Positions 1-64,000 of a stretch of 64,000 bases of DNA are shown here, piece by piece. Position numbers and translations under genes: made by a program. Source of the DNA: an uncultured delta proteobacterium (GTDB taxonomy: Bacteria > Desulfobacterota > Binatia > UBA9968); contig CAVSHR010000005.1 in assembly GCA_963727625.1 (NCBI GenBank), positions 640,001 through 704,000 on the forward strand, in the 5' to 3' direction. A model generated the notes under the pieces. It had not been told where the DNA came from. It did no database searches and saw only the letters and a program-made list of their open reading frames with translations. How positions within the stretch are numbered: position 1 is the first letter of the stretch; each line of letters starts with the position of its first letter.

Positions 1-119
1 CAGGTATCCTCGGGCACCGACAGCATGATCGGCCGGCGCGGGTACATCGCTTTATCCATCATTGCCCACATCGCTTCGCCCTCGGAAATATGAGTGTCGG
101 CGTCAATGATTCCGTTCAT
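1..119 (-). CDS. Amidohydrolase family protein, N-terminus (runs off window start)
   Basis: Manual translation MNGIIDADTHISEGEAMW... with the IDxDxH metal motif; GAGGTG RBS upstream. Confidence 0.8.
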   Translation of the reverse strand, partial: MNGIIDADTHISEGEAMWAMMDKAMYPRRPIMLSVPEDT

Positions 120-140
120 AGTGCTCACCTCGATAAAAAC

Positions 141-407
141 TTAGATTCGAATGAAAACGCGCCGTAAGGACAAAAAGACTGCTCGCGCTGACTGAGTGAA
201 GCTCGGCGCCCAGCCGCGCCGCTGCGAGTCGTTGATGTCAGCCGCAGTGAAGATGCATTGAACTACCCCGGCTTCTTGATTATACGCCTCTTCGATCAGA
301 AAACTGTTGTCTTTGATCACGTCGATCGGCTGCTCCTCGGTGGCAAACCTCACGATCGGACAAAAACATGTGAGGATCGCCGCCAGCAAGACCCGTATCC
401 GTGTCAT
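141..407 (-). pseudogene. Truncated fragment of an exported/outer-membrane transporter-like protein
   Basis: Signal peptide followed by DNSFLIEEAYNQEAGVVQ, which I recall from the N-terminus of much longer beta-barrel transporter proteins; ORF ends after 88 aa. Confidence 0.5.
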
Positions 408-439
408 TTGCCTAGTGGCCCCCCCCTCCGGAAAATCAG

Positions 440-1387
440 TTAGGGAAGGTAGCGTAAATCGACCAATTGTTGGACGGTCAGGCCCCGCGCTTTGGGATTA
501 TCTTTGGCCAAGGCATCGAGCACAACTTCCATCCCCTTCACGGTTGGCTTGCCGTCGTCGGGGGTCGAACGCAGCGATCCGTCATAGACGAGCTCGCCCA
601 TCTGTCGACTCGGCAGCTTGCTCAGCGAAACGATTTTACTCACCGCTTCGCTGCGGTGGGTTTTGAAGTAACGCAACGATTCCAGATAAGCGCGCAAAAA
701 CGTCCGTAGGGTTTGCGGTTGGCTCTCTAAAAAATCCTCACGGACAACAAAATTGACATGGGGAAACTCGATGCCCTTCGCGATGAAATCGAGCAGGATC
801 CCGTAACCCATCTTCTGCGCCACGACCGCTTCCTCGGGACTCAGGACCGTTGCCTGTATCGCGCCCGATTTCATCGCCGCCAGGCGTGCCTGGGACCCGC
901 CGACCTGGATGATCTGAACTTCACCTGGGCTGAGCGCGAACTGATTGAGCGCCAACCGGACCACATACTCCGTGTTGCTGCCGAAACGGCTGATACCGAT
1001 TTTTTTGCCTTTGAGCTGTTCCGGCGCGCGAATGTTACCGCTCGCAACGAAGGTGTAGGGGAGCAAGTTGACCACTCCGCCGACGATTTTGATCTTGGCC
1101 CCCTGCAAGTAAGCGTTTACCACCGGCGGGCCGCCGGTTAACAGCAGCTCAAGACTCTTGCCGATTAAGGCCTGCAGCGACAGCGACCCGCCGGGGATGA
1201 AAATCATTTCCAGATTCAGATTATGCTTCTTAAAAATCCCGGCATCCTGCCCAAGGTAGATCGGCGCAGTCCCGCCAAATCCGTTAAACGCAATGCGCAG
1301 GTTGATCGTCTGCGCATTCGACCGACCACCTTGGCTGAGCACCGCCGCCAGCGCTAGCAGCGAAACGAAAGCGATTTTGAGTTTCAT
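440..1387 (-). CDS. ABC transporter substrate-binding protein, NMT1/THI5/SsuA-like
   Basis: Signal peptide; LKGKKIGISRFGS motif; 315 aa. Confidence 0.9.
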   Translation of the reverse strand: MKLKIAFVSLLALAAVLSQGGRSNAQTINLRIAFNGFGGTAPIYLGQDAGIFKKHNLNLEMIFIPGGSLSLQALIGKSLELLLTGGPPVVNAYLQGAKIKIVGGVVNLLPYTFVASGNIRAPEQLKGKKIGISRFGSNTEYVVRLALNQFALSPGEVQIIQVGGSQARLAAMKSGAIQATVLSPEEAVVAQKMGYGILLDFIAKGIEFPHVNFVVREDFLESQPQTLRTFLRAYLESLRYFKTHRSEAVSKIVSLSKLPSRQMGELVYDGSLRSTPDDGKPTVKGMEVVLDALAKDNPKARGLTVQQLVDLRYLP

Positions 1388-1460
1388 TCCTGTCCACCTT
1401 TGCGTCAGCGAGACTACGGTATGGTCCTAAACGACTGGAACGATTGAAACGGCTGGAACC

Positions 1461-2522
1461 TTACTTTTGATTCCACACCGAAACCGCCATGCGCAACTTG
1501 CCGTGTTCGAGGTCCGCCAACGCCTCGTTGATCTGATCGTAGCGGTAACTCTTCGTGATCAGGTTTTTCAACTCGATTCGCCCCAGTTTCGCCATCTGGA
1601 AAACTTCGTCGACGTCGTTGGCCTGGCGGCTCGACACGCCGGTGATGGTGATTTCGCGCGTGACGAAGTTACCGCTGCTGATCGTGAACGGCCCGCTGCC
1701 TAGGCCGCCGATGATCGTCGCCGTGCCGCCCGGCCGGGTCGCCTGGATGATCTGATCGGAGGTCTTCGGATTGCCGATCGCTTCGAAAGCCTTGTCCACC
1801 CCGCCGCCGGTGAGCTTGATCACCGCCTGCACCGGGTCATCCGCCGTCGCGTTGATCACATGCGTCGCGCCGAACTGCCGCGCCGCTTCCAGCTTATCGT
1901 CGGCGATATCGACCGCGACGATCGGGTAGGCGCCGAAGCATTTGAGAAACTGAATCGTATTGAGGCCGATGCCGCCGCAGCCGATCACCAGTGCCGAATC
2001 GCCTGGTTCTAAGCGCGCGCGATGCTTGACCGCGTTATAAGCCGTCGTCACCCGGCAACCGACCACGCTCGCCTCGTCCATCGACATGCCGTCGGGAATT
2101 TTGAACGCCATATACGCCGGTACGGCGACGTATTCGGCGAAGCCGCCGACGTTCCAACGCGTCACCACGCTGCCGTCGGTTTTCTTTAACGTCGGCGGCG
2201 CCGGCCGCCGCTCGCAGAGATTTTCTCGCGCGCTTAGGCAATAGCGGCAGCGGCCGCATTTATAGCGCATGCCGATGATCACCCGGTCGCCGATCTTGAA
2301 ATCCTTGCAATGCGCGCCGACCTGTTCGACCGTGCCGGCGACTTCGTGGCCGAGGATCGTCGGCGGGGCAAAACGATTTCGCCCTTCGTAAACCTTCAAA
2401 TCCGTGTGGCACACGCCGCAGGATGCAACCTTGATGAGCACGTCCTCGTCGTGCACCTCCGGCATGTCAAGCTCTTCGAATTTCAAGGGTTGGCGAGCTT
2501 CGTACAGTACGGCAGCTTTCAT
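1461..2522 (-). CDS. Zinc-dependent alcohol dehydrogenase (MDR family)
   Basis: CHTD, GHE, CGRCRYC structural Zn site, GCGGIG Rossmann motif. Confidence 0.93.
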   Translation of the reverse strand: MKAAVLYEARQPLKFEELDMPEVHDEDVLIKVASCGVCHTDLKVYEGRNRFAPPTILGHEVAGTVEQVGAHCKDFKIGDRVIIGMRYKCGRCRYCLSARENLCERRPAPPTLKKTDGSVVTRWNVGGFAEYVAVPAYMAFKIPDGMSMDEASVVGCRVTTAYNAVKHRARLEPGDSALVIGCGGIGLNTIQFLKCFGAYPIVAVDIADDKLEAARQFGATHVINATADDPVQAVIKLTGGGVDKAFEAIGNPKTSDQIIQATRPGGTATIIGGLGSGPFTISSGNFVTREITITGVSSRQANDVDEVFQMAKLGRIELKNLITKSYRYDQINEALADLEHGKLRMAVSVWNQK

Positions 2523-2725
2523 CGGAGTTCTTTCATCGACGAAATAAGTAAACGGGCAGTCACGCGGGTTGCCCAGAGTTTTTCATCGCTTTTACTTACG
2601 CCACTCGAGGCTTGGCCGTCAAGCGACTGGACGCGTTTGACGCGCAGTCTCGAGGGAGATAGTTTCGCGGGTAACGCCGCGTGAGAAACGAGTTGTCACG
2701 CAAAATTTTTGCAAGGAGCTGCATT

Positions 2726-3274
2726 ATGCCCAACAAGCCCGTTCCTCAAGAAGTCACCGTCGAGGCCAAATCAACGGCACTGCTCGTTCTGGACTTGAAC
2801 TGTCGCTGCGAAGATCCGAAGGAGCGCTGCTATCAACTGATCGAGCCGGTGGCCAAATTTTTAGACCGCGCCCGGCAAGCGAGCATGTTTATCCTGTATA
2901 CCGCCGCCGACCGCTACAAAGACACGTCGCAAGCGCGCATGCCCGCCGCTTTCAAGCAGCGCTCGGACGAACCGACGATTTTTCCGCCGGCCTTCGATAA
3001 ATTTTATAGCGGCGAGATGCAACCGATGCTTCAGCAACGAGGTATCAAGACGGTCATCTGCTGCGGCGCGTCGAGCAACCAGGCGGTTATGTACACGGCA
3101 ACCGCAGCGGTACGCCCGTTCGGCTACACCTGCGTGATCCCGGTGGACGGCCTGATCGCCCGCAGTGATTACGAGCACGAGTTTACCTTGCACCAGTTCA
3201 CGATCCTCCCCGGCGGTGCGGCGGAGAAGTTCCGGATAACGGAATTCGATAAAATAAAAATTATGGGAGGCTGA
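2726..3274 (+). CDS. Isochorismatase/cysteine hydrolase family protein
   Basis: TALLVLD, FDKFY, VICCGASSN motifs; AAGGAG RBS before ATG 2726. Confidence 0.85.
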   Translation: MPNKPVPQEVTVEAKSTALLVLDLNCRCEDPKERCYQLIEPVAKFLDRARQASMFILYTAADRYKDTSQARMPAAFKQRSDEPTIFPPAFDKFYSGEMQPMLQQRGIKTVICCGASSNQAVMYTATAAVRPFGYTCVIPVDGLIARSDYEHEFTLHQFTILPGGAAEKFRITEFDKIKIMGG

Positions 3275-3439
3275 ATCTCGGCTTATCGCGTAAACAGGAT
3301 GATGCTGCCGCTCTCTCGGCGCCCACGCTTGTAGCGCCGCCCGTATCTCGACGGCTGCCGCCTCCAGTGACGCACGGCACGGCCGGTGAATGGAGTTCTT
3401 CGGGAATCGAAGGCCAAACCTATCTCTTATAACAGCAGA

Positions 3440-4384
3440 ATGAAATTTGGTATTTTATTGCCGACCCGCGAAGCAGTCCTGTCCGGCCGGGCCGATCCGT
3501 CCGGCCTATTGCACATCGCCGATCGCGCCGAGGCTTTGGGCTATCATTCGGTCTGGGTGGGCGACAGCCTCACGGCCAGGCCGCGCATTGACGCGTTGAC
3601 CACGCTCGCCGCCGTCGGCGCCCGCACCCGCCGGGTGCGTCTGGGCACGGCGATCTTTTTAGCGGCGCTGCGCCATCCGGTCCTGCTCGCTTACCAACTT
3701 GCCAGCCTCGATTGGCTCACCGGCGGTCGGATCGACTTTGGCATCGGCTACGGCCGCGCCGGTGAGCCGTCGCAGGTGCATGAATTTGAAATCCTCGGCC
3801 TCGATCCCGGCGCGCGCATCAAGATGAGCGAAGAAGCGGTCCACATCATGCGCCGGCTTTGGCGCGAAAGTAATGTTTCATATGACGGCAAGTTCACCCG
3901 CTTCGAGCATGTCACTCTCGAACCCAAGCCGGCCCAGCCAGCCGGCGTGCCGATCTGGCTCGCGTCCAATGACGTCGAAACGGGACTTCGCCGCGTCGGG
4001 CGTTATGGCGACGCCTGGATCAACAACATCAAGAGCCCCCAGACCTATCGGCTTTGCTGGGAAAAGGTGTGCGCTTACGCCGCGCAAGCGGGCCGTGATC
4101 CGGATGCGATCGAGCCTGGAGCTTACTTGACCGTGGCTGCCGGAGACAAAAACGCTGTCGACGAGGGACAACGATTTCTCGCCGAGTACTACAATCGTTC
4201 CTACGAAGCCATCGTCAAAGCGCAGCTCTGCGTCACCGGCTCATGGGACGAAGTCATCGACCGCTTAGAGCTGTTTGGCGAAGCCGGCGCGCGCACCTTC
4301 GTCCTGCGCTTCGCCTCCCGCGACCAGTTGGGACAAGTCGAGGCCTGCGCCCAAGCGCTTGATCGCCGCGGCCTGCTGCGGTGA
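3440..4384 (+). CDS. LLM-class flavin-dependent oxidoreductase
   Basis: MKFGI start, AEALGYHSVWVGDS, TRRVRLGTA, GGRIDFGIG motifs. Confidence 0.92.
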   Translation: MKFGILLPTREAVLSGRADPSGLLHIADRAEALGYHSVWVGDSLTARPRIDALTTLAAVGARTRRVRLGTAIFLAALRHPVLLAYQLASLDWLTGGRIDFGIGYGRAGEPSQVHEFEILGLDPGARIKMSEEAVHIMRRLWRESNVSYDGKFTRFEHVTLEPKPAQPAGVPIWLASNDVETGLRRVGRYGDAWINNIKSPQTYRLCWEKVCAYAAQAGRDPDAIEPGAYLTVAAGDKNAVDEGQRFLAEYYNRSYEAIVKAQLCVTGSWDEVIDRLELFGEAGARTFVLRFASRDQLGQVEACAQALDRRGLLR

Positions 4385-4470
4385 CCCATACGCAAGAATT
4401 CGCCAAGACGCGTTTAAACCACCGCGGCGATCGGTCACGTCAAAGATGTGATTGAGTTTTTTTGGGGGAG

Positions 4471-4494
4471 GGGTGTCCCCTTTCGGGGACACCC
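4471..4494. terminator. GC-rich hairpin between convergent genes (possible terminator)
   Basis: GGGTGTCCCC-TTTC-GGGGACACCC perfect 10-bp stem; no U-tract directly 3' on either strand. Confidence 0.4.
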
Positions 4495-4591
4495 TGCGGT
4501 AATAGCCGCAAACTTGAACCGAGGAGGAGAGTCCAAATTTGCGCTTGGGAACATCGATCGCCGGTATCACACCGGCAAGCTGGGAAAACTT

Positions 4592-4792
4592 TTATCGCAT
4601 TCTGTTCATCGAGTACTGGAGCTTTTTTAACTCGCCTTGCAAGTACATATCTTTCAGCTCGTGACGATCCATATGGGCTTCAAGCAGCTCCGCCGGATAC
4701 ATCTTTGCGCCACAGCGGTGACAAACCACGGCGTGAAAGGTAGCCTTCTCATACTCGATGTCGTAAAATTTCTGAGTGGTTGCTGATTCCAT
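4592..4792 (-). CDS. Small C2H2 zinc-finger-like protein
   Basis: CHRCGAKMYPAELLEAHMDRH = C-x2-C-x12-H-x3-H; GAGGGA RBS before ATG 4792. Confidence 0.7.
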   Translation of the reverse strand: MESATTQKFYDIEYEKATFHAVVCHRCGAKMYPAELLEAHMDRHELKDMYLQGELKKLQYSMNRMR

Positions 4793-4840
4793 CTTGTCCC
4801 TCACTGTCGATCGATTGCAACTTGATGCTCGTTGTCTAAA

Positions 4841-4855
4841 GCAATCGGCATACCA
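4841..4855 (-). promoter_or_regulatory. Sigma54 (-24/-12) promoter for the zinc-finger gene
   Basis: Minus strand TGGTATGCCGATTGC = GG-N10-GC, about 50 bp upstream of the start. Confidence 0.65.
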
Positions 4856-5010
4856 ACTTTAGACAAATCTTTTGGGACCTGCCAAGCTGTTGATATTGTG
4901 GAAGATTCCTGTTTTCCAGAAAACCGATCGGGTTTTTTCTGGTCAGCATCAGCTGACTTCTGTTGTCAACGGTTTACATTTTTGTGCTTGAATAGATCAG
5001 GACCCCACCG

Positions 5011-6159
5011 ATGACATTGAGCCTTCAGAGCCAAACCGGGGTGCAATTTGCCGAAGCAAGCGCCGGCGATTTCAAAATCGGCTTCATTGCTCTGGACAAT
5101 CCTCGCGCCCTCAATGCTTTGACGTTAGTAATGTTTCAGGCCATGGAGCGCCAATTACTTCAATGGCTCAGGCGCGATGACCTTGCGTGCCTCGTGCTGC
5201 ACGGGACGTCGGATCGAGCTTTCTGTGCCGGCGGTGACGTCAAGACGCTGCTCGCGGCATTGACAAGCCGGACGGGAATACAAGCAGCGGCGAATTTTTT
5301 CACCAGCGAGTACTTCGTTGATTACCTCATTCACCGCTATCCTAAACCGATACTCTGTTGGGCAAATGGCATCACCATGGGCGGCGGCATCGGAATCATG
5401 AACGGGACATCGTTTCGCGTCGTCACCGAACGTACCCTGATGGCGATGCCCGAGATCGGTATCGGTCTGTTCCCCGATGTCGGCGGGACGTACTTTTTAA
5501 ACCGTATGCCCGAAGGAGTCGGCCTATTTCTCGGCTTGACTTCGGCGGGATTCACCGGCGCTGACGCCGTCGCCATCGGCATGGCGGATGGATTGATCGC
5601 GGCGACCAAGAAAGAAGACGTTTTCGACGGCCTATCGCAGCTAAATTGGTCAACCGACGGCACGCACAACCACAAAATGTTGCGCCGCTATCTGGAAACT
5701 TTCGCTGAGCCTGCCGCAAGCGCCGACGCGCCGATCATCAGGCGACTTCGACAGATTCAATCCCTGACCCGGAAACCCTCGATCGAGGAAATCGACGGCG
5801 CGATGCGCGAATGGCAAGGCGAAGACGCCTGGCTGAAAAACTGTATCGCCAACTATTTCGGCGGATCGCCGACTTCGGCCAAGGCGATCTTCGCACAACT
5901 CGCGGGCGGGAAACAGCTGTCGCTCAAGCAAGTTTTCCTACGCGAGTGGGACATGGCATTAAATTTCTGCTCCCGCTCGGATTTCCGCGAAGGGGTGCGC
6001 GCGCGCTTGATCGACAAAGATCAAAAACCGAAATGGAACCCACCCGCGCTCTCTGAAGTCAGCGACGGCGCGATAGCGCGACTGTTGTCGTCCGCCCATG
6101 GTCAGCCGCCTCATTTGCTACGCAAGTTTGACGAATTCGCGGTAAACGGCGCCAAGTGA
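5011..6159 (+). CDS. Enoyl-CoA hydratase/isomerase family, 3-hydroxyisobutyryl-CoA hydrolase-like
   Basis: RALNAL, AFCAGGDVK, GITMGGG, AMPEIGIGLFPDVGG, DFREGVRARLIDKD. Confidence 0.92.
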   Translation: MTLSLQSQTGVQFAEASAGDFKIGFIALDNPRALNALTLVMFQAMERQLLQWLRRDDLACLVLHGTSDRAFCAGGDVKTLLAALTSRTGIQAAANFFTSEYFVDYLIHRYPKPILCWANGITMGGGIGIMNGTSFRVVTERTLMAMPEIGIGLFPDVGGTYFLNRMPEGVGLFLGLTSAGFTGADAVAIGMADGLIAATKKEDVFDGLSQLNWSTDGTHNHKMLRRYLETFAEPAASADAPIIRRLRQIQSLTRKPSIEEIDGAMREWQGEDAWLKNCIANYFGGSPTSAKAIFAQLAGGKQLSLKQVFLREWDMALNFCSRSDFREGVRARLIDKDQKPKWNPPALSEVSDGAIARLLSSAHGQPPHLLRKFDEFAVNGAK

Positions 6160-6268
6160 CGCACCCAGTCCACGGCACTCGCTATTCAGTGCCGGCGAGC
6201 TCTTGACAGACCCGGACCAGCGCGCAATTCTACGGCCAGCAAATTTTCCGAATGAGAAGAAATCCGAT

Positions 6269-7243
6269 ATGAGTTTCGATCAACCGCTTGAAATCGAATT
6301 CCCGGTGATGCGCTACGATATCACCCTGCCGCTGCTGGAAGGCCGCGTGGCCGTCGACGGCGTCAAGTTAAAACCGGTCAAATCCTCTTCGATGATCAAC
6401 AAGGAAGATCCCAAGTTGAAAGCCGGTGACTTCGGCTTGATGGACCTCAACATCGGCTACCTCCTGCCGGCCATCGAAGCGGGCTGGGAAATCATCGGCC
6501 TGCCGGTCTTCTCCAAGCGCAAGCCGGTCTATCAGCTGATCTTTTGCCACGCCGATGCCGCCATCCGGGAGCCCAAAGATCTCGCCGGCAAGCGCATCGG
6601 CTCGCGCACTTACCGCACTGCGCTCACCGTGTGGGCCCGCGGCCTCTTGCGCGAACGCTACGGCGTCGACTTCTCGGCGGTGCGTTGGGTTCTCCAAGCG
6701 AAGGAAGTTTTCCCGGTGCACGACGCCAAGCTCAACGTTGAATATGTCGACGACGGCAAGAACATCTCCCAGCGGCTGATCGCCGGCGAGTTGGACGCCA
6801 TCATCACCGATATTTCCGACACCAAAATGTTCGAGAACCTTGAAAACAATCCCAAGGTAAAACGCTTGTTCCCCTATTGCCTCGAAGAAGATCAAAAGCT
6901 CTACCGCGACAGCGGCATCTTCACGCCGGTCCATATGATCGTCATGAGCCGCAAACTCGACCGCGAGCATCCCGAGCTCGCCGGCAAATTCTACGCCGCC
7001 TTCGAAAAGGCCAAAGCGATCGCCTACGACGATATCTTGAGCGACCGCGGCGGTTTCTCGGTCGTCTATTTGCGCGAGCGGATGAAGGAACAGATGAAGA
7101 CCTGGGGCGATCCGTGGAAATACGGCGTCAAAGCGAATCGCAGCACTGTGGATAAGTTTATCAGTTACAACGTCGAGCAAGGCATGATCGGCCAAGCGCC
7201 GTCCTACGAAGACATCTTCGCCGCCGGCACCCTCGACACTTGA
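6269..7243 (+). CDS. 4,5-dihydroxyphthalate decarboxylase-like protein (periplasmic-binding-protein fold, no signal peptide)
   Basis: YDITLPLLEGRV, PKDLAGKRIG, VWARGLL, GIFTPVHMIV, DPWKYGVKANR. Confidence 0.8.
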   Translation: MSFDQPLEIEFPVMRYDITLPLLEGRVAVDGVKLKPVKSSSMINKEDPKLKAGDFGLMDLNIGYLLPAIEAGWEIIGLPVFSKRKPVYQLIFCHADAAIREPKDLAGKRIGSRTYRTALTVWARGLLRERYGVDFSAVRWVLQAKEVFPVHDAKLNVEYVDDGKNISQRLIAGELDAIITDISDTKMFENLENNPKVKRLFPYCLEEDQKLYRDSGIFTPVHMIVMSRKLDREHPELAGKFYAAFEKAKAIAYDDILSDRGGFSVVYLRERMKEQMKTWGDPWKYGVKANRSTVDKFISYNVEQGMIGQAPSYEDIFAAGTLDT

Positions 7244-7330
7244 TTTTCTTCGACGGCTTGAACGATTTGAACGTTGATTAGATGGAACTTGAACTCTTGA
7301 ACTTTTGAACAAACCCGCAAGGAGCCCTGC

Positions 7331-8614
7331 ATGCTTTCCAAAGAAGACAATGAGTTGCTCACTCAAACAAATCCCGACACGCCCATGGGCAAGCTGATCC
7401 GATGCTACTGGGTTCCCGCGCTGCTGTCGCAGGAAATCCCGGCGGTGGATTGCCCGCCGGCCCGCGTCAAATTGTTGGGCGAAGAGTTGGTCGCCTTCCG
7501 CGACACCGAGGGACGGATCGGTCTTATCGGCGAGCACTGCGCTCACCGCGGCACCTCGCTTTTCTTCGGCCGCAACGAAGAGTGCGGATTGCGCTGCGTG
7601 TATCACGGCTGGAAATTTGACGTCGAAGGCAACATCGTCGACACGCCGGCCGAGCCTGCCGGCAGCGACTTCGGGAAAAAACTGCGCCACACGGCCTATC
7701 CGACCCATGAGGCCAACGGCATTATCTACGCCTATCTGGGGCCGCGCCAGCTCATGCCGCTGTTTCCCAATTATGAATGGACTCAAGTGCCGCTGGAAAA
7801 CAGCTACGTGACCAAGTGCCTGTTGGAGTGCAATTATCTCCAGGGGCTCGAAGGCGAGTGCGATTCATCGCATCTCTCCTTTCTCCATCGCGCCTTCACC
7901 AACGAGCGCAACCAGCCTCTCTACAAGAGCGACACCTCGCCGGTTTATGAGACCGAAGAGACCGACTTCGGCGTGCGCTTGATCGCCACGCGCAACACCG
8001 ATCACCAGCATTACGTGCGTTTCTCGGCCTTCGTCATGCCGGTGTACGGCTGCGTGCCGGCGGGCCGGCCGACCAATGAGATGGAAGGCTTCGAAATCCA
8101 CACCTACGTGCCCGCCGACGACACCCATTGCTGGCGCTACGACATCGGCTTTCGCCGCGACCGCGCCGTGCGCGACGACGAAGTGCACCGGCGCAAACAA
8201 ATCCATCCCGACTTCACCAAGGTGCGCAACGCGCGCAACAACTACCTGCAGGACCGCGCCATGCAGAAGACGGTCAACTTCACCGGCATCGAAGACTTTC
8301 TTAACCACGATGCCGCTGCCACCGAGAGCATGGGAGCGATCTTCGATCGCAGCAAAGAACATCTCGGCGTGAGCGACAAGGCGGTGATCGCCGTGCGCAA
8401 GTTTTTATTGACCACGGTGAAGGAGTTGCAAGAAGGCAAGGAGCCGCCCCACGTAGCGCGCGTGGCCGAGCAGAACTGGTTTCCGCATATCGATTGCTTC
8501 GCCCACCTGTTGCCGCGTGACATGCCCTGGCAGCAACACTTCAACTATCTGACCGCCAAAGCAGAAAGAGAAAACCCGGCGTCTTACCAGGCGCGGCGCA
8601 AAGCTGCGTCGTGA
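7331..8614 (+). CDS. Rieske 2Fe-2S aromatic ring-hydroxylating oxygenase, phthalate 4,5-dioxygenase/LigXa-like alpha subunit
   Basis: CAHRG...CVYHGW Rieske motif; EGECDSSHLSFLH mononuclear Fe motif; EHLGVSD. Confidence 0.92.
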   Translation: MLSKEDNELLTQTNPDTPMGKLIRCYWVPALLSQEIPAVDCPPARVKLLGEELVAFRDTEGRIGLIGEHCAHRGTSLFFGRNEECGLRCVYHGWKFDVEGNIVDTPAEPAGSDFGKKLRHTAYPTHEANGIIYAYLGPRQLMPLFPNYEWTQVPLENSYVTKCLLECNYLQGLEGECDSSHLSFLHRAFTNERNQPLYKSDTSPVYETEETDFGVRLIATRNTDHQHYVRFSAFVMPVYGCVPAGRPTNEMEGFEIHTYVPADDTHCWRYDIGFRRDRAVRDDEVHRRKQIHPDFTKVRNARNNYLQDRAMQKTVNFTGIEDFLNHDAAATESMGAIFDRSKEHLGVSDKAVIAVRKFLLTTVKELQEGKEPPHVARVAEQNWFPHIDCFAHLLPRDMPWQQHFNYLTAKAERENPASYQARRKAAS

Positions 8615-8670
8615 CACGAGCGCTTCACCCTTCAAGCGACTGACTCTAAACATCGAGAGGGAATTTTTCC

Positions 8671-9429
8671 ATGAGCAAATCTGACAGAGCCGTCGGCCAG
8701 CAAGACAAAAAATCGAGCAAAACAATCGAGCAAGAGCTCAACATCGCCGCGCAAATTCTCGACTGGGAGATCGGCGATATCTGGGGCCACGTCGGTTGCC
8801 GCCTGCCCGGTGACCGCGGCATCGCCGTGCGCATGTTTCGCCGGGCCGAGCAAAGCAAGAAGGACTGGCTGGTACATTTCGATTACGCGCTGCAAAAACT
8901 CTCGGGCGTCGGCACCATCCCGCGCGAGTCGGTCATCTATACGGAAATTTTCAAGGCCCGGCCCGATGTCAACGCGGCGGTGCACTGCCACGCCGCCATG
9001 TGTGTAGCTCTGAGCCTGGCGGACAAGCCGATCGATTGGGTGCATATGCAATCGTCGCGCTTCAAAGGCGGCACGCCGATCTTTCCTCGGCCGATTTACA
9101 TTTTGGACGAGTCCGAGGGCGCGGCCTTGGCAAAGTGCTTGGGCGACGCCTCCGCCGTCATGATCAAGGGACATGGCATCGTCACGGTGGGCGAGACTAT
9201 CGACGAGGCCTGCATGAACGCTCTCTACATGGAACGCACGGCCAAAATCATGGCCATCGCCCGCTTGCACGGTTACGCAGGACCCACCACGGATGCTATC
9301 GACACCCTGACGGAAAGCCGGAAAAAGCTATTTCGCCGGCCCAGAGACGAAATGTTCCACTCTGCCGAGTGGAACTACTATGCCGACAAGGTCAAGCGCG
9401 GCGAGCATTGGACCCGAGGCTGGAATTAA
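8671..9429 (+). CDS. Class II aldolase/adducin family protein
   Basis: WGHV, IFKARPDVNAAVHCH, MIKGHGIVTVG. Confidence 0.9.
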   Translation: MSKSDRAVGQQDKKSSKTIEQELNIAAQILDWEIGDIWGHVGCRLPGDRGIAVRMFRRAEQSKKDWLVHFDYALQKLSGVGTIPRESVIYTEIFKARPDVNAAVHCHAAMCVALSLADKPIDWVHMQSSRFKGGTPIFPRPIYILDESEGAALAKCLGDASAVMIKGHGIVTVGETIDEACMNALYMERTAKIMAIARLHGYAGPTTDAIDTLTESRKKLFRRPRDEMFHSAEWNYYADKVKRGEHWTRGWN

Positions 9430-9468
9430 GCAGATCATAGTACATAGAAGTAACCGGAGGAGCCTGCG

Positions 9469-10542
9469 ATGGCGGAATTTGTAATCGACGCCGACGGCCA
9501 TATCATGGAAGACCACAAGGAGATCTTTGGCCGTATCAAGGGCAACTTCGGTGAAATGAACTGGCATTCGACCTGGCCGATGTTCGACGCGGACGGCTGG
9601 CAGCGCGGCCTGTCGCGCAAGGGCAAGCGCGAAGATCCCGACGCCGAAGCCTGGATTCGATTTCAGGATGAAAACGGCATTGACTGCGCCGTCCTCTATC
9701 CGACCTCCGCGCTGGCGATCGGAATGATTCAGCTGCCCGCCTGGGCATCAGCGCTGGCGCAAGGCTACAACGACTGGCTTTACGACCGCTTCACCAGCCA
9801 AACTCCGCGCTTGAAAGGCGTAGCCCTGCTCGCTCCGCAGGACCCCAAAGCTGCCGCCGCCGAGCTGCGCCGTTGTGTCAAAGAACTCGGCTTTTGCGCC
9901 GGTCTGCTACCGTCCGTAACCAACAACCGGCTGCCGCTCTATGGCTCGCCGGTGTTCCACGAGATTTACGACGAAGCCCAGCGACTCGACGTGCCGCTTA
10001 CCATCCACGGCGGCGTCAGCCAAAACTTGGGCCTCGATCGTGTCGCAAGCTTTCTGGAAGCGCACATGCTCGAGCACCCGCTCGGTCTATTTTTGCAAAT
10101 TACCAATATGATGTTTCAGGGCGTGTTTCAGGAGTTTCCCAAGCTGCGCGTGGCCTACCTCGAAGCCGGCGCCGGCTGGGTGCCGTTCATGATGGACCGG
10201 ATGGAGGAAGACTACGAAAAATTCGCCGCCCGCCTGGCGCCGCACTTGAAGAATCCGCCCAGCCATTTTTTCACGAGCGGCAATATCTTCGTCACCATGG
10301 AAGTCGAAGAACGCACCGCCCCTTACATCGCCGACCTGTTCCGCGACGACGTCATCATGTGGGCCTCCGACTTTCCCCACGAGCGCGAGCGGGATCAGTT
10401 CGGCGGCGACCTCCCCCACTTAAAAGCACGTAAGGATCTATCCGACGACTTCAAGCGCAAAATGCTTTACGACAACCCGGTGCGGTTCTACCGCTTCAGC
10501 GAAGGCGATATCGCGGCGGTAAAGAAGACAAAAGGCAGTTAA
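9469..10542 (+). CDS. Amidohydrolase family protein (Amidohydro_2)
   Basis: IDADGH, YLEAGAGW, MWASDFPH; GGAGGAG RBS. Confidence 0.93.
   Translation: MAEFVIDADGHIMEDHKEIFGRIKGNFGEMNWHSTWPMFDADGWQRGLSRKGKREDPDAEAWIRFQDENGIDCAVLYPTSALAIGMIQLPAWASALAQGYNDWLYDRFTSQTPRLKGVALLAPQDPKAAAAELRRCVKELGFCAGLLPSVTNNRLPLYGSPVFHEIYDEAQRLDVPLTIHGGVSQNLGLDRVASFLEAHMLEHPLGLFLQITNMMFQGVFQEFPKLRVAYLEAGAGWVPFMMDRMEEDYEKFAARLAPHLKNPPSHFFTSGNIFVTMEVEERTAPYIADLFRDDVIMWASDFPHERERDQFGGDLPHLKARKDLSDDFKRKMLYDNPVRFYRFSEGDIAAVKKTKGS
10405..10542 (+). repeat. Amidohydrolase 3'-end repeat, copy 1 (resident gene end)
   Basis: Encodes GDLPHLKARKDLSDDFKRKMLYDNPVRFYRFSEGDIAAVKKTKGS*; recurs at 11495 and 12383. Confidence 0.9.
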
Positions 10543-10715
10543 CTGCGATATTTAACCGGCGGTCTCTGCCCGACGGCGCTGTGTTTTTCGCGACGCCGGT
10601 TTCTTTATCGAAAGGTTTTGGCAACCCCTAAGGCGCTTGCCGCGAGCCAGGGTGCGTCGTCGGCCACATTATAGATCCACGCGAAGGCTGAACCGGAATC
10701 GGCTCAAGCCACCGG

Positions 10716-11054
10716 CTAGATTCCGACAATCTCGTTCAATCCTTCAACGATCTGAGCTATTTCTTCCGGAGATGCCCTTCCAATGAGATTTCCAATTCTT
10801 TCAACCGCAAGCGTTCGAATTTGGCTAATCTTCACCCACGACTTTTTCGGAAGCCCCCTGGCATGAAGTTCAAGGGTTAGAGGAAAGCCTGCGCGTTGAG
10901 GTTGACTCGTGAGAGCAACAGCAATCACGGTTCCAGAACGTTCATTAAAGACGTCCTGACTTAGAATCAAAACCGGACGTTGCCCTGCTTGTTCTCGCCC
11001 TCGTACCGGGTTCAAGTCGGCCCAGCGAATTTCTCCCCTCAGTATTCGGGCCAC
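10716..11054 (-). CDS. mazF: Type II toxin, PemK/MazF family endoribonuclease
   Basis: [27 protein letters not shown]. Confidence 0.95.
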
Positions 11055-11281
11055 TCCGCTAAGTCCTCCGAAAGACCCTCTTCTGCAAGCGCCTTCTCAA
11101 ACGTGGAATCAAGTTTCGCGCACTCTTGGGCTAGGCGACTTTTCTCAAGCCGCGCGAGTTTCTCCGTAACAGCTTCCTCGATGGCCTGGCTACGGTTGGG
11201 AAAGACCTGTTTCTTAACCAGTTGATCGAGACGATCCAGGGTGGATTCATCTAAAGAAATTGCAACTTTGGATCTTGCCAT
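11039..11281 (-). CDS. Ribbon-helix-helix antitoxin (CopG/MazE-type)
   Basis: KVAISLDES...[11 protein letters not shown]; overlaps the toxin start. Confidence 0.9.
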
Positions 11282-11344
11282 GACTCACCTCAAGGTATGA
11301 CGATACTTCATACCATAATCTGGGTCAAGCCACTGTGTCTTTGA

Positions 11345-11475
11345 ACCTAACGATTAAGTGAGCTGCCATAAATGGCGACAAACGCCGGTCGCCTTGCGTT
11401 CGAAGACGGGTCTGACGATAAAGTTCAAATCATTCGCAATATCCGCTTAGCTACCTCTACTTGTCAACGTGAAGG
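11345..11475 (-). repeat. Non-coding repeat A (attI/promoter-like), homologous to 14090-14222
   Basis: Shared blocks ATTAAGTGAGC, GACAxAxGCxGGTC, AAGTTCxAATCxTTCGCxATATCCxCT; minus strand contains TTGACA and ends in GTTAGGT (GTTRRRY) upstream of the antitoxin. Confidence 0.65.
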
Positions 11476-11494
11476 TTCGCGCCAAACGCCGCCG

Positions 11495-11635
11495 GTTCGG
11501 CAGCGACCTGTCCTGCCTTTACGCAAAGACTTGTCCGGTGACTTCAAAGGAAAATGGCTCTTCGACAACCCTGTGCGGTTTTACCGCTTCAGCGAAGGCG
11601 ATATTACGGCGGCGAAGGGGGCAAAAGGCAGCTGA
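11495..11635 (+). repeat. Amidohydrolase 3'-end repeat, copy 2 (degenerate gene fragment)
   Basis: Encodes ...RKDLSGDFKGKWLFDNPVRFYRFSEGDITAAKGAKGS*. Confidence 0.9.
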
Positions 11636-11655
11636 AGGCCCTTCGCCACGACGGC

Positions 11656-12027
11656 TTACGACCAGAATCGGCGCAGGTCGAACGATAATTGACGATGGCG
11701 TTTGATGGCTATGAAATAAATTCGAGTTCGCCTGACCAAATAGAGCACAACATAATCGTCGACCACGAATTCACGCAGGTTGTCGCCGGCCCGAAGCCTT
11801 TCGCGAAGACGTTCAATCAGCTTCTCCGCGTCAGCCGAACCGGCATGGTGCCCCAAGAACGAACGGCCAGACAAAGGGAATCGGGATAATTGCGGACAGA
11901 TATCGTCGAATAAACGATCGAGCAAACGTTGAAACGCTATACGCCCCTCGACGGATAGAAACTCTTGAATTTCGTCTAAGTTGGCGGTGAAGTTCTGAGT
12001 GAAAAAGAGCTGCGACTTACCGGCCAT
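11656..12027 (-). CDS. Type II toxin, RelE/ParE family
   Basis: FTQNFTANLDEIQEFL, LSRFPLSGR, YVVLY...IYFIAIKRHRQ; downstream of a Phd antitoxin. Confidence 0.85.
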   Translation of the reverse strand: MAGKSQLFFTQNFTANLDEIQEFLSVEGRIAFQRLLDRLFDDICPQLSRFPLSGRSFLGHHAGSADAEKLIERLRERLRAGDNLREFVVDDYVVLYLVRRTRIYFIAIKRHRQLSFDLRRFWS

Positions 12028-12298
12028 ACCGGGCTTTCAGTTTCGCGGCGCTGACAACCTTTCCGGCCTCCACATCATCCAATCCTCGAACGGCCTCCTC
12101 AAGTAGCCTAATGTGGATATGTTCGCGCTCCAATCGATGGTAGTAGTCCAACCGTTCCGCATCGATCAAGGCCGCGCAACTCTCGCCATTTTTTGTGAGA
12201 ATTTTTTCCCCGTGATCTCGCTGGACCTCAGCGCAGAGCTCGGTCAACTTTGACCGCGCCCGCGTGAGCGAGATGATGTCCTTCGATGAAATTGGCAT
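12017..12298 (-). CDS. Antitoxin, Phd/YefM family
   Basis: IISLTRARSKLTEL, ILTKNGESCAALI; AAGGAG RBS. Confidence 0.9.
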   Translation of the reverse strand: MPISSKDIISLTRARSKLTELCAEVQRDHGEKILTKNGESCAALIDAERLDYYHRLEREHIHIRLLEEAVRGLDDVEAGKVVSAAKLKARYGR

Positions 12299-12382
12299 CG
12301 GGCTGTCTCCTTTTAGAAAAGCTTAAATAACGTACAGAATTCTGTCAACTACCAACTCTGGTGCACCTCGCAATGAAGCGGT

Positions 12383-12537
12383 GGCGACCTCCCCCACCTC
12401 TACGCCCGCAAGGACCTATCCAACGATTTCAAACGGAAAATGCTCTACGACAACCCGGTGCGCTTCTACCGTTTCAGCGAAGGCGATATCGCGGCGGTGA
12501 GGCAGGCAAAAGGCAGCTAACTTCGACATTTGATCCG
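12383..12537 (+). repeat. Amidohydrolase 3'-end repeat, copy 3 (in-frame, includes about 17 nt of the 3' UTR)
   Basis: Encodes GDLPHLYARKDLSNDFKRKMLYDNPVRFYRFSEGDIAAVRQAKGS*; post-stop CTTCGACATTTGATCC resembles CTGCGATATTTAACC of copy 1. Confidence 0.92.
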
Positions 12538-12633
12538 TTAGTCTTTGACTGACGTTGCCGCGCTTTTCACGGCGCCGTTTTCTTTTCCAAAAAAATCTAG
12601 CAACCACTTAGCGCCACCGAACGGGACAGTATT

Positions 12634-13090
12634 TCACCGACCTTGATCGCATCTACGAACGCGTATGGCTAGTACTACACCCAAGGCGCCTGCGATCGAC
12701 ACCGCCGCAAGGAGAAGCAAAGCGATATCGATGCGACACCCATTACATCGTCCGCCTCGAGGTGCCAAGAGCCGCTGGCTCGCGAGAACACAAAGATAAG
12801 CATCAACGGTAACCCAAGGAGCGCAACACTCAACAGTATGTGGTAGCCGAACGCAAGTATCGGAGACGTAACAGACCTCGACACTCTTCTCCACTGCGCA
12901 AAGACGCTCACCGGCAGAGTGGAAACACACAGCAAACAGGCAAGAAATATGGGCAGCCGCGTGTGACGGTTGTAGAGGAAGAAGTTTGAGCTATACGCAA
13001 AGTGAAGGCCCAAAACCAGACGCCCACCCAGATTATACCGGCGACTGCCAACAGCGTTTTCTTCATTAGTCTTTGTAGAGAACTATCCAT
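12634..13090 (-). pseudogene. Multi-pass membrane hypothetical protein, frameshifted
   Basis: Hydrophobic segments in three overlapping ORFs (12908-13090, 12675-13013, 12634-12930) join into one protein of about 4 TMs. Confidence 0.5.
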
Positions 13091-13157
13091 CTATTACAAC
13101 ATCAAGAAAAGTAGTAGCCGTCACTGCAGCGTCCACTGCAATACGTCGTTAGAAACC

Positions 13158-14060
13158 CTATCTGCGATACTCTTCAAAGAAGCTGTCGTCTAGGTCGTAA
13201 GTTGTGATCGGCCGCAAGCCGAGTTCGAGCGATGCGAATAGATCAACTAGTTTCTCGCCATCTACGAGCTCGATCGGGGGAGCGCCATCCCGTGTTGCTT
13301 CGCGACGCGCTTCTGCAGAAAACGAGCCGGTTGTAACGATGAGACCCTTATCGGCGCGTCCTTGCATCGCGCCACGAAAATCTCGCACATGGCTTGGTGA
13401 GACCGATCCCACAAATCGCTTACACTGAAAGAGGACACGAAAGCTGACGAATGCGTTAAGGGCCAAAACTCCATGGCCATCAATTCCACCGTCACCACTT
13501 TTGCCGGTCACTATGACCTGCTCAAATCCGGCTTCTCGCAGTAGACGCTGACATATCCGTTCGAATCCACCTGGCGGAAGTCCTTTTAGAATTTCAAGTA
13601 ATTTTGAACGATAGTCGCCTTTATCGGAATCCGGTGCCAGCTGCTCAGCATCGCTTTCACTAGGCTTGGCAGCAACTGGAGCTTTAGATTGCGCGCTTGA
13701 TTGCGAAGTGAGAACAGTGCGAGCACTCACATCCCGCGACCCTTGTTGCACACGCTCTACAAGCTCTGAAATTGCACCCGTGCTAAGTTGTCCACACCTT
13801 GCGCCGGCATCCGTCAGCTTCCACACCCCGTGACGCGACCGATCGATGAGTCCTCCCTCTGCGAGATAGAAGCGTGCCCAGTGTACTTGGTTTGGGAAAC
13901 GTTGCCCACCCGCAGGGTTGATTTGATCTAGGATATCGTCTCCGACGTTCTCGTTCCTTGCGACTCGCTCAACGACTTCGCGAGGTCGCGCGGATCCGCC
14001 AAGTTCAGTCAGAGCACGAAGAACTGGATTGATCCGTTTCGAGAATTCTGGGCCAGTCAT
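13158..14060 (-). CDS. mrr: Mrr restriction endonuclease (type IV)
   Basis: Mrr_N wHTH (FPNQVHWARFYL...GVWKLT); FE...GDGGIDG...QCKRF catalytic motif; PIELVDG. Confidence 0.95.
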   Translation of the reverse strand: MTGPEFSKRINPVLRALTELGGSARPREVVERVARNENVGDDILDQINPAGGQRFPNQVHWARFYLAEGGLIDRSRHGVWKLTDAGARCGQLSTGAISELVERVQQGSRDVSARTVLTSQSSAQSKAPVAAKPSESDAEQLAPDSDKGDYRSKLLEILKGLPPGGFERICQRLLREAGFEQVIVTGKSGDGGIDGHGVLALNAFVSFRVLFQCKRFVGSVSPSHVRDFRGAMQGRADKGLIVTTGSFSAEARREATRDGAPPIELVDGEKLVDLFASLELGLRPITTYDLDDSFFEEYRR

Positions 14061-14089
14061 ATCGCGATAGTAAAATTCTTAAGCCGTTC

Positions 14090-14222
14090 TTATTATTAAG
14101 TGAGCCGTCGTTATCTGTGACACATGCGGGTCAGGCATCCTAGCGTCGGAGTCCAGTTAAGTTCTAATCGTTCGCGATATCCACTGGCCACCTTAAGCCG
14201 TAAACGCAACGATAGTTGGGCG
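14090..14222 (-). repeat. Non-coding repeat B (attI/promoter-like), upstream of mrr
   Basis: Homologous to repeat A; begins GCCCAAC (RYYYAAC) on the minus strand. Confidence 0.65.
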
Positions 14223-14274
14223 GTGTCGGTTTTGCTAGCGCTCGGTGCCTTATTTCACCAAAGTATAAACGAGC

Positions 14275-15270
14275 TTACCGCCCCATAAGTTTTTTCAGAA
14301 AACCTTCTTCTTCCAGCTTTTTCAAATAGCGGTCGTTAATAAACTTTTTCGCGTCGGCTTTGGCTGCCTTCGGATCGGTTTCCGCTAGGGTATCGACCAC
14401 CGCCTGCATCGCCACTAAAGAAGGATAGGGAATGTCGGGGATGCGCGCCTTATTGTACTCATAAGCCTCTTTAAGCAGCTCCATGTCGTTCACTTTGCTG
14501 AACTGGGAGAGCGCCTTTAAGGTGTATTCCGGCTCGGTTTTGAAAATCTTGATCGCCTCAAGGTAGGCACGCAGAAAATTTAACATCCGCGGCTCATTTT
14601 TCTGCATCATTTGAGCACTGCCGCACATCCCCGTATTGAAGTACGTGATGTTGAGCGCGCCGGCGTCGGCAAGAATATTGAAATTGAATTTCTTCGCCTC
14701 GGCGCCGAAGGGAGCGTTGAAAATCGTCCCGTCGATGCCGCCCGACTTGAGCGCCACCAGCCGCTGGGTTTCATTGCCGATTTGGAGAATCGTTACGTCC
14801 TTGGGATCGATGCCGACTCTCTTGAGCAGGACTTTCGTGCTGAAGTCGGAGGAAGAACCAAAGCGGCTGATGCCCAATCGTTTGCCCTTCAGATCGGCGG
14901 GCTTTTTGATGTCCTGGCGCGTCACCATTTGATAGCCCATTTTGTCATCGGTCATCGCAATATAGACGATATCCGCGCCTTTCAGGTTGGCGATAACGCC
15001 CGGAGGGCCGGTCAACTGAGCCAAGTCGATGTCCCCGGAAACCAGCGCTTGAATCGCTACCGACCCGCCCGGAACATAAACCAGCACCGACGATAGACCG
15101 TACTTGGCATACAGTCCCCGCTTCTCGGCAATCCACGCAAGTAGCGCATGGGGATTCACCGAGCTGTAGGCGATCCGAATCGGCTCGGCAGCCCGTGCGG
15201 AAACCGCGCCAAAAGAAGAAAAAACCAAACTGACGATAAATAAAACGATACTGCCGACAAATCGTGCCAT
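14275..15270 (-). CDS. ABC transporter substrate-binding protein, NMT1/SsuA-like
   Basis: Signal peptide from MARFVG (ATG 15270); LKGKRLGISRFGS. Confidence 0.9.
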   Translation of the reverse strand: MARFVGSIVLFIVSLVFSSFGAVSARAAEPIRIAYSSVNPHALLAWIAEKRGLYAKYGLSSVLVYVPGGSVAIQALVSGDIDLAQLTGPPGVIANLKGADIVYIAMTDDKMGYQMVTRQDIKKPADLKGKRLGISRFGSSSDFSTKVLLKRVGIDPKDVTILQIGNETQRLVALKSGGIDGTIFNAPFGAEAKKFNFNILADAGALNITYFNTGMCGSAQMMQKNEPRMLNFLRAYLEAIKIFKTEPEYTLKALSQFSKVNDMELLKEAYEYNKARIPDIPYPSLVAMQAVVDTLAETDPKAAKADAKKFINDRYLKKLEEEGFLKKLMGR

Positions 15271-15293
15271 GAATTTACCCCCAAATGTTTTTC

Positions 15294-16337
15294 TCAAAGC
15301 GCAAACAACGCCTTGGCATTCTTGTAGAGAATCTTCTCTTTGGTCTCGTTCGACAGCTGCTTGTGGCCGCGCAGGTCGTGCAAGTTGTGCGGAAACTCGT
15401 TGTCCCAGTGCGGGATGTCCGAGGCATAGAGAAAGTGATCGGCGCCGACGTAGTCGACGGTAGCCGCGAGCTGTGACTCGCCCGGCTCGACGCTGAAATA
15501 CAGCTTCGACTCCCGCACGATCTCGCTGGGCTTTTTCTTGAGCAGCGGCATTTCGATCTCCGCGCGTTTCTCCCAATGCTCGTCCAGCCGGTCGAGATAG
15601 TACGGCAGCCAGGTCGCGCCGATTTCCAAGAAAGCCAGCTTCAACTTTGGAAAGCGAATCGGCAAACCCTGGCAGACGATGCTGGTGAATTGCAATAGAA
15701 TCCCGACGGGAAACGCGTACGAGTGAACTTCGGCGAAGGTGGCCAAACTCGATGTACCGAGCTCGCGCGAGGTGTTGCGTGTGCCATGAATGCCCAGGAC
15801 AATGCCGAGACGCTCGGCTTCCTCGTAGATTGGATCATAGAAGGAATCGCCGAGCGCCAGCGGCAATCCGGTCGGCAGGATCTCGAAGCCTTTCAAGCCC
15901 AACTGCGTCACTGCCCGGCGCATTTCCTCGGCGGCAGCTTTCGGCGAGCGCATCGGCAGGCAGCCGACGCACGAGAGCCGATCCGAGCGCGCGTTGTATT
16001 CCTTGGCGAAGTGGGTGTTGCTGGCGCGGCTGACGGCGATTTGATACGGCACCTCCTGATTCTTGGCGATGTTTCCCGAACCGGTCGGAAAGCAAATCGC
16101 TTTCTCGATATCGTATTCGTCCATGAGCTTGTGCCAGCGGTCGACTTGCTCGGCGGCGCCCAGCCCTTTCCACTCCCGTGCCATCTCGAAGGAGTTCATC
16201 ATGTCGTTGTCCCAGGGCTGATCGCCGGGCCAAAGCGGCGTCGGCCGTTTGATCCAGGGTTCTTCGAGATATTTGCGGATGTCGGCTTGCCGTTCGAGAA
16301 CGTGACCGTCGGTATCGATGACCGGAAAATTCTCCAT
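15294..16337 (-). CDS. Amidohydrolase family protein (Amidohydro_2)
   Basis: IDTDGH, FLEIGATW, YASDIPHWD. Confidence 0.93.
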   Translation of the reverse strand: MENFPVIDTDGHVLERQADIRKYLEEPWIKRPTPLWPGDQPWDNDMMNSFEMAREWKGLGAAEQVDRWHKLMDEYDIEKAICFPTGSGNIAKNQEVPYQIAVSRASNTHFAKEYNARSDRLSCVGCLPMRSPKAAAEEMRRAVTQLGLKGFEILPTGLPLALGDSFYDPIYEEAERLGIVLGIHGTRNTSRELGTSSLATFAEVHSYAFPVGILLQFTSIVCQGLPIRFPKLKLAFLEIGATWLPYYLDRLDEHWEKRAEIEMPLLKKKPSEIVRESKLYFSVEPGESQLAATVDYVGADHFLYASDIPHWDNEFPHNLHDLRGHKQLSNETKEKILYKNAKALFAL

Positions 16338-16520
16338 AAGACTGCCCTCCTGCGCAGGATCTGACTACTACCGACCTTGTAGACCCGACGCAAGACGGCT
16401 GTCAATGGGAGGCAAGATTGGAGAGATGGGTTGATGAATACTGGAGTGTTGGGTTTCGGAAAAGTTCGGAATTGACTTGAAAGCAGATTTAATTTTGACG
16501 CATTACTACAAAACTCTCCA

Positions 16521-17390
16521 TCACTCCATCACTCCACTTCCGCCCTTCACGTACGCCGCTAGCGCTTCGCGCCAGTCGCGCATCGGGGTCATCCCGAGCT
16601 TTTCAGATTCCAGGCAGCACAGCGGCGTGTAGCGCGGCCGGGCGGCGATGCGCTTCATGGCGCGCTCGTGGGTGATCTCGATCAGCGAGTCGGTTTCTTC
16701 GCGGGATAATCCCAGTAACCGGCCCGCTTCGAGGGCGAACTCGTAATAGGTGCAGACCCCGGCGTTGACGACGTGATAGGTCGCGTAGCGGCGCGTGCGG
16801 AGGATTTCAAGGCAGCGGTTGATCAAGTCTTCGACATAGGTCGTGCTCGACCAGATGTCGTCGATGGCGCGAACTTTCTTGCCGGCTTTAAGATCACAGT
16901 GCGCGTTGCAGAGAAAGCTCGCCTTGCCGCTGCCATAGACCCACGAGGTTCGCACGATGTAGCTTTGCGCGCACGCGTCGCGTACCGCCCTCTCGCCGGC
17001 GACTTTGGTTCTGCCGTAGACATTGACCGGCTGCGGCTCGTCCTCGATCGTGTATGGCGAGCGCCCGACCGGCTCCCCCGAGAAAGCGTATTGAGTGCTG
17101 AACTGAACGATCTCAGCGCCGATTGCGTGCGCCGCCTCGGCGAGATAGCGCGGCCCGTCCGCGTTGATCACCCGCGCCTTGGCCGGGTCCTGCTCCGATT
17201 CATCGACCTGCAGCACGGCGCAGTTAAAAATCATCTCCGGCTTGGACTCGCCGACGATTCGACGCACGGCATTGCGAAACGTGATGTCGAGCGCCGCGTG
17301 CGTGAGCGCCGTTACTTCATGCTCGCGCCCAAGCTTTCTCGTCAGATGACTGCCGACGAGTCCCGCCGCGCCCGTGATTAAAATTTTCAC
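16521..17390 (-). CDS. rfbD: dTDP-4-dehydrorhamnose reductase-like NAD(P)-dependent oxidoreductase
   Basis: GAAGLVG, PVNVYGRTK (YxxxK), IVRTSWVYG, ARPRY. Confidence 0.85.
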   Translation of the reverse strand: MKILITGAAGLVGSHLTRKLGREHEVTALTHAALDITFRNAVRRIVGESKPEMIFNCAVLQVDESEQDPAKARVINADGPRYLAEAAHAIGAEIVQFSTQYAFSGEPVGRSPYTIEDEPQPVNVYGRTKVAGERAVRDACAQSYIVRTSWVYGSGKASFLCNAHCDLKAGKKVRAIDDIWSSTTYVEDLINRCLEILRTRRYATYHVVNAGVCTYYEFALEAGRLLGLSREETDSLIEITHERAMKRIAARPRYTPLCCLESEKLGMTPMRDWREALAAYVKGGSGVME

Positions 17391-17535
17391 TGCCGCAGAG
17401 TCTAAAGCGAGACCATGGACCGATCAAGGAGGTTAGAGCAGGCTCTCCGCGCCACCAAGGCGTGCCGCCAGCACTCAGAGAATCGGAATGTCTCGCGGTA
17501 GAGTAAAGGACGCCAAGAAAGACGAGCTGAAAAAA

Positions 17536-18531
17536 TTAGCCCGGCAACGCAAAGTGCTTGAAGAATCTCCACATTTCCTGATTGGCATCGATGATATCGG
17601 TGGACGGTCCGAGGATGCGTTCCAGGAATTTCGCCTTGCCGCCGGGCCAGACATGCCCGGCACCGGTGAGCTTCCAGAGATCGACCTCGGCGCCGTCCCG
17701 GCAGTGCGAATAAACGTACCGAATGGCGCTGTGGCCGCGGCCGTCATGGTCGGCGCGGCGCTCAGCCACCGTCGGTTCCGCCGCACAACCGTTGTGTTTT
17801 ACCCAGCGCAAGATCATCTGATCGATATTGGGATGGAACACCCGGCTTTTGGTCAGTGGAAACGGCGGTCCGAGACCGCCGCTGTAATGCGCGCGCGGGT
17901 CGTCGACGCTGTGAATGTGCATGAGCGGCACGGCCCGAGCCGATTTAATTGAGGCGAGCACCAGCCCGCCGGCCACCGGCGCCACCGCGGCAATCAGGTT
18001 TCCGGCTTCTGCGGCGAGCCGATGCGCCATCATGCCGCCGTTCGACAATCCGGTTGCGTAAACCCGGCGCCGGTCAATCGGCACGATTTCAGCCAATTTG
18101 CCGATCAGTGCGCGGGCGAAGCCGACATCATCGACGTTGTTGATCGCCGCGAAGCCGCAGCAGGTGCCGGCGTTCCAGGTAAGCAGCCGCTTTGCGAACC
18201 GCCCGGTGCCGTTGGGATAGACCACCAGAAAAGTCTCGCGATCGGCGAGGCGATCCATCAGGGAATATTCCTGCTCGTTGGCACCATGCCCTCCGCCGCC
18301 ATGAAAATTGAGCACCACCGCCAGCTCGCGCTTGCCGGCTGCCTGCGGCGGCACGTGAACGATGGCGCTGCGTTCGCGCCCGCCATGATTCAAATCGATC
18401 GTATGATTTCCGGGAGAAAGACCGGCCGCAAGCGCGGCCCCAACGGCGCATCCCATCGGCGCCACCGAGATACGTAGGAACAAAATCGCAGCGACCGATA
18501 ATCGAAGTCGCCTTGCGCGCCGTCGGCTCAT
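17536..18531 (-). CDS. Secreted PHB depolymerase/LpqC-family esterase
   Basis: FHGGGG, VVYPNG, WNAGTCC, GLSNGG nucleophile motif, GHVWPGG; start uncertain. Confidence 0.88.
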   Translation of the reverse strand: MSRRRARRLRLSVAAILFLRISVAPMGCAVGAALAAGLSPGNHTIDLNHGGRERSAIVHVPPQAAGKRELAVVLNFHGGGGHGANEQEYSLMDRLADRETFLVVYPNGTGRFAKRLLTWNAGTCCGFAAINNVDDVGFARALIGKLAEIVPIDRRRVYATGLSNGGMMAHRLAAEAGNLIAAVAPVAGGLVLASIKSARAVPLMHIHSVDDPRAHYSGGLGPPFPLTKSRVFHPNIDQMILRWVKHNGCAAEPTVAERRADHDGRGHSAIRYVYSHCRDGAEVDLWKLTGAGHVWPGGKAKFLERILGPSTDIIDANQEMWRFFKHFALPG

Positions 18532-18653
18532 GAAATTCTTGGTGAACAACGAATGCGCAACGCCGAGAATGATCCGTTCATTAGCATTGGTCGAAATACA
18601 ATTTGGGGGGCGATTGCCCCCCAATTGATTAGACTATGTCGGGAATTGCGGAA

Positions 18654-19016
18654 CTAATACTCAGGCCGGCGTTTGAGCTCTTCGAGCTCGCGCCGCTGGC
18701 GCTCGATTTCCAGCTGATTTTGGTTAATCTGCTGATCTTGCCCAGCCGCCTGATTTTCGCGTCCCTGTAACTGGTCGCCGATCAAAGCGCCCGCGCCCAA
18801 ACCTAAAGCCCCGCCAATCAAAGCGCCCGCGCCCGGATGACGCACTGCCGAGCCGATAATACCGCCCGCTGCGGCGCCGCCGAGTGCGCCGATCCCGGCG
18901 CCCTTTTCGCGGGTCGTCAGCGCACCTCCCGCGCACCCGGCCACCAACGTGGCGGCTAGAGCCATACTCAGGACAATTCGCGAATGATTTTGCAAAGCGC
19001 CCCGGTTAGATTTCAT
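18654..19016 (-). CDS. Glycine-zipper lipoprotein
   Basis: AAGGAGG RBS; LVAGC lipobox; GAGIGALGGAAAGGIIG zipper plus coiled-coil tail; fused to the upstream gene in the ORF track only because of a frameshift. Confidence 0.85.
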   Translation of the reverse strand: MKSNRGALQNHSRIVLSMALAATLVAGCAGGALTTREKGAGIGALGGAAAGGIIGSAVRHPGAGALIGGALGLGAGALIGDQLQGRENQAAGQDQQINQNQLEIERQRRELEELKRRPEY

Positions 19017-19125
19017 GATATTCGGCCTCCTTGACCAGTTAGACGCGGTGGCTACGAATTTGTTTACTGACCTGACCGAGTTGGCGGAAAAAGCAGTTGA
19101 TATCGAGGCGGGTTGGAAACGCCAG

Positions 19126-19901
19126 CTAGCGTAGTCTCCGAATGGTCTCAATGCGGTCGTCGATCGCCGGATGGGTCGAGAGAAACCCGCCCCACCCCCG
19201 CCCCCACCCGATGACCGGCGAATCCAGGTTAGCGCATCGACAAGAGCCTCTTTCGAATAACCGCTGCGGCGCAAGATATCGACGGCATGACGGTCGGCGG
19301 CGTATTCTTCGTTGCGGCTGTAACCGCGCGCGACCAGCTCGCCGGCGATCGGCGCAAGCGCTCCGGCTCCGGGAAACAATTGTTGAAGGCCCGCCGCCAA
19401 AATATTAAGCCCGGCGCCGACCACCTGTGCTTTCGCCACATGGCCGAGATCCTGATGCGCGACCTCGTGCGCTAAAACCCCGCGCAATTGGTCGTCATTG
19501 GCACGCCGTAACAGCCCCATAGTCACATAGAACTCGCAATTACCGGCGTTGGCGGCGTTGATTTCGTCCTGATTGATGATGCCGACGCGCGCTTGGTCCA
19601 ACCTGCAGGGATGATCCATGCCGCGAAATAGCGGCACCATCACCCGGCGCAAGCGCTCAACCGTGTACGAGTCGACGCGTCCGGACGCAGATGAGCGGGA
19701 CGAGGGATAATCCTGCCGCGGCGCGCGCCGGCTCGGCGCCGGCCCGACCGCGACGCAGGCCGGCAGTACTGCGGTCGCGAACAATAGAGCTACGACGGCG
19801 GCCAAGCCATTTCGCTTTTGGCTTGGGATTGCCCGCGTTAGCGAAAACCCGCGCCGCACCGCCGTTCGGCTTTTACAAATCTCACTATTTCCGCGAAACA
19901 T
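19126..19901 (-). CDS. M48 family zinc metallopeptidase lipoprotein (one-base frameshift in G-run near 19190)
   Basis: INAANAG, LAHEVAH, YSRNEEYAAD; shifted frame gives FLSTHPAIDDRIETIRRLR*. Confidence 0.85.
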
Positions 19902-19922
19902 AACGGCTGGATTTTAGATTTT

Positions 19923-20780
19923 TTAGGAAGCCGGCCGCTGCTCTCGGGCAGCGGTGGATTGAACGCCAAACTTGTCTTCCACCAGATCCAAGTAGACGGT
20001 GCCAAAGACGATCTTGCTGCTGAGCTTGACCGGCACGCGCCGCTCGTCGGCGGAGATCCAGATCGCCGCTTCGTTCAAGCGATTGGCGTAACCTCTCTTG
20101 GTAATATTTTGGATCTGCGGCACGATCCGGTAGGCTTCGACCGTCTTGCCCGACGCCATCGTCACCGGTTCCTTGGCTTCCACGGACAATTCGAGCAAAT
20201 ACTGATACCGCCCGCCGAAAACTTTGAAGTAGAGCTTGTCGCCGACCTTGAAATCCGTGCTGCGCGCCAGATAGGACGCCGTGATCGGATCGAGCGTATT
20301 GTGCGAATCGAAATGATACACTTTGGCCCGCTTGCCCACCTGCCGCCGGTTCACCGCCCAGCGGTTGGCGGCATGATCGAAATGAGCTTCCGTGTCGATA
20401 ATCCGGGAGTTTTCCCGCTGTTTGAAGGTGAATTGCGACGGCATCAAAGCCTTGGCATCAAAGGTCGAGCGGATCGTATCGCGCATCCGCCAGATAAAAT
20501 CGAGGACCCTGGAAGATTTTGCTTCGACGCGCACCTGGTAAACTTTTCTGCCGTCAACCACCGTCGGTGTGGTGTAAACCTCGGCCGTCGCCACCGAGAT
20601 CATGCCGTTCCAGGTGGCGTGATAGACGGCTTTCTCGCCGTATTCGAAGGGGAAATATTTCGGATGATAGTCCGGCACGGCATCGGCTTTGACCGCCATC
20701 GGCTGTCCCGCCTCAGCGACCGAAAACAGTAGGAAACCGAAAATGACGCTCAAGGCCGTGAAAACTTTGGATTTGTGCAT
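19923..20780 (-). CDS. DUF3108 domain secreted protein
   Basis: FPFEYGE, TLDPITASY, IWISADERRVPVKL. Confidence 0.8.
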   Translation of the reverse strand: MHKSKVFTALSVIFGFLLFSVAEAGQPMAVKADAVPDYHPKYFPFEYGEKAVYHATWNGMISVATAEVYTTPTVVDGRKVYQVRVEAKSSRVLDFIWRMRDTIRSTFDAKALMPSQFTFKQRENSRIIDTEAHFDHAANRWAVNRRQVGKRAKVYHFDSHNTLDPITASYLARSTDFKVGDKLYFKVFGGRYQYLLELSVEAKEPVTMASGKTVEAYRIVPQIQNITKRGYANRLNEAAIWISADERRVPVKLSSKIVFGTVYLDLVEDKFGVQSTAAREQRPAS

Positions 20781-21239
20781 GGTGGACTGTTAGACGTTCC
20801 AGACGGGTAATCGTTTATCGGTCAATTTATCATAAAATCCACACTAAACGAATCTTTTCTTGCGGCGCTCTGACAGAATTCGAGGAATAATCGGTGCAAA
20901 CGTTTGCTCGCGCGAATAAGTAGCTGAATAAACCTGGCAGCCGAAAGTTTTGGCTGCTATCCGGCAAAATATATGAGAGGCCATTGAGGGCATAATTCAA
21001 AGCCGCGCCGTGCGGCCATTTAGGTTGATGTGTTAAGCTAATTCATCGCCCGGCGATCTGTTCCGGAATCGCATCATACCAGCCAACAGATTTCCGCTTG
21101 CCGATGGCTTTGGCATTGGGCCAAACAATTTTAATCTTGAGATTGCCATCCTGGAGCCCTCGGCCCTTGTCACTTTTCAGGTCAGATGACAAAGTGACTG
21201 GCGAGGGTTAAAAGATATACCAAGGATTGACCTGTACTA

Positions 21240-21620
21240 ATGAACCCGCCGGTTTTGCTGCTGGTTGACGACGAAATGAGCGTGCGCGAGTCGCTGAAAA
21301 TGGTTTTTGGCCGGGGTTATCAGGTGTTCGAAGCCGATTCCGTGGACAGCGCCTTGATCAAGGTCAACGAAGCTCACCCCGATGTCGTTCTGCTCGACGT
21401 GTTGATGCCGAAGGCTGACGGCTTGCAGGCGCTCCGACGCATCAAAGAAATTCACCCGGGTTGTGCCGTGATCATGCTCACCGGCATCAATTCCCAACAG
21501 TTGGCGGAAAAGGCAATCGCAGACGGGGCTTTCGACTTTATCGGCAAGCCCTTCGACGTTGGCGACTTACGCCAGAAAGTCGCCCGCGCGCTGGAACATG
21601 TCGCGGCCAAGGCACCGTGA
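21240..21620 (+). CDS. Single-domain response regulator (receiver)
   Basis: LLVDDE, LLDVLMP, MLT, FIGKPF. Confidence 0.93.
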   Translation: MNPPVLLLVDDEMSVRESLKMVFGRGYQVFEADSVDSALIKVNEAHPDVVLLDVLMPKADGLQALRRIKEIHPGCAVIMLTGINSQQLAEKAIADGAFDFIGKPFDVGDLRQKVARALEHVAAKAP

Positions 21621-21629
21621 GGGTGGCTG

Positions 21630-22367
21630 ATGGCATCGCCTCGGACCCTGTTCGGTGATCGCCGCCGAACCCTCACGTGCTTTTTCCTCGCCGTCCTGCT
21701 CCTTGCCGGCTGTGCCCGCCTCAAACAATGCGCTTATCAGGGCGTCAATCGTGACCAATGGCAACAGCCGCAGAAAGTCGTCGCGGCGCTACAAATCCAG
21801 CCCGGCGCTCTCGTCGCCGACCTCGGCGCGGGCGGGGGCTACTTTACATTGAAGCTCACCGATGCGGTGGAATCCGATGGTATCATTTTCGCTGTGGACT
21901 TCGACCCCGGCATGGTCGATCTCGTTGCCAGCGAAACTAAACAAATGGCCGCCGCCAATGTCAAAGCGATTCTGGGAAGCCCCGCCGACCTTCGCCTTCG
22001 GAAAACCGGCGTCGATTTGATCTTTACCTCGAACACTTACCACCACATCCAAAATCGCGTCGCCTATTTTGCCAAGTTGCTAAACTATCTTCGTCCCGGC
22101 GGCCGCATCGCGATCATCGAATTCGACCGGCGTAGCTGGATCGTCGGGCTTTTGCGTCACTACACCCCGAGCGAGTTCATCAAACGGGAATATGGAGCAA
22201 GCCGGATACGAGCTGCGCCAAGAATTCGATTTTTGGATCGCCAATCCTTTTTAATCTTCGCTGCCAAGCAGCCTTTATCAATCCCCAAAAAACCGGGTTC
22301 GCCGGCAAGCAACGATTCCCGGCGAACCCGGCGATCGGCAAACTCTACTTCTGCCGAATTAACTTAA
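21630..22367 (+). CDS. Class I SAM-dependent methyltransferase (lipoprotein-type N-terminus)
   Basis: RDQWQQP, VADLGAGGGYF, LRPGGRIAIIEF; short compensated frameshift near 22190-22235. Confidence 0.85.
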   Translation: MASPRTLFGDRRRTLTCFFLAVLLLAGCARLKQCAYQGVNRDQWQQPQKVVAALQIQPGALVADLGAGGGYFTLKLTDAVESDGIIFAVDFDPGMVDLVASETKQMAAANVKAILGSPADLRLRKTGVDLIFTSNTYHHIQNRVAYFAKLLNYLRPGGRIAIIEFDRRSWIVGLLRHYTPSEFIKREYGASRIRAAPRIRFLDRQSFLIFAAKQPLSIPKKPGSPASNDSRRTRRSANSTSAELT

Positions 22368-22379
22368 AGCGTAGCGGGC

Positions 22380-22622
22380 TTATTTGGCCGGCGATTTCGT
22401 GTTTTCGTCTGGCTTTGCCGCCGCGGGTGTCGTGCTTTGGTCCGAGCCGGTGGCCGGGGCCGTCATGCCTTCCGCGGTTGCCGATGGCGCCGGCTCGGGT
22501 GACGCAGCAATGCTGGACGATGATTGCGGCGACTCACTTTCATTTTTCTTCTCGCACGCTGCTAAAAACAATACCAGTCCAAGGATTGTTGCAACTGCAC
22601 CCATCAAACTTGTCTTGATCAT
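22380..22622 (-). CDS. Small low-complexity lipoprotein
   Basis: LAAC lipobox, S/P/A-rich tail; GGGAGGG RBS. Confidence 0.65.
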   Translation of the reverse strand: MIKTSLMGAVATILGLVLFLAACEKKNESESPQSSSSIAASPEPAPSATAEGMTAPATGSDQSTTPAAAKPDENTKSPAK

Positions 22623-22842
22623 TCTTTCATCCCTCCCGTGAATTTCTATTCATTTCTTGCCCTCCGACCGCGCCGATGAGAACCGGTAAGCGCGCTCCTC
22701 GATCTGCATTTTCACGCCCTTAAAAAACCACGCGGATCAAACCGCCTTCTGATTCGTCAGCTTCATTGATGCCAGGTGGATTTCCCAGCTTTCGCTCATA
22801 CGCCAAGGGAAGAAACCTGCGCGAGCTTGCTGCGATATCCGT

Positions 22843-23199
22843 CTAATATTCTTCGCGTTCGAGCCGCAGTCTTTCCAGCTCGTACCGCTGCCGGTCGATC
22901 TCCGACTGGTTGTTTCGGATTGCGTTTTCTTGGCGTTCATTCTGAATCTCCTGTCCTTGCAGCTGATCGCCGACCAACGCTCCGGCGCCTAAGCCGAGCC
23001 CGCCGCCGATGGCGGCGCCGGCCGCCGGATGGCCCACGGCGCTGCCGACAATTCCGCCGACCGCGGCACCGCCGAGGGCGCCGATGCCCGCGCCTTTCTC
23101 ACGCGTCGTAAGCGCGCCGCCGGCGCACCCGGCCAACAGCAGAGTTGCCGCCATCAACAAAACCGCCTTATGATTGCCTAGCGTTGTTGTCGATATCAT
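22843..23199 (-). CDS. Glycine-zipper lipoprotein, paralog of 18654-19016
   Basis: AGCAGGALTTREKGAGIGALGGAA identical core; AAGGAG RBS. Confidence 0.85.
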   Translation of the reverse strand: MISTTTLGNHKAVLLMAATLLLAGCAGGALTTREKGAGIGALGGAAVGGIVGSAVGHPAAGAAIGGGLGLGAGALVGDQLQGQEIQNERQENAIRNNQSEIDRQRYELERLRLEREEY

Positions 23200-23231
23200 A
23201 GAAGAAGTCTCCTTTCCGAGCTTCGCCAACG

Positions 23232-23435
23232 TCAATAAAGATAATGCGAGTAGCGCGCGGCATTGCCGCGAATGAACGCGAGAAGCTCTTCCTCCTGCGG
23301 TTCCACATACAATCGAAAAAAGGTTCCCTGCCTGTCGGTGATCGCGTAGCCGGCGCGAAGATTGCTTGCCGGGAGGATCGTTAAGCCGAACAAGACTAAA
23401 GCCGCGCTTAGCCGTTTTCGTCGCTTCACTTTCAT
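23232..23435 (-). CDS. Small hypothetical protein with signal-like N-terminus
   Basis: 67-aa ORF in the operon; G-rich RBS. Confidence 0.45.
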   Translation of the reverse strand: MKVKRRKRLSAALVLFGLTILPASNLRAGYAITDRQGTFFRLYVEPQEEELLAFIRGNAARYSHYLY

Positions 23436-23460
23436 CGGGCCCCCCTTTCGCTAAGATTGC

Positions 23461-23856
23461 CTACGACGTCTGTCGCTCGGCCCGGATCAACTCCAACGCT
23501 TTCTGCCGCAGCTCCGGATTACCGTTTACCGCGACAAAAACTTGATTGTATTTCTGCGGCGTGAACCCTTGTTTCAAGAGGACGCGGCGCACTTTTTCGT
23601 TCCCTTCCTTGGCGATTTTCTCTTTGGCCTTTTCATCTTTCGTTGCTCTTAGTTGAGGCTCGTAGCTCCGCTTGATTCTATGATACTCGACGTAGGCCTT
23701 GGCAAAGGCTTTGAGTTCTTTATCGCTTACCTTCGACTGCGCCGCCGCGGACCCTTGCCTCGAGCCCGCCCAGGCGCTACCCGACGCCCTAAAGCCGACA
23801 ATCAACGATGCCAAAAGCGCTGCTCCGATTAGAAATTTAACGGTGATGCGTGTCAT
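23461..23856 (-). CDS. DUF4168 domain secreted protein
   Basis: VSDKELKAFAKAY, GFTPQKYNQV, NPELRQK; AAGGAGG RBS. Confidence 0.8.
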   Translation of the reverse strand: MTRITVKFLIGAALLASLIVGFRASGSAWAGSRQGSAAAQSKVSDKELKAFAKAYVEYHRIKRSYEPQLRATKDEKAKEKIAKEGNEKVRRVLLKQGFTPQKYNQVFVAVNGNPELRQKALELIRAERQTS

Positions 23857-23889
23857 CCGATCCTCCTTGTCGCTTTGCCCCGCCGGCCC

Positions 23890-24510
23890 TTAGGTACGGA
23901 CGTCTTTCGCCTCGGGCGACTTCGCTTCGAGCTTCTTGAGTAAATCGTTAAACGTCGACTTGGCGAGAATTCGGTTGAATTGGGAACGGTAATTGTTCAC
24001 CAGGCTGATGTTTTCGATCACCACATCGTAAACCTTCCAATCCCCGCCCGCCGATCGCAGTTTATAATTCAGCGCGATTTCCTGGCCTTTCCTGGTGATA
24101 ATTTTGCTGTCGACTTCAGCCAGGTTTTGCGTAACCTTTTCCCGCCCGTAAACGATCTTTTCGCCGTCGTAGGACTCGATCTGGTCCGCGTAGGATTTTT
24201 CCAGGAGGTCGGTGAAGAGTTGCACGAACCTTTTTTGTTCCTCGCCACTGACTCTCCGCCAATTCGCACCAAGCGAGCGCTTGGCCATCTCGTCAAAGTC
24301 AAACCTATTTCCAATGATCTGGCGCAGCCGTTCGCGGCGCCGGCTCTCTTTATCCCCCCCCTTGAACCGCGGATCTTGGAGCAGGGTAAGCACTTGATCC
24401 GCGGTTTGACGGACTTGATCCGTCGGCGCTCCCGCTCTTAGTTCGGCGGGACCAACGATTTGCCACAACAACACAATGACAGGCACGAAAACGATTTTTA
24501 GATAGCGCAT
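23890..24510 (-). CDS. mlaC: MlaC/Ttg2D phospholipid-binding periplasmic protein
   Basis: FDFDEMAKRSLG, WKVYDVVIENISLVNNYRSQF. Confidence 0.92.
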   Translation of the reverse strand: MRYLKIVFVPVIVLLWQIVGPAELRAGAPTDQVRQTADQVLTLLQDPRFKGGDKESRRRERLRQIIGNRFDFDEMAKRSLGANWRRVSGEEQKRFVQLFTDLLEKSYADQIESYDGEKIVYGREKVTQNLAEVDSKIITRKGQEIALNYKLRSAGGDWKVYDVVIENISLVNNYRSQFNRILAKSTFNDLLKKLEAKSPEAKDVRT

Positions 24511-24527
24511 GGATTCCCCCTCTTCTT

Positions 24528-24764
24528 TTAGACCGCCCAATGGACCGGCTTGTTCGTCTGCGTTTTAGGTTTGGAAATACCGCGCGTCATGAGCGGCGCG
24601 AGTCGAACCGATGATGGCGATGCGGAATTTTTCAGAAGTCCGGCCAACAGAACTGCCACCACTCGGTATTTTTTCCGCTCGTTGCCCACATAGTGTCCCG
24701 CTTCATCGGTCAAAGTGACGATCAAATCCCCCAAAGTCGTGTCGAATTTTCTTACTCTCTGCAT
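24528..24764 (-). CDS. Hypothetical protein
   Basis: GGAGAGGAGG RBS before MQRVRKFDTTLGDLIVTLTDEA; first gene of the operon. Confidence 0.55.
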   Translation of the reverse strand: MQRVRKFDTTLGDLIVTLTDEAGHYVGNERKKYRVVAVLLAGLLKNSASPSSVRLAPLMTRGISKPKTQTNKPVHWAV

Positions 24765-25041
24765 GATTTCCTCCTCTCCAAAACAACCGTGCCGTTTATT
24801 GAAATCTGTCTTGCGACATTTCAAAAATTTACTCGCACTGTCGCAACACGCTGCGGGTCGCAGACAAACTTTCGCCTTGCGATGACTTGCCGGTCATCGA
24901 TCGCTGATTCTCCCCTCGCGTTGATATTGTGCTCGGTTTACGAGCCGGGCGATTTCGTCTGCGGAATTATTTATTGCTACCCAAGTTAGCCACCTCCGAT
25001 AAATTTACATTTCGTGGTTTCGCTCACGCCCTAATGTAACC

Positions 25042-25056
25042 GCAAGGCCCATACCA
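25042..25056 (-). promoter_or_regulatory. Sigma54 (-24/-12) promoter for the envelope operon
   Basis: TGGTATGGGCCTTGC (GG-N10-GC); dyad TGTAGG-N5-TCCTAC at 25135-25151 lies about 80 bp upstream, where an enhancer would be. Confidence 0.55.
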
Positions 25057-25512
25057 ACGGCTTCAAGCCGGGCGTAAGCCGCGCAAATACAAGAGGGATT
25101 CGACCGTTACCGGGCGACCAGGATGAATCTCTATTGTAGGGCATTTCCTACGTTGGCGTCTGACAGTAAGCAAATAACCGCCACAAATCTGGTGACCTGA
25201 ATGCTGAAGGAATTCGCCGTCACGGAATTTGGCGATTACTCTATGCGTATGTGTGGAATTTTTGAATTTATCGCGCCGGCTCCGCAGGCAGCGTCGCAGT
25301 GATGATTATCCGCATTACGTCCTTCGCTGCTTAACCCTTGGCAAAATCCCGGGCAAGGCTGCGCCGTCGTCAACGAGCGCGCGAGCAAACCGCCGATTTG
25401 CAGACCGGCCGCCCGGTAATTTTCTAATTCTTACTGGAAGCCCGCCTAGGCGCGCGTCAACGCTTGCTCCACTGAAGGAAAATCGGTACCTTACATTGCG
25501 ATTGGAGATTCC

Positions 25513-27513
25513 TTGACGACGACCTATATCCTCAAAAACCCGCCGCTACCGGAACGCAGCAGTTCAGGTCTTGATTACCGCAAGGAATTAAATGACGCGC
25601 AGTATCAGGCAGCGACCGCAATGGAGGGGCCGTTGTTAATTATTGCCGGCGCCGGCACCGGGAAGACTCGGACCTTGGTCTATCGCGTCGCCCATCTCAT
25701 CGACCAGGGGATTGACCCGCGCTCGATTTTATTGCTGACTTTTACCCGCCGCGCCGCCGAAGAAATGATCCGGCGCGCCAGCCTGTTGATCGACGGGCGC
25801 TGTAATCAGGTGGCCGGAGGAACCTTTCATTCCTTTGCCAATCTGGTTCTGCGCAGTCACGGCCGCCATATCGCGCTCTCGCCGTCGTTCACCATCATGG
25901 ACCGCACCGACAGCGAGGACGTGATCCAGCTTATCCGCAGCGACATGGGGCTGAACACCAAAGAGAAGCGCTTTCCGCGCAAACAAACCGTGGCGGAAAT
26001 CTTCAGCATGACCCATAACAAGCAGACGCCGCTGAACGATCTGCTCGAGCTCGAGTACCCGCACCTGGTCGATGCCAACTTCGAACTGGGTGAGCTGTAT
26101 CGCCGATACGTCGATTATAAGTCGACCAAATCGCTGCTCGACTACGACGATCTACTGATCAAACTGCGCGATCTCCTGGCCAATCACGGCGAGGTCCGCG
26201 AGCGTCTTTCCGATCTCTTTCGCTACATCATGGTCGACGAGTACCAGGACACCAATCATCTGCAGGACGAGATCGTCCGCCTGCTCGCCGCCACCCATGA
26301 CAACGTCGCCGTGGTCGGCGACGACGCTCAGAGCATCTATTCGTTTCGCGGCGCCAATTTCCGCAACATCATGGACTTCCCCAAGCAGTTTCCCGCTGCG
26401 CGGCTTATCAAGCTGGAAGAAAACTACCGCAGCACCCAGCCGATATTGAATCTCACCAATGAGATCATCGAACGCGCCAAAGAGGGCTATGAGAAGCGGT
26501 TGTTCACGCGCAAGAGCGTCGGCACTAGACCCAAGCTGGTGCAGGCTGGCAGCGAGCAAATGCAATCGCAATTCGTCTGCCAGAAGGTTCTGGAGTTGCG
26601 CGAGCAAGGCGTGCCGCTGTGGGATATCGCGGTGCTGTTTCGCTCGAGTTTTCACTCTTTCGATTTGGAAATCGAGCTCGCGCGCCATAAAATTCCATTC
26701 GTCAAGCGCGGCGGTTTTCAATTTATGGAAGCCGCCCATGTGAAAGACCTGCTCGCCCATATGCGGATTCTCGCCAACCCGCAGGACGCGATCTCCTGGA
26801 ACCGGGTGCTGCTTCTGCTCGAGGGCGTCGGGCCGGGGGCCTGCCGGAAGATCACCAAATGGCTGCTCGAAGGCAGCGACGCGGTCGCTCGCCTGCGCAG
26901 CTACCAAGCTAAAGGTAAGATCGCCCACGGTTTGCGTACCCTGGCGCAGGTGCTCGAAGAAGCCAAGCAGGCTGAGTTGCCGTCGGAGCAGGCCCAGTAT
27001 CTGATGCAATATTACATGCCGATCCTGAAGCAGAATTACCCCGACGACCATCCCAAGCGCTTGAGGGACATGGAGCATTTTCAGGGCATGACCGAGCGTT
27101 ATCGCAGCCTAGAGCGTTTGCTCAGCGACATGGCGCTGGAACCGCCTAACGACAGCATCGCCGGGGTTTTGGCAGTCGACCCGGACGAGGGGCCGCTCAT
27201 CTTATCGACAATTCATTCGGCGAAGGGTTTGGAATTTCATTCGGTGTTCATCATCTGGGCCTTGGAAGGCAGATTCCCTTCGTTTTACAACACCAACTCC
27301 GACGAAGAGTTGGAGGAAGAACGCCGGCTGCTCTACGTCGCCGCCACCCGCGCCAAGCAAAATCTCTTTATCAGTTACCCGACCCGGGTTTTCGACAAGA
27401 GTCTCCGCATGGTGTTGTCCCGCCCGTCGCAATTCATCGACGGCATGCCGCAACGGCTGCTCGAACCGGTCGCGCTTGTGCCCGAGGGGTCCTACTGGGA
27501 TTGGGAGAGTTAA
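25513..27513 (+). CDS. ATP-dependent DNA helicase, UvrD/PcrA/Rep family
   Basis: AGAGTGKT, MVDEYQDTN, VGDDAQSIYSFRGA, STIHSAKGLEF, EERRLLYVAATRA. Confidence 0.96.
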   Translation: MTTTYILKNPPLPERSSSGLDYRKELNDAQYQAATAMEGPLLIIAGAGTGKTRTLVYRVAHLIDQGIDPRSILLLTFTRRAAEEMIRRASLLIDGRCNQVAGGTFHSFANLVLRSHGRHIALSPSFTIMDRTDSEDVIQLIRSDMGLNTKEKRFPRKQTVAEIFSMTHNKQTPLNDLLELEYPHLVDANFELGELYRRYVDYKSTKSLLDYDDLLIKLRDLLANHGEVRERLSDLFRYIMVDEYQDTNHLQDEIVRLLAATHDNVAVVGDDAQSIYSFRGANFRNIMDFPKQFPAARLIKLEENYRSTQPILNLTNEIIERAKEGYEKRLFTRKSVGTRPKLVQAGSEQMQSQFVCQKVLELREQGVPLWDIAVLFRSSFHSFDLEIELARHKIPFVKRGGFQFMEAAHVKDLLAHMRILANPQDAISWNRVLLLLEGVGPGACRKITKWLLEGSDAVARLRSYQAKGKIAHGLRTLAQVLEEAKQAELPSEQAQYLMQYYMPILKQNYPDDHPKRLRDMEHFQGMTERYRSLERLLSDMALEPPNDSIAGVLAVDPDEGPLILSTIHSAKGLEFHSVFIIWALEGRFPSFYNTNSDEELEEERRLLYVAATRAKQNLFISYPTRVFDKSLRMVLSRPSQFIDGMPQRLLEPVALVPEGSYWDWES

Positions 27514-27516
27514 TCA

Positions 27517-29025
27517 ATGATGCAATTGCTGCTCAACTTTGTCGTCTTCACCAGCGGCGCGGTGTTGATGGCGCTGGAAATCGTCGGCAGCCGCATCTTG
27601 GCACCCTATTTCGGCAGCTCGATCTTCGTCTGGGGCAGCCTGATCTCGGTGGTGATGACCGCATTGAGCATCGGCTATTATTGGGGCGGCTGGTTGTCAG
27701 CGCGAGAACCGACCTACGGTAAGCTTTTGACCCTCCTGGCGATCCCCGGAGTGCTGATTTTTTTTCTGCCGTTCATTTATCCATCGGTCAATGAATGGAT
27801 CGCCGGCATCGATTTCGGCAACCGGCTCAACCCGCTGATCGCCTGCAGCGCGCTTTTTCTGTTGCCGGGAGTCTTTATCGGCGCCATCTCACCCTACGTT
27901 ATCCGGCTCGCCGCAACCCAGCTCCATACTGTCGGCAGCACCGCCGGCACGCTCTATGCAGTGTCGACCTGCGGCAGTATTTTCGGCACGCTGCTGACGG
28001 CCTTTTATCTGATTCCGGTTCTAGGCGTGAGCAATATCATTCACGCTCTAGGCATCACACTGGTATGTTTGTCCCTAGTTGTAGTACCCTTGGTCCGGCT
28101 GCAGGGCGTTACACTATCGCGAGCTGTTGCCACCATGTTTTGCATCCTGGGGCTTACGGATATGTTTTGGGCGCCCTTAGCTTGGACGAAAACCATTTTG
28201 CAAAGAGACACCTTCTATCACCGCATCCGCATCGAGGAGGACAACGAAGCGCGCTACATGTACTTCGACCGCACACTTCAAAGCGCCATGAATTTGAAAG
28301 ACCCCACGGCGCTTCGATTGCTTTACTCGCGTTACACTTCGCTCGGTATGGCGTTTCGACCGGACGCAAAAAAGATGCTCGTCATCGGGCTCGGCGGCGG
28401 TTCGATCCCGAAAAAGATCCGGAAGGAATTTCCCCATATGGAAATAGACGCCGTCGAGATCGACCCCGAGGTGATCAAGATGGCTAAGGACTATTTCCAG
28501 GTCAAAGAGAGCGATCTGCTCAGGCTCTATGCCCAGGATGGCCGGCTCTTTCTGACCCGCACACAGCAGCAGTACGACATCATCTTGCTCGACGCCTATT
28601 TTACCGATTCCATGCCGTTTCATCTCACCACCAGACAATTTTTCGAGTTGGCGCAGAAAAGACTTACGCCGAACGGCGTGGTCGTGGCCAACTTGATCAG
28701 CGCCGTCACCGGCTCGCACGGCAAGATCGCGCGCGCCTTCGTACGCACGCAGCGCCAGGTTTTTCCCCAAACCTACGTATTCGCCACGCGTCGCCCCGAT
28801 AACGTCAGCCTCGATGCCATTCAAAACGTCATTGTCGTCGCCACCCGCGATAAGCAACGCGTCGACATCAGGGAAATCGTCAAGCGGGCCACCGTCGTGG
28901 ACAGCGGCCTTTTTCCGGATCCCATTCAAGACATCGGCGTCGCCTACTATGACAAATCCCTCCCGGAAGACGTGCCGGTACTCACCGATGATTTCGCGCC
29001 GACGGATAACCTGCTCAATCCTTAG
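27517..29025 (+). CDS. Fused membrane (MFS-like)/spermidine synthase family protein
   Basis: SGAVLMALEIVGSRILAPYFG TM region; VIGLGGG, VEIDPEV, DGR, LTDDFAP. Confidence 0.92.
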   Translation: MMQLLLNFVVFTSGAVLMALEIVGSRILAPYFGSSIFVWGSLISVVMTALSIGYYWGGWLSAREPTYGKLLTLLAIPGVLIFFLPFIYPSVNEWIAGIDFGNRLNPLIACSALFLLPGVFIGAISPYVIRLAATQLHTVGSTAGTLYAVSTCGSIFGTLLTAFYLIPVLGVSNIIHALGITLVCLSLVVVPLVRLQGVTLSRAVATMFCILGLTDMFWAPLAWTKTILQRDTFYHRIRIEEDNEARYMYFDRTLQSAMNLKDPTALRLLYSRYTSLGMAFRPDAKKMLVIGLGGGSIPKKIRKEFPHMEIDAVEIDPEVIKMAKDYFQVKESDLLRLYAQDGRLFLTRTQQQYDIILLDAYFTDSMPFHLTTRQFFELAQKRLTPNGVVVANLISAVTGSHGKIARAFVRTQRQVFPQTYVFATRRPDNVSLDAIQNVIVVATRDKQRVDIREIVKRATVVDSGLFPDPIQDIGVAYYDKSLPEDVPVLTDDFAPTDNLLNP

Positions 29026-29641
29026 CGCGCTTTTCCTATCCGCCTGTTCGGTCCTAGGCCCCGACGCTCCGCAAAGGGTCGTGCGCATCAAGGTGGTCGC
29101 CGACGTTCCGTTCCGGGCGCGTAATCCTAACTGGGCCGAGGCAGCACGCGGACTCGTCGAATCGGCTTCGGATTATTACGAGCGCGAGTTTGACATCCGC
29201 TTTGCCACGCAGAGCGTTTTCGCATGGCCGGCAGCGGAGCGCATCGATTCCACGCCGGTGCTGCTCGCAAGGCTGAAGAAGGAGTTTCCGGTTCGTGCCA
29301 AGGATGGCAGTTACGATTTGATTGTCGCTTTTACCGCTGAAAATGTGAGCCCATATCTAACCGCCGGCCGGCCTCGCGTGGACCGCATCGGCAACTGCCG
29401 ACAGGGCTTGGCCAGTTACGCGGTGGTGCCGATTCATAAAGTCTTCCACTATCAGGGGACCGACGCCGAACCCGAGCTGGACGTGGTCGCCCTGATTCAC
29501 GAGCTCGCCCACGTGTTCGGCGCCGAGCATGTCGAAGACATCAACTCGATAATGAACGAAACCTTCGGCTATCGAACTGAGTTCGATGCGAAGAACCGCT
29601 CCGTGATCCTGAAAAACCGCGCCTGCCCGTTTGCCAAATGA
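28988..29641 (+). CDS. Metzincin (M12-like) metallopeptidase lipoprotein
   Basis: LSAC lipobox; HELAHVFGAEH (HExxHxxGxxH); SIM Met-turn. Confidence 0.82.
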   Translation: MISRRRITCSILSALFLSACSVLGPDAPQRVVRIKVVADVPFRARNPNWAEAARGLVESASDYYEREFDIRFATQSVFAWPAAERIDSTPVLLARLKKEFPVRAKDGSYDLIVAFTAENVSPYLTAGRPRVDRIGNCRQGLASYAVVPIHKVFHYQGTDAEPELDVVALIHELAHVFGAEHVEDINSIMNETFGYRTEFDAKNRSVILKNRACPFAK

Positions 29642-29744
29642 GGAAAGAGGCGGTAGGCATGAGTCGCGAGGCGGCAGTGCGAAAGATTCGTCGAAGGAAT
29701 TCAGTCCGGCTCACGCCTCAAGCCTCACGCCTCATACCTAAATC

Positions 29745-30503
29745 ATGCTAGCCAATCTTCGGGTCATAATGGTCCGTCCGCGCAGCTCCGGCAATATCGG
29801 TTCGGTGGCCCGCGCCATGAAAAATTTCGCAGCCGCCGAGCTCGCCATTGTCGGCAAGGCGCGCACGCGGAGCTTTTGGGCGCGGGCGATGGCGGTCCAC
29901 GGCCGCGACGTGCTCGCCGATGCCAAATGCTATGACTCGATCCGCGAAGCGATCGCCGACTGCACGCTGGTCGTCGGCACCACCTGCCGCGCCGGTCTCT
30001 ATCGAAGCCACAGCCGAACGCTTTGTGATGTCGCCCCGGATATCGCCGCGGCCGCGCGCAAGTTCAGAGTCGCGCTGCTTTTCGGACCGGAAGATCATGG
30101 TCTCAGCAACAAGGATCTCGAACATTGCCAGCTGCTCTTGACGATTCCGACCAACGCCGAGTATCAGTCGCTCAATGTCGCCCAGGCCGCGGTGATCTGT
30201 CTCTACGAAATTTTCGCCGCCGCGTTGGCGCCGGCGGAGGATGTCGGAATTCAGCGCGCCGAGGCAGAACAGGTAGAGCGGCTGTTCGACATCATGCGCA
30301 AATCGCTGCTCAAGATTGGCTTTCTCGATTCGGAAAACCCCGAGCATATTCTTCTTGCCTTGCGCCGCATCCTCGGCCGAGGCGGCCTGGAAGATAAAGA
30401 CGTGAGGATTCTTACCGGCATGTTTCGCCAGATCGAATGGTACGCCAATCAGGGCTGGAAAGTCGTGGAGGAAAAAGAAAAGAGAGGCATCAAAATTCGC
30501 TAG
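29745..30503 (+). CDS. trmJ: tRNA (cytidine/uridine-2'-O)-methyltransferase, TrmJ/LasT family
   Basis: GNIGSVARAMKNF, FGPEDHGLSN, YQSLNVAQA SPOUT motifs. Confidence 0.92.
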   Translation: MLANLRVIMVRPRSSGNIGSVARAMKNFAAAELAIVGKARTRSFWARAMAVHGRDVLADAKCYDSIREAIADCTLVVGTTCRAGLYRSHSRTLCDVAPDIAAAARKFRVALLFGPEDHGLSNKDLEHCQLLLTIPTNAEYQSLNVAQAAVICLYEIFAAALAPAEDVGIQRAEAEQVERLFDIMRKSLLKIGFLDSENPEHILLALRRILGRGGLEDKDVRILTGMFRQIEWYANQGWKVVEEKEKRGIKIR

Positions 30504-30516
30504 GAGGCGCCATCGG

Positions 30517-31155
30517 ATGAACGTCAACCATTTCGAACTCAAGAAAACCGCCATGCTGTTTTTCGATATTTTAAATGGCTACGTGCCGGAACCCGCGCCG
30601 GGCCAAACACGAAGTCTCAAACCGTGGATTCACAATGCCGTCCGTCTCGGCAAAGCGGCCCGCGCCGCCGGCCTGCCGGTTTTTTTCGCCAAGGGCAACC
30701 ATCGCCCGGACAACGCCACGACGGCGCTGATTCTGACCGATACCAACAATTCCCTCACTCCCTGGCCCAACGGCGAGGTGACGAAGACGAAAATGCATGT
30801 GATCGCCGGCGACAAGAGCTCCGACGTGCTCGCCGATCTCGAACCGCGGCCGGATGATTATTACATCGTGAAATATCGCTGGAGCGCGTTCTTCCAAACT
30901 TACCTGGACCTGGCGCTGCGCACCCGCGGCGTCGACACCATCATCATTTCCGGCGGCTCTACCGACGTCGGTGTGACTTCGACTTTGTATTCTGGGCGAG
31001 ACCTGGACTATAACATGATCGTCGCCAGCGACGCCTGCGGCACCTCCCACGACCAGCGTGCCCATGACATGCTCATGAAGCTGGTTTTCCCGCGCATGTC
31101 ACGCGTGCGCACGACGGACCAAGTGATCGCGATGCTGCAGAAGGGCAAACCATAA
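30517..31155 (+). CDS. Isochorismatase/cysteine hydrolase family protein
   Basis: TAMLFFD, KYRWSAFFQTYLDLALR, GGSTDVGV. Confidence 0.88.
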   Translation: MNVNHFELKKTAMLFFDILNGYVPEPAPGQTRSLKPWIHNAVRLGKAARAAGLPVFFAKGNHRPDNATTALILTDTNNSLTPWPNGEVTKTKMHVIAGDKSSDVLADLEPRPDDYYIVKYRWSAFFQTYLDLALRTRGVDTIIISGGSTDVGVTSTLYSGRDLDYNMIVASDACGTSHDQRAHDMLMKLVFPRMSRVRTTDQVIAMLQKGKP

Positions 31156-31187
31156 TTTTCGTACAAACATCTTTCAGGAGGGCGACC

Positions 31188-32324
31188 ATGGCATCGAACG
31201 GCACAGCACCAGTCGGTATCAGCAAGAACATAAAACAGATTGGCCGAACGGACCTCCCTGGAGGCGGCTCGGTGGTTGTCGAGAACGGCTACGCGTACGT
31301 AGGCCATATCGATCCGCCGCACGGAACCTCCATTCTCGACGTGCGCGATGCCAAACATCCTAAGCTCGTAGCCCAGCTCGAGGTCCCCGAGGGGATTCAT
31401 TCGCACAAGGTGCGCGTGAGCGGCGACCTGATGCTGATAAATTACGAGCGTTACAAAACCAAGGAAGAGCCTGACGCCGGGCTCAAGATTTTCGATATTT
31501 CCAATCGGTCCATGCCGCGCGAGATCGCTTTTTTCAAAGCACCGGGCAAAGGCTTGCACCGCTTTACCTTCGACGGCCGCTACGCGTATCTGTCGCCCAC
31601 CCTGGAGGGTTACGTCGGCAACATCGCGATGATCATGGATCTTAAAAATCCGGAGAAGCCGGAAGAGGTCTGCCGCTGGTGGATGCCGGGGCAATGGACT
31701 GCCGGCGGCGAGACGCCGACCTGGCATGGCACCGACACCCGCTGCCACCATCCGATTCGGCGCGGCAACCGTCTCTATATCAGCTACTGGCACGGGGGAT
31801 TCGCTATCGTCGATATTTCCGACATGAGCAAGCCCAAAACCGTAAGCACGCTGGATTATAGTCCGCCCTATCCCTGTCCGACGCATACCACTCTGCCGAT
31901 GCTCAACAAAATCATGGATCGCGATTGGTTGATCGTCACCGACGAAGAAGTCGGAGAAAAGCTTAACGACACGCATAACGCCTTTCTCTGGGTAATCGAT
32001 ATCACCAAAGAAGAGCTGCCGCTCCCCGTCGCGACATACATCGTCCCCTTCGCGGGCAAATCGACAGGGCGCAACCGCTTCGGCGCGCACCAGCCCGCCG
32101 AGCAGGTTTACGGCAACACGCTCTATATCACGTGGTTCGGCGGCGGCCTGCGCGCCGTCGACTTCTCCAACCCGTACATGCCGAAAGAAATCGGTTACTA
32201 CGTCCCGAATCCCGGCAAAGGCTACGACGTCGTCATGAGCAACGACGTCTTCCACGACAAGGACGGCAAGCTTTATCTGATCGATCGATATGAGGGGCTG
32301 GAGATACTCGAACCGCAAATTTGA
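31188..32324 (+). CDS. LVIVD-repeat beta-propeller protein
   Basis: Repeated YAY...G..ILDV..P..P units; HSHKVRV, FGAHQ. Confidence 0.85.
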   Translation: MASNGTAPVGISKNIKQIGRTDLPGGGSVVVENGYAYVGHIDPPHGTSILDVRDAKHPKLVAQLEVPEGIHSHKVRVSGDLMLINYERYKTKEEPDAGLKIFDISNRSMPREIAFFKAPGKGLHRFTFDGRYAYLSPTLEGYVGNIAMIMDLKNPEKPEEVCRWWMPGQWTAGGETPTWHGTDTRCHHPIRRGNRLYISYWHGGFAIVDISDMSKPKTVSTLDYSPPYPCPTHTTLPMLNKIMDRDWLIVTDEEVGEKLNDTHNAFLWVIDITKEELPLPVATYIVPFAGKSTGRNRFGAHQPAEQVYGNTLYITWFGGGLRAVDFSNPYMPKEIGYYVPNPGKGYDVVMSNDVFHDKDGKLYLIDRYEGLEILEPQI

Positions 32325-32437
32325 AAAACTCCCGTTCAAAGGTTCAAGGTTCAATGTTTCTCGAAACCAAAGTCCTAACTCGGAGTTTTGTCTGACCTTG
32401 AACTTTTGAACCTTGAACTCTTGAACGGCTGTTGCCC

Positions 32438-33029
32438 ATGAAACTGTACAACGTTTCCTACTCCGGCAACTCCTACAAAGTCCGCTTGCTGTTGGCTCAG
32501 CTCGGCATCCCCTGCGAGATCGTCGAAGTCGATATCCTGAAAGGTGAGAGCCGCACCGCCGAAATTTCTAAAGATCAATCCCAACGGCCGCACACCGGTG
32601 CTCGACGACAACGGCTTTGTCCTAGCGGAATCCAACGCCATCCTCGCTTACCTGGCCAAAGGCACGAAATTCCTACCCGACGACCGGGAGAAATTCGGCC
32701 TGGTTTTTCAGTGGATGTTTTTCGAGCAGTACAGCCATGAGCCATATATCGCCACGTCGCGCTTCTGGATTCAGCACAAACCCGACTCATCGGAGAAATC
32801 CGCGCTTCTCGCATCGAAGCGCGAGGGCGGCTGGGCCGCTTTAAAAGTGATGGAAAATCATCTCGCCACGAACAACTTCTTCGTCGGCGATTACTCCATC
32901 GCCGACATCGCCCTCTTCGCCTACACCCACGTCTCCGACGAAGGCGGATTTCCATTGGGTGATTTTCCGAAGATCAGAGCGTGGATCGAACGAATGAAAG
33001 ATCAGCCTGGCTTTGTACCGATGGTATAA
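32438..33029 (+). CDS. Glutathione S-transferase (one-base frameshift near 32563)
   Basis: SGNSYKVRLLL joins FLKINPNGRTPVL, ESNAIL, FEQYSHEP, YSIADIALFAYTH. Confidence 0.88.
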
Positions 33030-33040
33030 CGCGCAACCTC

Positions 33041-33385
33041 GGATGGTGCGCAAGCGCACGCACGAACACCGCGATGCTCGCAGACGATAAACCGGATTGG
33101 CGACTCCAGGATCAGGAGAAATATTTGCACGGCTTGACGTTAGTGCATTGTCGATACCACGAGTATCCGAAGAATCTGAAATGGGATCATGATCATTGCA
33201 AGTTTTGCTGGGCCAAGTTTACGGTCGGAGATTTGCTAGACTCGTTGCATCAAGGGTACGCGACGAAAGATGATTACCACTGGATATGTGAGCAGTGCTT
33301 TGCCGATTTTAGGAATATTTTCGAATGGAGGGTTATTGATAAATTAGATAAATCAAAACCGTAGGGTGCGCTTGCGCACCATCGA
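33041..33385. repeat. Pair of GTAG-type REP palindromes in inverted, outward-facing orientation (about 33042-33065 and 33360-33385)
   Basis: GATGGTGCGCAAGCGCAC... and GTAGGGTGCGCTTGCGCACCATC are reverse complements. Confidence 0.75.
33074..33364 (+). CDS. Conserved hypothetical Cys/His-rich protein
   Basis: DWRL, WDHDHCKFCWAKF, YHWICEQCF; lower GC than flanks. Confidence 0.7.
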   Translation: MLADDKPDWRLQDQEKYLHGLTLVHCRYHEYPKNLKWDHDHCKFCWAKFTVGDLLDSLHQGYATKDDYHWICEQCFADFRNIFEWRVIDKLDKSKP

Positions 33386-33391
33386 TCCATT

Positions 33392-34297
33392 CTAAATTCG
33401 AGTTTTCTTGTTTTCTTCCAACTCCTCCAACGTTCGTGGCCAATCCTGTTTAAGCAGTCTGGACAAACTCCGGTCCGCCAGCAGCTTTCCTTCGGTCTGG
33501 CACTTGGCGCAGTAGTTGGTCTCGTTCTCGGCGTGTACGATGCGTTGGACCGGCGAGCCGCAGACGGGGCAAGGCTTGCGAAACTTGCCATGCACGGCCA
33601 TGTCTGGGCGAAAGGCGGTGACTTTTTCGGGGAAGCCGGTTCCTCGTTCCGTTCGCAGGCGCTCGACCCACTCCGCGAGCGATTCGCGTGTCGCGCGATA
33701 CAGACGTTCGATTTCGTCCTTCGCCATCTGTTGGCTCAGGCGTATAGGTGAGAGGCGGGCGCGATGGAGGATCTCGTCCGAGTAGGCGTTGCCGATGCCG
33801 CTGAACAGATGCGGATCGGTGAGCAAACGTTTCAATGTGTGATTTTCCCGCGTAAGGGCTTCGCGGAATTGTTCGAGACTTACTTCGAGAATTTCCAGAC
33901 CACCGGGATCATGCTCCCGCATCGCGGCTTGGCCGCGGACCAAATGAATCGACGCGCGTTTTTTCGTTCCGGCCTCGGTCAAGAGCAGCGTGCCGTTGGG
34001 AAAATCGAACGCGGCCTGGCCGTACTTGCGCGCAATCTTCGCACCCTTCGGTTTCCAGTGAAACCGTCCGGCGACCATGAGATGCACGACGATAAAAAAC
34101 TCGTCGTCGAGCTCTAAAACGATACGCTTACCGAGCCGACGCAGCGCTAAAACCTTCTTTCCTTCCGCCGCGCTGATGGACGGATCGAATGAGCGCAATA
34201 TGAACGGACTGCCGATGCGAATCTTTTGAATCGGCTGATTCAGCACGCGCTCCGAGAGCGCTTCGATATAAACCGTAACGTCGGGATACTCGGGCAT
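33392..34297 (-). CDS. Fpg/Nei family DNA glycosylase/AP lyase
   Basis: MPEYPDV N-terminus, RLGKR, HLMVAG, GIGNAYSDEIL (H2TH), CPVC...CAKC zinc finger. Confidence 0.93.
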   Translation of the reverse strand: MPEYPDVTVYIEALSERVLNQPIQKIRIGSPFILRSFDPSISAAEGKKVLALRRLGKRIVLELDDEFFIVVHLMVAGRFHWKPKGAKIARKYGQAAFDFPNGTLLLTEAGTKKRASIHLVRGQAAMREHDPGGLEILEVSLEQFREALTRENHTLKRLLTDPHLFSGIGNAYSDEILHRARLSPIRLSQQMAKDEIERLYRATRESLAEWVERLRTERGTGFPEKVTAFRPDMAVHGKFRKPCPVCGSPVQRIVHAENETNYCAKCQTEGKLLADRSLSRLLKQDWPRTLEELEENKKTRI

Positions 34298-34391
34298 GGC
34301 GTGTCAGTCACCAGGAGCACTCACGGACTGCTCCGACAGTCCCCTGAAACGGCTTGAACATTTTGAACGTTTTGAACGACTTGAACTCTTT

Positions 34392-35813
34392 CTACCCCAA
34401 CCCGCCACTCTCCCTGAGCGTCAAAAATTCCTTCGCCTGCATCGGGAAGAGCACGCCGAGAAGAATATCTTCATCGCTCTTGGCTAGCGGGCCGAGATCT
34501 TTGATCGCCTTATCCCAATCGGCGGGATCGGCCATCTCTCCGGAGCGCAGCGAATAATCCGGCTCTTTGTCTTTCATGATTTTCTTGACCAGTTCTTTGT
34601 TCACTTCCCCCGGCGGTCGCCCATACTTTCCTTTTACATAGTCGCTGGTCTCGCGGCTGACGATCTTGTATCGCTCTCCAGCCAATACGTTGAGCACCGC
34701 CTGCACGCCGACGATCTGGCTCGTCGGCGTGAGCAGCGGCGGATGCCCGAGATCCTTCTCCACGCTCGGCGTTTCCTTGAGCGCCGCCTCCATCAAATCC
34801 ATCCGCTTGGCTTCCTTAAGTTGCGCCACCATATTCGAGATCATTCCGCCGGGAACCTTATGAATGAAAACGTCGGCGCTGACTCCGGTGTATCCGGTCT
34901 CGTATTTTTCGTACTTCTCTTTGATCTGCCTGGTGATCTGCGCCGGCTCCTCCAGTGCCTTTATGTCGATCCCGGTATCGAAGGGTGTGCCTTTCAATGA
35001 CGCGACCATCGTCTCCGTTGCCGGATGCGCCGAGCCGAAAGACAACGGCGACAAAACGGTGTCGATCATATCGACGCCGGCCAAGATCGCCATCAGATGA
35101 CTCATGCTCGATGTCCCGCCCATGTCGTGGCAGTGGAGTAGCACCGGCAGCTTGCCTTTGGCCCGGTCTTTGATGCCCTTGATGATTCTGTAACTATCGA
35201 AGGGCGTCAAGATCCCCGTAGCGTCTTTGAACGACAGCCAATCGGCGCCGACTTCGATCAATTGCTCGGCGTACTCCATCCATTTTTCCAAAGTATGCAC
35301 CGGACTCACCGTGTAATTGACTTCTACATGGGCCTCGCCACCGAGCTCTTTGACCGCCTTGGTGGCGGTTTCGATGTTTCTAAAATCGTTGGTCGCCTCG
35401 AAGATGCGAAACACGTTCATGCCGTTGGCGATCGCCCGCTCGACAAATTTGTAAACGATATTGTCGCTATAGGGCCGATAGGCCAGAATATGCTGGCCGC
35501 GCAAGAGCATCTGCAGCTTGGTCTTCGGCATCACCGCCTTGATCCGCCGCAGCCGTTCCCAGGGGTCTTCCTTCAAATAACGCATGCACACGTCAAAGGT
35601 GGCGCCGCCCCAAACCTCTACGGCGTAAAACCCGCAGTTGTCGAGAGATGCACAGAGCGGCAGCAAATCGTCAGTGGTAACGCGCGTGGCAAGCTTGCAC
35701 TGCTGCCCGTCGCGCGGCGTCAAGTCGGTGATCTTCACGCGTCGGCTGCCCACGGGTTCCGTCAACAGATGGGTCATGTCGGCGGCAAGTTGATCTAAAA
35801 TTTTATCACTCAT
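34392..35813 (-). CDS. oadA: Oxaloacetate decarboxylase alpha / pyruvate carboxylase B carboxyltransferase, lacking a biotin-carrier domain
   Basis: RDGQQC, EVWGGATFD, EDPWERL, QMLLRGQ, VPGGMISN, LTPTSQIVG; no C-terminal AMKM. Confidence 0.88.
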   Translation of the reverse strand: MSDKILDQLAADMTHLLTEPVGSRRVKITDLTPRDGQQCKLATRVTTDDLLPLCASLDNCGFYAVEVWGGATFDVCMRYLKEDPWERLRRIKAVMPKTKLQMLLRGQHILAYRPYSDNIVYKFVERAIANGMNVFRIFEATNDFRNIETATKAVKELGGEAHVEVNYTVSPVHTLEKWMEYAEQLIEVGADWLSFKDATGILTPFDSYRIIKGIKDRAKGKLPVLLHCHDMGGTSSMSHLMAILAGVDMIDTVLSPLSFGSAHPATETMVASLKGTPFDTGIDIKALEEPAQITRQIKEKYEKYETGYTGVSADVFIHKVPGGMISNMVAQLKEAKRMDLMEAALKETPSVEKDLGHPPLLTPTSQIVGVQAVLNVLAGERYKIVSRETSDYVKGKYGRPPGEVNKELVKKIMKDKEPDYSLRSGEMADPADWDKAIKDLGPLAKSDEDILLGVLFPMQAKEFLTLRESGGLG

Positions 35814-35944
35814 GGAATTGCTCCTGTCTTCTCCGAACTTCAACAACGATTCTTTTTGAATGTTTATAGGCTATTTCGGATGGCGCAGTAAAGAAGGCAA
35901 CCCTTACCTTGCTTTTCCGCGGCGATTCTCTTACATACCGGCAG

Positions 35945-36292
35945 ATGAAGATCGTCCGATTGTACACCGGCGGCGACAACGAATCGCACTTCGAAGACGT
36001 CGATGTGGATCTGAATGTCGCCGGCCGGCTTCAAGCTTCGGCCCTCCAGCCCGCTCTTGGAATTGTTTTTCGCTCGGCGCCGGCCAATCATTTGAGCGAC
36101 TTTCATCCCGTGCCGAAGCGGCAGTATGTGATCACACTTTCTGGCCAGGTCGAAATCGAAACCGGCGACGGCACCGTGCGGCACTTCGGTGCGGGCGATG
36201 TGATGCTCGCCGAGGACACTACCGGCCACGGCCACATCACCCGGGTCGTCGGCGGCGAGCCGCGCAACTACGTGTTTATTCCTTTGCTCTAG
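35945..36292 (+). CDS. Cupin domain protein
   Basis: MKIVRLYTGGDNESHFE, FHPVPKRQY, EDTTGHGH. Confidence 0.85.
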   Translation: MKIVRLYTGGDNESHFEDVDVDLNVAGRLQASALQPALGIVFRSAPANHLSDFHPVPKRQYVITLSGQVEIETGDGTVRHFGAGDVMLAEDTTGHGHITRVVGGEPRNYVFIPLL

Positions 36293-36307
36293 AGAGACTC
36301 GATCAAA

Positions 36308-37510
36308 GTGCAGCGATCACCTGTGCCGGAGCAACGAGACCGTCTTTCCGTCTGGATCGTCCCATGCTCGAACTTGATGCCGTCCATGATGGTGGCGACG
36401 CTCGGCATCGCGCTGCCGGAGATCCGTCAAACTTTTGCACTCTCCGAAGTTGCTGCGGGCAGCCTGTTCTCGGTGATGATGATCATCGCCGCTTTGACCA
36501 GCGCCGTTGCCGGCCGCCTTGCCGACAAGATCGGCCGCAAAACCGTCCTGATCACCGGTCTTAGCCTGCTCGCTTTCGGGTTCTCCAGCGCCGGCATCAG
36601 CGGTCAGCGCTGGTGGTTTTACTTTTTTCTCGCGGTGACTGGAATCGGTTATGGCTTCACGCCGCCGTCGCTTTACGCAATCATGTCCGACTTGTTGCCG
36701 CAGCGCCGCGGTTTCGGCGCGAGTCTGGTGTCCGTCACTTATGGCATCGGCGGCGCCATCGGCGCCTTGTTGGCCAGCCGTGTTGCCGCGGCCTTCGGTT
36801 GGCGCGCCGCTTTTGTCAGCGTCGGAGGTATTGCCGCCGTGGATATGCTGGTGCAGCTTTATTGGATTCGCGACATTCGGCGTGTCCGCACCGCCGCGCG
36901 CATGGGCTCAATGAAGTCCGCACTGTCGTTTTCGATCGCGCTATTGGCGCTCGCTGAATTTATCGGGGGCTCGGTATTCTGGAGTTGCGCCGCCTGGACG
37001 CCGACCGCTCTGCGCGGCGCCAAGGCCCTCACCCTCCAAGAAACCGGTTGGGTCATGAGCGTGCTCAGTATGGCGAATATGCTCGGCTCGTTTTCGCTGG
37101 GCTCGTTGTCTGACAAGTTCGGACGCAAACCGGTGATCACGCTCAGCGCCGTGCCCGCGGCTGCGGCCGCATTCGCGGTATTTTATTGGCTGCAATCGCC
37201 GGTCGGTCTGGGGTTGGGAGTTTTTGTCTTCGGAGTGCTGAAAGCCTCGGTACCTGCTCTGGTCGTGGCGCTCGCGCAAGAAGCAGCGCCGGCCGGAAGC
37301 GCCGGCACCGCCGCCGGCATCATCATGTCGCTGCACTACACCGCCGGCGTGTTGGCGCCGTTGCTCGCCGCCAAGTTGATAACCGCCAGCGGAGATATTC
37401 TATTTGCGATGATCCTGGTTTCATCCGTGCCGCTGCTTTTGTATGCCGCCTTGATCGGTGCCGTGCGCGAGCGCGCCGTGACGCCATCAAATTTTGCGAT
37501 CCAACCTTGA
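36308..37510 (+). CDS. MFS transporter
   Basis: GRLADKIGRK and GSLSDKFGRK motif A; about 12 TMs. Confidence 0.92.
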   Translation: MQRSPVPEQRDRLSVWIVPCSNLMPSMMVATLGIALPEIRQTFALSEVAAGSLFSVMMIIAALTSAVAGRLADKIGRKTVLITGLSLLAFGFSSAGISGQRWWFYFFLAVTGIGYGFTPPSLYAIMSDLLPQRRGFGASLVSVTYGIGGAIGALLASRVAAAFGWRAAFVSVGGIAAVDMLVQLYWIRDIRRVRTAARMGSMKSALSFSIALLALAEFIGGSVFWSCAAWTPTALRGAKALTLQETGWVMSVLSMANMLGSFSLGSLSDKFGRKPVITLSAVPAAAAAFAVFYWLQSPVGLGLGVFVFGVLKASVPALVVALAQEAAPAGSAGTAAGIIMSLHYTAGVLAPLLAAKLITASGDILFAMILVSSVPLLLYAALIGAVRERAVTPSNFAIQP

Positions 37511-37518
37511 CCCGCTCG

Positions 37519-38361
37519 CTACAAGCCGAGAATTCTCTCGGCGTTGCCGTGATAAATATTCTCCATCAGCGCATCCGAGTAGCCGAGTTCTTGCCACTCC
37601 TTGAAAATCCGCTCGTAGGGCAGGCTTGGATAGTCGCTGCCGAACATGATCTTGTCCTTCAGTCGGCTTTTGATGTCGCGCTTGAGCGCATCGGGAAAAT
37701 ATTTCGGCGCCCAACCCGAAAGTTCCCAGGAGACATTGCCTTTATGGAGCGCAACGGCGAGCATCTCTTCGGTCCACGGCCAGCCGGGATGCGCCGCGAC
37801 GATGTTTAAATTGGGAAAATCCGCAGCCAGCCGATCTATCGCCTTAGGATGGGCGTGGCGGATTACCGCACCCAACCCGCCGGGCATGCCGGCGCCCATA
37901 CCGGTCGTGCCGACATCGATCATCACCGGCGCTTTGAGCGCGTCGATGGCTTCCCACAGCGGGTAGAAGCGCCGCTCGTCGACCGAGAAGTGGCCCATGA
38001 TCGGATGAAAATGAAACCCGAATAGCTTGAAGTCTTCAACGGCTCTTCTCGCGTCCTCGATGGCCTGCTCCCCTTTGAGCGGATCGACCGCACCCCAGGC
38101 CTGGCGAATCACGCCCGGATAAGCGTCACGCATGCGCGCGACGTATTCATTGGTGCAAGGGGGCGCGCCGGTGACGGTTTCGATATCGAATGCGACGAGC
38201 ATCGCTTCGACGCCGGCGCGCTGAAATTCGGCGATAACCTCGTCCTCTTGCTTCCAAGTCCAGGCGCGATTCCAGTACTTTGCCAACGCTTCGACGTAGG
38301 GCCCCTGCGATTTGATCCACGGTTCGGTATTCGGATAGCAATGTAAATCGATGATCCGCAC
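37519..38361 (-). CDS. Amidohydrolase family protein
   Basis: IIDLHCY, AAHPGWPW, MFGSDYP. Confidence 0.92.
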   Translation of the reverse strand: MRIIDLHCYPNTEPWIKSQGPYVEALAKYWNRAWTWKQEDEVIAEFQRAGVEAMLVAFDIETVTGAPPCTNEYVARMRDAYPGVIRQAWGAVDPLKGEQAIEDARRAVEDFKLFGFHFHPIMGHFSVDERRFYPLWEAIDALKAPVMIDVGTTGMGAGMPGGLGAVIRHAHPKAIDRLAADFPNLNIVAAHPGWPWTEEMLAVALHKGNVSWELSGWAPKYFPDALKRDIKSRLKDKIMFGSDYPSLPYERIFKEWQELGYSDALMENIYHGNAERILGL

Positions 38362-38729
38362 TGATCTTTTTTCTCCCGCACGGAAAGTTAATGCATCCGG
38401 CAGGGGGCGAGAATAACGTTCGGTTCATTCAGCTGTCAAGCCGGTTCCAGACATTCCCCGGACCCTGGCGTACTCGGGATTGCATCCGAGAATTGCCTCA
38501 AATTAACCTTTCAGTGGCCAACTTCTTGCGAAGAACTCGAATTTCGGCTCGGCAGCTTTTCAAAAATATCCGTGCGCTCAACACTCACGGTCGAGACACC
38601 AATTAACGCCCACAGGGCTGCCGTTCGTCCATTGAGAGTCTCAGGACGAACCGCTTGTCTTCCGGAACTTGAAAAAGTGACGAATCTACGGCTGGATCGT
38701 CAAAAGCCGGTGCGGCGTGCATCCGTGAG

Positions 38730-39827
38730 TCACGCCGCTTTGAAAGTCGAGGTCACTTGCTGATGCCCGCCATTCTCTTTGAGCTCTTCTTCGTGGTAAA
38801 GACAGAGCGCGCTCATAACCGGCAAGTCTTGGATCGAGAACAGCACGGCGTCTGTGCTCGCCGATGAATTCGCGTGCTCATGCAGCGCCCAAGGCGGAAT
38901 GGCGAGGAGATCGCCTTTCCGCCATTCGAATTGTTGGCCGTCGACCACGGTAGACCCTGCGCCCTGTACGACATGGTAAACCGCGCTGCCGGTGTGCCGA
39001 TGTGCCTTGGTGTGCTCGCCCGGCCGCAGCAGCTGGATCATGCAGGCCATGGTCGGCAGCACCGGCCCGCCGGTTTGCGGATGGCGGTATTCGAGCAGCA
39101 CACCGTCGTGGGCGCTGCCTTCATTCTCGCGCAACGAGTCCAAAGCCTTCCACGCTTCCTCCCAGGTGTAAAGTAACAACGGCGAGGATTGCGGTTTCTC
39201 TTTGACCCAGGTCGGCGTGATATGCGCGTGGCCGTACATTTTTCCTGAAGAGTTGGGCGGACGGGAGGCCGGCACCTGCGGCGCAGAATAAAACTGGAAG
39301 AACATCGCTTCTAAGGACGCAATCAACGGAATATCCAGACCATCCATCCAAACGACGCGCTCCTTGGTCTCGTTGCCGTGGTCATGCCAGGCCCAACTCG
39401 GCGTCAGAATCAAATCTCCCGGCGCCATGTAAACCCGCTCGCCGTCCACCGCCGTATACGCGCCCGTGCCTTCGATGATAAAGCGAATCGCCGTCGGAGT
39501 GTGGCGGTGCGCCCGCGCGACCTCGCCCGGCAGGAGAATCTGCAGAGCGGCAATTAAATTGTTGGTCGTCGCCCACCGACCGCCGAGACCCGGATTGAAC
39601 AGCTGCAGGGCGCGCCGCTCGTCCCCCACCGGCACGGCCCGGGCCGATTCCTCGATAATCGACTCGGTCACCGACCATGGCCATATATGCGGAATCATTT
39701 TGGGCTGGGGATGCGGCGTCATCTGACTCGCCAGCTCCCACAGGCCGTACATGTTGTTGGCGTGCATGCGCTCATGAAACGCCGCGCGAAATGCGTCTGC
39801 TTCAGATCTCGGCTCCGATTTAGCCAT
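38730..39827 (-). CDS. Gentisate 1,2-dioxygenase-like bicupin
   Basis: ERRALQLFNPG, AHRHTPTAIRF, WAWHDHGN, WMDGLDIP, AHRHTGS. Confidence 0.9.
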   Translation of the reverse strand: MAKSEPRSEADAFRAAFHERMHANNMYGLWELASQMTPHPQPKMIPHIWPWSVTESIIEESARAVPVGDERRALQLFNPGLGGRWATTNNLIAALQILLPGEVARAHRHTPTAIRFIIEGTGAYTAVDGERVYMAPGDLILTPSWAWHDHGNETKERVVWMDGLDIPLIASLEAMFFQFYSAPQVPASRPPNSSGKMYGHAHITPTWVKEKPQSSPLLLYTWEEAWKALDSLRENEGSAHDGVLLEYRHPQTGGPVLPTMACMIQLLRPGEHTKAHRHTGSAVYHVVQGAGSTVVDGQQFEWRKGDLLAIPPWALHEHANSSASTDAVLFSIQDLPVMSALCLYHEEELKENGGHQQVTSTFKAA

Positions 39828-40105
39828 GGGAACCTCCTACGTGGCACGGCCGGCGCGGCGAATGGATCAAATTTAAAGCCGCCGGCTTTTTAGCTACTTT
39901 TAACGTATCCGACGCTCTATTCCGATGTCAAATCACGGCTCAGCTCATCGCCGTCTTTCTCCCCGTCGCCGCGGAGTTGCCGTCTGACCGGTTCCATGTT
40001 GTTATTGACCGATGGCATCAAGGGAATTACGTTTAGTTTAACCTTCTGTGCAGGTATCCCAGTGCAATGCCCGGATAGCAGCCCAACAAAAAAGAACCTA
40101 TCTTC

Positions 40106-40864
40106 ATGTTTCCCTATCGCGACGAGAATGAAACCCAACGCGCGGCGATCATCACCGGGGCGATCATCGTCCTGAATGTATTGGTCTGGATCTTCGTCCA
40201 AGGCGCCGGCTCCATGGTGCCGCTGGCGCGCTCGGTGTGCGAGCTCGGTCTCATTCCCGGCGAGTTGACTCTATCTTTACCGCCTGGAACGCGATTCCCG
40301 ATGGGCGACCGGCTGCTTTGTTTGACCGATTCCGGCCGTCAGGTGTCGCATATATTCACCTCCATGTTCCTGCACGGATCTTGGATGCACCTGTTGGGCA
40401 ACATGTGGTTTCTATGGCTCTTCGGCAACAACGTCGAAGATTCCATGGGAAGGCTGCGCTTTATCGTTTTCTATCTCGCCTGCGGGCTGGCGGCGGCCGC
40501 CGGTCAAATCGTGACCAGCCCTGACTCGGTAGTGCCCATGGTGGGCGCTTCCGGAGCCATTAGCGGCGTGATGGGCGCCTATTTGATTCTATTTCCGCGG
40601 GTGCGCGTTTACACACTCGTGTTTCTGGGCTTCTTTTTCACGTCGATCGCCATCCCCGCATGGGTGATGCTCGGTTACTGGTTTTTTATTCAACTTGCGA
40701 GCGGTGTCTTGACTGCCGGCAACGACGTCGGCGGAGTCGCTTTCTGGGCCCATGTCGGCGGTTTCCTCGCCGGCGTCGCGCTGATCAAACTGTTCATTCG
40801 CGATGACTATCTAGAGGCCCATAGAAGCGGCAATTGGCGGCCCCGCCGCGTCATGTTCAACTAA
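40106..40864 (+). CDS. Rhomboid family intramembrane serine protease
   Basis: HLLGNMWFL, GASGA, AHVGGF. Confidence 0.94.
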   Translation: MFPYRDENETQRAAIITGAIIVLNVLVWIFVQGAGSMVPLARSVCELGLIPGELTLSLPPGTRFPMGDRLLCLTDSGRQVSHIFTSMFLHGSWMHLLGNMWFLWLFGNNVEDSMGRLRFIVFYLACGLAAAAGQIVTSPDSVVPMVGASGAISGVMGAYLILFPRVRVYTLVFLGFFFTSIAIPAWVMLGYWFFIQLASGVLTAGNDVGGVAFWAHVGGFLAGVALIKLFIRDDYLEAHRSGNWRPRRVMFN

Positions 40865-41202
40865 CTCACCCGTCGTATAACCGCGAACGCTCCTCCAGCT
40901 GCGCCCGAACTTCGATTGTGTATCGGGGCGGACATGCTATATTGAGCGCGCTTATGCTCTATAGAATCATATTGCCGAGAATCCATCGCCGGCCAGGTAG
41001 AATGATTCTCGTCTTGACCGCCGCGGGGGCTTCCGACTCTGCGCCGCGGCGCTCGTGCCTGGAGAGAATTTCTTAGCCGCCGGGACAAACTTCAGTCCCC
41101 GGCAGCAGCCGCCACCTCTTCAAACCCGCGGATCTTCCGCTGCGCCCCCGTTCTTGACGCAGATCCCCGTGTCCATGAGAGTGCGATCGAGGAGAGTTAA
41201 AG

Positions 41203-41343
41203 ATGTTTGACGCGTTCGAATATGCCATGGGTATTTACGCCGTGAGCATCGGCGTAACCTTCGTGGTCTGGCTGGTCATCGTCCTCATCCGCTGGTTCTC
41301 GCGCGATAAACCGCTCGCCGTTGCCAAAAAATCAGCACTCTAG
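41203..41343 (+). CDS. Small single-TM protein, probable Na+-decarboxylase gamma subunit (below ORF-track cutoff)
   Basis: MFDAFEYAMGIYAVSIGVTFVVWLVIVLIRWFSRDKPLAVAKKSAL*; GAGGAG RBS; directly upstream of the beta subunit. Confidence 0.7.
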   Translation: MFDAFEYAMGIYAVSIGVTFVVWLVIVLIRWFSRDKPLAVAKKSAL

Positions 41344-41370
41344 TCCATTCGCCACAGGAGAAAATCGATC

Positions 41371-42570
41371 GTGTTGACCCAAGCCGCGCATATCTTTGAA
41401 GGGCTTTCCACTTTTGGCCAGATGGATTTTCAGACCATGGCGATTCGCATCGTTCTGATGCTCACCGGCTTTTTGCTGATCTACCTCAGTGCGAAAAACA
41501 TTCTCGATCCCATGGTGCTTATGCCCATGGGACTCGCGATGGTTTTGGTCAACGGCGCGACGCTCACCATCGAAGGTAAACTCGCCAATCTGTTCGTTGA
41601 CCCGATGCTGATGGAACCGGAAAAAGTCGTTCAGAACATGCAAATTCTCTTCCTTCAGCCGATTTACAGCCTGATGTTTTCCAATGGCCTGATCGCCTGC
41701 CTGGTATTCATGGGCATCGGCGCGATCACGCCGCTCGACTACTTGATCGCCGAGCCCTTAACCAGTCTCTTGATCGCCATCGGCGCCGAGCTGGGATCGA
41801 TTCTGACCTTTCCCCTCGCCGTGGGGCTTGGCTTCACCTACAAAGAAGCCGCCTCCATCGCCATCGTCGGCGGCGCCGACGGACCGATGGTATTGTTTAC
41901 TTCGCTCGAGCTCGCCAAAAATCTTTTCGTGCCGATCTCCGTGGTTGCTTATGTTTACCTGAGTATCACCTACGCCCTCTATCCATATCTCATCAAGCTG
42001 ATGGTGCCGAAAAAGCTCCAGGGCGTGGTCATGGATCTGCACGCGCTCCCGAAGGTATCGTCGCGCCAGAAGTTGATCTTTTCGGTACTGGCTGCCGCGG
42101 TGCTGTCGATTTTATTCCCAGTTGCAGCGCCCCTGTTTGCTTCCTTTTTTATCGGTGTCATGGTCCGCGAAGCCGACCTGCCGCGTTACCAGCGTTTTTT
42201 GGATGAAGTGCTGCTGACGGGGTCGACATTTTTTCTCGGATTCGTGCTCGGCGCACTGTTCAGCTTTTACGTCATCACCGATTCGAGCGTGCTGTTGATC
42301 ATGCTTCTCGGTTTGATCGCGATAATTTTGTCCGGCGTGGGCGGTATCGTGGCCGGGTTAATTGCCTACAAAGTTTCCGGTGGCAAGATCAATCCGCTGA
42401 TCGGCATCGCCGGAGTCTCGTGCGTGCCGACTACTGCCAAGGTCGCGCAGAAATGCGCCATGGCGGCAAACAAGCACGCGATCATCCTGCCCTTTGCCAT
42501 GGGACCCAACGTCGCGGGGGTCATCACCACAGCCATCATCGCCGGTATCTACGTTGGCTTGTTACGCTAG
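41371..42570 (+). CDS. oadB: Sodium ion-translocating decarboxylase beta subunit
   Basis: EAASIAIVGGADGP, NPLIGIAGVSCVP, AMGPNVAGVI. Confidence 0.93.
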   Translation: MLTQAAHIFEGLSTFGQMDFQTMAIRIVLMLTGFLLIYLSAKNILDPMVLMPMGLAMVLVNGATLTIEGKLANLFVDPMLMEPEKVVQNMQILFLQPIYSLMFSNGLIACLVFMGIGAITPLDYLIAEPLTSLLIAIGAELGSILTFPLAVGLGFTYKEAASIAIVGGADGPMVLFTSLELAKNLFVPISVVAYVYLSITYALYPYLIKLMVPKKLQGVVMDLHALPKVSSRQKLIFSVLAAAVLSILFPVAAPLFASFFIGVMVREADLPRYQRFLDEVLLTGSTFFLGFVLGALFSFYVITDSSVLLIMLLGLIAIILSGVGGIVAGLIAYKVSGGKINPLIGIAGVSCVPTTAKVAQKCAMAANKHAIILPFAMGPNVAGVITTAIIAGIYVGLLR

Positions 42571-42802
42571 GTTTTTTAAACCGCCCCCTATCACCTTTAT
42601 TACGCACTCGGACAGGCCTTTCGTCTTAGCGTAAAAAATTCAGAGTCCGTCTGGCTTCGTGTTTCCGCTGCTGTTAAACTTCGATTGAGCCGCAGGTTTG
42701 TTTCTCGTTGGATGAAGTCTAGGTAATTGAGAAGTCTCGCGCCAACCGGAACCTGACCCCGTCGCGGCGCAATTAGTAACGTGCCCAGCCGCTGGAGGAA
42801 AT

Positions 42803-43093
42803 ATGTCGATCGTCAGACTCATTTACGTCACCGTAAAGCCGGACCAGGTGCAAAAAGCCATCGAGCTTTGGAAAAACCACTGCGCCCCTCTCATGATCAA
42901 GCAGCCCGGCTGCCTATCGGAGAAACTTTTAGAATGCGTCGACGCACCCGGGGAATTTATTTCCTATTCCGAATGGGACAGCCAGGCAAATATCGATCGT
43001 TATCGCAAAAGCCCGGCGCACGCAGAAATTCAACAACACGGACGCGGCTTGCAGGGCGGACAGGCAACCGTGAAGCGGTATGAAATAAAATAG
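42803..43093 (+). CDS. Antibiotic biosynthesis monooxygenase (ABM) domain protein
   Basis: QPGCLS, FISYSEWDS, SPAH; GGAGG RBS. Confidence 0.85.
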   Translation: MSIVRLIYVTVKPDQVQKAIELWKNHCAPLMIKQPGCLSEKLLECVDAPGEFISYSEWDSQANIDRYRKSPAHAEIQQHGRGLQGGQATVKRYEIK

Positions 43094-43331
43094 ACCGCGA
43101 CGCACGGCAGAAATGTTAAACCGCGTCGCGGTTCGGGAGCCGATCCCGTCCCGCATCGACACACGCCATAAACTTCGGCGAGAGCCGGCGCAATCGTGCG
43201 TCGGTCATGCGCCCGCTGCGCGTCATCTAATGGTATGCCACCTCCCAGGGCTGAAGCTCCATCTTTCCAGGCAAAGATACGCAACGCCCGATGGCTAGCG
43301 GATTACACCTCAAAGAAACGGCATTGTTCTC

Positions 43332-44318
43332 TCATACATGATCGACGTCCCCGCCGTCTTCAGGGTCGGTGTCCAGGAACAATTCTTCAATCGGCAAGGC
43401 TTTGCGGGTTAATCCCTGCCGGTGGCAGTAACCGATAATCGTTTGAAGATTTTTCCGATTGGCTTCGCCGAGGCCGTAGGCCCATGGATCGGGGCCCAGA
43501 AGCTTACGCTCTTCCTCGTATTCGGTTCTGACCCACGCCAGCGGTGTGATACGCGGATTGGCCAGCCGTTTGTAAGCGATGTTCTTCGCCTTCTCGAACG
43601 CCTTGACCAGGCTGACCGGCGCCCAGGGATATTTCTCGACGATCTCCTGCTTGATCACGGTGACATGCATGATCGGAAAGATACCTGTCTGCTGGAAATA
43701 CTCGCGCTCGACGGCTTTGTAATCTGGGAACAAGCGCGCCACCCGCTTATCGCCATCGACCAGCGGCTGTGGAATATACGGATTGATCATCGCCGGGATT
43801 TCGCCTTCGGCGAGCATGGCATCCATCGACTCGCCAGCGGCGATCATTTCAATTTTAAGCCCAGGCGGAGGGTCGAAGGGCACATCTTCGCTACGGTCGA
43901 CGACCCAGGTAATCGACTCATGCGGTACGCCGTAGTGCTGCTCGAAGATGCCGCGCAGCCAGATGTTGCCCGCCGGTTGGAAATTCGTGCCGCCGACCCG
44001 TTTGCCGATCAGGTCCTTGGGTGTTTTGACTCCCGAGTTAACATTGACGAAGGCAAAGCCGTGGCGAAATCGCCGGTGGAGAAATACCGGAATCGCCGCC
44101 AACGGTTCGCCGTGGTCGCGCGACATCAAATAGGCGCCGACGTTGAATTCGCAGACGTCGAACTCCTGATTGCGCGCCATGCGCCAGTGGCGCTCGCGCG
44201 GGCCATGACCGGTGAGAATTACGAGCTCGAGGCCATCGGCCTCGACCGCGCCTTCCTTCAGCGCGCGAATAATCTCATAGTCGCCGACCGCGACCGAAAG
44301 TCTAATCTTGGTTGCCAT
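43332..44318 (-). CDS. 4,5-dihydroxyphthalate decarboxylase-like protein
   Basis: FDVCEF, IPVFLHRRFRHG, TGIFPIMH, DPWAYGLGEANR. Confidence 0.85.
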   Translation of the reverse strand: MATKIRLSVAVGDYEIIRALKEGAVEADGLELVILTGHGPRERHWRMARNQEFDVCEFNVGAYLMSRDHGEPLAAIPVFLHRRFRHGFAFVNVNSGVKTPKDLIGKRVGGTNFQPAGNIWLRGIFEQHYGVPHESITWVVDRSEDVPFDPPPGLKIEMIAAGESMDAMLAEGEIPAMINPYIPQPLVDGDKRVARLFPDYKAVEREYFQQTGIFPIMHVTVIKQEIVEKYPWAPVSLVKAFEKAKNIAYKRLANPRITPLAWVRTEYEEERKLLGPDPWAYGLGEANRKNLQTIIGYCHRQGLTRKALPIEELFLDTDPEDGGDVDHV

Positions 44319-44439
44319 CGGGCGCTCTCCTTCCATCGGCCGCAAAGAGCAAAACGCATAGCGCAAAGCGACCTGACTCCACTCCCCACCCTATGTCCCC
44401 CGCTCCTTGCCCTTTGCGAACCTTCTACTTCCCATACAG

Positions 44440-44998
44440 CTTCTGAATAGATCAGATTCACCATCGCCCGCGTGGTGTCGAAGACGTATTCGACGACAAA
44501 GGGCGGCGCGTGCAGGTGTGTCTGCTCCGGCGCTTCGCAATGGGTTGGATGAATGAAAACCACCGCGGCGCGCCGGTTGAGCTCGTCGAAAACCGGATCG
44601 AACAGCGGATCGCCGAGATATCGGTCCATCACGCTGGAGAAGAGTCCGACGCCGTCGAGCCGCAATACATCGAGCGCATAGGAAATCTCCTCCAACGCGC
44701 CGTCGACATCGGGCAGCGGCAGCAAAGCGAAGGCGCCGAAACGCGGCGCATGGTCGCGCGTCCTTTGCGCTTGAAACTCGTTGCAATTGCGCGCCACGGC
44801 GCCCAACCGCTTGAGGTTTTTCAAGACGACGCGCGGCGTGAGCGAGGTGATCGCGGTTTGGATATGCCAGCGGTCCATCGACTGCAGTTGCATTTCGGTG
44901 TCCGGCGGCTTGATCGGCATCGATTCATCGGCATAGCGCGGCGGCACCACGTGGTGGTGCACGTCGATGCGCCAATTGCCGGGTTTTATCTGACTCAT
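44440..44998 (-). pseudogene. Amidohydrolase (6-methylsalicylate/ACMS decarboxylase-like), C-terminally truncated
   Basis: RIDVHHH, YLGDP, VFIHP, FDTTRA, then homology stops (no SHxGG or FGSDxP); ORF runs on into heptamer-repeat sequence. Confidence 0.75.
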
Positions 44999-45336
44999 TG
45001 CCTCGGTTGCTCTAACGTCCGTCGGTAACACTCAATCGAGTCGGCTCTACCGGTGCAGCCAAACCTAGTTGATCGACAGCGGACCTGTCAACATAAACCG
45101 ACATGCCCTCCAATCATTGATGCGTGTCAAGCTAACCTAACGGTGTAAAGCGCCGGCACAAAGAGGGCACCGAATGCGACAGGGCCGGCGCCAAATGCAG
45201 GCCGATGAGCCGGTTCGCGGCGGGGGCGAGGTCGGTGGATAATACCGGCAAGACGAACAATAAAGTTGGCGCTGTCCATCGCCGGATCACAATGCCGGAA
45301 TCGGTACCCAGACTTTACTCCTCCCCTACTGTGAAA

Positions 45337-46986
45337 TCAGCTTTTGCCTTCGGCCTTCAGCTGCCGGGTGATTCTCTCGGTCAAGTCTTTTTTCGACACC
45401 TTGCCGAACGGCGACAACGGAAACTCGTCGACGATTTCCATGCGCTCCGGCAGTTTATGTTTCGCGATCTCTTCGTTCATCAGGAACGCGATCAGATCCG
45501 GCAAATTTAGCGACCGGCCGCCGCGCAAGATAACATAGGCGCACATACGCTCGCCGAGGATCGGATCGGGCATCGGCACGCAGGCGACATTGTGCACCGC
45601 CGGGTGGGTCAGAATTAAGTTTTCGATCTCCTCGGCGCTGATTTTTTCTCCGCCGCGGTTGATCAAGTCTTTTTTACGCCCCTCCACCATGTAATTTCCC
45701 GAAGGGTGGCACCGCATCAAGTCGCCGGAGCGATAGAAACCGTCCGAGGTAAAGGCGCGCGCGTTGTATTCCGGCACTCCGTAGTAGCCGCGCAGGGTGT
45801 ACGGGCCGCGCGCGAGAAACTCCCCCACTTCGCCCGGTGCGACCTCGTTATCGTCGTCATCCACCAGTCGCACTTCATCGTCCTGACTGAGCGGCCGGCC
45901 GACAGTTTCCATCCGCACGTCTTCGGGGTCGTCGAAGCGGACGAACATGAGCATGCCCTCGGCCATGCCGAAGTTCTCCTGTACGGTGACGCTCGGAATT
46001 AATTCTTTGGTGCGGCGCCGCACCTCGGGCTGAAGCCGTTGGCCGCCGCTCTGGATCACCCGCAGTGAGGACAGATCGAATTTTCCGATGGACGGATCGT
46101 TGATCAGGCGAATCAGCAGCGCCGGCACCACCGCGATATGGGTAACTCGGTGCCGACCGATCAGCGCGAAGATATCCTCGCTGCGCGTCGAATTCGACAG
46201 CACCATCTTGGCGCCATGAAGGAGATAACCCTGCAAACCCGGACACGCGAGCGGCAGGTTGTGCGCTATCGGTAGGACGTCGAGAAAAACCTCTTCCGGA
46301 CCCACGCCGGTCACCGCTGAGGCGATTTTCGAATTGTAAAGATAGTCATTATGTGTGCGCGGGATCAGCTTGGGAATGCCGGTGGTGCCGCCGGACAATT
46401 GAAAAACCGCCGGATCTTCGGGATCGATAACGATTTGATTCAAGTCGCTCGTCGGACGCCGACTCGGTCGCTCGATCAACTCGCTGAGCGAAAAAACATT
46501 TTCCGGGGTTTCGCCCAGGATGATCCCGAAACGCACCGATTTGTTTCTTTGGCGAATTCTTCGGACGAGATCGCGATAGTCGACATCTTTTGCTTTGTCC
46601 GGTGTAGCACACGCCACCGCCCCGGACAGCTCGGCAAACTGGCTCATTTCCCGGTACCGATGGCTGGGCAGCGCCATAATCGGAATGCAGCCGATTTTTT
46701 GCAGCGCGAAATACAGATAGACGAATTCGACGGCGCTGGGCAACTGGACAACCACGCGGTCGAGCGGTTTGAATCCTTCGTCGAGTAGATTCAGCGCCAG
46801 TCGGGTGGCGCGTTCGTTGAGTTCAGCGTAAGAGACCAGCCGTTGACCGTCGATCACGGCGATCCGACCGGCGTAACGAATGAACGCTTCATCGAAGACA
46901 TCGCGCAGCGAACGATCTTCCCAGTAGCCCTTGGCTCGGTAGCGCGCCGCGAACTCAGGAGGAAAGCGCACCACGCCGTCTAGCAT
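45337..46986 (-). CDS. Aryl acid adenylating enzyme (2,3-dihydroxybenzoate/salicylate-AMP ligase, DhbE/EntE family)
   Basis: LSGGTTGIPKLIPRTHNDY, HNLPLACPG, FGMAEG, GPYTLRGYY, INRGGEKI. Confidence 0.92.
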   Translation of the reverse strand: MLDGVVRFPPEFAARYRAKGYWEDRSLRDVFDEAFIRYAGRIAVIDGQRLVSYAELNERATRLALNLLDEGFKPLDRVVVQLPSAVEFVYLYFALQKIGCIPIMALPSHRYREMSQFAELSGAVACATPDKAKDVDYRDLVRRIRQRNKSVRFGIILGETPENVFSLSELIERPSRRPTSDLNQIVIDPEDPAVFQLSGGTTGIPKLIPRTHNDYLYNSKIASAVTGVGPEEVFLDVLPIAHNLPLACPGLQGYLLHGAKMVLSNSTRSEDIFALIGRHRVTHIAVVPALLIRLINDPSIGKFDLSSLRVIQSGGQRLQPEVRRRTKELIPSVTVQENFGMAEGMLMFVRFDDPEDVRMETVGRPLSQDDEVRLVDDDDNEVAPGEVGEFLARGPYTLRGYYGVPEYNARAFTSDGFYRSGDLMRCHPSGNYMVEGRKKDLINRGGEKISAEEIENLILTHPAVHNVACVPMPDPILGERMCAYVILRGGRSLNLPDLIAFLMNEEIAKHKLPERMEIVDEFPLSPFGKVSKKDLTERITRQLKAEGKS

Positions 46987-47009
46987 CTAGGGCCTCGCTT
47001 CGCGCGGCT

Positions 47010-47138
47010 TGTTCAACCCGTCCAAACCGTTTAACCGCTTCGCTCCGTTCAAGTCCCCACCTCTTTCCTCCCCCGCGGACGCGGGGGAGGATGAAGGAGG
47101 GGGTTTGAACAGCTTGAACGTTTTGAACCTTTTGAACG
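47010..47138. repeat. Palindromic intergenic element: 9-mer TTCAAC/TTGAAC tandem arrays flanking a CCTCCCCCGC...GCGGGGGAGG hairpin
   Basis: Left arm TTCAACCCG TCCAAACCG TTTAACCGC; right arm TTGAACAGC TTGAACGTT TTGAACCTT TTGAACG. Confidence 0.8.
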
Positions 47139-47149
47139 TGCTCATGCCA

Positions 47150-47915
47150 TTATGTCGTGCTCGAAAATCCGCCGTCAACGATGATGATCTCGCCGGTGAC
47201 GAAGCGGTTGTGCAAGATCAGGCTCAGCATGCTGTCGGCGACGTCGTCTTCCGTACAACAGCGCTTGAGCGGCGTATATTTCGCTCGCCGGGCCATCAGA
47301 CCGTCGTAATTCTCCGCCAGCGTCCGTTTCATCCACCCGCCTTCGATCCATCCCGGCGCCACCGCGTTAACGCGGATCTGCGGGCCGAGCGCGTTGGCCA
47401 GCGTTTTGGTTAGATTGGCGACCGCCGCTTTGCTCGCGGCGTAGGGCAGAGGCTGCGCGCTCGGCCGCAAGCCGGCGATGCTGCAAGTGTTGACGATGCA
47501 GCCGTTGGGCGACTTTTTCAGCAACGGCGCCGCGGCGCGAGTCACGAGAAACAGACCGAGGACGTTGACCGAAAAGACCCGATTCCAGGCCTCGACGGTC
47601 ATTTCCCCGAAGTTTTTGGGCTCGATAGCGACGGTGGTGCCAGCATTGTTGATCAGCACGTCGAGCCGGCCGAACTCTTTTTCCGTCGCCGCGAGCATCG
47701 CGCGCACACCGGCCTCGTCACTCACGTCACAACGGTAAAGCAGCGTTTTGGCGCCCACTGCCTCGGCTTCGCGCGCGGTGAATCTCGCCGCCTGCTTCGC
47801 TGCGACTGTAGTTGACGACTACATCGTAGCCGTTTTTCGCCAGCGCGGTGGCCGCGCTGCGGCCGATGCCTGTGGCGGCGCCGGTGACGAGAGCTGCCGG
47901 TCTTTCAGGATTCAT
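47150..47915 (-). CDS. Short-chain dehydrogenase/reductase (frameshift near 47785)
   Basis: TGAATGIG, NNAG, YAASK, VNAVAPG, VDGG split over two ORFs. Confidence 0.88.
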
Positions 47916-47945
47916 TGTTGCACCTTTAGATCGCAATGTTGGCGC

Positions 47946-48938
47946 TTACGGCAGGTTGAGGAGCCGCGCCGCGTTGCCGCGCTCGATCTTGGTTCGGTCG
48001 CTCGCCGAGAGGCCGACCTTGTCGAGTTGGGGAATGGTGTAACCGAGGCCGATCTCCGGCGGCGAGATCGGATAATCGCCGCCGAGCACGATGCGATCGG
48101 CGCTCATGCAGTCGAGCGCGCAGCGGATCGCCGAAGCGTCCGCGGTGTGCGTGTCGACATAGAAAGCTTGGCAGTATTCCAGTACGCGCCTCTTCAAGTA
48201 ATCCGGCATGGGTTTGTTTTCCTGCTCGTAGACGCGCCGCTCGAAGAAAAATTGCTGGTCAAAACGGCCCATGGTGAACGGCAGGAATCCGCCCAGCTGG
48301 CAAAAGACGAACTTGACGCCCCACCAGCGGTCGAAAACATTCGCCGTGATCATTTTAATTAGGCAGAGCATGTCGTCGAGCAAGAAGCCCACGCCGCTGT
48401 TGAGATAACGATTTTTGAGACCGAGGGCTTGCTGCCATACTTGCGGCACCTGACCCGGATGCACCCACAACGGCATGTTCCAGCGCTTGGCGCGCTCGAA
48501 AATCGGCTCGTACACGGGATCGTCGAGCGCGCGGCCGTCGAGGTTGGTCGAGAGCGAGATGCCGAACAGGCCGAGTTTCTCCACCGCGCGGTCTAGCTCC
48601 CGCAACCCGGCCTCGCCGCCGAACGGGTCCACCGCCGCCGCCGGCACGAAACGGCCGGGAGCGATGCGCGCCGCCTCGACGATGTAGTCGTTGACCATTT
48701 TCACGACTTGGTCGAGAGGCAGCTTGCGCGCCCGCGCCGCCGGCACCAGCAGATTGCCGTAGTTGATCACTTCTTTTTCAACGCCGAAGCGATCCATCAA
48801 AGCTAGATGTTTCTCTAGCGAGGCAAAGCCTTCGTCCGCGTAGAGCGTTCGGCCGAGATAGCTGCCGGCGGCGAATTCCCGCAGCGCTTCCAGGATCGTC
48901 GGCGGCACACAATGGGCGTGGCAATCGATCAAGTTCAT
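47946..48938 (-). CDS. Amidohydrolase family protein (ACMSD-like)
   Basis: IDCHAH, LWVHP, LGGDYP. Confidence 0.9.
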   Translation of the reverse strand: MNLIDCHAHCVPPTILEALREFAAGSYLGRTLYADEGFASLEKHLALMDRFGVEKEVINYGNLLVPAARARKLPLDQVVKMVNDYIVEAARIAPGRFVPAAAVDPFGGEAGLRELDRAVEKLGLFGISLSTNLDGRALDDPVYEPIFERAKRWNMPLWVHPGQVPQVWQQALGLKNRYLNSGVGFLLDDMLCLIKMITANVFDRWWGVKFVFCQLGGFLPFTMGRFDQQFFFERRVYEQENKPMPDYLKRRVLEYCQAFYVDTHTADASAIRCALDCMSADRIVLGGDYPISPPEIGLGYTIPQLDKVGLSASDRTKIERGNAARLLNLP

Positions 48939-49036
48939 TATCGCTCCTCAATAACTCAGATTGCGCAGCGAGAAAAGCTAACACCGCGCCGTCGGATCTG
49001 TCAATCAATCCCGCGGTAATCGCTTCAATCGAACAG

Positions 49037-49146
49037 TAGCCTGACCCTTTTCTTGCTTTTGGTCCGACGTAGCAGGAATTTCTCGCAATTGGCCAATGTG
49101 AGACAAAAACCATGACCAAAATCTTGGCTAGCAGTGAGAAAACAGC
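49037..49146 (+). repeat. Direct repeat copy 1 flanking the MNT-HepT module
   Basis: TGGTCCGACGTAGCAGGAATTTCTCGCAATTGGCCAATGTGAGAC...GCAGTGAGAAAACAGC nearly identical to 49940-50026. Confidence 0.92.
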
Positions 49147-49183
49147 AAGATTAAAGACCTCACCCTCAGATTTCTTTTTGTGG

Positions 49184-49513
49184 TCAGAGAATTTTTTCAA
49201 GGTCGGCTTGCAATATCGGCAGGTCTTTGGTGACCGTGCTCCAAACAACATCCGAATCAACGTCGAAATACGCGTGGATCAAACGATTACGCATTCCACT
49301 GATATCTTGCCAGGGAATGGCGCCGTATTGGGTTCGGATTTCGGCCGATACCTTGCCGGCCGCTTCACCGATTATCTCCAGCTCTTTGACCAGGGATAAA
49401 ACCAGCTTGCGATCCGTGTCCAGGTCCGAACGCTGCTTGCCTTGAACGAACTCCAATGCCTCATTAGTCGCGTCCAACATATGTTGGAGCCGTATGCGGT
49501 CATGCCTCTGCAT
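49184..49513 (-). CDS. HepT/DUF86 HEPN ribonuclease toxin
   Basis: [20 protein letters not shown] (RX4HXY). Confidence 0.93.
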
Positions 49514-49811
49514 ACTGGACGGTTGCCGTGGACAAGACTTCCTCTCGGAAATAGCGGCTTAGCTCCTTGGGAGTGCGCAAGTCGACCTTGCGACCTCCCA
49601 GAATGACTGACAGCTCCCGTTCCATACGCGCCAAATCGAGCAAACTCGGCGCAGCGCCAGCCCGGAACTCGACCAGGAGATCGATATCGCTATCTGGCCG
49701 AAAGTCATCTCTCAATGCCGAGCCGAACAACGAAAGCTTTCGAATCCCGTTGCGCTTGCAGAACTCGGCGACCTTATCGGCCGGAAAATCGATGTTCTTC
49801 GTCTTGCTCAT
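49500..49811 (-). CDS. Minimal nucleotidyltransferase (MNT/MntA) antitoxin
   Basis: [28 protein letters not shown]. Confidence 0.93.
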
Positions 49812-49922
49812 TTTCGAACCTTCAAACTGTCGCTGACTATTGCGGCTTGCTCCTGATGATCCTTATACCATCATTTTGCCCGCCTGCCGAGGGTGACAAA
49901 AGCGACGGCTTTAATCGAAAAG

Positions 49923-50026
49923 TAGCCCCTTATCTTGCTTGGTCCGACGTAGCAGGAATTTCTCGCAATTGGCCAATGTGAGACGAAAACCATGACCCAA
50001 ATCATGGCTAGCAGTGAGAAAACAGC
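49923..50026 (+). repeat. Direct repeat copy 2 flanking the MNT-HepT module
   Basis: About 87-bp core with 3 substitutions versus copy 1. Confidence 0.92.
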
Positions 50027-50102
50027 CTGGTGCTCGATCATTTCTTCAACCCCAACCCGGGCCTGTACGGCGTGCCGCCGAAGAAATAAGCCGAATAGAA
50101 GC

Positions 50103-50654
50103 TTACGCTAATTTTCTTTTGGGTATTTTCCAGCGGTCCAGTAATTCACTGACACGCGCGACGCTTCCGCCCGGTTCGGCATGAACGATAAGCGCTTCGT
50201 CGGACAAAGCCGCCACCAGTTCGTTCCGCTGGTGTGATGACTCCGTCGTCGGACGCCGCGGGTGCTTTGCGAACGACGAGAGCAGAACCATTCGCTTAGT
50301 TTCCAGGGCCGCACTCCAGTCAGCGGGTAGCCGAATTTTCTCTGGGCTTCGCGCCAAACAAACGACGATCGGCTGCTTTCCTCGCAGCAGAATTCGCAGG
50401 CATTCCTTCTCGACAGGCGAGTGAAACCCACCGACGACGGTCATGCCCTGATCACGGAGACTTCGGGCGGCGTCATAAGCGCCAAGGATCGCGTCACCAG
50501 GGCAGCGAACGGAGCAAAACAGTCCTATTTTATGTTGGGAAAGTAGTTCAAGCGGACCGAAAACGTACAGCGTGCTCGGCGCGTGTATTGCCAACCGCTC
50601 TTGCAAAGGAGCGGGATAAGCAGCATCCGTCGACTTGAGAATGGTAGGATTCAT
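50103..50654 (-). CDS. Short DprA/Smf-like (SLOG fold) protein
   Basis: AYPAPL, LFCSVRCPG, VGGFHSPVEKECL, RNELVAALSD. Confidence 0.8.
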   Translation of the reverse strand: MNPTILKSTDAAYPAPLQERLAIHAPSTLYVFGPLELLSQHKIGLFCSVRCPGDAILGAYDAARSLRDQGMTVVGGFHSPVEKECLRILLRGKQPIVVCLARSPEKIRLPADWSAALETKRMVLLSSFAKHPRRPTTESSHQRNELVAALSDEALIVHAEPGGSVARVSELLDRWKIPKRKLA

Positions 50655-50686
50655 GCACGAGCATTTTAAGCGAGAATGGAAGCTGC

Positions 50687-50956
50687 CTAATGTGGGCCGA
50701 TTAAGTCCACCCTCGACTGCGGCTTTTCTGCCAAACGCAGGTCCGCAGTGACCGGCAGTTCAAACAAATCGCTGCGCAGAAACCGGGTCGAGAAGAACAA
50801 TACCTCGAGATTTTCGATCTCCCCGGTCTTTGGGTTGAGCCTAGCGATGACCTCGTCTCCCAGTTCTTCGGATTCCTGTTCGGGATAGGGGGGCGTTTTG
50901 TTTATGTAGAGAATGTCTCCTTGGCGGTCGTAATTAAATGTTAGCTTCGCTTCCAT
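50687..50956 (-). CDS. DUF2283 domain protein (putative antitoxin)
   Basis: FNYDRQGDILYI, GEIENLEVL. Confidence 0.8.
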   Translation of the reverse strand: MEAKLTFNYDRQGDILYINKTPPYPEQESEELGDEVIARLNPKTGEIENLEVLFFSTRFLRSDLFELPVTADLRLAEKPQSRVDLIGPH

Positions 50957-50967
50957 AGGGAAACTAA

Positions 50968-51201
50968 CTACGGATTGGCGGCCAGATCACGCACATGAGC
51001 AATTTCTTTTGGCTTGCTGGGACGAACCTGCGTCGCTGTGAGGGTTACGATGGCAATAGTTTCACCGTCCAAGGTCGTGAACTCGACCTCGTAACCTTTG
51101 CCTTTTTCATGGACCAGTACGACGGTGCCGATATCGCCTTGTGCCAGTCCCTGTTCCGGCAAATCACATGTAAGAATCACGTCTTCGAGTTCCTGAATCA
51201 T
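50968..51201 (-). CDS. DUF4926 domain protein (putative antitoxin/immunity)
   Basis: ELEDVILTCDLPEQGLAQGDIGTVV, YEVEF. Confidence 0.85.
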   Translation of the reverse strand: MIQELEDVILTCDLPEQGLAQGDIGTVVLVHEKGKGYEVEFTTLDGETIAIVTLTATQVRPSKPKEIAHVRDLAANP

Positions 51202-52172
51202 GAACGCCTCCTTCTCAGAGGATGAGCCGTGACGAACCTCGGTACGTCTCCATCCCTATTAATACACCGGTTTTGCCAGAGTCGAGAACAGGATGTCAAA
51301 TTGTCGATGACAGAATTACCGTGCGGACGGTTACAGATTACGAAATCTATTCGAGTCGGACCAAGCCATGCCCTTGCTTCGTCAACAGTTTCATCCCAGA
51401 GAAAGGTGTTTTGATGCCTTAGAGCCTCATTTGCAGCGGCAAATTTAAGTCCGTAAGCTTCCGGTGACTCGTGCAGTGCATAACTGCCATTCTTCTCTAT
51501 CACATCGCGATGTGCGGCTTTTGCACCAAGCTGATTCTTGACGCTCTCGACGAATGCCAGGCTTCCAACCGCAATCGCTTCCGTCCAGCATTCTTCGCGG
51601 GCCGCCAAGCCGTTCCCCAGACCTTGCTCGGCCCACTGGCGCTGTGTTGATTGAAAATCTCGGCGATCCGCAAACCCGCTCAACTCGCTCAAACTCTGTA
51701 AATCGATTATGCCGTAACGCTTGGGCGGTTTTTGGATCTCAGAATAACCGCTCTCCTTCCACTGTCCTGGATGATTCATCACCCCGGCACGAACCATGTT
51801 GAGATCGATATAGATCAGACAGCGATGCAGGTGTTCATCGGATTCAATCGCGGTGGCGTGGTAGCGATCCTCCCAGAACGCGCCCCGCTTACCTTTGCGC
51901 TGGTTATATTCCTGGGCAGTGCGGCCGGCGATGAGCTGCATGCTTTCTGCGATGACGTTCGCGCCGGTGTCTTTGACCAAAAGATGGATGTGGTTGGAGG
52001 TAACCATATAATCAAGAACGGAAAGGCCGTAACGCTTCTTGGCTTCGTGCAGCCAATGCAAATAGCGCCGTCGATCGCGCGCAAACTTGAGTAGAAATTT
52101 GCTTTGATGGCATCGGTGAGTGATGTGCCAGATGTGGCCAGGCAGGAAATAACGATTCGCTCGCGGCATCAC
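51198..52172 (-). mobile_element. REP-associated tyrosine (Y1 HUH) transposase, RAYT-like, with a read-through C-terminal tail
   Basis: WHITHRC, YMVTSNHIHLLV (HUH), FWEDRY, YIDLNMVRAG. Confidence 0.9.
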
Positions 52173-52294
52173 TATTTCTTAGAGGTGGCCTTTCGACATC
52201 AAAAAGCCGCCTCTAAGCCTTTAAAAGATGCCTTGTATGCTACCTTCCGTTGGGAAATCAACCATTTCTCTTGGTCCGATTGCCGTACTAAACT

Positions 52295-52329
52295 AAAAAG
52301 GGCGGCCGCTCATCACGGCCGCCCTTTTT
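52295..52329. terminator. Rho-independent terminator (bidirectional)
   Basis: AAAAAGGGCGGCCG-CTCATCA-CGGCCGCCCTTTTT downstream of the secreted protein gene. Confidence 0.85.
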
Positions 52330-52369
52330 AGTTGTTTTCGGCAGCGAGGCTTTTAATAAGACACAGTCT

Positions 52370-54289
52370 TTACCACTTGCCGGCCACGGGAAGATCACCT
52401 GGCTGCCCAAAGCCTGTGATGTATTTATCAACATCGGCGCCATCCCATTGGCCGTTGCCGTTGAAGTCCAAGAACCATTCTCCGGTGGCAGCTCTTAGCA
52501 CGCCGATCTTCGCCGTGCCGTTGCCGTTCCAGTCCCCCACGATCGGCAGATCACCGGGTGAGCCGAACGGACCATAGCACCGGTCGATCGTACAACTATC
52601 GGCCTTTCCGTTGCCGTTGGCGTCCAGCATCCACATACCGGTCTGCGGGGTGAATACACCGATCTGCGCAATCCCCGCGCCATTCCAGTCGCCCACAACG
52701 GGAACATCGCCCGCTTGGCCAAAGGGGCCCAAACAGCGATCCCGGTGGCAACCATCCCATTTGTCGTTACCATTACGATCGAAGTACCAGTAACCCGCTG
52801 TTGTCGTGGTGGTCGTCCTATGTTTTCTCTTCCCCTTGGTCTTGGTGGAGGCGACCAGTGTGTAAACCCCGGGAGAAGTTTTCGGCGCGCCGTCCCAACT
52901 GCCGACTAACGGGGTTTCACGGTTACTCATGTTGTTATTCAAAGCAAAGTTAAAGCAAGTCTCTTGCGAGCATCCTTGCCCAGTCAAATCTCCGTTGGTG
53001 TCGAGCTCCCAACTCTTCTGCGTCGTGTCATAGAGGCCGGGGCTGAGTTGACCCGTACCATTCCAATCCCCAACGAGGGGCAGGTCAGTGTCGGCGCCGA
53101 ATGGTCCGCCGCAAACATCGGTTGTGCACCCCTGCCACAGACCGGTGGGGTTCGTGATCAGATACCAAGCTCCCGTAGCCGGGCGATAGATGCCAACGTT
53201 GGCGACGAGTTTTTTGGTGAAACTCGCCGAGCACGACTTGTTGCCGTTAAGCGTCACCGAACCGTCGAGACAATCCGCATCGCCGCTCCAACCCGAAAAA
53301 TCGGTATCAGTGGCGGGTGTTGCTGTAAGAGCGACGACCGTTCCTTCGGTGAACTCGGCCACGCACTTCGTACCGCAATCGATTCCTGAAGCATGGCTTG
53401 TGATCTGGCCGGTGCCGGTTCCCGTGCGCACGACAGTCAAAGAATAAGTGATTAGTTTGAATGACGCCGTGCAGGTTTTATTGGCACTCATCGTCACCGA
53501 CCCATCCACGCAATCGCTATCCCCAGACCAGCCGACGAAGGTGGATCCGGAAGCCGGTGTCGCCTGCAGAGTAACCGCAACTCCGGTCTGAAATGTCACC
53601 GAGCACGCGCTACCACAGTCGATCCCCGCTGGCGAGCTGACGATTTTACCGTTGCCGCTGCCGGCGCTGGTGACGACGCTCACTGAATTTGTCGTTAACA
53701 AGTAGCCGGTAGAATTGGCAGTGAAAGTTGCGGCGCACGACTTGTTGGCGTTCATCGTGAGCGAACCGTCCAGGCAGTCGCTGTCACCGCTCCAGCCCGC
53801 AAATGAATAATCCCTTGCCGGCACCGCCTGTAAGCTGACCGTCGTGCCGCTCGAGAAATTCGCCACGCATTCCGTGCCGCAACTTATTCCCGACGGGCTG
53901 CTGCTCACCGTGCCGCCGACCTGCGATACGAGAGTCACGCTGTAGGTCGTCACCGGAGGCGGCGGAGTGGTGGCGCAGACCTCGGAGGTGTAAGCCGAGG
54001 TACCGGTGTCGTTAAAGGCATCTACGCGATAGCAATACGTGGTGCTATCGGCAAGGCCGGCGTCACTGTACGAGATCGAATTAACCGGGGCACTGGCAAT
54101 CGCGATAAAAGCCCCGTTGACACCGATCTTACGCTCAATGTTGAATCCGGTTTCGTCATTTGAATTATCCGCCCACGATAATTGCGTCACAGCGGCATTT
54201 GCTTGGTCCTCGGGAATCGCCAGCGCGACCAGCGATGACAGCATGATGAGCGAAAAAACGAGAAGAGCTTTAGAAAAATTGTAACGCAC
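52370..54289 (-). CDS. Secreted/surface protein: FN3 domain, three InlB-B/Flg_new-like repeats, C-terminal GDWNG (FG-GAP-like) repeats
   Basis: Signal peptide; LSWADNSNDETGF...YCYRV (FN3); SSPxGIxCG...FxGWSGDxDC repeats; PxVGDWNG repeats; GGGAGG RBS before GTG 54289. Confidence 0.85.
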   Translation of the reverse strand: MRYNFSKALLVFSLIMLSSLVALAIPEDQANAAVTQLSWADNSNDETGFNIERKIGVNGAFIAIASAPVNSISYSDAGLADSTTYCYRVDAFNDTGTSAYTSEVCATTPPPPVTTYSVTLVSQVGGTVSSSPSGISCGTECVANFSSGTTVSLQAVPARDYSFAGWSGDSDCLDGSLTMNANKSCAATFTANSTGYLLTTNSVSVVTSAGSGNGKIVSSPAGIDCGSACSVTFQTGVAVTLQATPASGSTFVGWSGDSDCVDGSVTMSANKTCTASFKLITYSLTVVRTGTGTGQITSHASGIDCGTKCVAEFTEGTVVALTATPATDTDFSGWSGDADCLDGSVTLNGNKSCSASFTKKLVANVGIYRPATGAWYLITNPTGLWQGCTTDVCGGPFGADTDLPLVGDWNGTGQLSPGLYDTTQKSWELDTNGDLTGQGCSQETCFNFALNNNMSNRETPLVGSWDGAPKTSPGVYTLVASTKTKGKRKHRTTTTTTAGYWYFDRNGNDKWDGCHRDRCLGPFGQAGDVPVVGDWNGAGIAQIGVFTPQTGMWMLDANGNGKADSCTIDRCYGPFGSPGDLPIVGDWNGNGTAKIGVLRAATGEWFLDFNGNGQWDGADVDKYITGFGQPGDLPVAGKW

Positions 54290-54356
54290 GGTGTCCTCCC
54301 AGCTGGGTCTGCGCAATCCGAAATTGCACGAGCTGAGTGGAGCACTGTGCGTCCTT

Positions 54357-54448
54357 TCGGCGGCTCTGCTACCATGTCCTGTCCTTGGGCGACAGGAGTT
54401 AGGTCAGAAGCTTTGCGTCCCAACCTTTCGGTTGGTTTGCCTTTATCG
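54357..54448 (-). ncRNA. Cyclic di-GMP-I (GEMM-I) riboswitch
   Basis: Minus strand AAAGGCAAACCAACC-GAAA-GGTTGGGACGCAAAGC...CCTAA...ATGGTAGCAGAGCCGCC in the 5' UTR of the surface protein gene. Confidence 0.9.
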
Positions 54449-54503
54449 TAGACCTATTAAAAAACCTTTTATAAACTCATAAACTTACCTAAGTATTATT
54501 AAC

Positions 54504-54518
54504 GCAGGATGCGTGCCA
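54504..54518 (-). promoter_or_regulatory. Sigma54 (-24/-12) promoter upstream of the riboswitch
   Basis: TGGCACGCATCCTGC (GG-N10-GC). Confidence 0.7.
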
Positions 54519-54759
54519 CGCGATTGAGCAGAAGAATCATCAATAGATTCACGTCAAAAGCCCATTTTCCAAGATTAAGCGACTGATTTGCCTAGGCTCG
54601 ATTACACTCAATGCGCACCGACCCATTATATCCGCCGCTGCAAAAGGAGTTTTGCCGCGACCGGTACGCGGTTTTACTGGGTTCCATTCCCTCGAATATC
54701 GTCGCGGTGGGTGTTCGGCTGACAATCGGAAATAATAGATTCCTTCGGTCCGACCCAGC

Positions 54760-55968
54760 ATTCAGCGCCAAGAAGCTTCCCCAGGGCAGCAAGATCGCGC
54801 TTGAAGCAACGGGATCATGGTGGTGGTTTGTGGATCTCGCCCAGAAGAGCGGTCATGAAGTCATCATGTCCCATCCCAAGCAGACCAAGGCCATTGCATC
54901 GGCGCGATTGAAGTCGGACAAAGTGGACGCTTTGATGTTAGCGAAGTTGTTGAAGTCGGATTTGCTTCCCACCGTGTGGATTCCACCGGCCAAACAGCGC
55001 TACATTCGAGAGCTTCTCACCCACCGTGCTCCTCTAGTGCGCCAGCGCACTGCGGTGATTAACGAAGTTCACGCGCTTTACTCCAAAAGGAATATGGATC
55101 CCGGAATGACTTTTCACCGAGTCCGTCCGCCGGCCTTTAAGATCGAAGATCTCAGTGGATACGGGCCGCGAATCGTCGAGGAGGACGCAGAGCTTTTGGC
55201 GTTTTTCAACCGTCAGCTCCGGGGATTGGATAGCGAGTTAAAAAAGATTGCCGAAGAGGAGGAGGAATCCAAACGGCTGATGACGATCCCGGGCGTGGGC
55301 CCGCTGAGTGCCGTCGCCGCGAACTGCTGGATTGGCACCATCGACAGATTTTCCAAGGCCAAGAAGCTTTCGAGCTATTTCGGATTGGCACCGAGGGTAC
55401 GACAGAGCGCAGACCGGGAAAGACATGGGCACATCACCAAAGAGGGCAACCGCATGGTGCGATCGCTTATGATCCAGGCGGCTCTCTGGCATGTCCGCAT
55501 CGGCAAGGGCGACGCTCGCAAACATTATCTGGGAGTGCTTAACAGAAGAGGCAAACATATTGCCCGGGTGGCCGCGGCAAACAAACTTCTAGGGATCGTC
55601 TTTCACATGATGAAAGATCGGATCGACTATCAAGAGTTTTTAAAGCGCGGTGGCAACGCGCAGTGAGCCCGCAAAGGGGACTGGTCCACAACGGACCGAT
55701 AGCCTGATTGGGCAGCTGCGCCTCTCCTGTATGAGGAGACCCGCCGGATCAGAGATCATGCGCTGGAAAAAGCGCGAAGAGATGATTGGGTTGCCACCCA
55801 CAAGTTGATCCACTACGCCAGCGGTGAGGCCAGAACCAGGGGATTGCCGAGTTCACTTCGGACGGAGATCGTGCGTTAAAAGGAAACTATGAAGACCGTT
55901 TTATCGAGTGACCAACCACTAAGATAAGGATCTCTGGGTGCTTGACAGGGCCGTCCCGTTTAGAGATG
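54760..55968 (+). mobile_element. IS110-family (IS1111-like) insertion sequence, 5'-truncated; transposase to 55666 plus a 3' non-coding end
   Basis: IALEATG, KSDKVDA (RuvC DEDD), TIPGVG, YFGLAP..RQS, GHITKEGN; first catalytic Asp strand absent; TTGACA near the right end. Confidence 0.9.
55667..55800 (+). ncRNA. Predicted IS110 bridge/seek RNA
   Basis: Two loop modules with guides AAAGGGGAC/GATAGCCTG and AGAGATCA/AGAGATG; two of these match the junction TAGAGA-TG-TCCCCTTT at 55961-55976. Confidence 0.75.
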
Positions 55969-56200
55969 TCCCCTTTTCTCCTCGCAAGATTAAAGACTTG
56001 CCCCGATTACATAGCTCTATACCGAGTTGTTGTGAACGAGCGTAGCGAGTGACCGCGATGCTCACTCACTGATAAGTCAAAACTCAGGCCTGACCCTGTG
56101 ACTCGCTCTTCTTCTCAAAGTCTGACTCTCGTCCCGGACTCAGTGTTTCCTTCCTTTTTTCGGTGCCTTCCATCAAATTGGCATCCCCATGCCCAATAAC

Positions 56201-58294
56201 CTACTCGGCCGCTGCCGGCTCCGCCGCTGGTTCTTGGATCTCCGGGACTTCGAAGATGACGGGAATCCCGGACCTAAATGCTTTTCCAACAGCAATGGCC
56301 TGCCTAAATCGCAGAGCTGGAAGTGCAGCGACCATTTCCGCACCCATGTAGTTCAAGAGAAAATCAGAGCTTGTCTTATCGAACTGCTGAAATGCCACAA
56401 TGGTATTACACTGAGTAAGAACAGTCTTCGAAACGTTTGCGGTCCTCTGTGCGACAACAATGAAACCGACGTTGTACTTGCGTCCTTGTAGGGCAATTTG
56501 ACTGATGCTGTTTACCAACGACTGGGCCTTTCGCTCCTCGACTCCGATGAAGTTCCACTCCGGAATCACCGTGTGCGCTTCCTCTAGCACGACGCACACC
56601 TGTTTTCCGAAGTTCGCGTCCTGTCGAGCAATCTGAAAGAGCCCACGAAAGAACCATTTAGTGTATTCCAGTATGCCCGTGGTGTTTGAAACATCCGGGA
56701 GCTCGAATAGCGCAAGAGGCTTCTCCGACTGCATGAACTCCTTCACGGCTTGGTAAAAGCCATCTTTTAAAACCTCCGTCTTGCCTGCGATGAGTTGCTT
56801 GTTCTGCAGATTAGGGAACTTCTCAAGTTCCGTTGAAAGCGTGTCGATCGCAGCAAAGAGCTCGTCCTTCCGAGCAGTTGGAACGATATTCTCTGGCGCC
56901 AAATCCAGACACTTGCTGCGATATTCATTCGTGAAGTCGACGCAGATCACTTTGGTACCATCCGCGATAATCTTGCGAAGCAGATTGCGACAAAAGACAG
57001 ACTTGCCAGATCCGGTGACTCCAAGAATCGCCGTGTGGTGTGTCACCGCTTGCCGTAGATTGAGCAACACAGGATAGTTTGTGCCGGGAATCGCGCCCAC
57101 CTGCTCCTCTCCCGGGGTAGACACGAATGCGGGTGTTGGTGGCGCCAAGAACAGCGGAACATTTATTTCCGGGACCCAGCCAAATTTCTCGAAGACTAAC
57201 CGGTCGGAATCCCAGATTCCTAGCTGGATAGCTTCCCCAACGATTAGTCCCGCCTCATTCTTCTGCTCCAACGTTTCGATCTCTGTAAGGCCTTGGACGA
57301 TCTGGTACAAAACCTGATTTCCCGACACATGCGCTTCAACGAGATTCCCTTCTGAAACGGGAGTCCTACCCGCGTAGTCAAAACGCACCTTCATAATACT
57401 TGAGTGTTCAATGACAACACCGACAAAACGCCCAAGAAACTCCGGGGCGTTCTGCACATCGATTTTGTATACGACGTTTGTAGCGGTGATCATGCTATGG
57501 GGCTTGTCCCCAAGCGCCCGAAGTATTTGTTCTGTGGCGAGGATCTTGATCCACTGCTGCTCGTTGAGAAGGTAGTTGTCGACGATCATTCCTTTGAAAA
57601 TCCGTCGACCATCGGCCATGGAATAGCGGAACTCGGCAAGATCAAAACGTCGAACGGGAATGTGCTCCGTATAGAGCTTCGCCAAGAAGGTGTTTCGTGA
57701 TTGAACGCCGATTATTTCGCCAATGTCGAGGCCAGTTACGCGTCTCGATCGCCAGGCTGAAAGCACAAAACCTTTCGGGTCGACGAGCAGAATTACGGAC
57801 GCGTAGCCCGCGAGGACGACGAACTGATAAGATTGACTGTCGACGTAGAAGAAGAGCGTTAGCAAAAACAGCCCAAAGAACAAAAACCGTCCGTTACCAA
57901 AAGACACAGAAAACCTCTTTAAAACCGATGACAGGCGGTTCTGCAGCACCATCGAAGATTTATGGGCATCCAGCAGCAGGAGCGCGGTTAGAGATGTGAG
58001 AAGCAGAAAAAGATTGTACCCGAAAAAGATCCAGTACCACAGTCCGAGATTCGAAAGCTGGGACTGTAGCGGCGCCATCAGAAGCAGGATAGCAATCGTA
58101 GAGGCAAGGACATCGGTCGGTGTGGTGAAAAAGTGCTCAAGAAAAAGCGTCACGAACGACAGCATCAGCAGTGCAGTCAGGAGAACTATGGATTGCTCTG
58201 ACGAGGGGAAAACTCTACCAGTACTGACATAGAAGATGAGGAAGAGAAGGGCCGATGCGATGATGAACAGGATGATCCGCTGGGTCTTACTCAC
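56201..58294 (-). CDS. HerA/FtsK-superfamily ATPase (DUF87) with about 6 N-terminal TM helices and HAS-barrel-like domains
   Basis: HTAILGVTGSGKS (Walker A), VVLEEAH (Walker B), QGRKYNVG, AQR, QCNT; hydrophobic first 170 aa. Confidence 0.88.
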   Translation of the reverse strand: MSKTQRIILFIIASALLFLIFYVSTGRVFPSSEQSIVLLTALLMLSFVTLFLEHFFTTPTDVLASTIAILLLMAPLQSQLSNLGLWYWIFFGYNLFLLLTSLTALLLLDAHKSSMVLQNRLSSVLKRFSVSFGNGRFLFFGLFLLTLFFYVDSQSYQFVVLAGYASVILLVDPKGFVLSAWRSRRVTGLDIGEIIGVQSRNTFLAKLYTEHIPVRRFDLAEFRYSMADGRRIFKGMIVDNYLLNEQQWIKILATEQILRALGDKPHSMITATNVVYKIDVQNAPEFLGRFVGVVIEHSSIMKVRFDYAGRTPVSEGNLVEAHVSGNQVLYQIVQGLTEIETLEQKNEAGLIVGEAIQLGIWDSDRLVFEKFGWVPEINVPLFLAPPTPAFVSTPGEEQVGAIPGTNYPVLLNLRQAVTHHTAILGVTGSGKSVFCRNLLRKIIADGTKVICVDFTNEYRSKCLDLAPENIVPTARKDELFAAIDTLSTELEKFPNLQNKQLIAGKTEVLKDGFYQAVKEFMQSEKPLALFELPDVSNTTGILEYTKWFFRGLFQIARQDANFGKQVCVVLEEAHTVIPEWNFIGVEERKAQSLVNSISQIALQGRKYNVGFIVVAQRTANVSKTVLTQCNTIVAFQQFDKTSSDFLLNYMGAEMVAALPALRFRQAIAVGKAFRSGIPVIFEVPEIQEPAAEPAAAE

Positions 58295-59921
58295 GTCGCG
58301 CCCCTTCTTTCAAGTCCCCTATAAGATCTTTATGACAGTGGAAATTGGGCGTTGTATTTTCCAAGAGTGGGTCATTAATTAATTGTTGACCGGTGAGTTC
58401 GTCGACGACGGCTTCCATAAGTTTCCCGGCGGCGGTGTGGGCGGTGGCGAGCTGCGTTTCCAACGCATCCACCAAGGCCATCAGTTCGTCTACTTTCGCC
58501 ACAATTCGGCGTTGTTCAGCGAGGGGGGGTATTGGAATAGGATATTCGCTCAAGGAGCGCCCGGTAAGATGTTTAATCGTCGCACCCGTAAAATAGCTCG
58601 CGAGCACATCGTTCTGGCAGTCAACTTGTAGGTGTAGGGCCAAGAATTCTGTGAGAATCGCCGCACAGGGTCGAACACGATGGAGTGCTTTTTGAAAATA
58701 CATCTCAGGAACCTGATCATTCCAAATGGCGCAACGTCCCGGCTCGCCGCCTTCGCAAATCAGGAGGTCGCCGTTGCTCAAGCGAAGGTCGTTTTTCTCC
58801 CGCTCCTCAACACGCATCTCTTTTACGTCATCCAGTTCGAACCGCATCCACTGAACATTAGTGTTTCGAAGGTAAGGCTTCAGCTCTCCTCGATTTTTCT
58901 CGGCGTCCAGCATCTTCCCTAGTCGTTGCTCACCGACACCGGCAAATCGTAACCATGACCACGAGTCGGGCACCGCGTACCGTTGTTCCTTTTCGGAGAC
59001 CGCCCACCGCTCCAGATCGACGCCTGAGGCATCAAGCGTAATACCGGCCGGCTCATCATTGGGATCTTGCGGGACGAGTTTGCCTTGGACGGCGAGGGTG
59101 AGGATGGTTTTGCGGAGGTCGGCGGGGGCGATGTCGTAGGATTTGTGGAATATGAAATTGAGGTTGGCCGGGGTGGGCGCGTCGGCGAAGCGGGCCAGCG
59201 ACGCGCGGGCGAGCGCGGCGTGCCGCGTCTCCCGTTCCTGCTGCTGCGCCTCCAGCCGGTCACACAACGCCATCAACTCATCCACCTTCGCCACGATCCG
59301 CTTCTGCTCGGCGAGGGGCGGGAGGGAATGAGGATAGATTGCTTCTTTCAATGTTTCCGTATTGACCGCTGCTTGATTGATCCACCGTGTGCAGATTTTC
59401 GCAAAATATCCGCTATTCCGAAGAAGCGTTAAAGTAAAAAACAACGAACCCCGGATAGATGCCTTCCTTGAGCCGAAGCCGAGTGATGTGATTGCTGAAC
59501 GCGTAGTCATAATCACGATCCACCAGACTTGTCTTGCCGACCAGCTCCTGGCTGTTGGTGTTATTCAGAGAATATCACCTCGGCGGATCGACGATTATTG
59601 GGGATCGACCATTTTAGGATTAATACGCACGAGTAGATCAAGGTTCGGAGTTCCCAGCGTCGAAATATTGTCGCGTACGGAGATGAACATGTCCGTTCTC
59701 CATCTGGTGATTCCTTAACAGGCAAATCCAGGCGTGATCAACGAGCATATTGATACAATAGTTCGCGTCTCCCACTCCGAGGGAGTACCGTTATCGTTCG
59801 GATTCTTGCCCGACAGGCCGCCGGAGAATGCGAGGCGAAGCACCAACTCCCGCATCTTCGCCACCGCATCGGGCGCGTCGGCGAAGAGGTCGAATTTTTC
59901 GAAGAAGGTTTCCAGATTCAT
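58287..59921 (-). CDS. hsdS: Type I R-M specificity subunit HsdS; first TRD disrupted by several frameshifts/stops
   Basis: Two PPLAEQxRIVAKVDELMAL conserved regions; LRKTILTLAVQGKLVPQDPNDEPA; N-terminus MNLETFFEKFDLFADAP. Confidence 0.88.
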
Positions 59922-60607
59922 ACGTTGAGTTCTTGATCGCGGGTCCATTCGAGGAGCTTTTTCTTGAGCAGTTGCTTGGAGGAATGCTCAAGCAAGAATA
60001 CGTAATGGGACAAACTGAGGGTGAAGGGATTGACGGATTTCCGAGACGGTGTCGCGGAAATCGGAATGGGAACGAATTTCGCAGACGGTGTCTGCGAAAT
60101 TGAGGGAAAGCGCTCTCGCCACGCTAGTCTCCTGGAACTGAAATCCATTGAATAAATCTCCCCTTGCCCCTCTTTGTCAAAGAGGGGTTTTCTGATGCCG
60201 TAGCCATAATCCCCCTTTGAAAAAGGGGGAAGAAAGGGGGATTTGAATGCGACTTGACCCGCGGCTATCGTTCTAGACTTTTTCGATGAACTTCGGGCTA
60301 GATAGAACTTTCGCATGTAGTCGAGATTTCGCTCCGAAAAGCCGCTTCCAAACTCTTCCGTCAACCGGGCCGACAACTCTTTCAGCAACTCCGTCCCATA
60401 AGCCGCCCGCTTTGCGCCTTTCTGTTCGTGCTCCACAATGCGCCGGCCGATCTCGAAATTGGTCATCACCTGAAAGGTATCCACGGCTGAAGCCACGCTT
60501 CGGCGAGCGGATTGATGAGTTCGCGGACCTCAGCGATGAGCGTAGCGAGACCGTCGAACTTGGCTATTACAGGCGCAGCTTTCTTGCCGGCCGACTTTCC
60601 TTTTCAT
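59918..60607 (-). pseudogene. YhcG/DUF1016 protein remnant (N-terminal domain only; PD-(D/E)XK domain deleted)
   Basis: FEIGRRIVEHEQKG..RAAYG, GFSERNL..MRKFY, LSLSHYVFLL joined directly to a C-terminal SKQLLKKKL; ATGA overlap with hsdM; frameshift near the start. Confidence 0.8.
60154..60244. repeat. CCCCTCTTT/AAAGGGGG palindromic REP/MITE-like element inside the DUF1016 gene
   Basis: AAATCTCCCCTT...AAGGGGGATTT termini with two internal hairpins. Confidence 0.75.
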
Positions 60608-62046
60608 CGCGTGAGAGCTTCCAGCAATTGCGCTTTCAAAGCGTTGCGAGTTTCCGCGATCTGGGCCAGCAACTTCTCGTATTCCGGCAGCAAATGATCC
60701 ACGTCGCCCGGGCCGGTGTCGGGGTTGTGCGGGTTCTTGAGATCGAGGTTGTAGTTGCCCGCCTTGATCTGATCGATCGAGACGCGCCAGGCCTGCTCGT
60801 TCTCCACTCGCTTGTCCCACCACGCCCGCTCCGGCTCGAATTCTTCGATTCGGATGGGTTTCCCCTTGTTGTAGCTCTTGGCGCCGGGCGGATAAGGGTG
60901 CTCGTAGTACCAGATTTCGGTTGTCGGCTGGCCCTTGGTGAAAAACAGCAGGTTAGTGCGGATGCCGGTATAGGGATTGAACACTCCATTGGGCAGCCGC
61001 ACGATGGTGTGAAGGTTGCAGTCGGTGAGCAGCGCTTCCTTGATCCGCGTCTTCACGCCCTCGCCGAAGAGCGTGCCGTCAGGCAGCACCAGACCGGCGC
61101 GGCCGCCGGGCTTGAGCAGCTTCATCAGCAGCACGAGAAAAAGATCGGCGGTCTCGCGCGTGCGGAACTCGGCGGGGAAGTTGGACTCGATGCCGTCCTC
61201 TTCCATGCCGCCGAACGGCGGGTTGGTGACGATGACATCGACGCGCTCCCTAGGCGACCAATCGCGCAGCGGCCGGGCCAGCGTGTTGTCGTGGCGGACG
61301 TTGGAAGGAACGTCGATGCCGTGCAAAAGCAGATTGGTCATGCACAGGATATGCGGCAGATGTTTCTTTTCGATGCCGGAGAAACAGTCCTGGATGAAAC
61401 TTTCGTCGGCTTCGGTCTTGGCCTGCTTGCGCAAGTGCTCGATGGCGCAGACGAGAAAGCCGCCGGTGCCGCAGGCGGGGTCGAGGATGATTTCCCGCTT
61501 GTCCAAGCGCGGGTTTATCTGCTCGACGATGAACTGGGTAACCGCGCGCGGCGTGTAGAATTCGCCGGCATTGCCCGCGGACTGGAGATCTTTCAGCAAC
61601 TTTTCGTAGATGTCGCCGAACATGTGGCGGTCATCGGAGGCGTTGAAGTCGATGCCGTTGATCTTGTTGATGACCTGGCGCATGAGGGTGCCGTTCTTCA
61701 TGTAGTTGTTGGCGTCCTCGAAGGTCATGCGGATCAGGCCGGCGATCTTGTTCGCGCCGCCTGTTAGCGACTTGAGCCTGGGGAGCAGCGTGATGTTGAC
61801 GAAGTCGAGAAGAGCGTCGCCGGTAATCCCCTCCTCGTCCGTGGCCCACGCGGACCAGCGCAGATGCTGCGGCAGCGGCGACTTGTAGTCGTCGCGGAGC
61901 AATTCGAGCTCCTGCTCGCGGTCGTCGAAGATTTTCAGAAAGAACATCCAGCCCAACTGTTCGAGGCGCTGGGCGTCGCCGTAGGTGCCGGCGTCCTTGC
62001 GCATGATGTCCTGAATGGTTTTGACGAGATTGGAAACGTTAGCCAT
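60604..62046 (-). CDS. hsdM: Type I R-M N6-adenine methyltransferase HsdM
   Basis: GEFYTPR, DPACGTGGFL, TNPPFGG. Confidence 0.96.
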   Translation of the reverse strand: MANVSNLVKTIQDIMRKDAGTYGDAQRLEQLGWMFFLKIFDDREQELELLRDDYKSPLPQHLRWSAWATDEEGITGDALLDFVNITLLPRLKSLTGGANKIAGLIRMTFEDANNYMKNGTLMRQVINKINGIDFNASDDRHMFGDIYEKLLKDLQSAGNAGEFYTPRAVTQFIVEQINPRLDKREIILDPACGTGGFLVCAIEHLRKQAKTEADESFIQDCFSGIEKKHLPHILCMTNLLLHGIDVPSNVRHDNTLARPLRDWSPRERVDVIVTNPPFGGMEEDGIESNFPAEFRTRETADLFLVLLMKLLKPGGRAGLVLPDGTLFGEGVKTRIKEALLTDCNLHTIVRLPNGVFNPYTGIRTNLLFFTKGQPTTEIWYYEHPYPPGAKSYNKGKPIRIEEFEPERAWWDKRVENEQAWRVSIDQIKAGNYNLDLKNPHNPDTGPGDVDHLLPEYEKLLAQIAETRNALKAQLLEALTR

Positions 62047-62049
62047 AGG

Positions 62050-64000
62050 TCATGCTGCTTTCTGATAGAGCGCGATTTCGAGCTCGCGGATCGCCGCGAG
62101 GTACTTTGCCTTGCTGCCAAAGGCTTTGATAATTTCCATCGGAGTGCCGAAGGTCGTAAGCGGATCGACTTTTAAAATATCCAGCGACTCGACGCTCTTG
62201 ATGCCGCCGTCGGCATATTTATCCAGGAGCGCGTTCAGGACGCCGCGCGCTTTCTTGCCGTACTTGGTAAAGACATCGCGCTTTTTTACCTGCTCGGCGC
62301 GCTCGCGCCGGGTGAGCGGCGGCTGCTCGAACGCAATATAGCAGACCAGATCGAAGGCATCGTAATCGCGGCCAACCTGTTCCGCCAGCTCGTCGAGAAA
62401 GACTCCCTGTTTGGCGAGCTCTTCGACGATCGCCTGCTTGCGCTCGGCGTCGCTCCAGGCGCTCAGAAATGCCGCAGCGACTGGTACTGTTGCAGCACGG
62501 TCTTCCGCGTGTAGTCCTTGAGCGTCTCGGTAATCAGCTTTCCGTCGCCGTCCAGATACTGAACTCGTTCGGAAACCACCGACACTTCCACGTCGTCGAC
62601 GTAATATTTGCTACGGCGCGGGCCGCCGTCAGGCCAGTGAGCCATCAATTGTAATTTCATCAGTGCTTGGCTGAACATCATCCGGGAAAACATCGCTTGG
62701 TTCGTCCGGAGGAACCGGCGATTGATCATCACTCGGTTCGTAGATTTGCACCGGGTCGCCGTCGAAATCGGGATCGGCGAATAGCTTGGTAGCGCCGCGG
62801 AAGTCCATGATGGTGAAAAAGAACTTGTTGTAATCCTCGTTGATGCGCGTGCCGCGGCCGATGATCTGCTTGAACTCGGTCATCGAATTGATCCGGCGGT
62901 CGAGGACGATCAGATGGCAGGTTTGCGCATCCACGCCCGTGCTCATCAGCCGCGAAGTTGTGGCGATCACTGGGAAAGTCGACTCGGGGTCGATGAAATT
63001 ATCGAGCTGCAATTTCCCCTCTTCGTTGTCGCCGGTAATGCGCATGACGTACTTGCTGTTGGCGCCGGCGAGATCCGGATTGGCGTTGACCAGCGCTTGG
63101 CGCATGCGCTCGGCGTGTTCGATGCCTTCGCAAAAGACTATGGTTTTGGCGAAACGATCCGTGGCTTTGAGAAACTCGGTGACTTTGGCGGCGACGATGG
63201 CAGTGCGTTTTTCCAGAACGAGGATGCGGTCGTAGTCCAGGACATTATATTCACGATCCTCGATTTCCTGGCCGTACCTGTCCGTCTTGCCCTTTTCCGG
63301 CCGCCAGCCTTCGAGGTCTTTGTCCAAGCCGATACGCACGACTTTATAGGGCGCGAGGAAACCGTCCGAGATGCCTTGGCGTAGCGAATAGGTATAAATG
63401 GGATCGCCGAAGTATTCGATGTTGGAAATCTCTTTGGTTTCTTTGGGCGTCGCGGTCATGCCGATCTGGGTCGCCGAGGAGAAGTAGGTCAGAATCCTGT
63501 GCCAGGCGGCATCGTCGGCGGCGCTGCCGCGGTGGCATTCGTCCACCACGACCAGGTCGAAGAAGTCCGGCGAGAACTGCTTGTAGATGTTCTGCTCTTC
63601 CTCGGTGCCGCTGACTGCCTGATAGAGAGACAGATAAATTTCAAAAGCCTTGTCCGCCGTCCGATGGGTAATCTTCGTCATCGCCTGACCGAACGGCTTG
63701 AAATCGTTGGTCTTGGTCTGATCGGCGAGAATATTGCGGTCGACCAGAAATAGAATGCGCTTCTTGGCGCCCGACTTCCACAGCCGCCAGATGATTTGAA
63801 AGGCGGTGTAGGTTTTGCCGGTCCCCGTGGCCATCACTAGGAAAATGCGGTTCTCGCCGCGCGCGATGGCTTCGACGGTGCGGTTGATGGCAACGAGTTG
63901 ATAGTAGCGCGGCGTCTTCCCGGTGCCGTCGTCGTAGTAGTCCTGCGTCGTGACGACTTCCTGCTCGGGCGTGTAACCTCTGGCCGCACGGTAACGGTCC
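62050..64000 (-). CDS. hsdR: Type I R-M endonuclease HsdR, EcoEI/EcoAI family (partial; frameshifts near 62630 and 62465)
   Basis: [36 protein letters not shown]-terminal PPLTRRERA. Confidence 0.93.

Follow-up and report, generated by a model that had tools for sequence, protein, structure and literature searches.

Direct copies of an amidohydrolase gene end punctuate a toxin-antitoxin array in a Binatia-type genome and probably record general recombination

Introduction

How toxin-antitoxin (TA) pairs arrive at chromosomal sites without a mobility gene is still called poorly characterised by Belot et al. (2026; PMC13617665). In a 64,000-nt stretch of DNA from an uncultured delta proteobacterium (hereafter the window), an amidohydrolase gene is followed by further copies of its own 3' end, with TA pairs lying between them. 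Here we ask how the gene end came to be repeated, and how the TA pairs came to stand between the copies.

Results

The host gene (9469–10542, plus strand, 357 aa) belongs to the Amidohydro_2 family (Pfam PF04909, E = 2e-31), and its final ~140 nt are present three times in direct orientation, starting at 10401, 11494 and 12379. Copy 1 (10401–10677, plus strand) is the working gene end (gene part 10401–10542, stop TAA 10540–10542) with native-type downstream sequence. Copy 2 (11494–11635, plus strand, stop TGA 11633–11635) is a displaced and partly decayed end, on whose left side weak similarity may reach ~11455, possibly −185 from the stop. Copy 3 (12379–12611, plus strand, stop TAA 12518–12520) is a displaced end that is intact and in frame, again with native-type downstream sequence. 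Ungapped identity to copy 1 (10401–10553) was 66% for copy 2 (11494–11646) and 86% for copy 3 (12379–12531). By blastn, copy 1 matched copy 3 at 79.4% over 233 nt with gaps (E = 1e-54) and copy 2 at 79.3% over 111 nt (E = 4e-23), similarities far above chance for 64 kb. All three window copies carry the tail CAAAAGGCAG. The sole Rfam match to the repeat was a chance one (E = 0.91, 19 bits against a 50-bit threshold).

As originally predicted, copy 3 is in frame and differs from copy 1 mostly at third codon positions (14 of 20 differences; Sd 13, Nd 7, Nei-Gojobori dN/dS 0.10). Its stop position matches that of copy 1, and the encoded tails in the window differ at 5 of 46 residues. Copy 2 lacks 4 nt near its 5' part and shows more replacement changes (dN/dS 0.19–0.25 against copies 1 and 3). 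Since it is more decayed than the outer copy 3, the strictly chronological stack of the original prediction does not hold; the order of decay would fit either a block transferred ready-made or an insertion at an inner copy. The similarity of copies 1 and 3 extends ~91–92 nt beyond the stop (to 10632 and 12611), across a terminator-like hairpin (12560–12575 in copy 3, followed by a T tract), so that the repeated unit there is ~230 nt. Positions 10543–10677 match the sequence behind the outer end copy of a related locus, L002 (77% over 135 nt), and that behind the single gene end of another, L017 (72% over 105 nt). Sliding identity and identity to 14 relatives (73–84% for both copies) gave no signal as to whether copy 1 or copy 3 is the native end, and sliding identity along the window's amidohydrolase gene revealed no breakpoint inside it.

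Each interval between copies holds a TA pair on the opposite strand, an arrangement that repeat search, blastn and Pfam bore out. The first pair consists of a MazF/PemK-type toxin gene (10716–11054, minus strand, 112 aa; PF02452, E = 3e-29, profile positions 2–108 of 109; GC3 0.42) and a CopG-type ribbon-helix-helix (RHH) antitoxin gene (11039–11281, minus strand, 80 aa; PF01402, RHH_1, E = 4e-9). The two overlap by 16 nt, with a predicted promoter-like site ahead of the RHH gene (11328–11300, minus strand). The second pair consists of a ParE/RelE-type toxin gene (11656–12027, minus strand, 123 aa; PF05016, ParE_toxin, E = 8e-8) and a Phd/YefM-type antitoxin gene (12017–12298, minus strand, 93 aa; PF02604, PhdYeFM, E = 2e-6, at 28.1 bits slightly below the Pfam cut-off of 29.8), which overlap by 11 nt. 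By gene order, overlap and domains, both appear to be intact type II TA pairs. Module alignment placed a conserved block upstream of Phd (12322–12348) with a 12-nt palindrome, ACAGAATTCTGT (12334–12345). The block is near-invariant in all five aligned ParE/Phd modules, and homology between modules fades ~15–25 nt past it; it is likely the promoter, with a putative operator, and marks the right end of the module.

The right flank of the variable spot is a conserved NMT1-type substrate-binding protein gene (14275–15300, minus strand; Pfam NMT1). Between copy 3 and this flank lies additional non-native cargo, an Mrr-type restriction endonuclease gene (13158–14060, minus strand; Mrr_cat E = 2e-29, Mrr_N E = 5e-19) with a GC3 of 0.47 that is absent from all 28 related loci. 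Cargo genes have a GC3 of 0.42–0.64, compared with 0.70–0.80 in most neighboring host genes. Pfam found no integrase or transposase domain in or beside the array (window ORFs at 6–17 kb), and an inverted-repeat search of 8000–15000 found no arm pairs at module borders. The expectation that no such enzyme is present thus stood for the array and its surroundings, whereas it did not for the window at large, which holds an IS110-family transposase (54611–55666) and a Y1_Tnp protein (51198–52172) ~40 kb away. A 38-nt repeat (11353–11390 and 14095–14132, 71%) was considered as native intergenic DNA carried with MazF; this reading was dropped and the match attributed probably to chance, because the spacer 11282–11493 has no blastn match in the loci or the window.

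For comparison with relatives we used 28 close orthologous loci (70–95% amino acid identity) from Binatia-type MAGs, one genome per species, in which the upstream Rieske-aldolase synteny is conserved. End copies were counted in the 22 relatives with a recovered gene end (23 genomes with the window). Locus alignment confirmed that module number varies: 19 of the 22 have a single end, while L002 has two copies, L006 three and L023 four. In the 'empty' relatives L001, L010, L012, L013 and L015 the NMT1 gene lies ~100–190 nt from the amidohydrolase stop. Besides the ParE/Phd module and a VapBC pair, the cargo of the three multi-copy relatives includes, in one case, a TPP-enzyme gene. It sits between two ends in L023, so the suggestion that the cargo is TA only did not survive. 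Among the 51 ORFs scanned for L002, L006 and L023 (a subset of the 117 listed from their variable regions, plus 4 from their ORF lists), none had an integrase or transposase domain. L026, the sister of L023, retains a ~30-nt end-copy relic after the TPP gene, which makes the array of this pair older than their split; the pair shows that arrays also get broken up.

In the window, L002, L006 and L023 an end copy is immediately followed by the ParE/Phd module, in agreement with the predicted unit of gene end plus TA pair; in L007 the module occurs without flanking end copies. The distance from end-copy stop to ParE stop is 14–28 nt (window 20, from copy 2; L002 28; L006 14; the L023 end copy is degenerate). 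All three full-length ends before ParE/Phd finish in CTGA, a finish found in 1 of 27 other aligned ends. The orthologues of the window's ParE at this locus in L002, L006, L007 and L023 have 69–80% amino acid identity, and those of its Phd 78–88%. These similarities are compatible with the gene tree, and some of the array may therefore date far back and have been passed on vertically. The left limits of eight displaced ends, accurate to ±10 nt, are all different (about −139, −145, −148, −166, −170, −189, −219 and −289 from the stop), which leaves neither unit size nor insertion point fixed; the original proposal had units of ~1 kb. Junctions hold 20–140 nt of non-homologous filler, and intervals between end copies measure ~0.9–2.4 kb. 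The E3 copies of the window and L023 are alike in their left limit and share a private C-to-T change, which may point to a junction passed on by descent and not to separate illegitimate joins.

Because the 140-nt ends offer too few sites for a tree, divergence was assessed from diagnostic alignment positions and codon counts. Between displaced and working ends, synonymous to nonsynonymous differences were 10:0 and 16:2 in L006 (where the codon counts also include 14:2, and pS is 0.32–0.51), 13:7 in the window, 6.5:3.5 in L002 and 9.5:4.5 in L023. Pooled over the younger displaced ends, 17 of 72 differences were nonsynonymous, a share like that in orthologue pairs (0.31). If neutral decay made up half of the divergence, ~0.54 would be expected (P about 1e-7, with pairs that are not fully independent and an expectation that ignores transition bias). 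The window pair by itself (7/20 nonsynonymous, P = 0.07) is not significant for purifying selection. Displaced-end pS, at 0.2–0.5, is near between-species values. This synonymous-biased divergence indicates that the displaced ends are former working ends from diverged alleles and not decaying local duplicates, which upholds the original suggestion of former gene ends or alleles of kin. Older copies have decayed: in L023 an in-frame stop interrupts E2, and indels occur in E2b (dN/dS 0.64) and E3 (dN/dS 0.45). Hence the fragments are not maintained by selection. L006-specific codons occur in all three L006 copies. Such lineage marks common to the copies of one genome suggest that the donors were close kin, as homology-dependent entry requires, and would also fit gene conversion.

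Elsewhere in the window, a HepT toxin gene (49184–49513) and an MNT antitoxin gene (49500–49811), both within 49022–50026 on the minus strand (Pfam HepT-like E = 2e-25, NTP_transf_2 E = 2e-13), are flanked by an intergenic direct repeat of ~125 nt (49022–49146 and 49908–50026; 90% identity with gaps, 97% over an 88-nt core). It appears to be a second, window-internal case of a TA pair inside a direct repeat. The remaining repeat families are unrelated to the array: one consists of paralogous glycine-zipper coding sequence (18750/22942), the other of repeats within a Flg_new protein (53217–53803).

Discussion

We consider the locus to be, on balance, a 3'-end displacement array made by general recombination, without a dedicated recombinase. 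In this lineage, what lies between the convergent amidohydrolase and NMT1 genes is variable. Incoming DNA from kin would consist of the 3' part of the same gene and a downstream cassette, usually a type II TA operon facing the gene. This DNA would pair with the resident gene through the common 3' sequence, and a homologous crossover there would give the gene the incoming end. The other side of the incoming piece may be closed by an illegitimate join (homology-facilitated illegitimate recombination), by single-crossover, Campbell-type insertion of a circle with one end copy or, where an array pre-exists, by a further homologous crossover within a different end copy. All three routes would keep the resident end and move it downstream as a silent fragment, and the present sequences do not distinguish between them. 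In these genomes, one per species, we saw no intermediate of recombination, no excised circle and no same-species empty allele. Repeated events or the transfer of ready-made blocks would then build the stack. The direct repeats would permit clean loss of a cassette by recombination, and TA addiction would select against the cells that lose it. Addiction may in this manner stabilise the array, as originally supposed, and may explain why the cargo that survives is usually a TA pair.

Other histories could leave a similar arrangement. An old local duplication, inherited vertically with its copies kept alike by gene conversion, is an unlikely alternative. The ParE/Phd insertion and the duplicated end would have arisen once, most lineages would have lost the array through recombination between repeats, and conversion from the working end would keep silent copies looking intact. 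The presence of ParE/Phd at the same locus in five species without conflict with the gene tree, the marks common to copies within a genome and the relic in L026 all speak for it. Changes on a silent copy after conversion, however, should be mostly replacements, which is the reverse of the L006 counts; left limits and junction fillers differ between L002, L006 and the window, and the cargo between copies varies from genome to genome. Rather less probable are worn-down islands, in which elements with a tyrosine or serine integrase inserted in tandem at an att site within the 3' end of the gene, supplied it with a new end each time and later lost all except the addictive TA pair. A target gene's 3' end repeated directly around foreign DNA is the classic signature of integrative islands, and TA pairs could plausibly outlast the rest of such an element. 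Belot et al. (2026; PMC13617665) propose that mobile elements are streamlined into islets with nothing but TA pairs. This history has to contend with the lack of any integrase or transposase domain in the window array or the scanned ORFs, with eight displaced ends that have eight left limits and no common identical core, with intervals of such modest length, and with one cargo that is an ordinary TPP-enzyme gene common to the sister genome. Variable limits, and scanned ORFs free of integrase domains, led us to reject a fixed att site or integrase.

It is most improbable that a strain-chimeric contig stitched the allele ends of different strains in series. The end copies do resemble alleles of different strains, the window apparently represents a MAG-type lineage and all its close relatives are MAGs. 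Against this, the copies are 14–34% diverged, too unlike for an assembler to confuse, and unique intact operons stand between them; decayed copies exist too, and the same architecture recurs in three assemblies made independently by other projects, in one of them on a 227-kb contig. The comparison thus points to a process that recurs across related Binatia-type MAGs and is not an assembly artefact. We give least credence to a programmed store of alternative C-termini, a reservoir of silent ends for tail switching by recombination. Silent-cassette systems have a comparable architecture, and the ends are in frame in window copy 3 and L006; yet the tails are so alike (0–2 amino acid differences among L006 copies, and few in the window) that switching would alter nothing, and the older copies decay.

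Integron cassette arrays and Xer-dependent pdif modules are likewise stacks of ~1-kb modules, promoter-bearing or promoterless and often TA pairs, punctuated by repeated sites and with the recombinase outside the module. Such modules move through a site-specific recombinase acting at short defined sites (attC; 28-nt XerC/D sites). Compared by description, the punctuation in the window differs in being a coding gene end of 110–290 nt with variable limits, and its repeats are direct copies. An integron would have IntI with attI and cassettes that end in attC, an imperfect inverted repeat; no integrase was found at 6–17 kb of the window, nor inverted arm pairs at the module borders. Integrase islands would have a border integrase and a fixed crossover core; neither was found (ORFs of the window at 6–17 kb and 51 ORFs of relatives; left limits of eight displaced ends).

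Two known displacement systems come closer. In rhs arrays, for which Jackson et al. (2009) propose displacement of tips via homologous recombination with circular intermediates from kin (PMC2935791), a main gene is likewise followed by displaced 3' fragments that keep a conserved stretch of variable length, with small genes between them; fragment number varies among relatives and no dedicated recombinase is involved. The present locus agrees in that its displaced fragments of variable length keep a conserved piece of the gene, and in having one to four end copies in 23 genomes with differing cargo. The rhs tips are polymorphic toxin domains without mutual homology, each paired with a cognate immunity gene, and their replacement alters function (PMC2935791), whereas here the ends encode nearly the same 46 residues of a metabolic amidohydrolase, the TA operon is autonomous, type II and on the opposite strand, and the gene end would serve solely as a homology arm. 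From the near-identical tails, the Amidohydro_2 host and the opposite-strand TA genes we conclude that the array works like the displacement family known from rhs, CDI and T6SS loci while lying outside the polymorphic-toxin class. For T6SS effector-immunity arrays of Vibrio cholerae, Kirchberger et al. (2017) propose homology-facilitated illegitimate recombination, with a crossover in the anchor and an illegitimate join, and later movement of whole arrays by homologous recombination (PMC5361080). There too, new modules arrive beside a conserved upstream anchor and old ones are pushed downstream. T6SS arrays retain orphan immunity genes with selective value against kin (PMC5361080), unlike the window, which has silent gene-end fragments without evident value beside intact TA pairs. 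The variable limits and unrelated filler fit homology-facilitated illegitimate recombination; the junction and private base change alike in the window and L023 are to be set beside them.

TA islets, in the account of Belot et al. (2026; PMC13617665), are gained via mobile elements and homologous recombination at flanking core genes. Like our locus, they are small chromosomal spots with TA pairs only and without a mobility gene, with a high turnover and repeated acquisition at a single spot. For some ParE/RelE loci the same study reports Tn3 links and duplicated 24-nt res-like palindromes (PMC13617665). A term search of the main text of that paper returned no direct repeats, illegitimate recombination or duplicated flanking-gene ends (PMC13617665), and in the literature searched, with subscription journals outside its scope, no description of TA pairs flanked by duplicated gene ends was found.

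A bolder and rather doubtful reading is that gene end and TA operon together form a self-propagating, recombinase-free cassette. Recombination between end copies would free a circle with one end copy and the TA pair, the end copy would act as a built-in homology arm for a single crossover into the same gene of naive kin, and the TA pair would punish loss. If so, TA pairs and occasionally other genes could generally colonise and stack in this way, leaving long diverged flank duplications as a footprint, and the HepT/MNT pair of the window would be a second example.

The displacement logic of polymorphic toxin loci would here extend to an ordinary metabolic gene with TA cargo, which suggests a general by-product of recombination among kin and not an adaptation of toxin systems. 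For annotation, in-frame gene-end fragments beside TA pairs are to be taken as relics and not as small genes. The locus probably illustrates one route into chromosomes for TA pairs that bring no mobility enzyme. It would be the readable footprint of that route, with the tail of a flanking gene as homology arm, and each event would leave a dated fragment, which opens the question to comparative genomics and to simple transformation experiments.

Structure of the amidohydrolase array

An ORF list and a repeat search showed that the last ~140 nt of the host gene, an Amidohydro_2 gene at 9469–10542 on the plus strand (Pfam E 2e-31), are present as three direct repeats, at 10401, 11494 and 12379. 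Copy 1 is the working gene end, and copies 2 and 3 lie displaced downstream. Ungapped identity to copy 1 over 153 nt was 86% for copy 3 and 66% for copy 2; blastn matched copy 1 to copy 3 over 233 nt (E 1e-54) and to copy 2 over 111 nt (E 4e-23). Similarity between copies 1 and 3 extends ~92 nt beyond the stop codon, across a terminator-like hairpin, and that of copy 2 ceases at its stop codon. Both intervals hold a toxin-antitoxin (TA) pair on the minus strand. The first carries genes for a MazF/PemK toxin (10716–11054) and an RHH antitoxin (11039–11281), and the second for a ParE toxin (11656–12027) and a Phd antitoxin (12017–12298). Pfam matches covered nearly the full profile for the first three, and profile positions 2–53 of 74 for Phd. 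The GC3 of the four genes is 0.42–0.64, compared with 0.70–0.80 in most neighboring host genes.

Beyond copy 3 there are ~550 nt without a recognizable gene, an Mrr-type endonuclease gene (13158–14060) and conserved NMT1, Amidohydro_2 and RmlD genes. The ~550-nt stretch (12612–13157), between the native-type downstream sequence of copy 3 and the Mrr gene, had no Pfam-recognizable ORF and no match among 28 related loci. Upstream, the aldolase-amidohydrolase gap is 40 nt in the window (9429–9469) but 1.5–2.5 kb in relatives (L001, 7527–10001; L002, 3009–4504), so this side varies as well, unless the window has suffered a deletion.

Direct repeats of 80–600 nt, spaced 400–4000 nt apart, were sought by self-blast of 81 sequences (1,286,714 nt). 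Twelve of the 23 pairs found lay at the amidohydrolase locus (three in the window and one, three and five in the related loci L002, L006 and L023). One was an internal protein repeat, and nine, at five distant loci, were taken to be tandem paralogs from their lengths and low identities. The last (49022–49146 and 49908–50026) is a ~125-nt intergenic repeat of 90–97% identity that brackets a HepT toxin/MNT antitoxin pair elsewhere in the window (49022–50026), with a DprA-like gene on one side and another Amidohydro_2 gene on the other. As in the amidohydrolase array, a flank is duplicated around a TA pair; this one is not at a gene end, showing that other sequence can be duplicated in this way.

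The window also contains an Amidohydro_2 ORF (44258–45031) spanning just the first 161 of 289 profile positions and a short-chain dehydrogenase seemingly split into ORFs of 69 aa (47727–47936) and 202 aa (47150–47758), both possibly frameshifts or pseudogenes. At 50687–52172 a DUF2283/DUF4926 small-gene pair, possibly TA-like, adjoins a 324-aa Y1_Tnp protein of the IS200-like/REP-associated type, and an IS110-family transposase lies at 54611–55666. Defense-type genes are clustered at the far end (56201–63837): a ResIII/SNF2 helicase truncated by the edge of the window, a HerA/DUF87 ATPase and a type I restriction specificity subunit. Among them are several ORFs (59828–62341) for which Pfam gave no match.

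Copy number and cargo in related loci

A scan of genome_contigs with the amidohydrolase confirmed 573 relatives, and 80 of these were retained. Loci L001–L028 are those of close orthologs (70–95% aa identity), all in MAGs, labeled Candidatus Binatia, 'delta proteobacterium', Syntrophobacter and others. Synteny in L001, L010, L012, L013 and L015 indicates a basal state in which a convergent NMT1 gene lies ~100–190 nt past the amidohydrolase stop, relative to which the window holds an additional ~3.7 kb here. Using blastn with the three window copies, the gene end (at least 100 nt) was recovered in 22 of the 28 loci; L020 and L025 stop within the end, and L019, L022, L024 and L027 before it. Module number varied, in keeping with the original prediction of repeated integration. 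A single copy was present in 19 of the 22 loci, an upper bound as some have little downstream sequence (e.g., 675 nt in L003), whilst L002 has two (5415, 6385), L006 three (2379, 3431, 4324) and L023 four (10913, 13289, a degenerate one at ~14365, and 15244).

The amidohydrolase reading frame is interrupted in the long-contig assemblies L023 (10001–11072, the ORF ending at 10807), L021 and L026, where tblastn covered residues 1–268, 1–270 and 1–186. Either sequencing errors that shift the frame or genuine pseudogenes could account for this; if the interruption is real, the working end of L023 would itself be free of selection.

A ParE/Phd pair of 123/93 aa, as in the window, occurs at this locus in four of the 28 (L002, L006, L007 and L023), with 69–80% (ParE) and 78–88% (Phd) aa identity to the window proteins. 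Other cargo comprises a PIN/VapB pair in the second interval of L006, a 566-aa TPP-enzyme gene in the first interval of L023 and an orphan Phd-like gene past the outer end copy of L002. Downstream of the L006 array, between two NMT1 genes, another PIN-domain gene and a small upstream ORF (6447–7134) form a TA-like pair without end copies.

All six TA operons within arrays are on the strand opposite the gene, with the toxin end facing the preceding end copy. Alignment of five modules showed that ParE/Phd homology begins right after the stop codon of that copy (stop-to-stop distance to ParE 14–28 nt by ORF coordinates; window 20, L002 28, L006 14), spans both genes and stops shortly past a near-invariant block upstream of Phd (12322–12348 in the window). 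This block contains the palindrome ACAGAATTCTGT and is a candidate operator. Between the module and the next end copy lie ~20–140 nt of unrelated filler; the L007 module had no flanking end copies (E ≤ 0.01). The three full-length ends directly before ParE (window copy 2, L006 E1 and L023 E2b) all finish ...CTGA, as does just one of 27 other aligned ends. This weakly suggests that [end + ParE/Phd] travels as a unit, and to that extent, for this module, bears out the proposed movement of gene end and TA pair together.

Origin of the displaced ends

Synonymous (Sd) and nonsynonymous (Nd) differences were counted by codon over 46 codons. The window pair E1/E3 gave Sd 13 and Nd 7 (pS 0.43, dN/dS 0.10). 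In relatives, Sd and Nd were 6.5 and 3.5 for L002 E1/E2, 10 and 0 for L006 E1/E2, 16 and 2 for L006 E1/E3, 14 and 2 for L006 E2/E3, and 9.5 and 4.5 for L023 E1/E2, where E2 has an in-frame stop. Ortholog pairs showed the same pattern (dN/dS 0.03–0.13). When five young pairs were pooled, two of them sharing L006 E1, 17 of 72 differences were nonsynonymous. The expected share is ~54% if half of the divergence arose on a fragment free of constraint, a neutral expectation taken from site counts only (binomial P ~1e-7; P 7e-4 for a 25% neutral share; window pair alone, P 0.07). This bias argues that young displaced ends were still coding, like the working end, during their divergence from it. They appear to be former working ends of diverged alleles, recently brought together, in agreement with the original prediction of a former gene end or a relative's allele.

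Older end copies are clearly in decay: dN/dS is 0.19–0.25 for window copy 2, which has a deletion of 4 nt, and 0.64 and 0.45 for L023 E2b and E3, both of which carry indels. The tail CAAAAGGCAG is common to all three window copies and CTCCCCCAC to copies 1 and 3; L006 has its own codons common to all its copies, and the L023 copies resemble L026. Such lineage marks within a genome indicate that the donors were closely related, despite divergence at silent sites (pS 0.2–0.5).

Junctions and explanations for the array

Left limits of displaced ends were measured relative to the stop codon by locus-by-locus self-comparison. They lay at -139 for window copy 3, -145 (possibly -185) for window copy 2, -148 and -166 for E3 of L023 and L006, -170, -189 and -219 for E2 of L002, L023 and L006, and -289, with an internal deletion, for L023 E2b. 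Right limits also differ, being near the stop before different cargo and at +92 before native downstream sequence. No integrase or transposase domain was found by Pfam in the window from 0.1 to 17 kb, nor in 51 scanned ORFs of relatives (a subset of 117 listed, chosen from the variable regions, plus four from separate ORF lists), as the original prediction had it. The varying limits and this lack of an integrase oppose site-specific integration, and worn-down integrase islands are distinctly improbable as the source of the array. The left limits of window copy 3 and L023 E3 are similar, and a C-to-T change in the first conserved words occurs in these two of 31 aligned ends and in no other, so some junctions may be module-inherited.

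The array is genuine and recurs in the lineage, an assembly chimera is very improbable, and the original prediction is borne out in part. Old duplication with gene conversion is unlikely, and a store of alternative tails, several of which are decaying, is scarcely credible. The best explanation, and a fairly probable one, is recombination-driven displacement of the 3' end with TA cargo. The anatomy fits the rhs 'C-terminal displacement' model as set out in PMC2935791, in which homologous recombination with circles bearing a variable-length core fragment shunts old tips downstream. It also fits the 'sequential displacement' of T6SS effector-immunity genes, described in PMC5361080 as an anchor crossover with an illegitimate join, whole arrays later being moved by ordinary recombination. 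Homology-assisted illegitimate recombination is discussed in PMC2884548 as a source of small variable segments. Unlike in these rhs and T6SS systems, the host gene here encodes a metabolic enzyme, its ends are not polymorphic but conserved, and autonomous TA operons make up the cargo.

The mechanisms by which chromosomes acquire TA pairs are called poorly characterized in the latest study of them that we found, which proposes mobile elements and recombination at flanking core genes and reports duplicated 24-nt res-like palindromes at one TA locus; flank or gene-end duplications are not described in its excerpted text (PMC13617665). Searches of the open-access literature yielded no account of a stack of TA pairs interspersed with copies of the end of a housekeeping gene.

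Order of events and turnover

A simple in-place stack predicts that copy 3 is the oldest relic, yet this outermost copy is intact and the inner copy 2 decayed, so the strictly chronological stack first envisaged does not hold in the window. More likely, copy 3 was recently displaced by a ready-made block of MazF/RHH, copy 2 and ParE/Phd, which may or may not have included copy 1; alternatively, a unit was inserted at an inner copy. Sliding comparisons gave no signal distinguishing copy 1 from copy 3 as the native end. The 135 nt after copy 1 match native downstream sequence of L002 and L017, implying that the donor of the MazF module had a complete native-type gene end and terminator before it.

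In a gene-body tree (first 780 nt, 25 rows), L023 and L026 are sisters (branches 0.006 and 0.022; support 97/89), and in each of them the working end is followed by the TPP gene (97% identity). Past this gene L023 has three more end copies and ParE/Phd, whilst L026 has 2.8 kb of unrelated DNA and, of the end copy that followed the TPP gene, just a degenerate relic of ~30 nt from its left part. The shared TPP gene and the relic indicate that the array predates the L023/L026 split, and the relic that a later replacement broke within an end copy. Addiction, if active, does not render these arrays permanent.

Follow-up and report, generated by a model that had tools for sequence, protein, structure and literature searches.

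A probable bridge RNA in a truncated IS1111-group element, with guides that match the terminal repeat of a RAYT-like mobile element

The 3' non-coding end of a truncated insertion sequence of the IS1111 group (IS110 family), at 55667-55968 on the forward strand of the stretch analyzed here, very probably encodes a bridge RNA (also called seekRNA) whose first-loop guides specify the terminal repeat of a RAYT-like element as the target; we put the probability of this reading at about 0.88. The stretch, hereafter the window, comprises 64,000 nt of a genome of an uncultured delta proteobacterium (Binatia UBA9968), namely positions 640,001-704,000 of the forward strand of contig CAVSHR010000005.1 (assembly GCA_963727625.1), and the parts of the element and the near-target described below lie on its plus strand. 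A bridge RNA with guides that spell out their target had been proposed in a sequence-only reading, made by a model that was given the letters and a list of open reading frames and worked without database searches. This central idea is supported by the relatives of the element, in which guides and flanks vary together. The mechanism was described in 2024 and is already established, and the value of the present case is mainly confirmatory.

Every string and coordinate given in that reading was found in its place. Downstream of the transposase stop codon (55664-55666, the end of the ORF as read from the window) lie the 5' target guide AAAGGGGAC (55673-55681) and the 3' target guide GATAGCCTG (55698-55706), separated by a stem formed by GGTCC and GGACC (55683-55687 and 55693-55697). 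The 5' guide is indeed the exact reverse complement of the right flank GTCCCCTTT (55968-55976), while the 3' guide equals the left half of the target plus the core TG. A second module follows, in which AGAGATCA and AGAGATG (55778-55784) are separated by the stem GCGCT/AGCGC (55760-55764 and 55771-55775); its last segment, AGAGATG, recurs as the element end at 55962-55968, as had been noted. The right half of the interrupted target motif occupies 55969-55976.

These matches are short (7-9 nt), and one could argue that they arose by chance or as a by-product of the inverted repeats inside the element. We shuffled the non-coding sequence 55667-55961 20000 times with dinucleotides preserved: the 9-mer complement was reproduced in 56 shuffles and the 7-mer in 1155 (5.8%), a rate that by itself would leave room for chance, but both matches occurred jointly in only 2 of the 20000, so that chance is no explanation for the pair. 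Moreover, the flanks lie outside the element and yet change with the guides in the relatives, and we consider the probability of such a fortuitous origin to be negligible.

Relatives were sought in several collections. A search of one genome per species returned a single locus (L007, 95% amino acid identity) in a MAG labelled Syntrophobacteraceae, and a metagenome scan returned 24 loci (L019-L042). Among 40 other genomes of the genus and order we found one partial relative (locus L009 of genome G033, 71% identity over residues 2-130); the other matches in these 40 genomes were rejected as close relatives, since they show 29% identity and belong to a different IS110 subfamily. The 3' ends with their right flanks were aligned for 21 loci and the two copies of the genome under study, and the left ends with their left flanks for 21 loci and the second genomic copy (L002). 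L036 and L040-L042 are without the non-coding end and were excluded from the alignments.

The full-length relatives show the published hallmarks of the IS1111 group (PMC11187229, PMC11208160). They measure about 1.4 kb, start with TG-ATCTCA(T/C)AAACGG and finish with CCGTTTAGAGA-TG. Transposases of this group are described as having 330-350 aa and a GL-P----S(t)G motif (PMC11187229); here, 17 of the 18 translated relatives have a transposase of 338-339 aa with the motif GL-P----S[GA], which reads GLAP(R/K)V(R/S)QS and has A or G next, at residue 246; the transposase of the remaining one (L038) is broken at 178 aa. As expected for the group, the longer of the two non-coding regions is the one that follows tnp: L007 has 77 nt ahead of the start codon and 302 nt past the stop, and the window copy has 300 nt past the stop. 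Subterminal inverted repeats, for which we took 7-17 bp as the mark of the group, are formed by ATCTCATAAACGGG on the left and CCCGTTTAGAGAT on the right with one 1-nt indel, and by perfect arms of 11 nt in L034; the window keeps only the right arm (55955-55967), the partner of ATCTCATAAACGGG at the left end of relatives. Insertion is site-specific and leaves no long target duplication, as TG stands at both junctions of the full-length relatives (55967-55968 at the right junction of the window) and only once in the unoccupied copies of the motif. Tandem duplications beside the right end were considered as a footprint of the IS and rejected, as similar repeats occur at unoccupied motif copies.

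The target loop is established by the co-variation of guides and flanks. Guides and flanks were extracted by program, and each guide was then scored against its own flank and against those of other classes. In 21 related loci and the second genomic copy, the right flank is matched in reverse complement by the 5' guide, and the left flank plus the TG core directly by the 3' guide, with imperfect matches, and the two guides co-vary with their flanks over three clearly distinct right-guide groups and six left-guide classes. Right guides match their own flanks at a mean of 7.7 of 9 positions (18 loci; L020, whose right end is altered, was excluded from this count). The three groups, namely a GGGGAC type, GATAAAAAC and A(C/G)TGGCCCA, score 6-9 against their own flanks and 2-4.5 against each other's. 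Left guides match their own flanks at a mean of 4.85 of 7 positions (20 loci), against a cross-class mean of 1.59 (216 pairs). The lower-scoring loci are L019, L031 and L039; the left boundary of L039 was set aside, as this element is truncated at an unrelated point and its boundary is unlike its guide.

The 3' guide of the window is common to 13 loci. Ten of them have the left junction AGTAGCC-TG, L025 and L028 have AGCAGCC-TG, and L038 has ACTAGCC-TG; of the seven non-core bases, the guide agrees with four in L025 and L028 and with five in the other 11 loci. From the guides, the sequence-only reading had predicted the target GATAGCC-TG and a lost left end beginning ATCTCT. The TAGCC part of this target does pair (five of seven non-core bases), whereas the first bases differ, AGTAGCC being observed in 10 of the 13 same-guide loci; likewise, five of the six bases of the left end were correct and the observed sequence is ATCTCA. 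The broader expectation that other copies would have left flanks related to the guide and left ends of this kind held at the left junctions of the same 13 loci. The guide loops of an IS1111-type element can be read from raw sequence, and the target and lost end predicted almost to the base.

Relatives with other guides sit in correspondingly different flanks. L032 and L033 combine the 3' guide GACCGAATG with the left flank CCCCGAATG, L034 has GAGCCGATG as both guide and flank, and L035 pairs the guide GAGGCAATG with the flank GGGGCAATG. L019, L022 and L031 share the guide GACAGAATG, and their left flanks end in AAAATG, AGAATG and GAATG, respectively. The sixth left class is that of L009, with the guide GATTAATTG and the left flank CATTAATTG, which agree at 8 of 9 positions including the core; a search for the predicted right target of L009 did not find it, and the right end of this locus is altered. 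Both L033 (right guide, 9 of 9) and L034 (left guide, 7 of 7) match fully with guides that differ from those of the window. L022 and L031 carry the right guide of the window together with a different left guide, and the loci form a natural series of reprogrammed elements, the left and the right guide having changed independently of each other. Flanks are shared by L029 and L030 and by L025 and L028 on the left and by L032 and L033 on both sides, and many loci fall into one guide class, so the independent evidence amounts to a handful of classes and not to 20 loci. Of the two matches, which share the core G, the top-strand one comes first in the 5' to 3' direction and the bottom-strand one second, and this is the guide order published for IS1111 seekRNAs (PMC11187229).

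In an intact element, transcription of the 3' end would yield a bridge RNA, about 80 nt in size or about 165 nt in a long form, to be bound by the DEDD transposase. In the right half of the target the 5' guide would pair with the top strand, and in the left half and the TG core the 3' guide would pair with the bottom strand; recombination would then take place at the TG within AAAGTAGCC-TG-TCCCCTTT. RNA as the pairing partner is suggested by what is known of the family. The guides might alternatively act as DNA, single-stranded element DNA pairing with the target as in the IS200/IS605 family, and co-variation of sequence would look the same in either case. However, the protein is a DEDD enzyme of the IS110 family and not an HUH enzyme, the guides are placed in a conserved stem-loop scaffold, and in the IS1111 family the transposase is purified together with an RNA, which is required (PMC11187229). 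Pairing by DNA is for these reasons highly improbable, and a guide RNA is the preferred reading.

The guides address the terminal inverted repeat (19-21 nt) of a RAYT-like (Y1 transposase) element as their target. The consensus AAAGTAGCC-TG-TCCCCTTT has two, five and seven sites in the genome with one, two and three mismatches, respectively, against means of 0, 0.07 and 0.77 for shuffled motifs (n=30), that is, 14 sites seen at up to three mismatches where 0.83 are expected. At four mismatches there is no excess (13 sites, 11 expected). A site model derived from the sequences flanking the second genomic copy gave two sites at up to two mismatches and none in 20 shuffles. The copies are dispersed, and the motif is only an imperfect palindrome. 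At locus L043, a 148-aa ORF that matches Y1_Tnp (PF01797) with 57.4 bits (cut-off 23) is enclosed by two sites, which form inverted arms of 19 nt with 95% complementarity. The best NCBIfam match of this ORF is NF047646, "REP-associated tyrosine transposase", with 45 bits; this is under the cut-off of 80, and we therefore call the element RAYT-like. Two further sites are the 21-nt arms of a 258-nt non-coding element, and the sequences on the inner side of the motif fall into two conserved families, which correspond to the two ends of that element. In L028, from the metagenome scan, the IS is inserted upstream of a RAYT homologue (67% identity over 49 aa), about 55 nt away from it. The IS therefore homes into the RAYT-like terminal repeat 8-9 bp from its outer end, a further instance of a mobile element that targets the terminal repeat of a different one.

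An unoccupied, degenerate copy of the target, ACAGTAGCCTGACCCTTTT, is present in the window itself at 49033-49051, three mismatches from the consensus. It adjoins an 88-nt direct repeat (49059-49146 and 49939-50026, 96.6% identical), and the two copies of this repeat bracket a pair of genes at 49184-49811 that may be a HepT/MntA-like toxin-antitoxin module, judging by the ORF translations only. The second 88-nt repeat is preceded by a more decayed copy of the motif. The near-target that had been reported beside this module is therefore real, but the 88-nt repeat of the module is merely adjacent to the motif. The suggestion that the IS is programmed against the repeat family of this island does not hold: the motif is found genome-wide, with 8 of its 14 copies on contig C4, and is the terminal repeat of the RAYT-like element.

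The consensus structure computed with RNAalifold from 18 sequences places both guides in the internal loop of a predicted target-binding module (55667-55713), which is closed by an outer stem (55667-55671/55709-55713) and contains an inner hairpin (55682-55687/55693-55698). A spacer hairpin of six predicted pairs (55723-55739, arms 55723-55728/55734-55739) stands between this module and the second one. Its alignment columns 64 and 72 hold UA in 10, GC in 6 and CG in 1 of the 18 sequences, and columns 102 and 109, in the hairpin of the second module, show two compensatory and seven wobble variants. In total, RNAalifold counts compensatory changes in 5 of the 39 predicted pairs; the relatives are close, so that co-variation of the helices is thin. 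The window sequence alone folds only modestly better than shuffles (z = -1.97; 9 of 200 shuffles fold at least as well). Both modules have a hairpin-in-loop layout, and an identical AUUGGG follows each 3' guide. The length is about 80 nt for one module with the hairpin and about 165 nt for both modules, which fits the published sizes of short (82-96 nt) and long (148-172 nt) seekRNAs, respectively (PMC11187229). An Rfam search (E up to 1) over 54200-56300 detected no family in the non-coding end; the only real match in this interval is a c-di-GMP riboswitch, which lies outside the element.

The second module (55751-55784) is a candidate donor-type module. Its 5' segment AGAGATCA (55751-55758) complements TGATCTC, the start of the left end of relatives, over 7 nt; after a hairpin (55760-55764/55771-55775), its 3' segment (55778-55784) equals the right end AGAGATG, also over 7 nt. 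This second loop would probably hold the joined ends of the circular IS (right AGAGA-TG, left TG-ATCTC). By analogy with the family, we favor a donor-binding loop as a plausible reading, with odds somewhat better than even and less secure than the target loop. The support for the donor loop consists of invariant matches and a single compensatory change.

A competing view is that only the first loop guides, as in a short seekRNA, and that the second module serves structure or processing; recognition of the subterminal inverted repeats would then fall to the protein, and the palindromic ends would account for the 7 + 7 nt identity. In ISEc11, an 82-nt short seekRNA alone supported transposition (PMC11187229). 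Element ends and second-loop segments are nearly invariant among the relatives, and in most of them co-variation cannot serve as a test. L034 and L035 both have the left end ATCCCA, with a T-to-C change, and the guide has changed to match in L035 but not in L034; RNAalifold moreover pairs the 5' segment with a downstream UGAUC and does not leave it free. Against this view, the two halves of the second loop match both element ends in the geometry of the first loop, with the same flanking AUUGGG and the same hairpin-in-loop layout, the guide of L035 follows the change in its left end, and Durrant et al. (2024, PMC11208160) describe loops complementary to target and donor in IS1111 members. We regard guidance by the first loop only as possible, though less likely than donor binding by the second. 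The second loop of L009 pairs over 6 nt. A second GAGATC at 55866-55878 was considered as a further end-binding segment and rejected, as it is not conserved. The second loops of these relatives could serve to test the donor-binding loop in the long seekRNAs of the IS1111 family.

Among the public runs that contain the stretch, four of RNA type were placed on the window, as contigs only and covering small shares of it. A contig from a soil metatranscriptome (X17) covers 55589-55815 with two differences, one from X15, an RNA library by guess only, covers 55652-55872, and further contigs of RNA runs cover parts of the transposase gene. With a depth of 2.5-4 and possible carry-over of DNA, these contigs show presence in RNA libraries and are a weak hint of an RNA. 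Scans of the window element and of L021 found no promoter-like site by consensus, and terminator sites were no commoner than in shuffled sequences. A candidate -35 box, TTGACA, is located at 55942-55947 and is conserved in the 3'-end alignment except in L032 and L033. From its position, a promoter may be completed only at the joined ends of the circle, where TTGACA would be followed by a 17-nt spacer and GATGAT as the -10 box. Such a junction promoter agrees with the report that the only promoter of ISEc11 is one formed in the circle (PMC11187229).

The best-described counterparts are ISEc11, ISPa11 and ISKpn4 (Siddiquee et al., 2024, PMC11187229). As described there, they likewise have a DEDD transposase of 339 aa, subterminal inverted repeats, a long non-coding region downstream of tnp and two short target matches that overlap where insertion takes place, the top-strand one being the more 5', and their close relatives have been redirected naturally by guide replacement. 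REP sequences are already known as targets of ISPa11, which resembles the present element in this respect, and of IS621. The window element differs from these three in its target motif and TG core, and is known here from its sequence alone; its target is the RAYT-like terminal repeat in a soil bacterium, and the window copy is truncated and inactive. Another member of the IS1111 family also homes into a transposon terminal repeat, but its host is of the Tn3 family and not a Y1-transposase element. IS621 (Durrant et al., 2024, PMC11208160; PDB 8wt6) is similar in having two internal loops, one for the target and one for the joined ends, each with two guide segments that read both strands, and a crossover at a dinucleotide core. 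In contrast, the RNA of IS621 comes from the left end, upstream of the gene, and has the reverse guide order, and its protein is only distantly related (phmmer E = 3.3e-15, the best-scoring stretch being in the C-terminal domain).

The window holds the right-hand 1.2 kb of the approximately 1.4-kb element (54770-55968), with the 5' part gone. Alignment to full-length relatives shows clear IS homology from 54770 on, with degenerate similarity perhaps back to about 54743, and the copy is without its left end and roughly the first 35-40 codons of the transposase. Upstream lies a 2.56-kb segment (52176-54733) that is present in three copies in the genome with at least 99.6% identity, and the DNA that follows these three copies is mutually unrelated. 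From the start of IS homology at 54770 and the repeat upstream of it, we conclude that the left end was lost and that the 351-aa ORF (54611-55666) is a chimera, whose N-terminal approximately 40 codons come from the neighboring repeated segment and the remainder from the transposase. This ORF contains a complete Transposase_20 domain (Pfam), and its match to DEDD_Tnp_IS110 begins only at profile position 44 of 155, which implies that the first catalytic Asp is missing.

In a search of the whole genome (6.6 Mb, 15 contigs), sequence of this IS was found at two places only, 54770-55976 of the window and C2:2625-3835, which is 89% identical over 1213 nt. This second copy (L002) has a 335-aa ORF with both Pfam domains (PF01548, 63.9 bits; PF02371, 84.6 bits) and a match of 239.9 bits to NF033542, "IS110 family RNA-guided transposase" (cut-off 140). 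The sequence 5' of its start codon bears no relation to the left ends of the relatives, and its own left end is hence missing as well. A search for it with TGATCTCT and with the left guide of L002 found no genuine left end upstream; the single exact match of TGATCTCT was rejected, as it lies in an unrelated ORF, has the wrong flank and is at chance expectation. With the left ends lost in both copies, both are immobile relics, which should be considered in the annotation of this genome along with the chimeric nature of the 351-aa ORF.

One may ask whether such a relic is still used, its non-coding end or the transposase of the second copy supplying guide RNA or enzyme in trans. The first-loop segment of the window is identical to that of the full-length L007, the second copy keeps its 335-aa ORF with all domains, and RNA-library contigs extend over the guide region. 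On the other hand, neither of the two places in the genome is a full-length partner, a search of other genomes of the genus returned no close relative, the remnant has diverged in the same way as the rest of the element, and no promoter-like site was detected upstream. We consider continued use to be very unlikely and regard both copies as relics.

The loss in L002 extends precisely between two TG dinucleotides, the core TG of a genuine left target half and a TG where the transposase gene starts, and leaves the intact 335-aa ORF and matching guides in place. The deletion could conceivably have been made by the element's own RNA-guided recombinase acting between the left junction and an internal pseudo-site, although we judge this improbable. 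If true, it would mean that IS1111 elements can immobilize themselves and leave behind a stationary gene for recombinase and guide that is directed at the ends of RAYT-type elements.

The right edge of a 2.56-kb segment truncates the window insertion sequence (IS), an IS1111-group element whose remnant spans 54770-55968. This segment is present in three copies in the source genome (window 52176-54733, contig C3 10066-12621 and contig C2 380123-382579), which share at least 99.6% identity and are each followed by unrelated DNA. The segment carries the gene, with its leader, for a secreted protein of 648 aa that contains InlB B-repeat domains; upstream of the gene, and still within the triplicated segment, lies a c-di-GMP-I-GGC riboswitch (54355-54450, minus strand) whose score is 70.5 bits (gathering score 59). 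A terminator-like hairpin lies at the segment's left edge (about 52300-52325 in the window, with its counterpart in C3); its stem is unchanged and its 8-nt loop is inverted between these two copies.

Adjoining the same left edge is the end of a 324-aa ORF (51198-52172, minus strand). By eye it has the likeness of a Y1/RAYT-type transposase, and by tblastn it shares 24.6% identity with the RAYT-like protein of L043, a genomic locus where a 148-aa ORF lies between inverted arms of the target motif. Y1 transposases gave about 30 tblastn matches in the genome.

Further to the left, two direct repeats of about 90-120 nt (49025-49146 and 49913-50026) flank a pair of genes on the minus strand (49184-49811); in front of each repeat stands a decayed target-motif copy. 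From its sequence the gene pair has the appearance of a HepT/MntA toxin-antitoxin module, and the layout of repeats and genes together resembles that of a cassette.

In three relatives, the right half of the target motif, which is the terminal inverted repeat of a RAYT-like element, is found as tandem units of 15-17 nt directly 3' of the IS (L007, 1410-1441, and the right flanks of L021 and L039). Because unoccupied copies of the motif are also trailed by tandem or low-complexity repeats (contig C5 at 480804 and contig C4 at 1076755 of the source genome), these duplications appear to be a trait of the RAYT-type repeat.

The second IS copy of the genome (L002, contig C2) lacks about 97 nt of its left end. 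The missing stretch, whose site is at 2822-2835 of this locus, is bounded precisely by the core TG of a left target half, which is identical to that of the related locus L022, and by a TG where the transposase gene begins. Such a deletion could have been made either by the recombinase or via microhomology. Two related loci on metagenome contigs, L029 and L030, have the IS left flank in common and different right flanks, which suggests a rearrangement between IS copies. In another relative (L009, 1404-2360, from genome G033), the transposase gene carries an internal deletion, the right end is altered and about 16 nt of the left flank are repeated after it.
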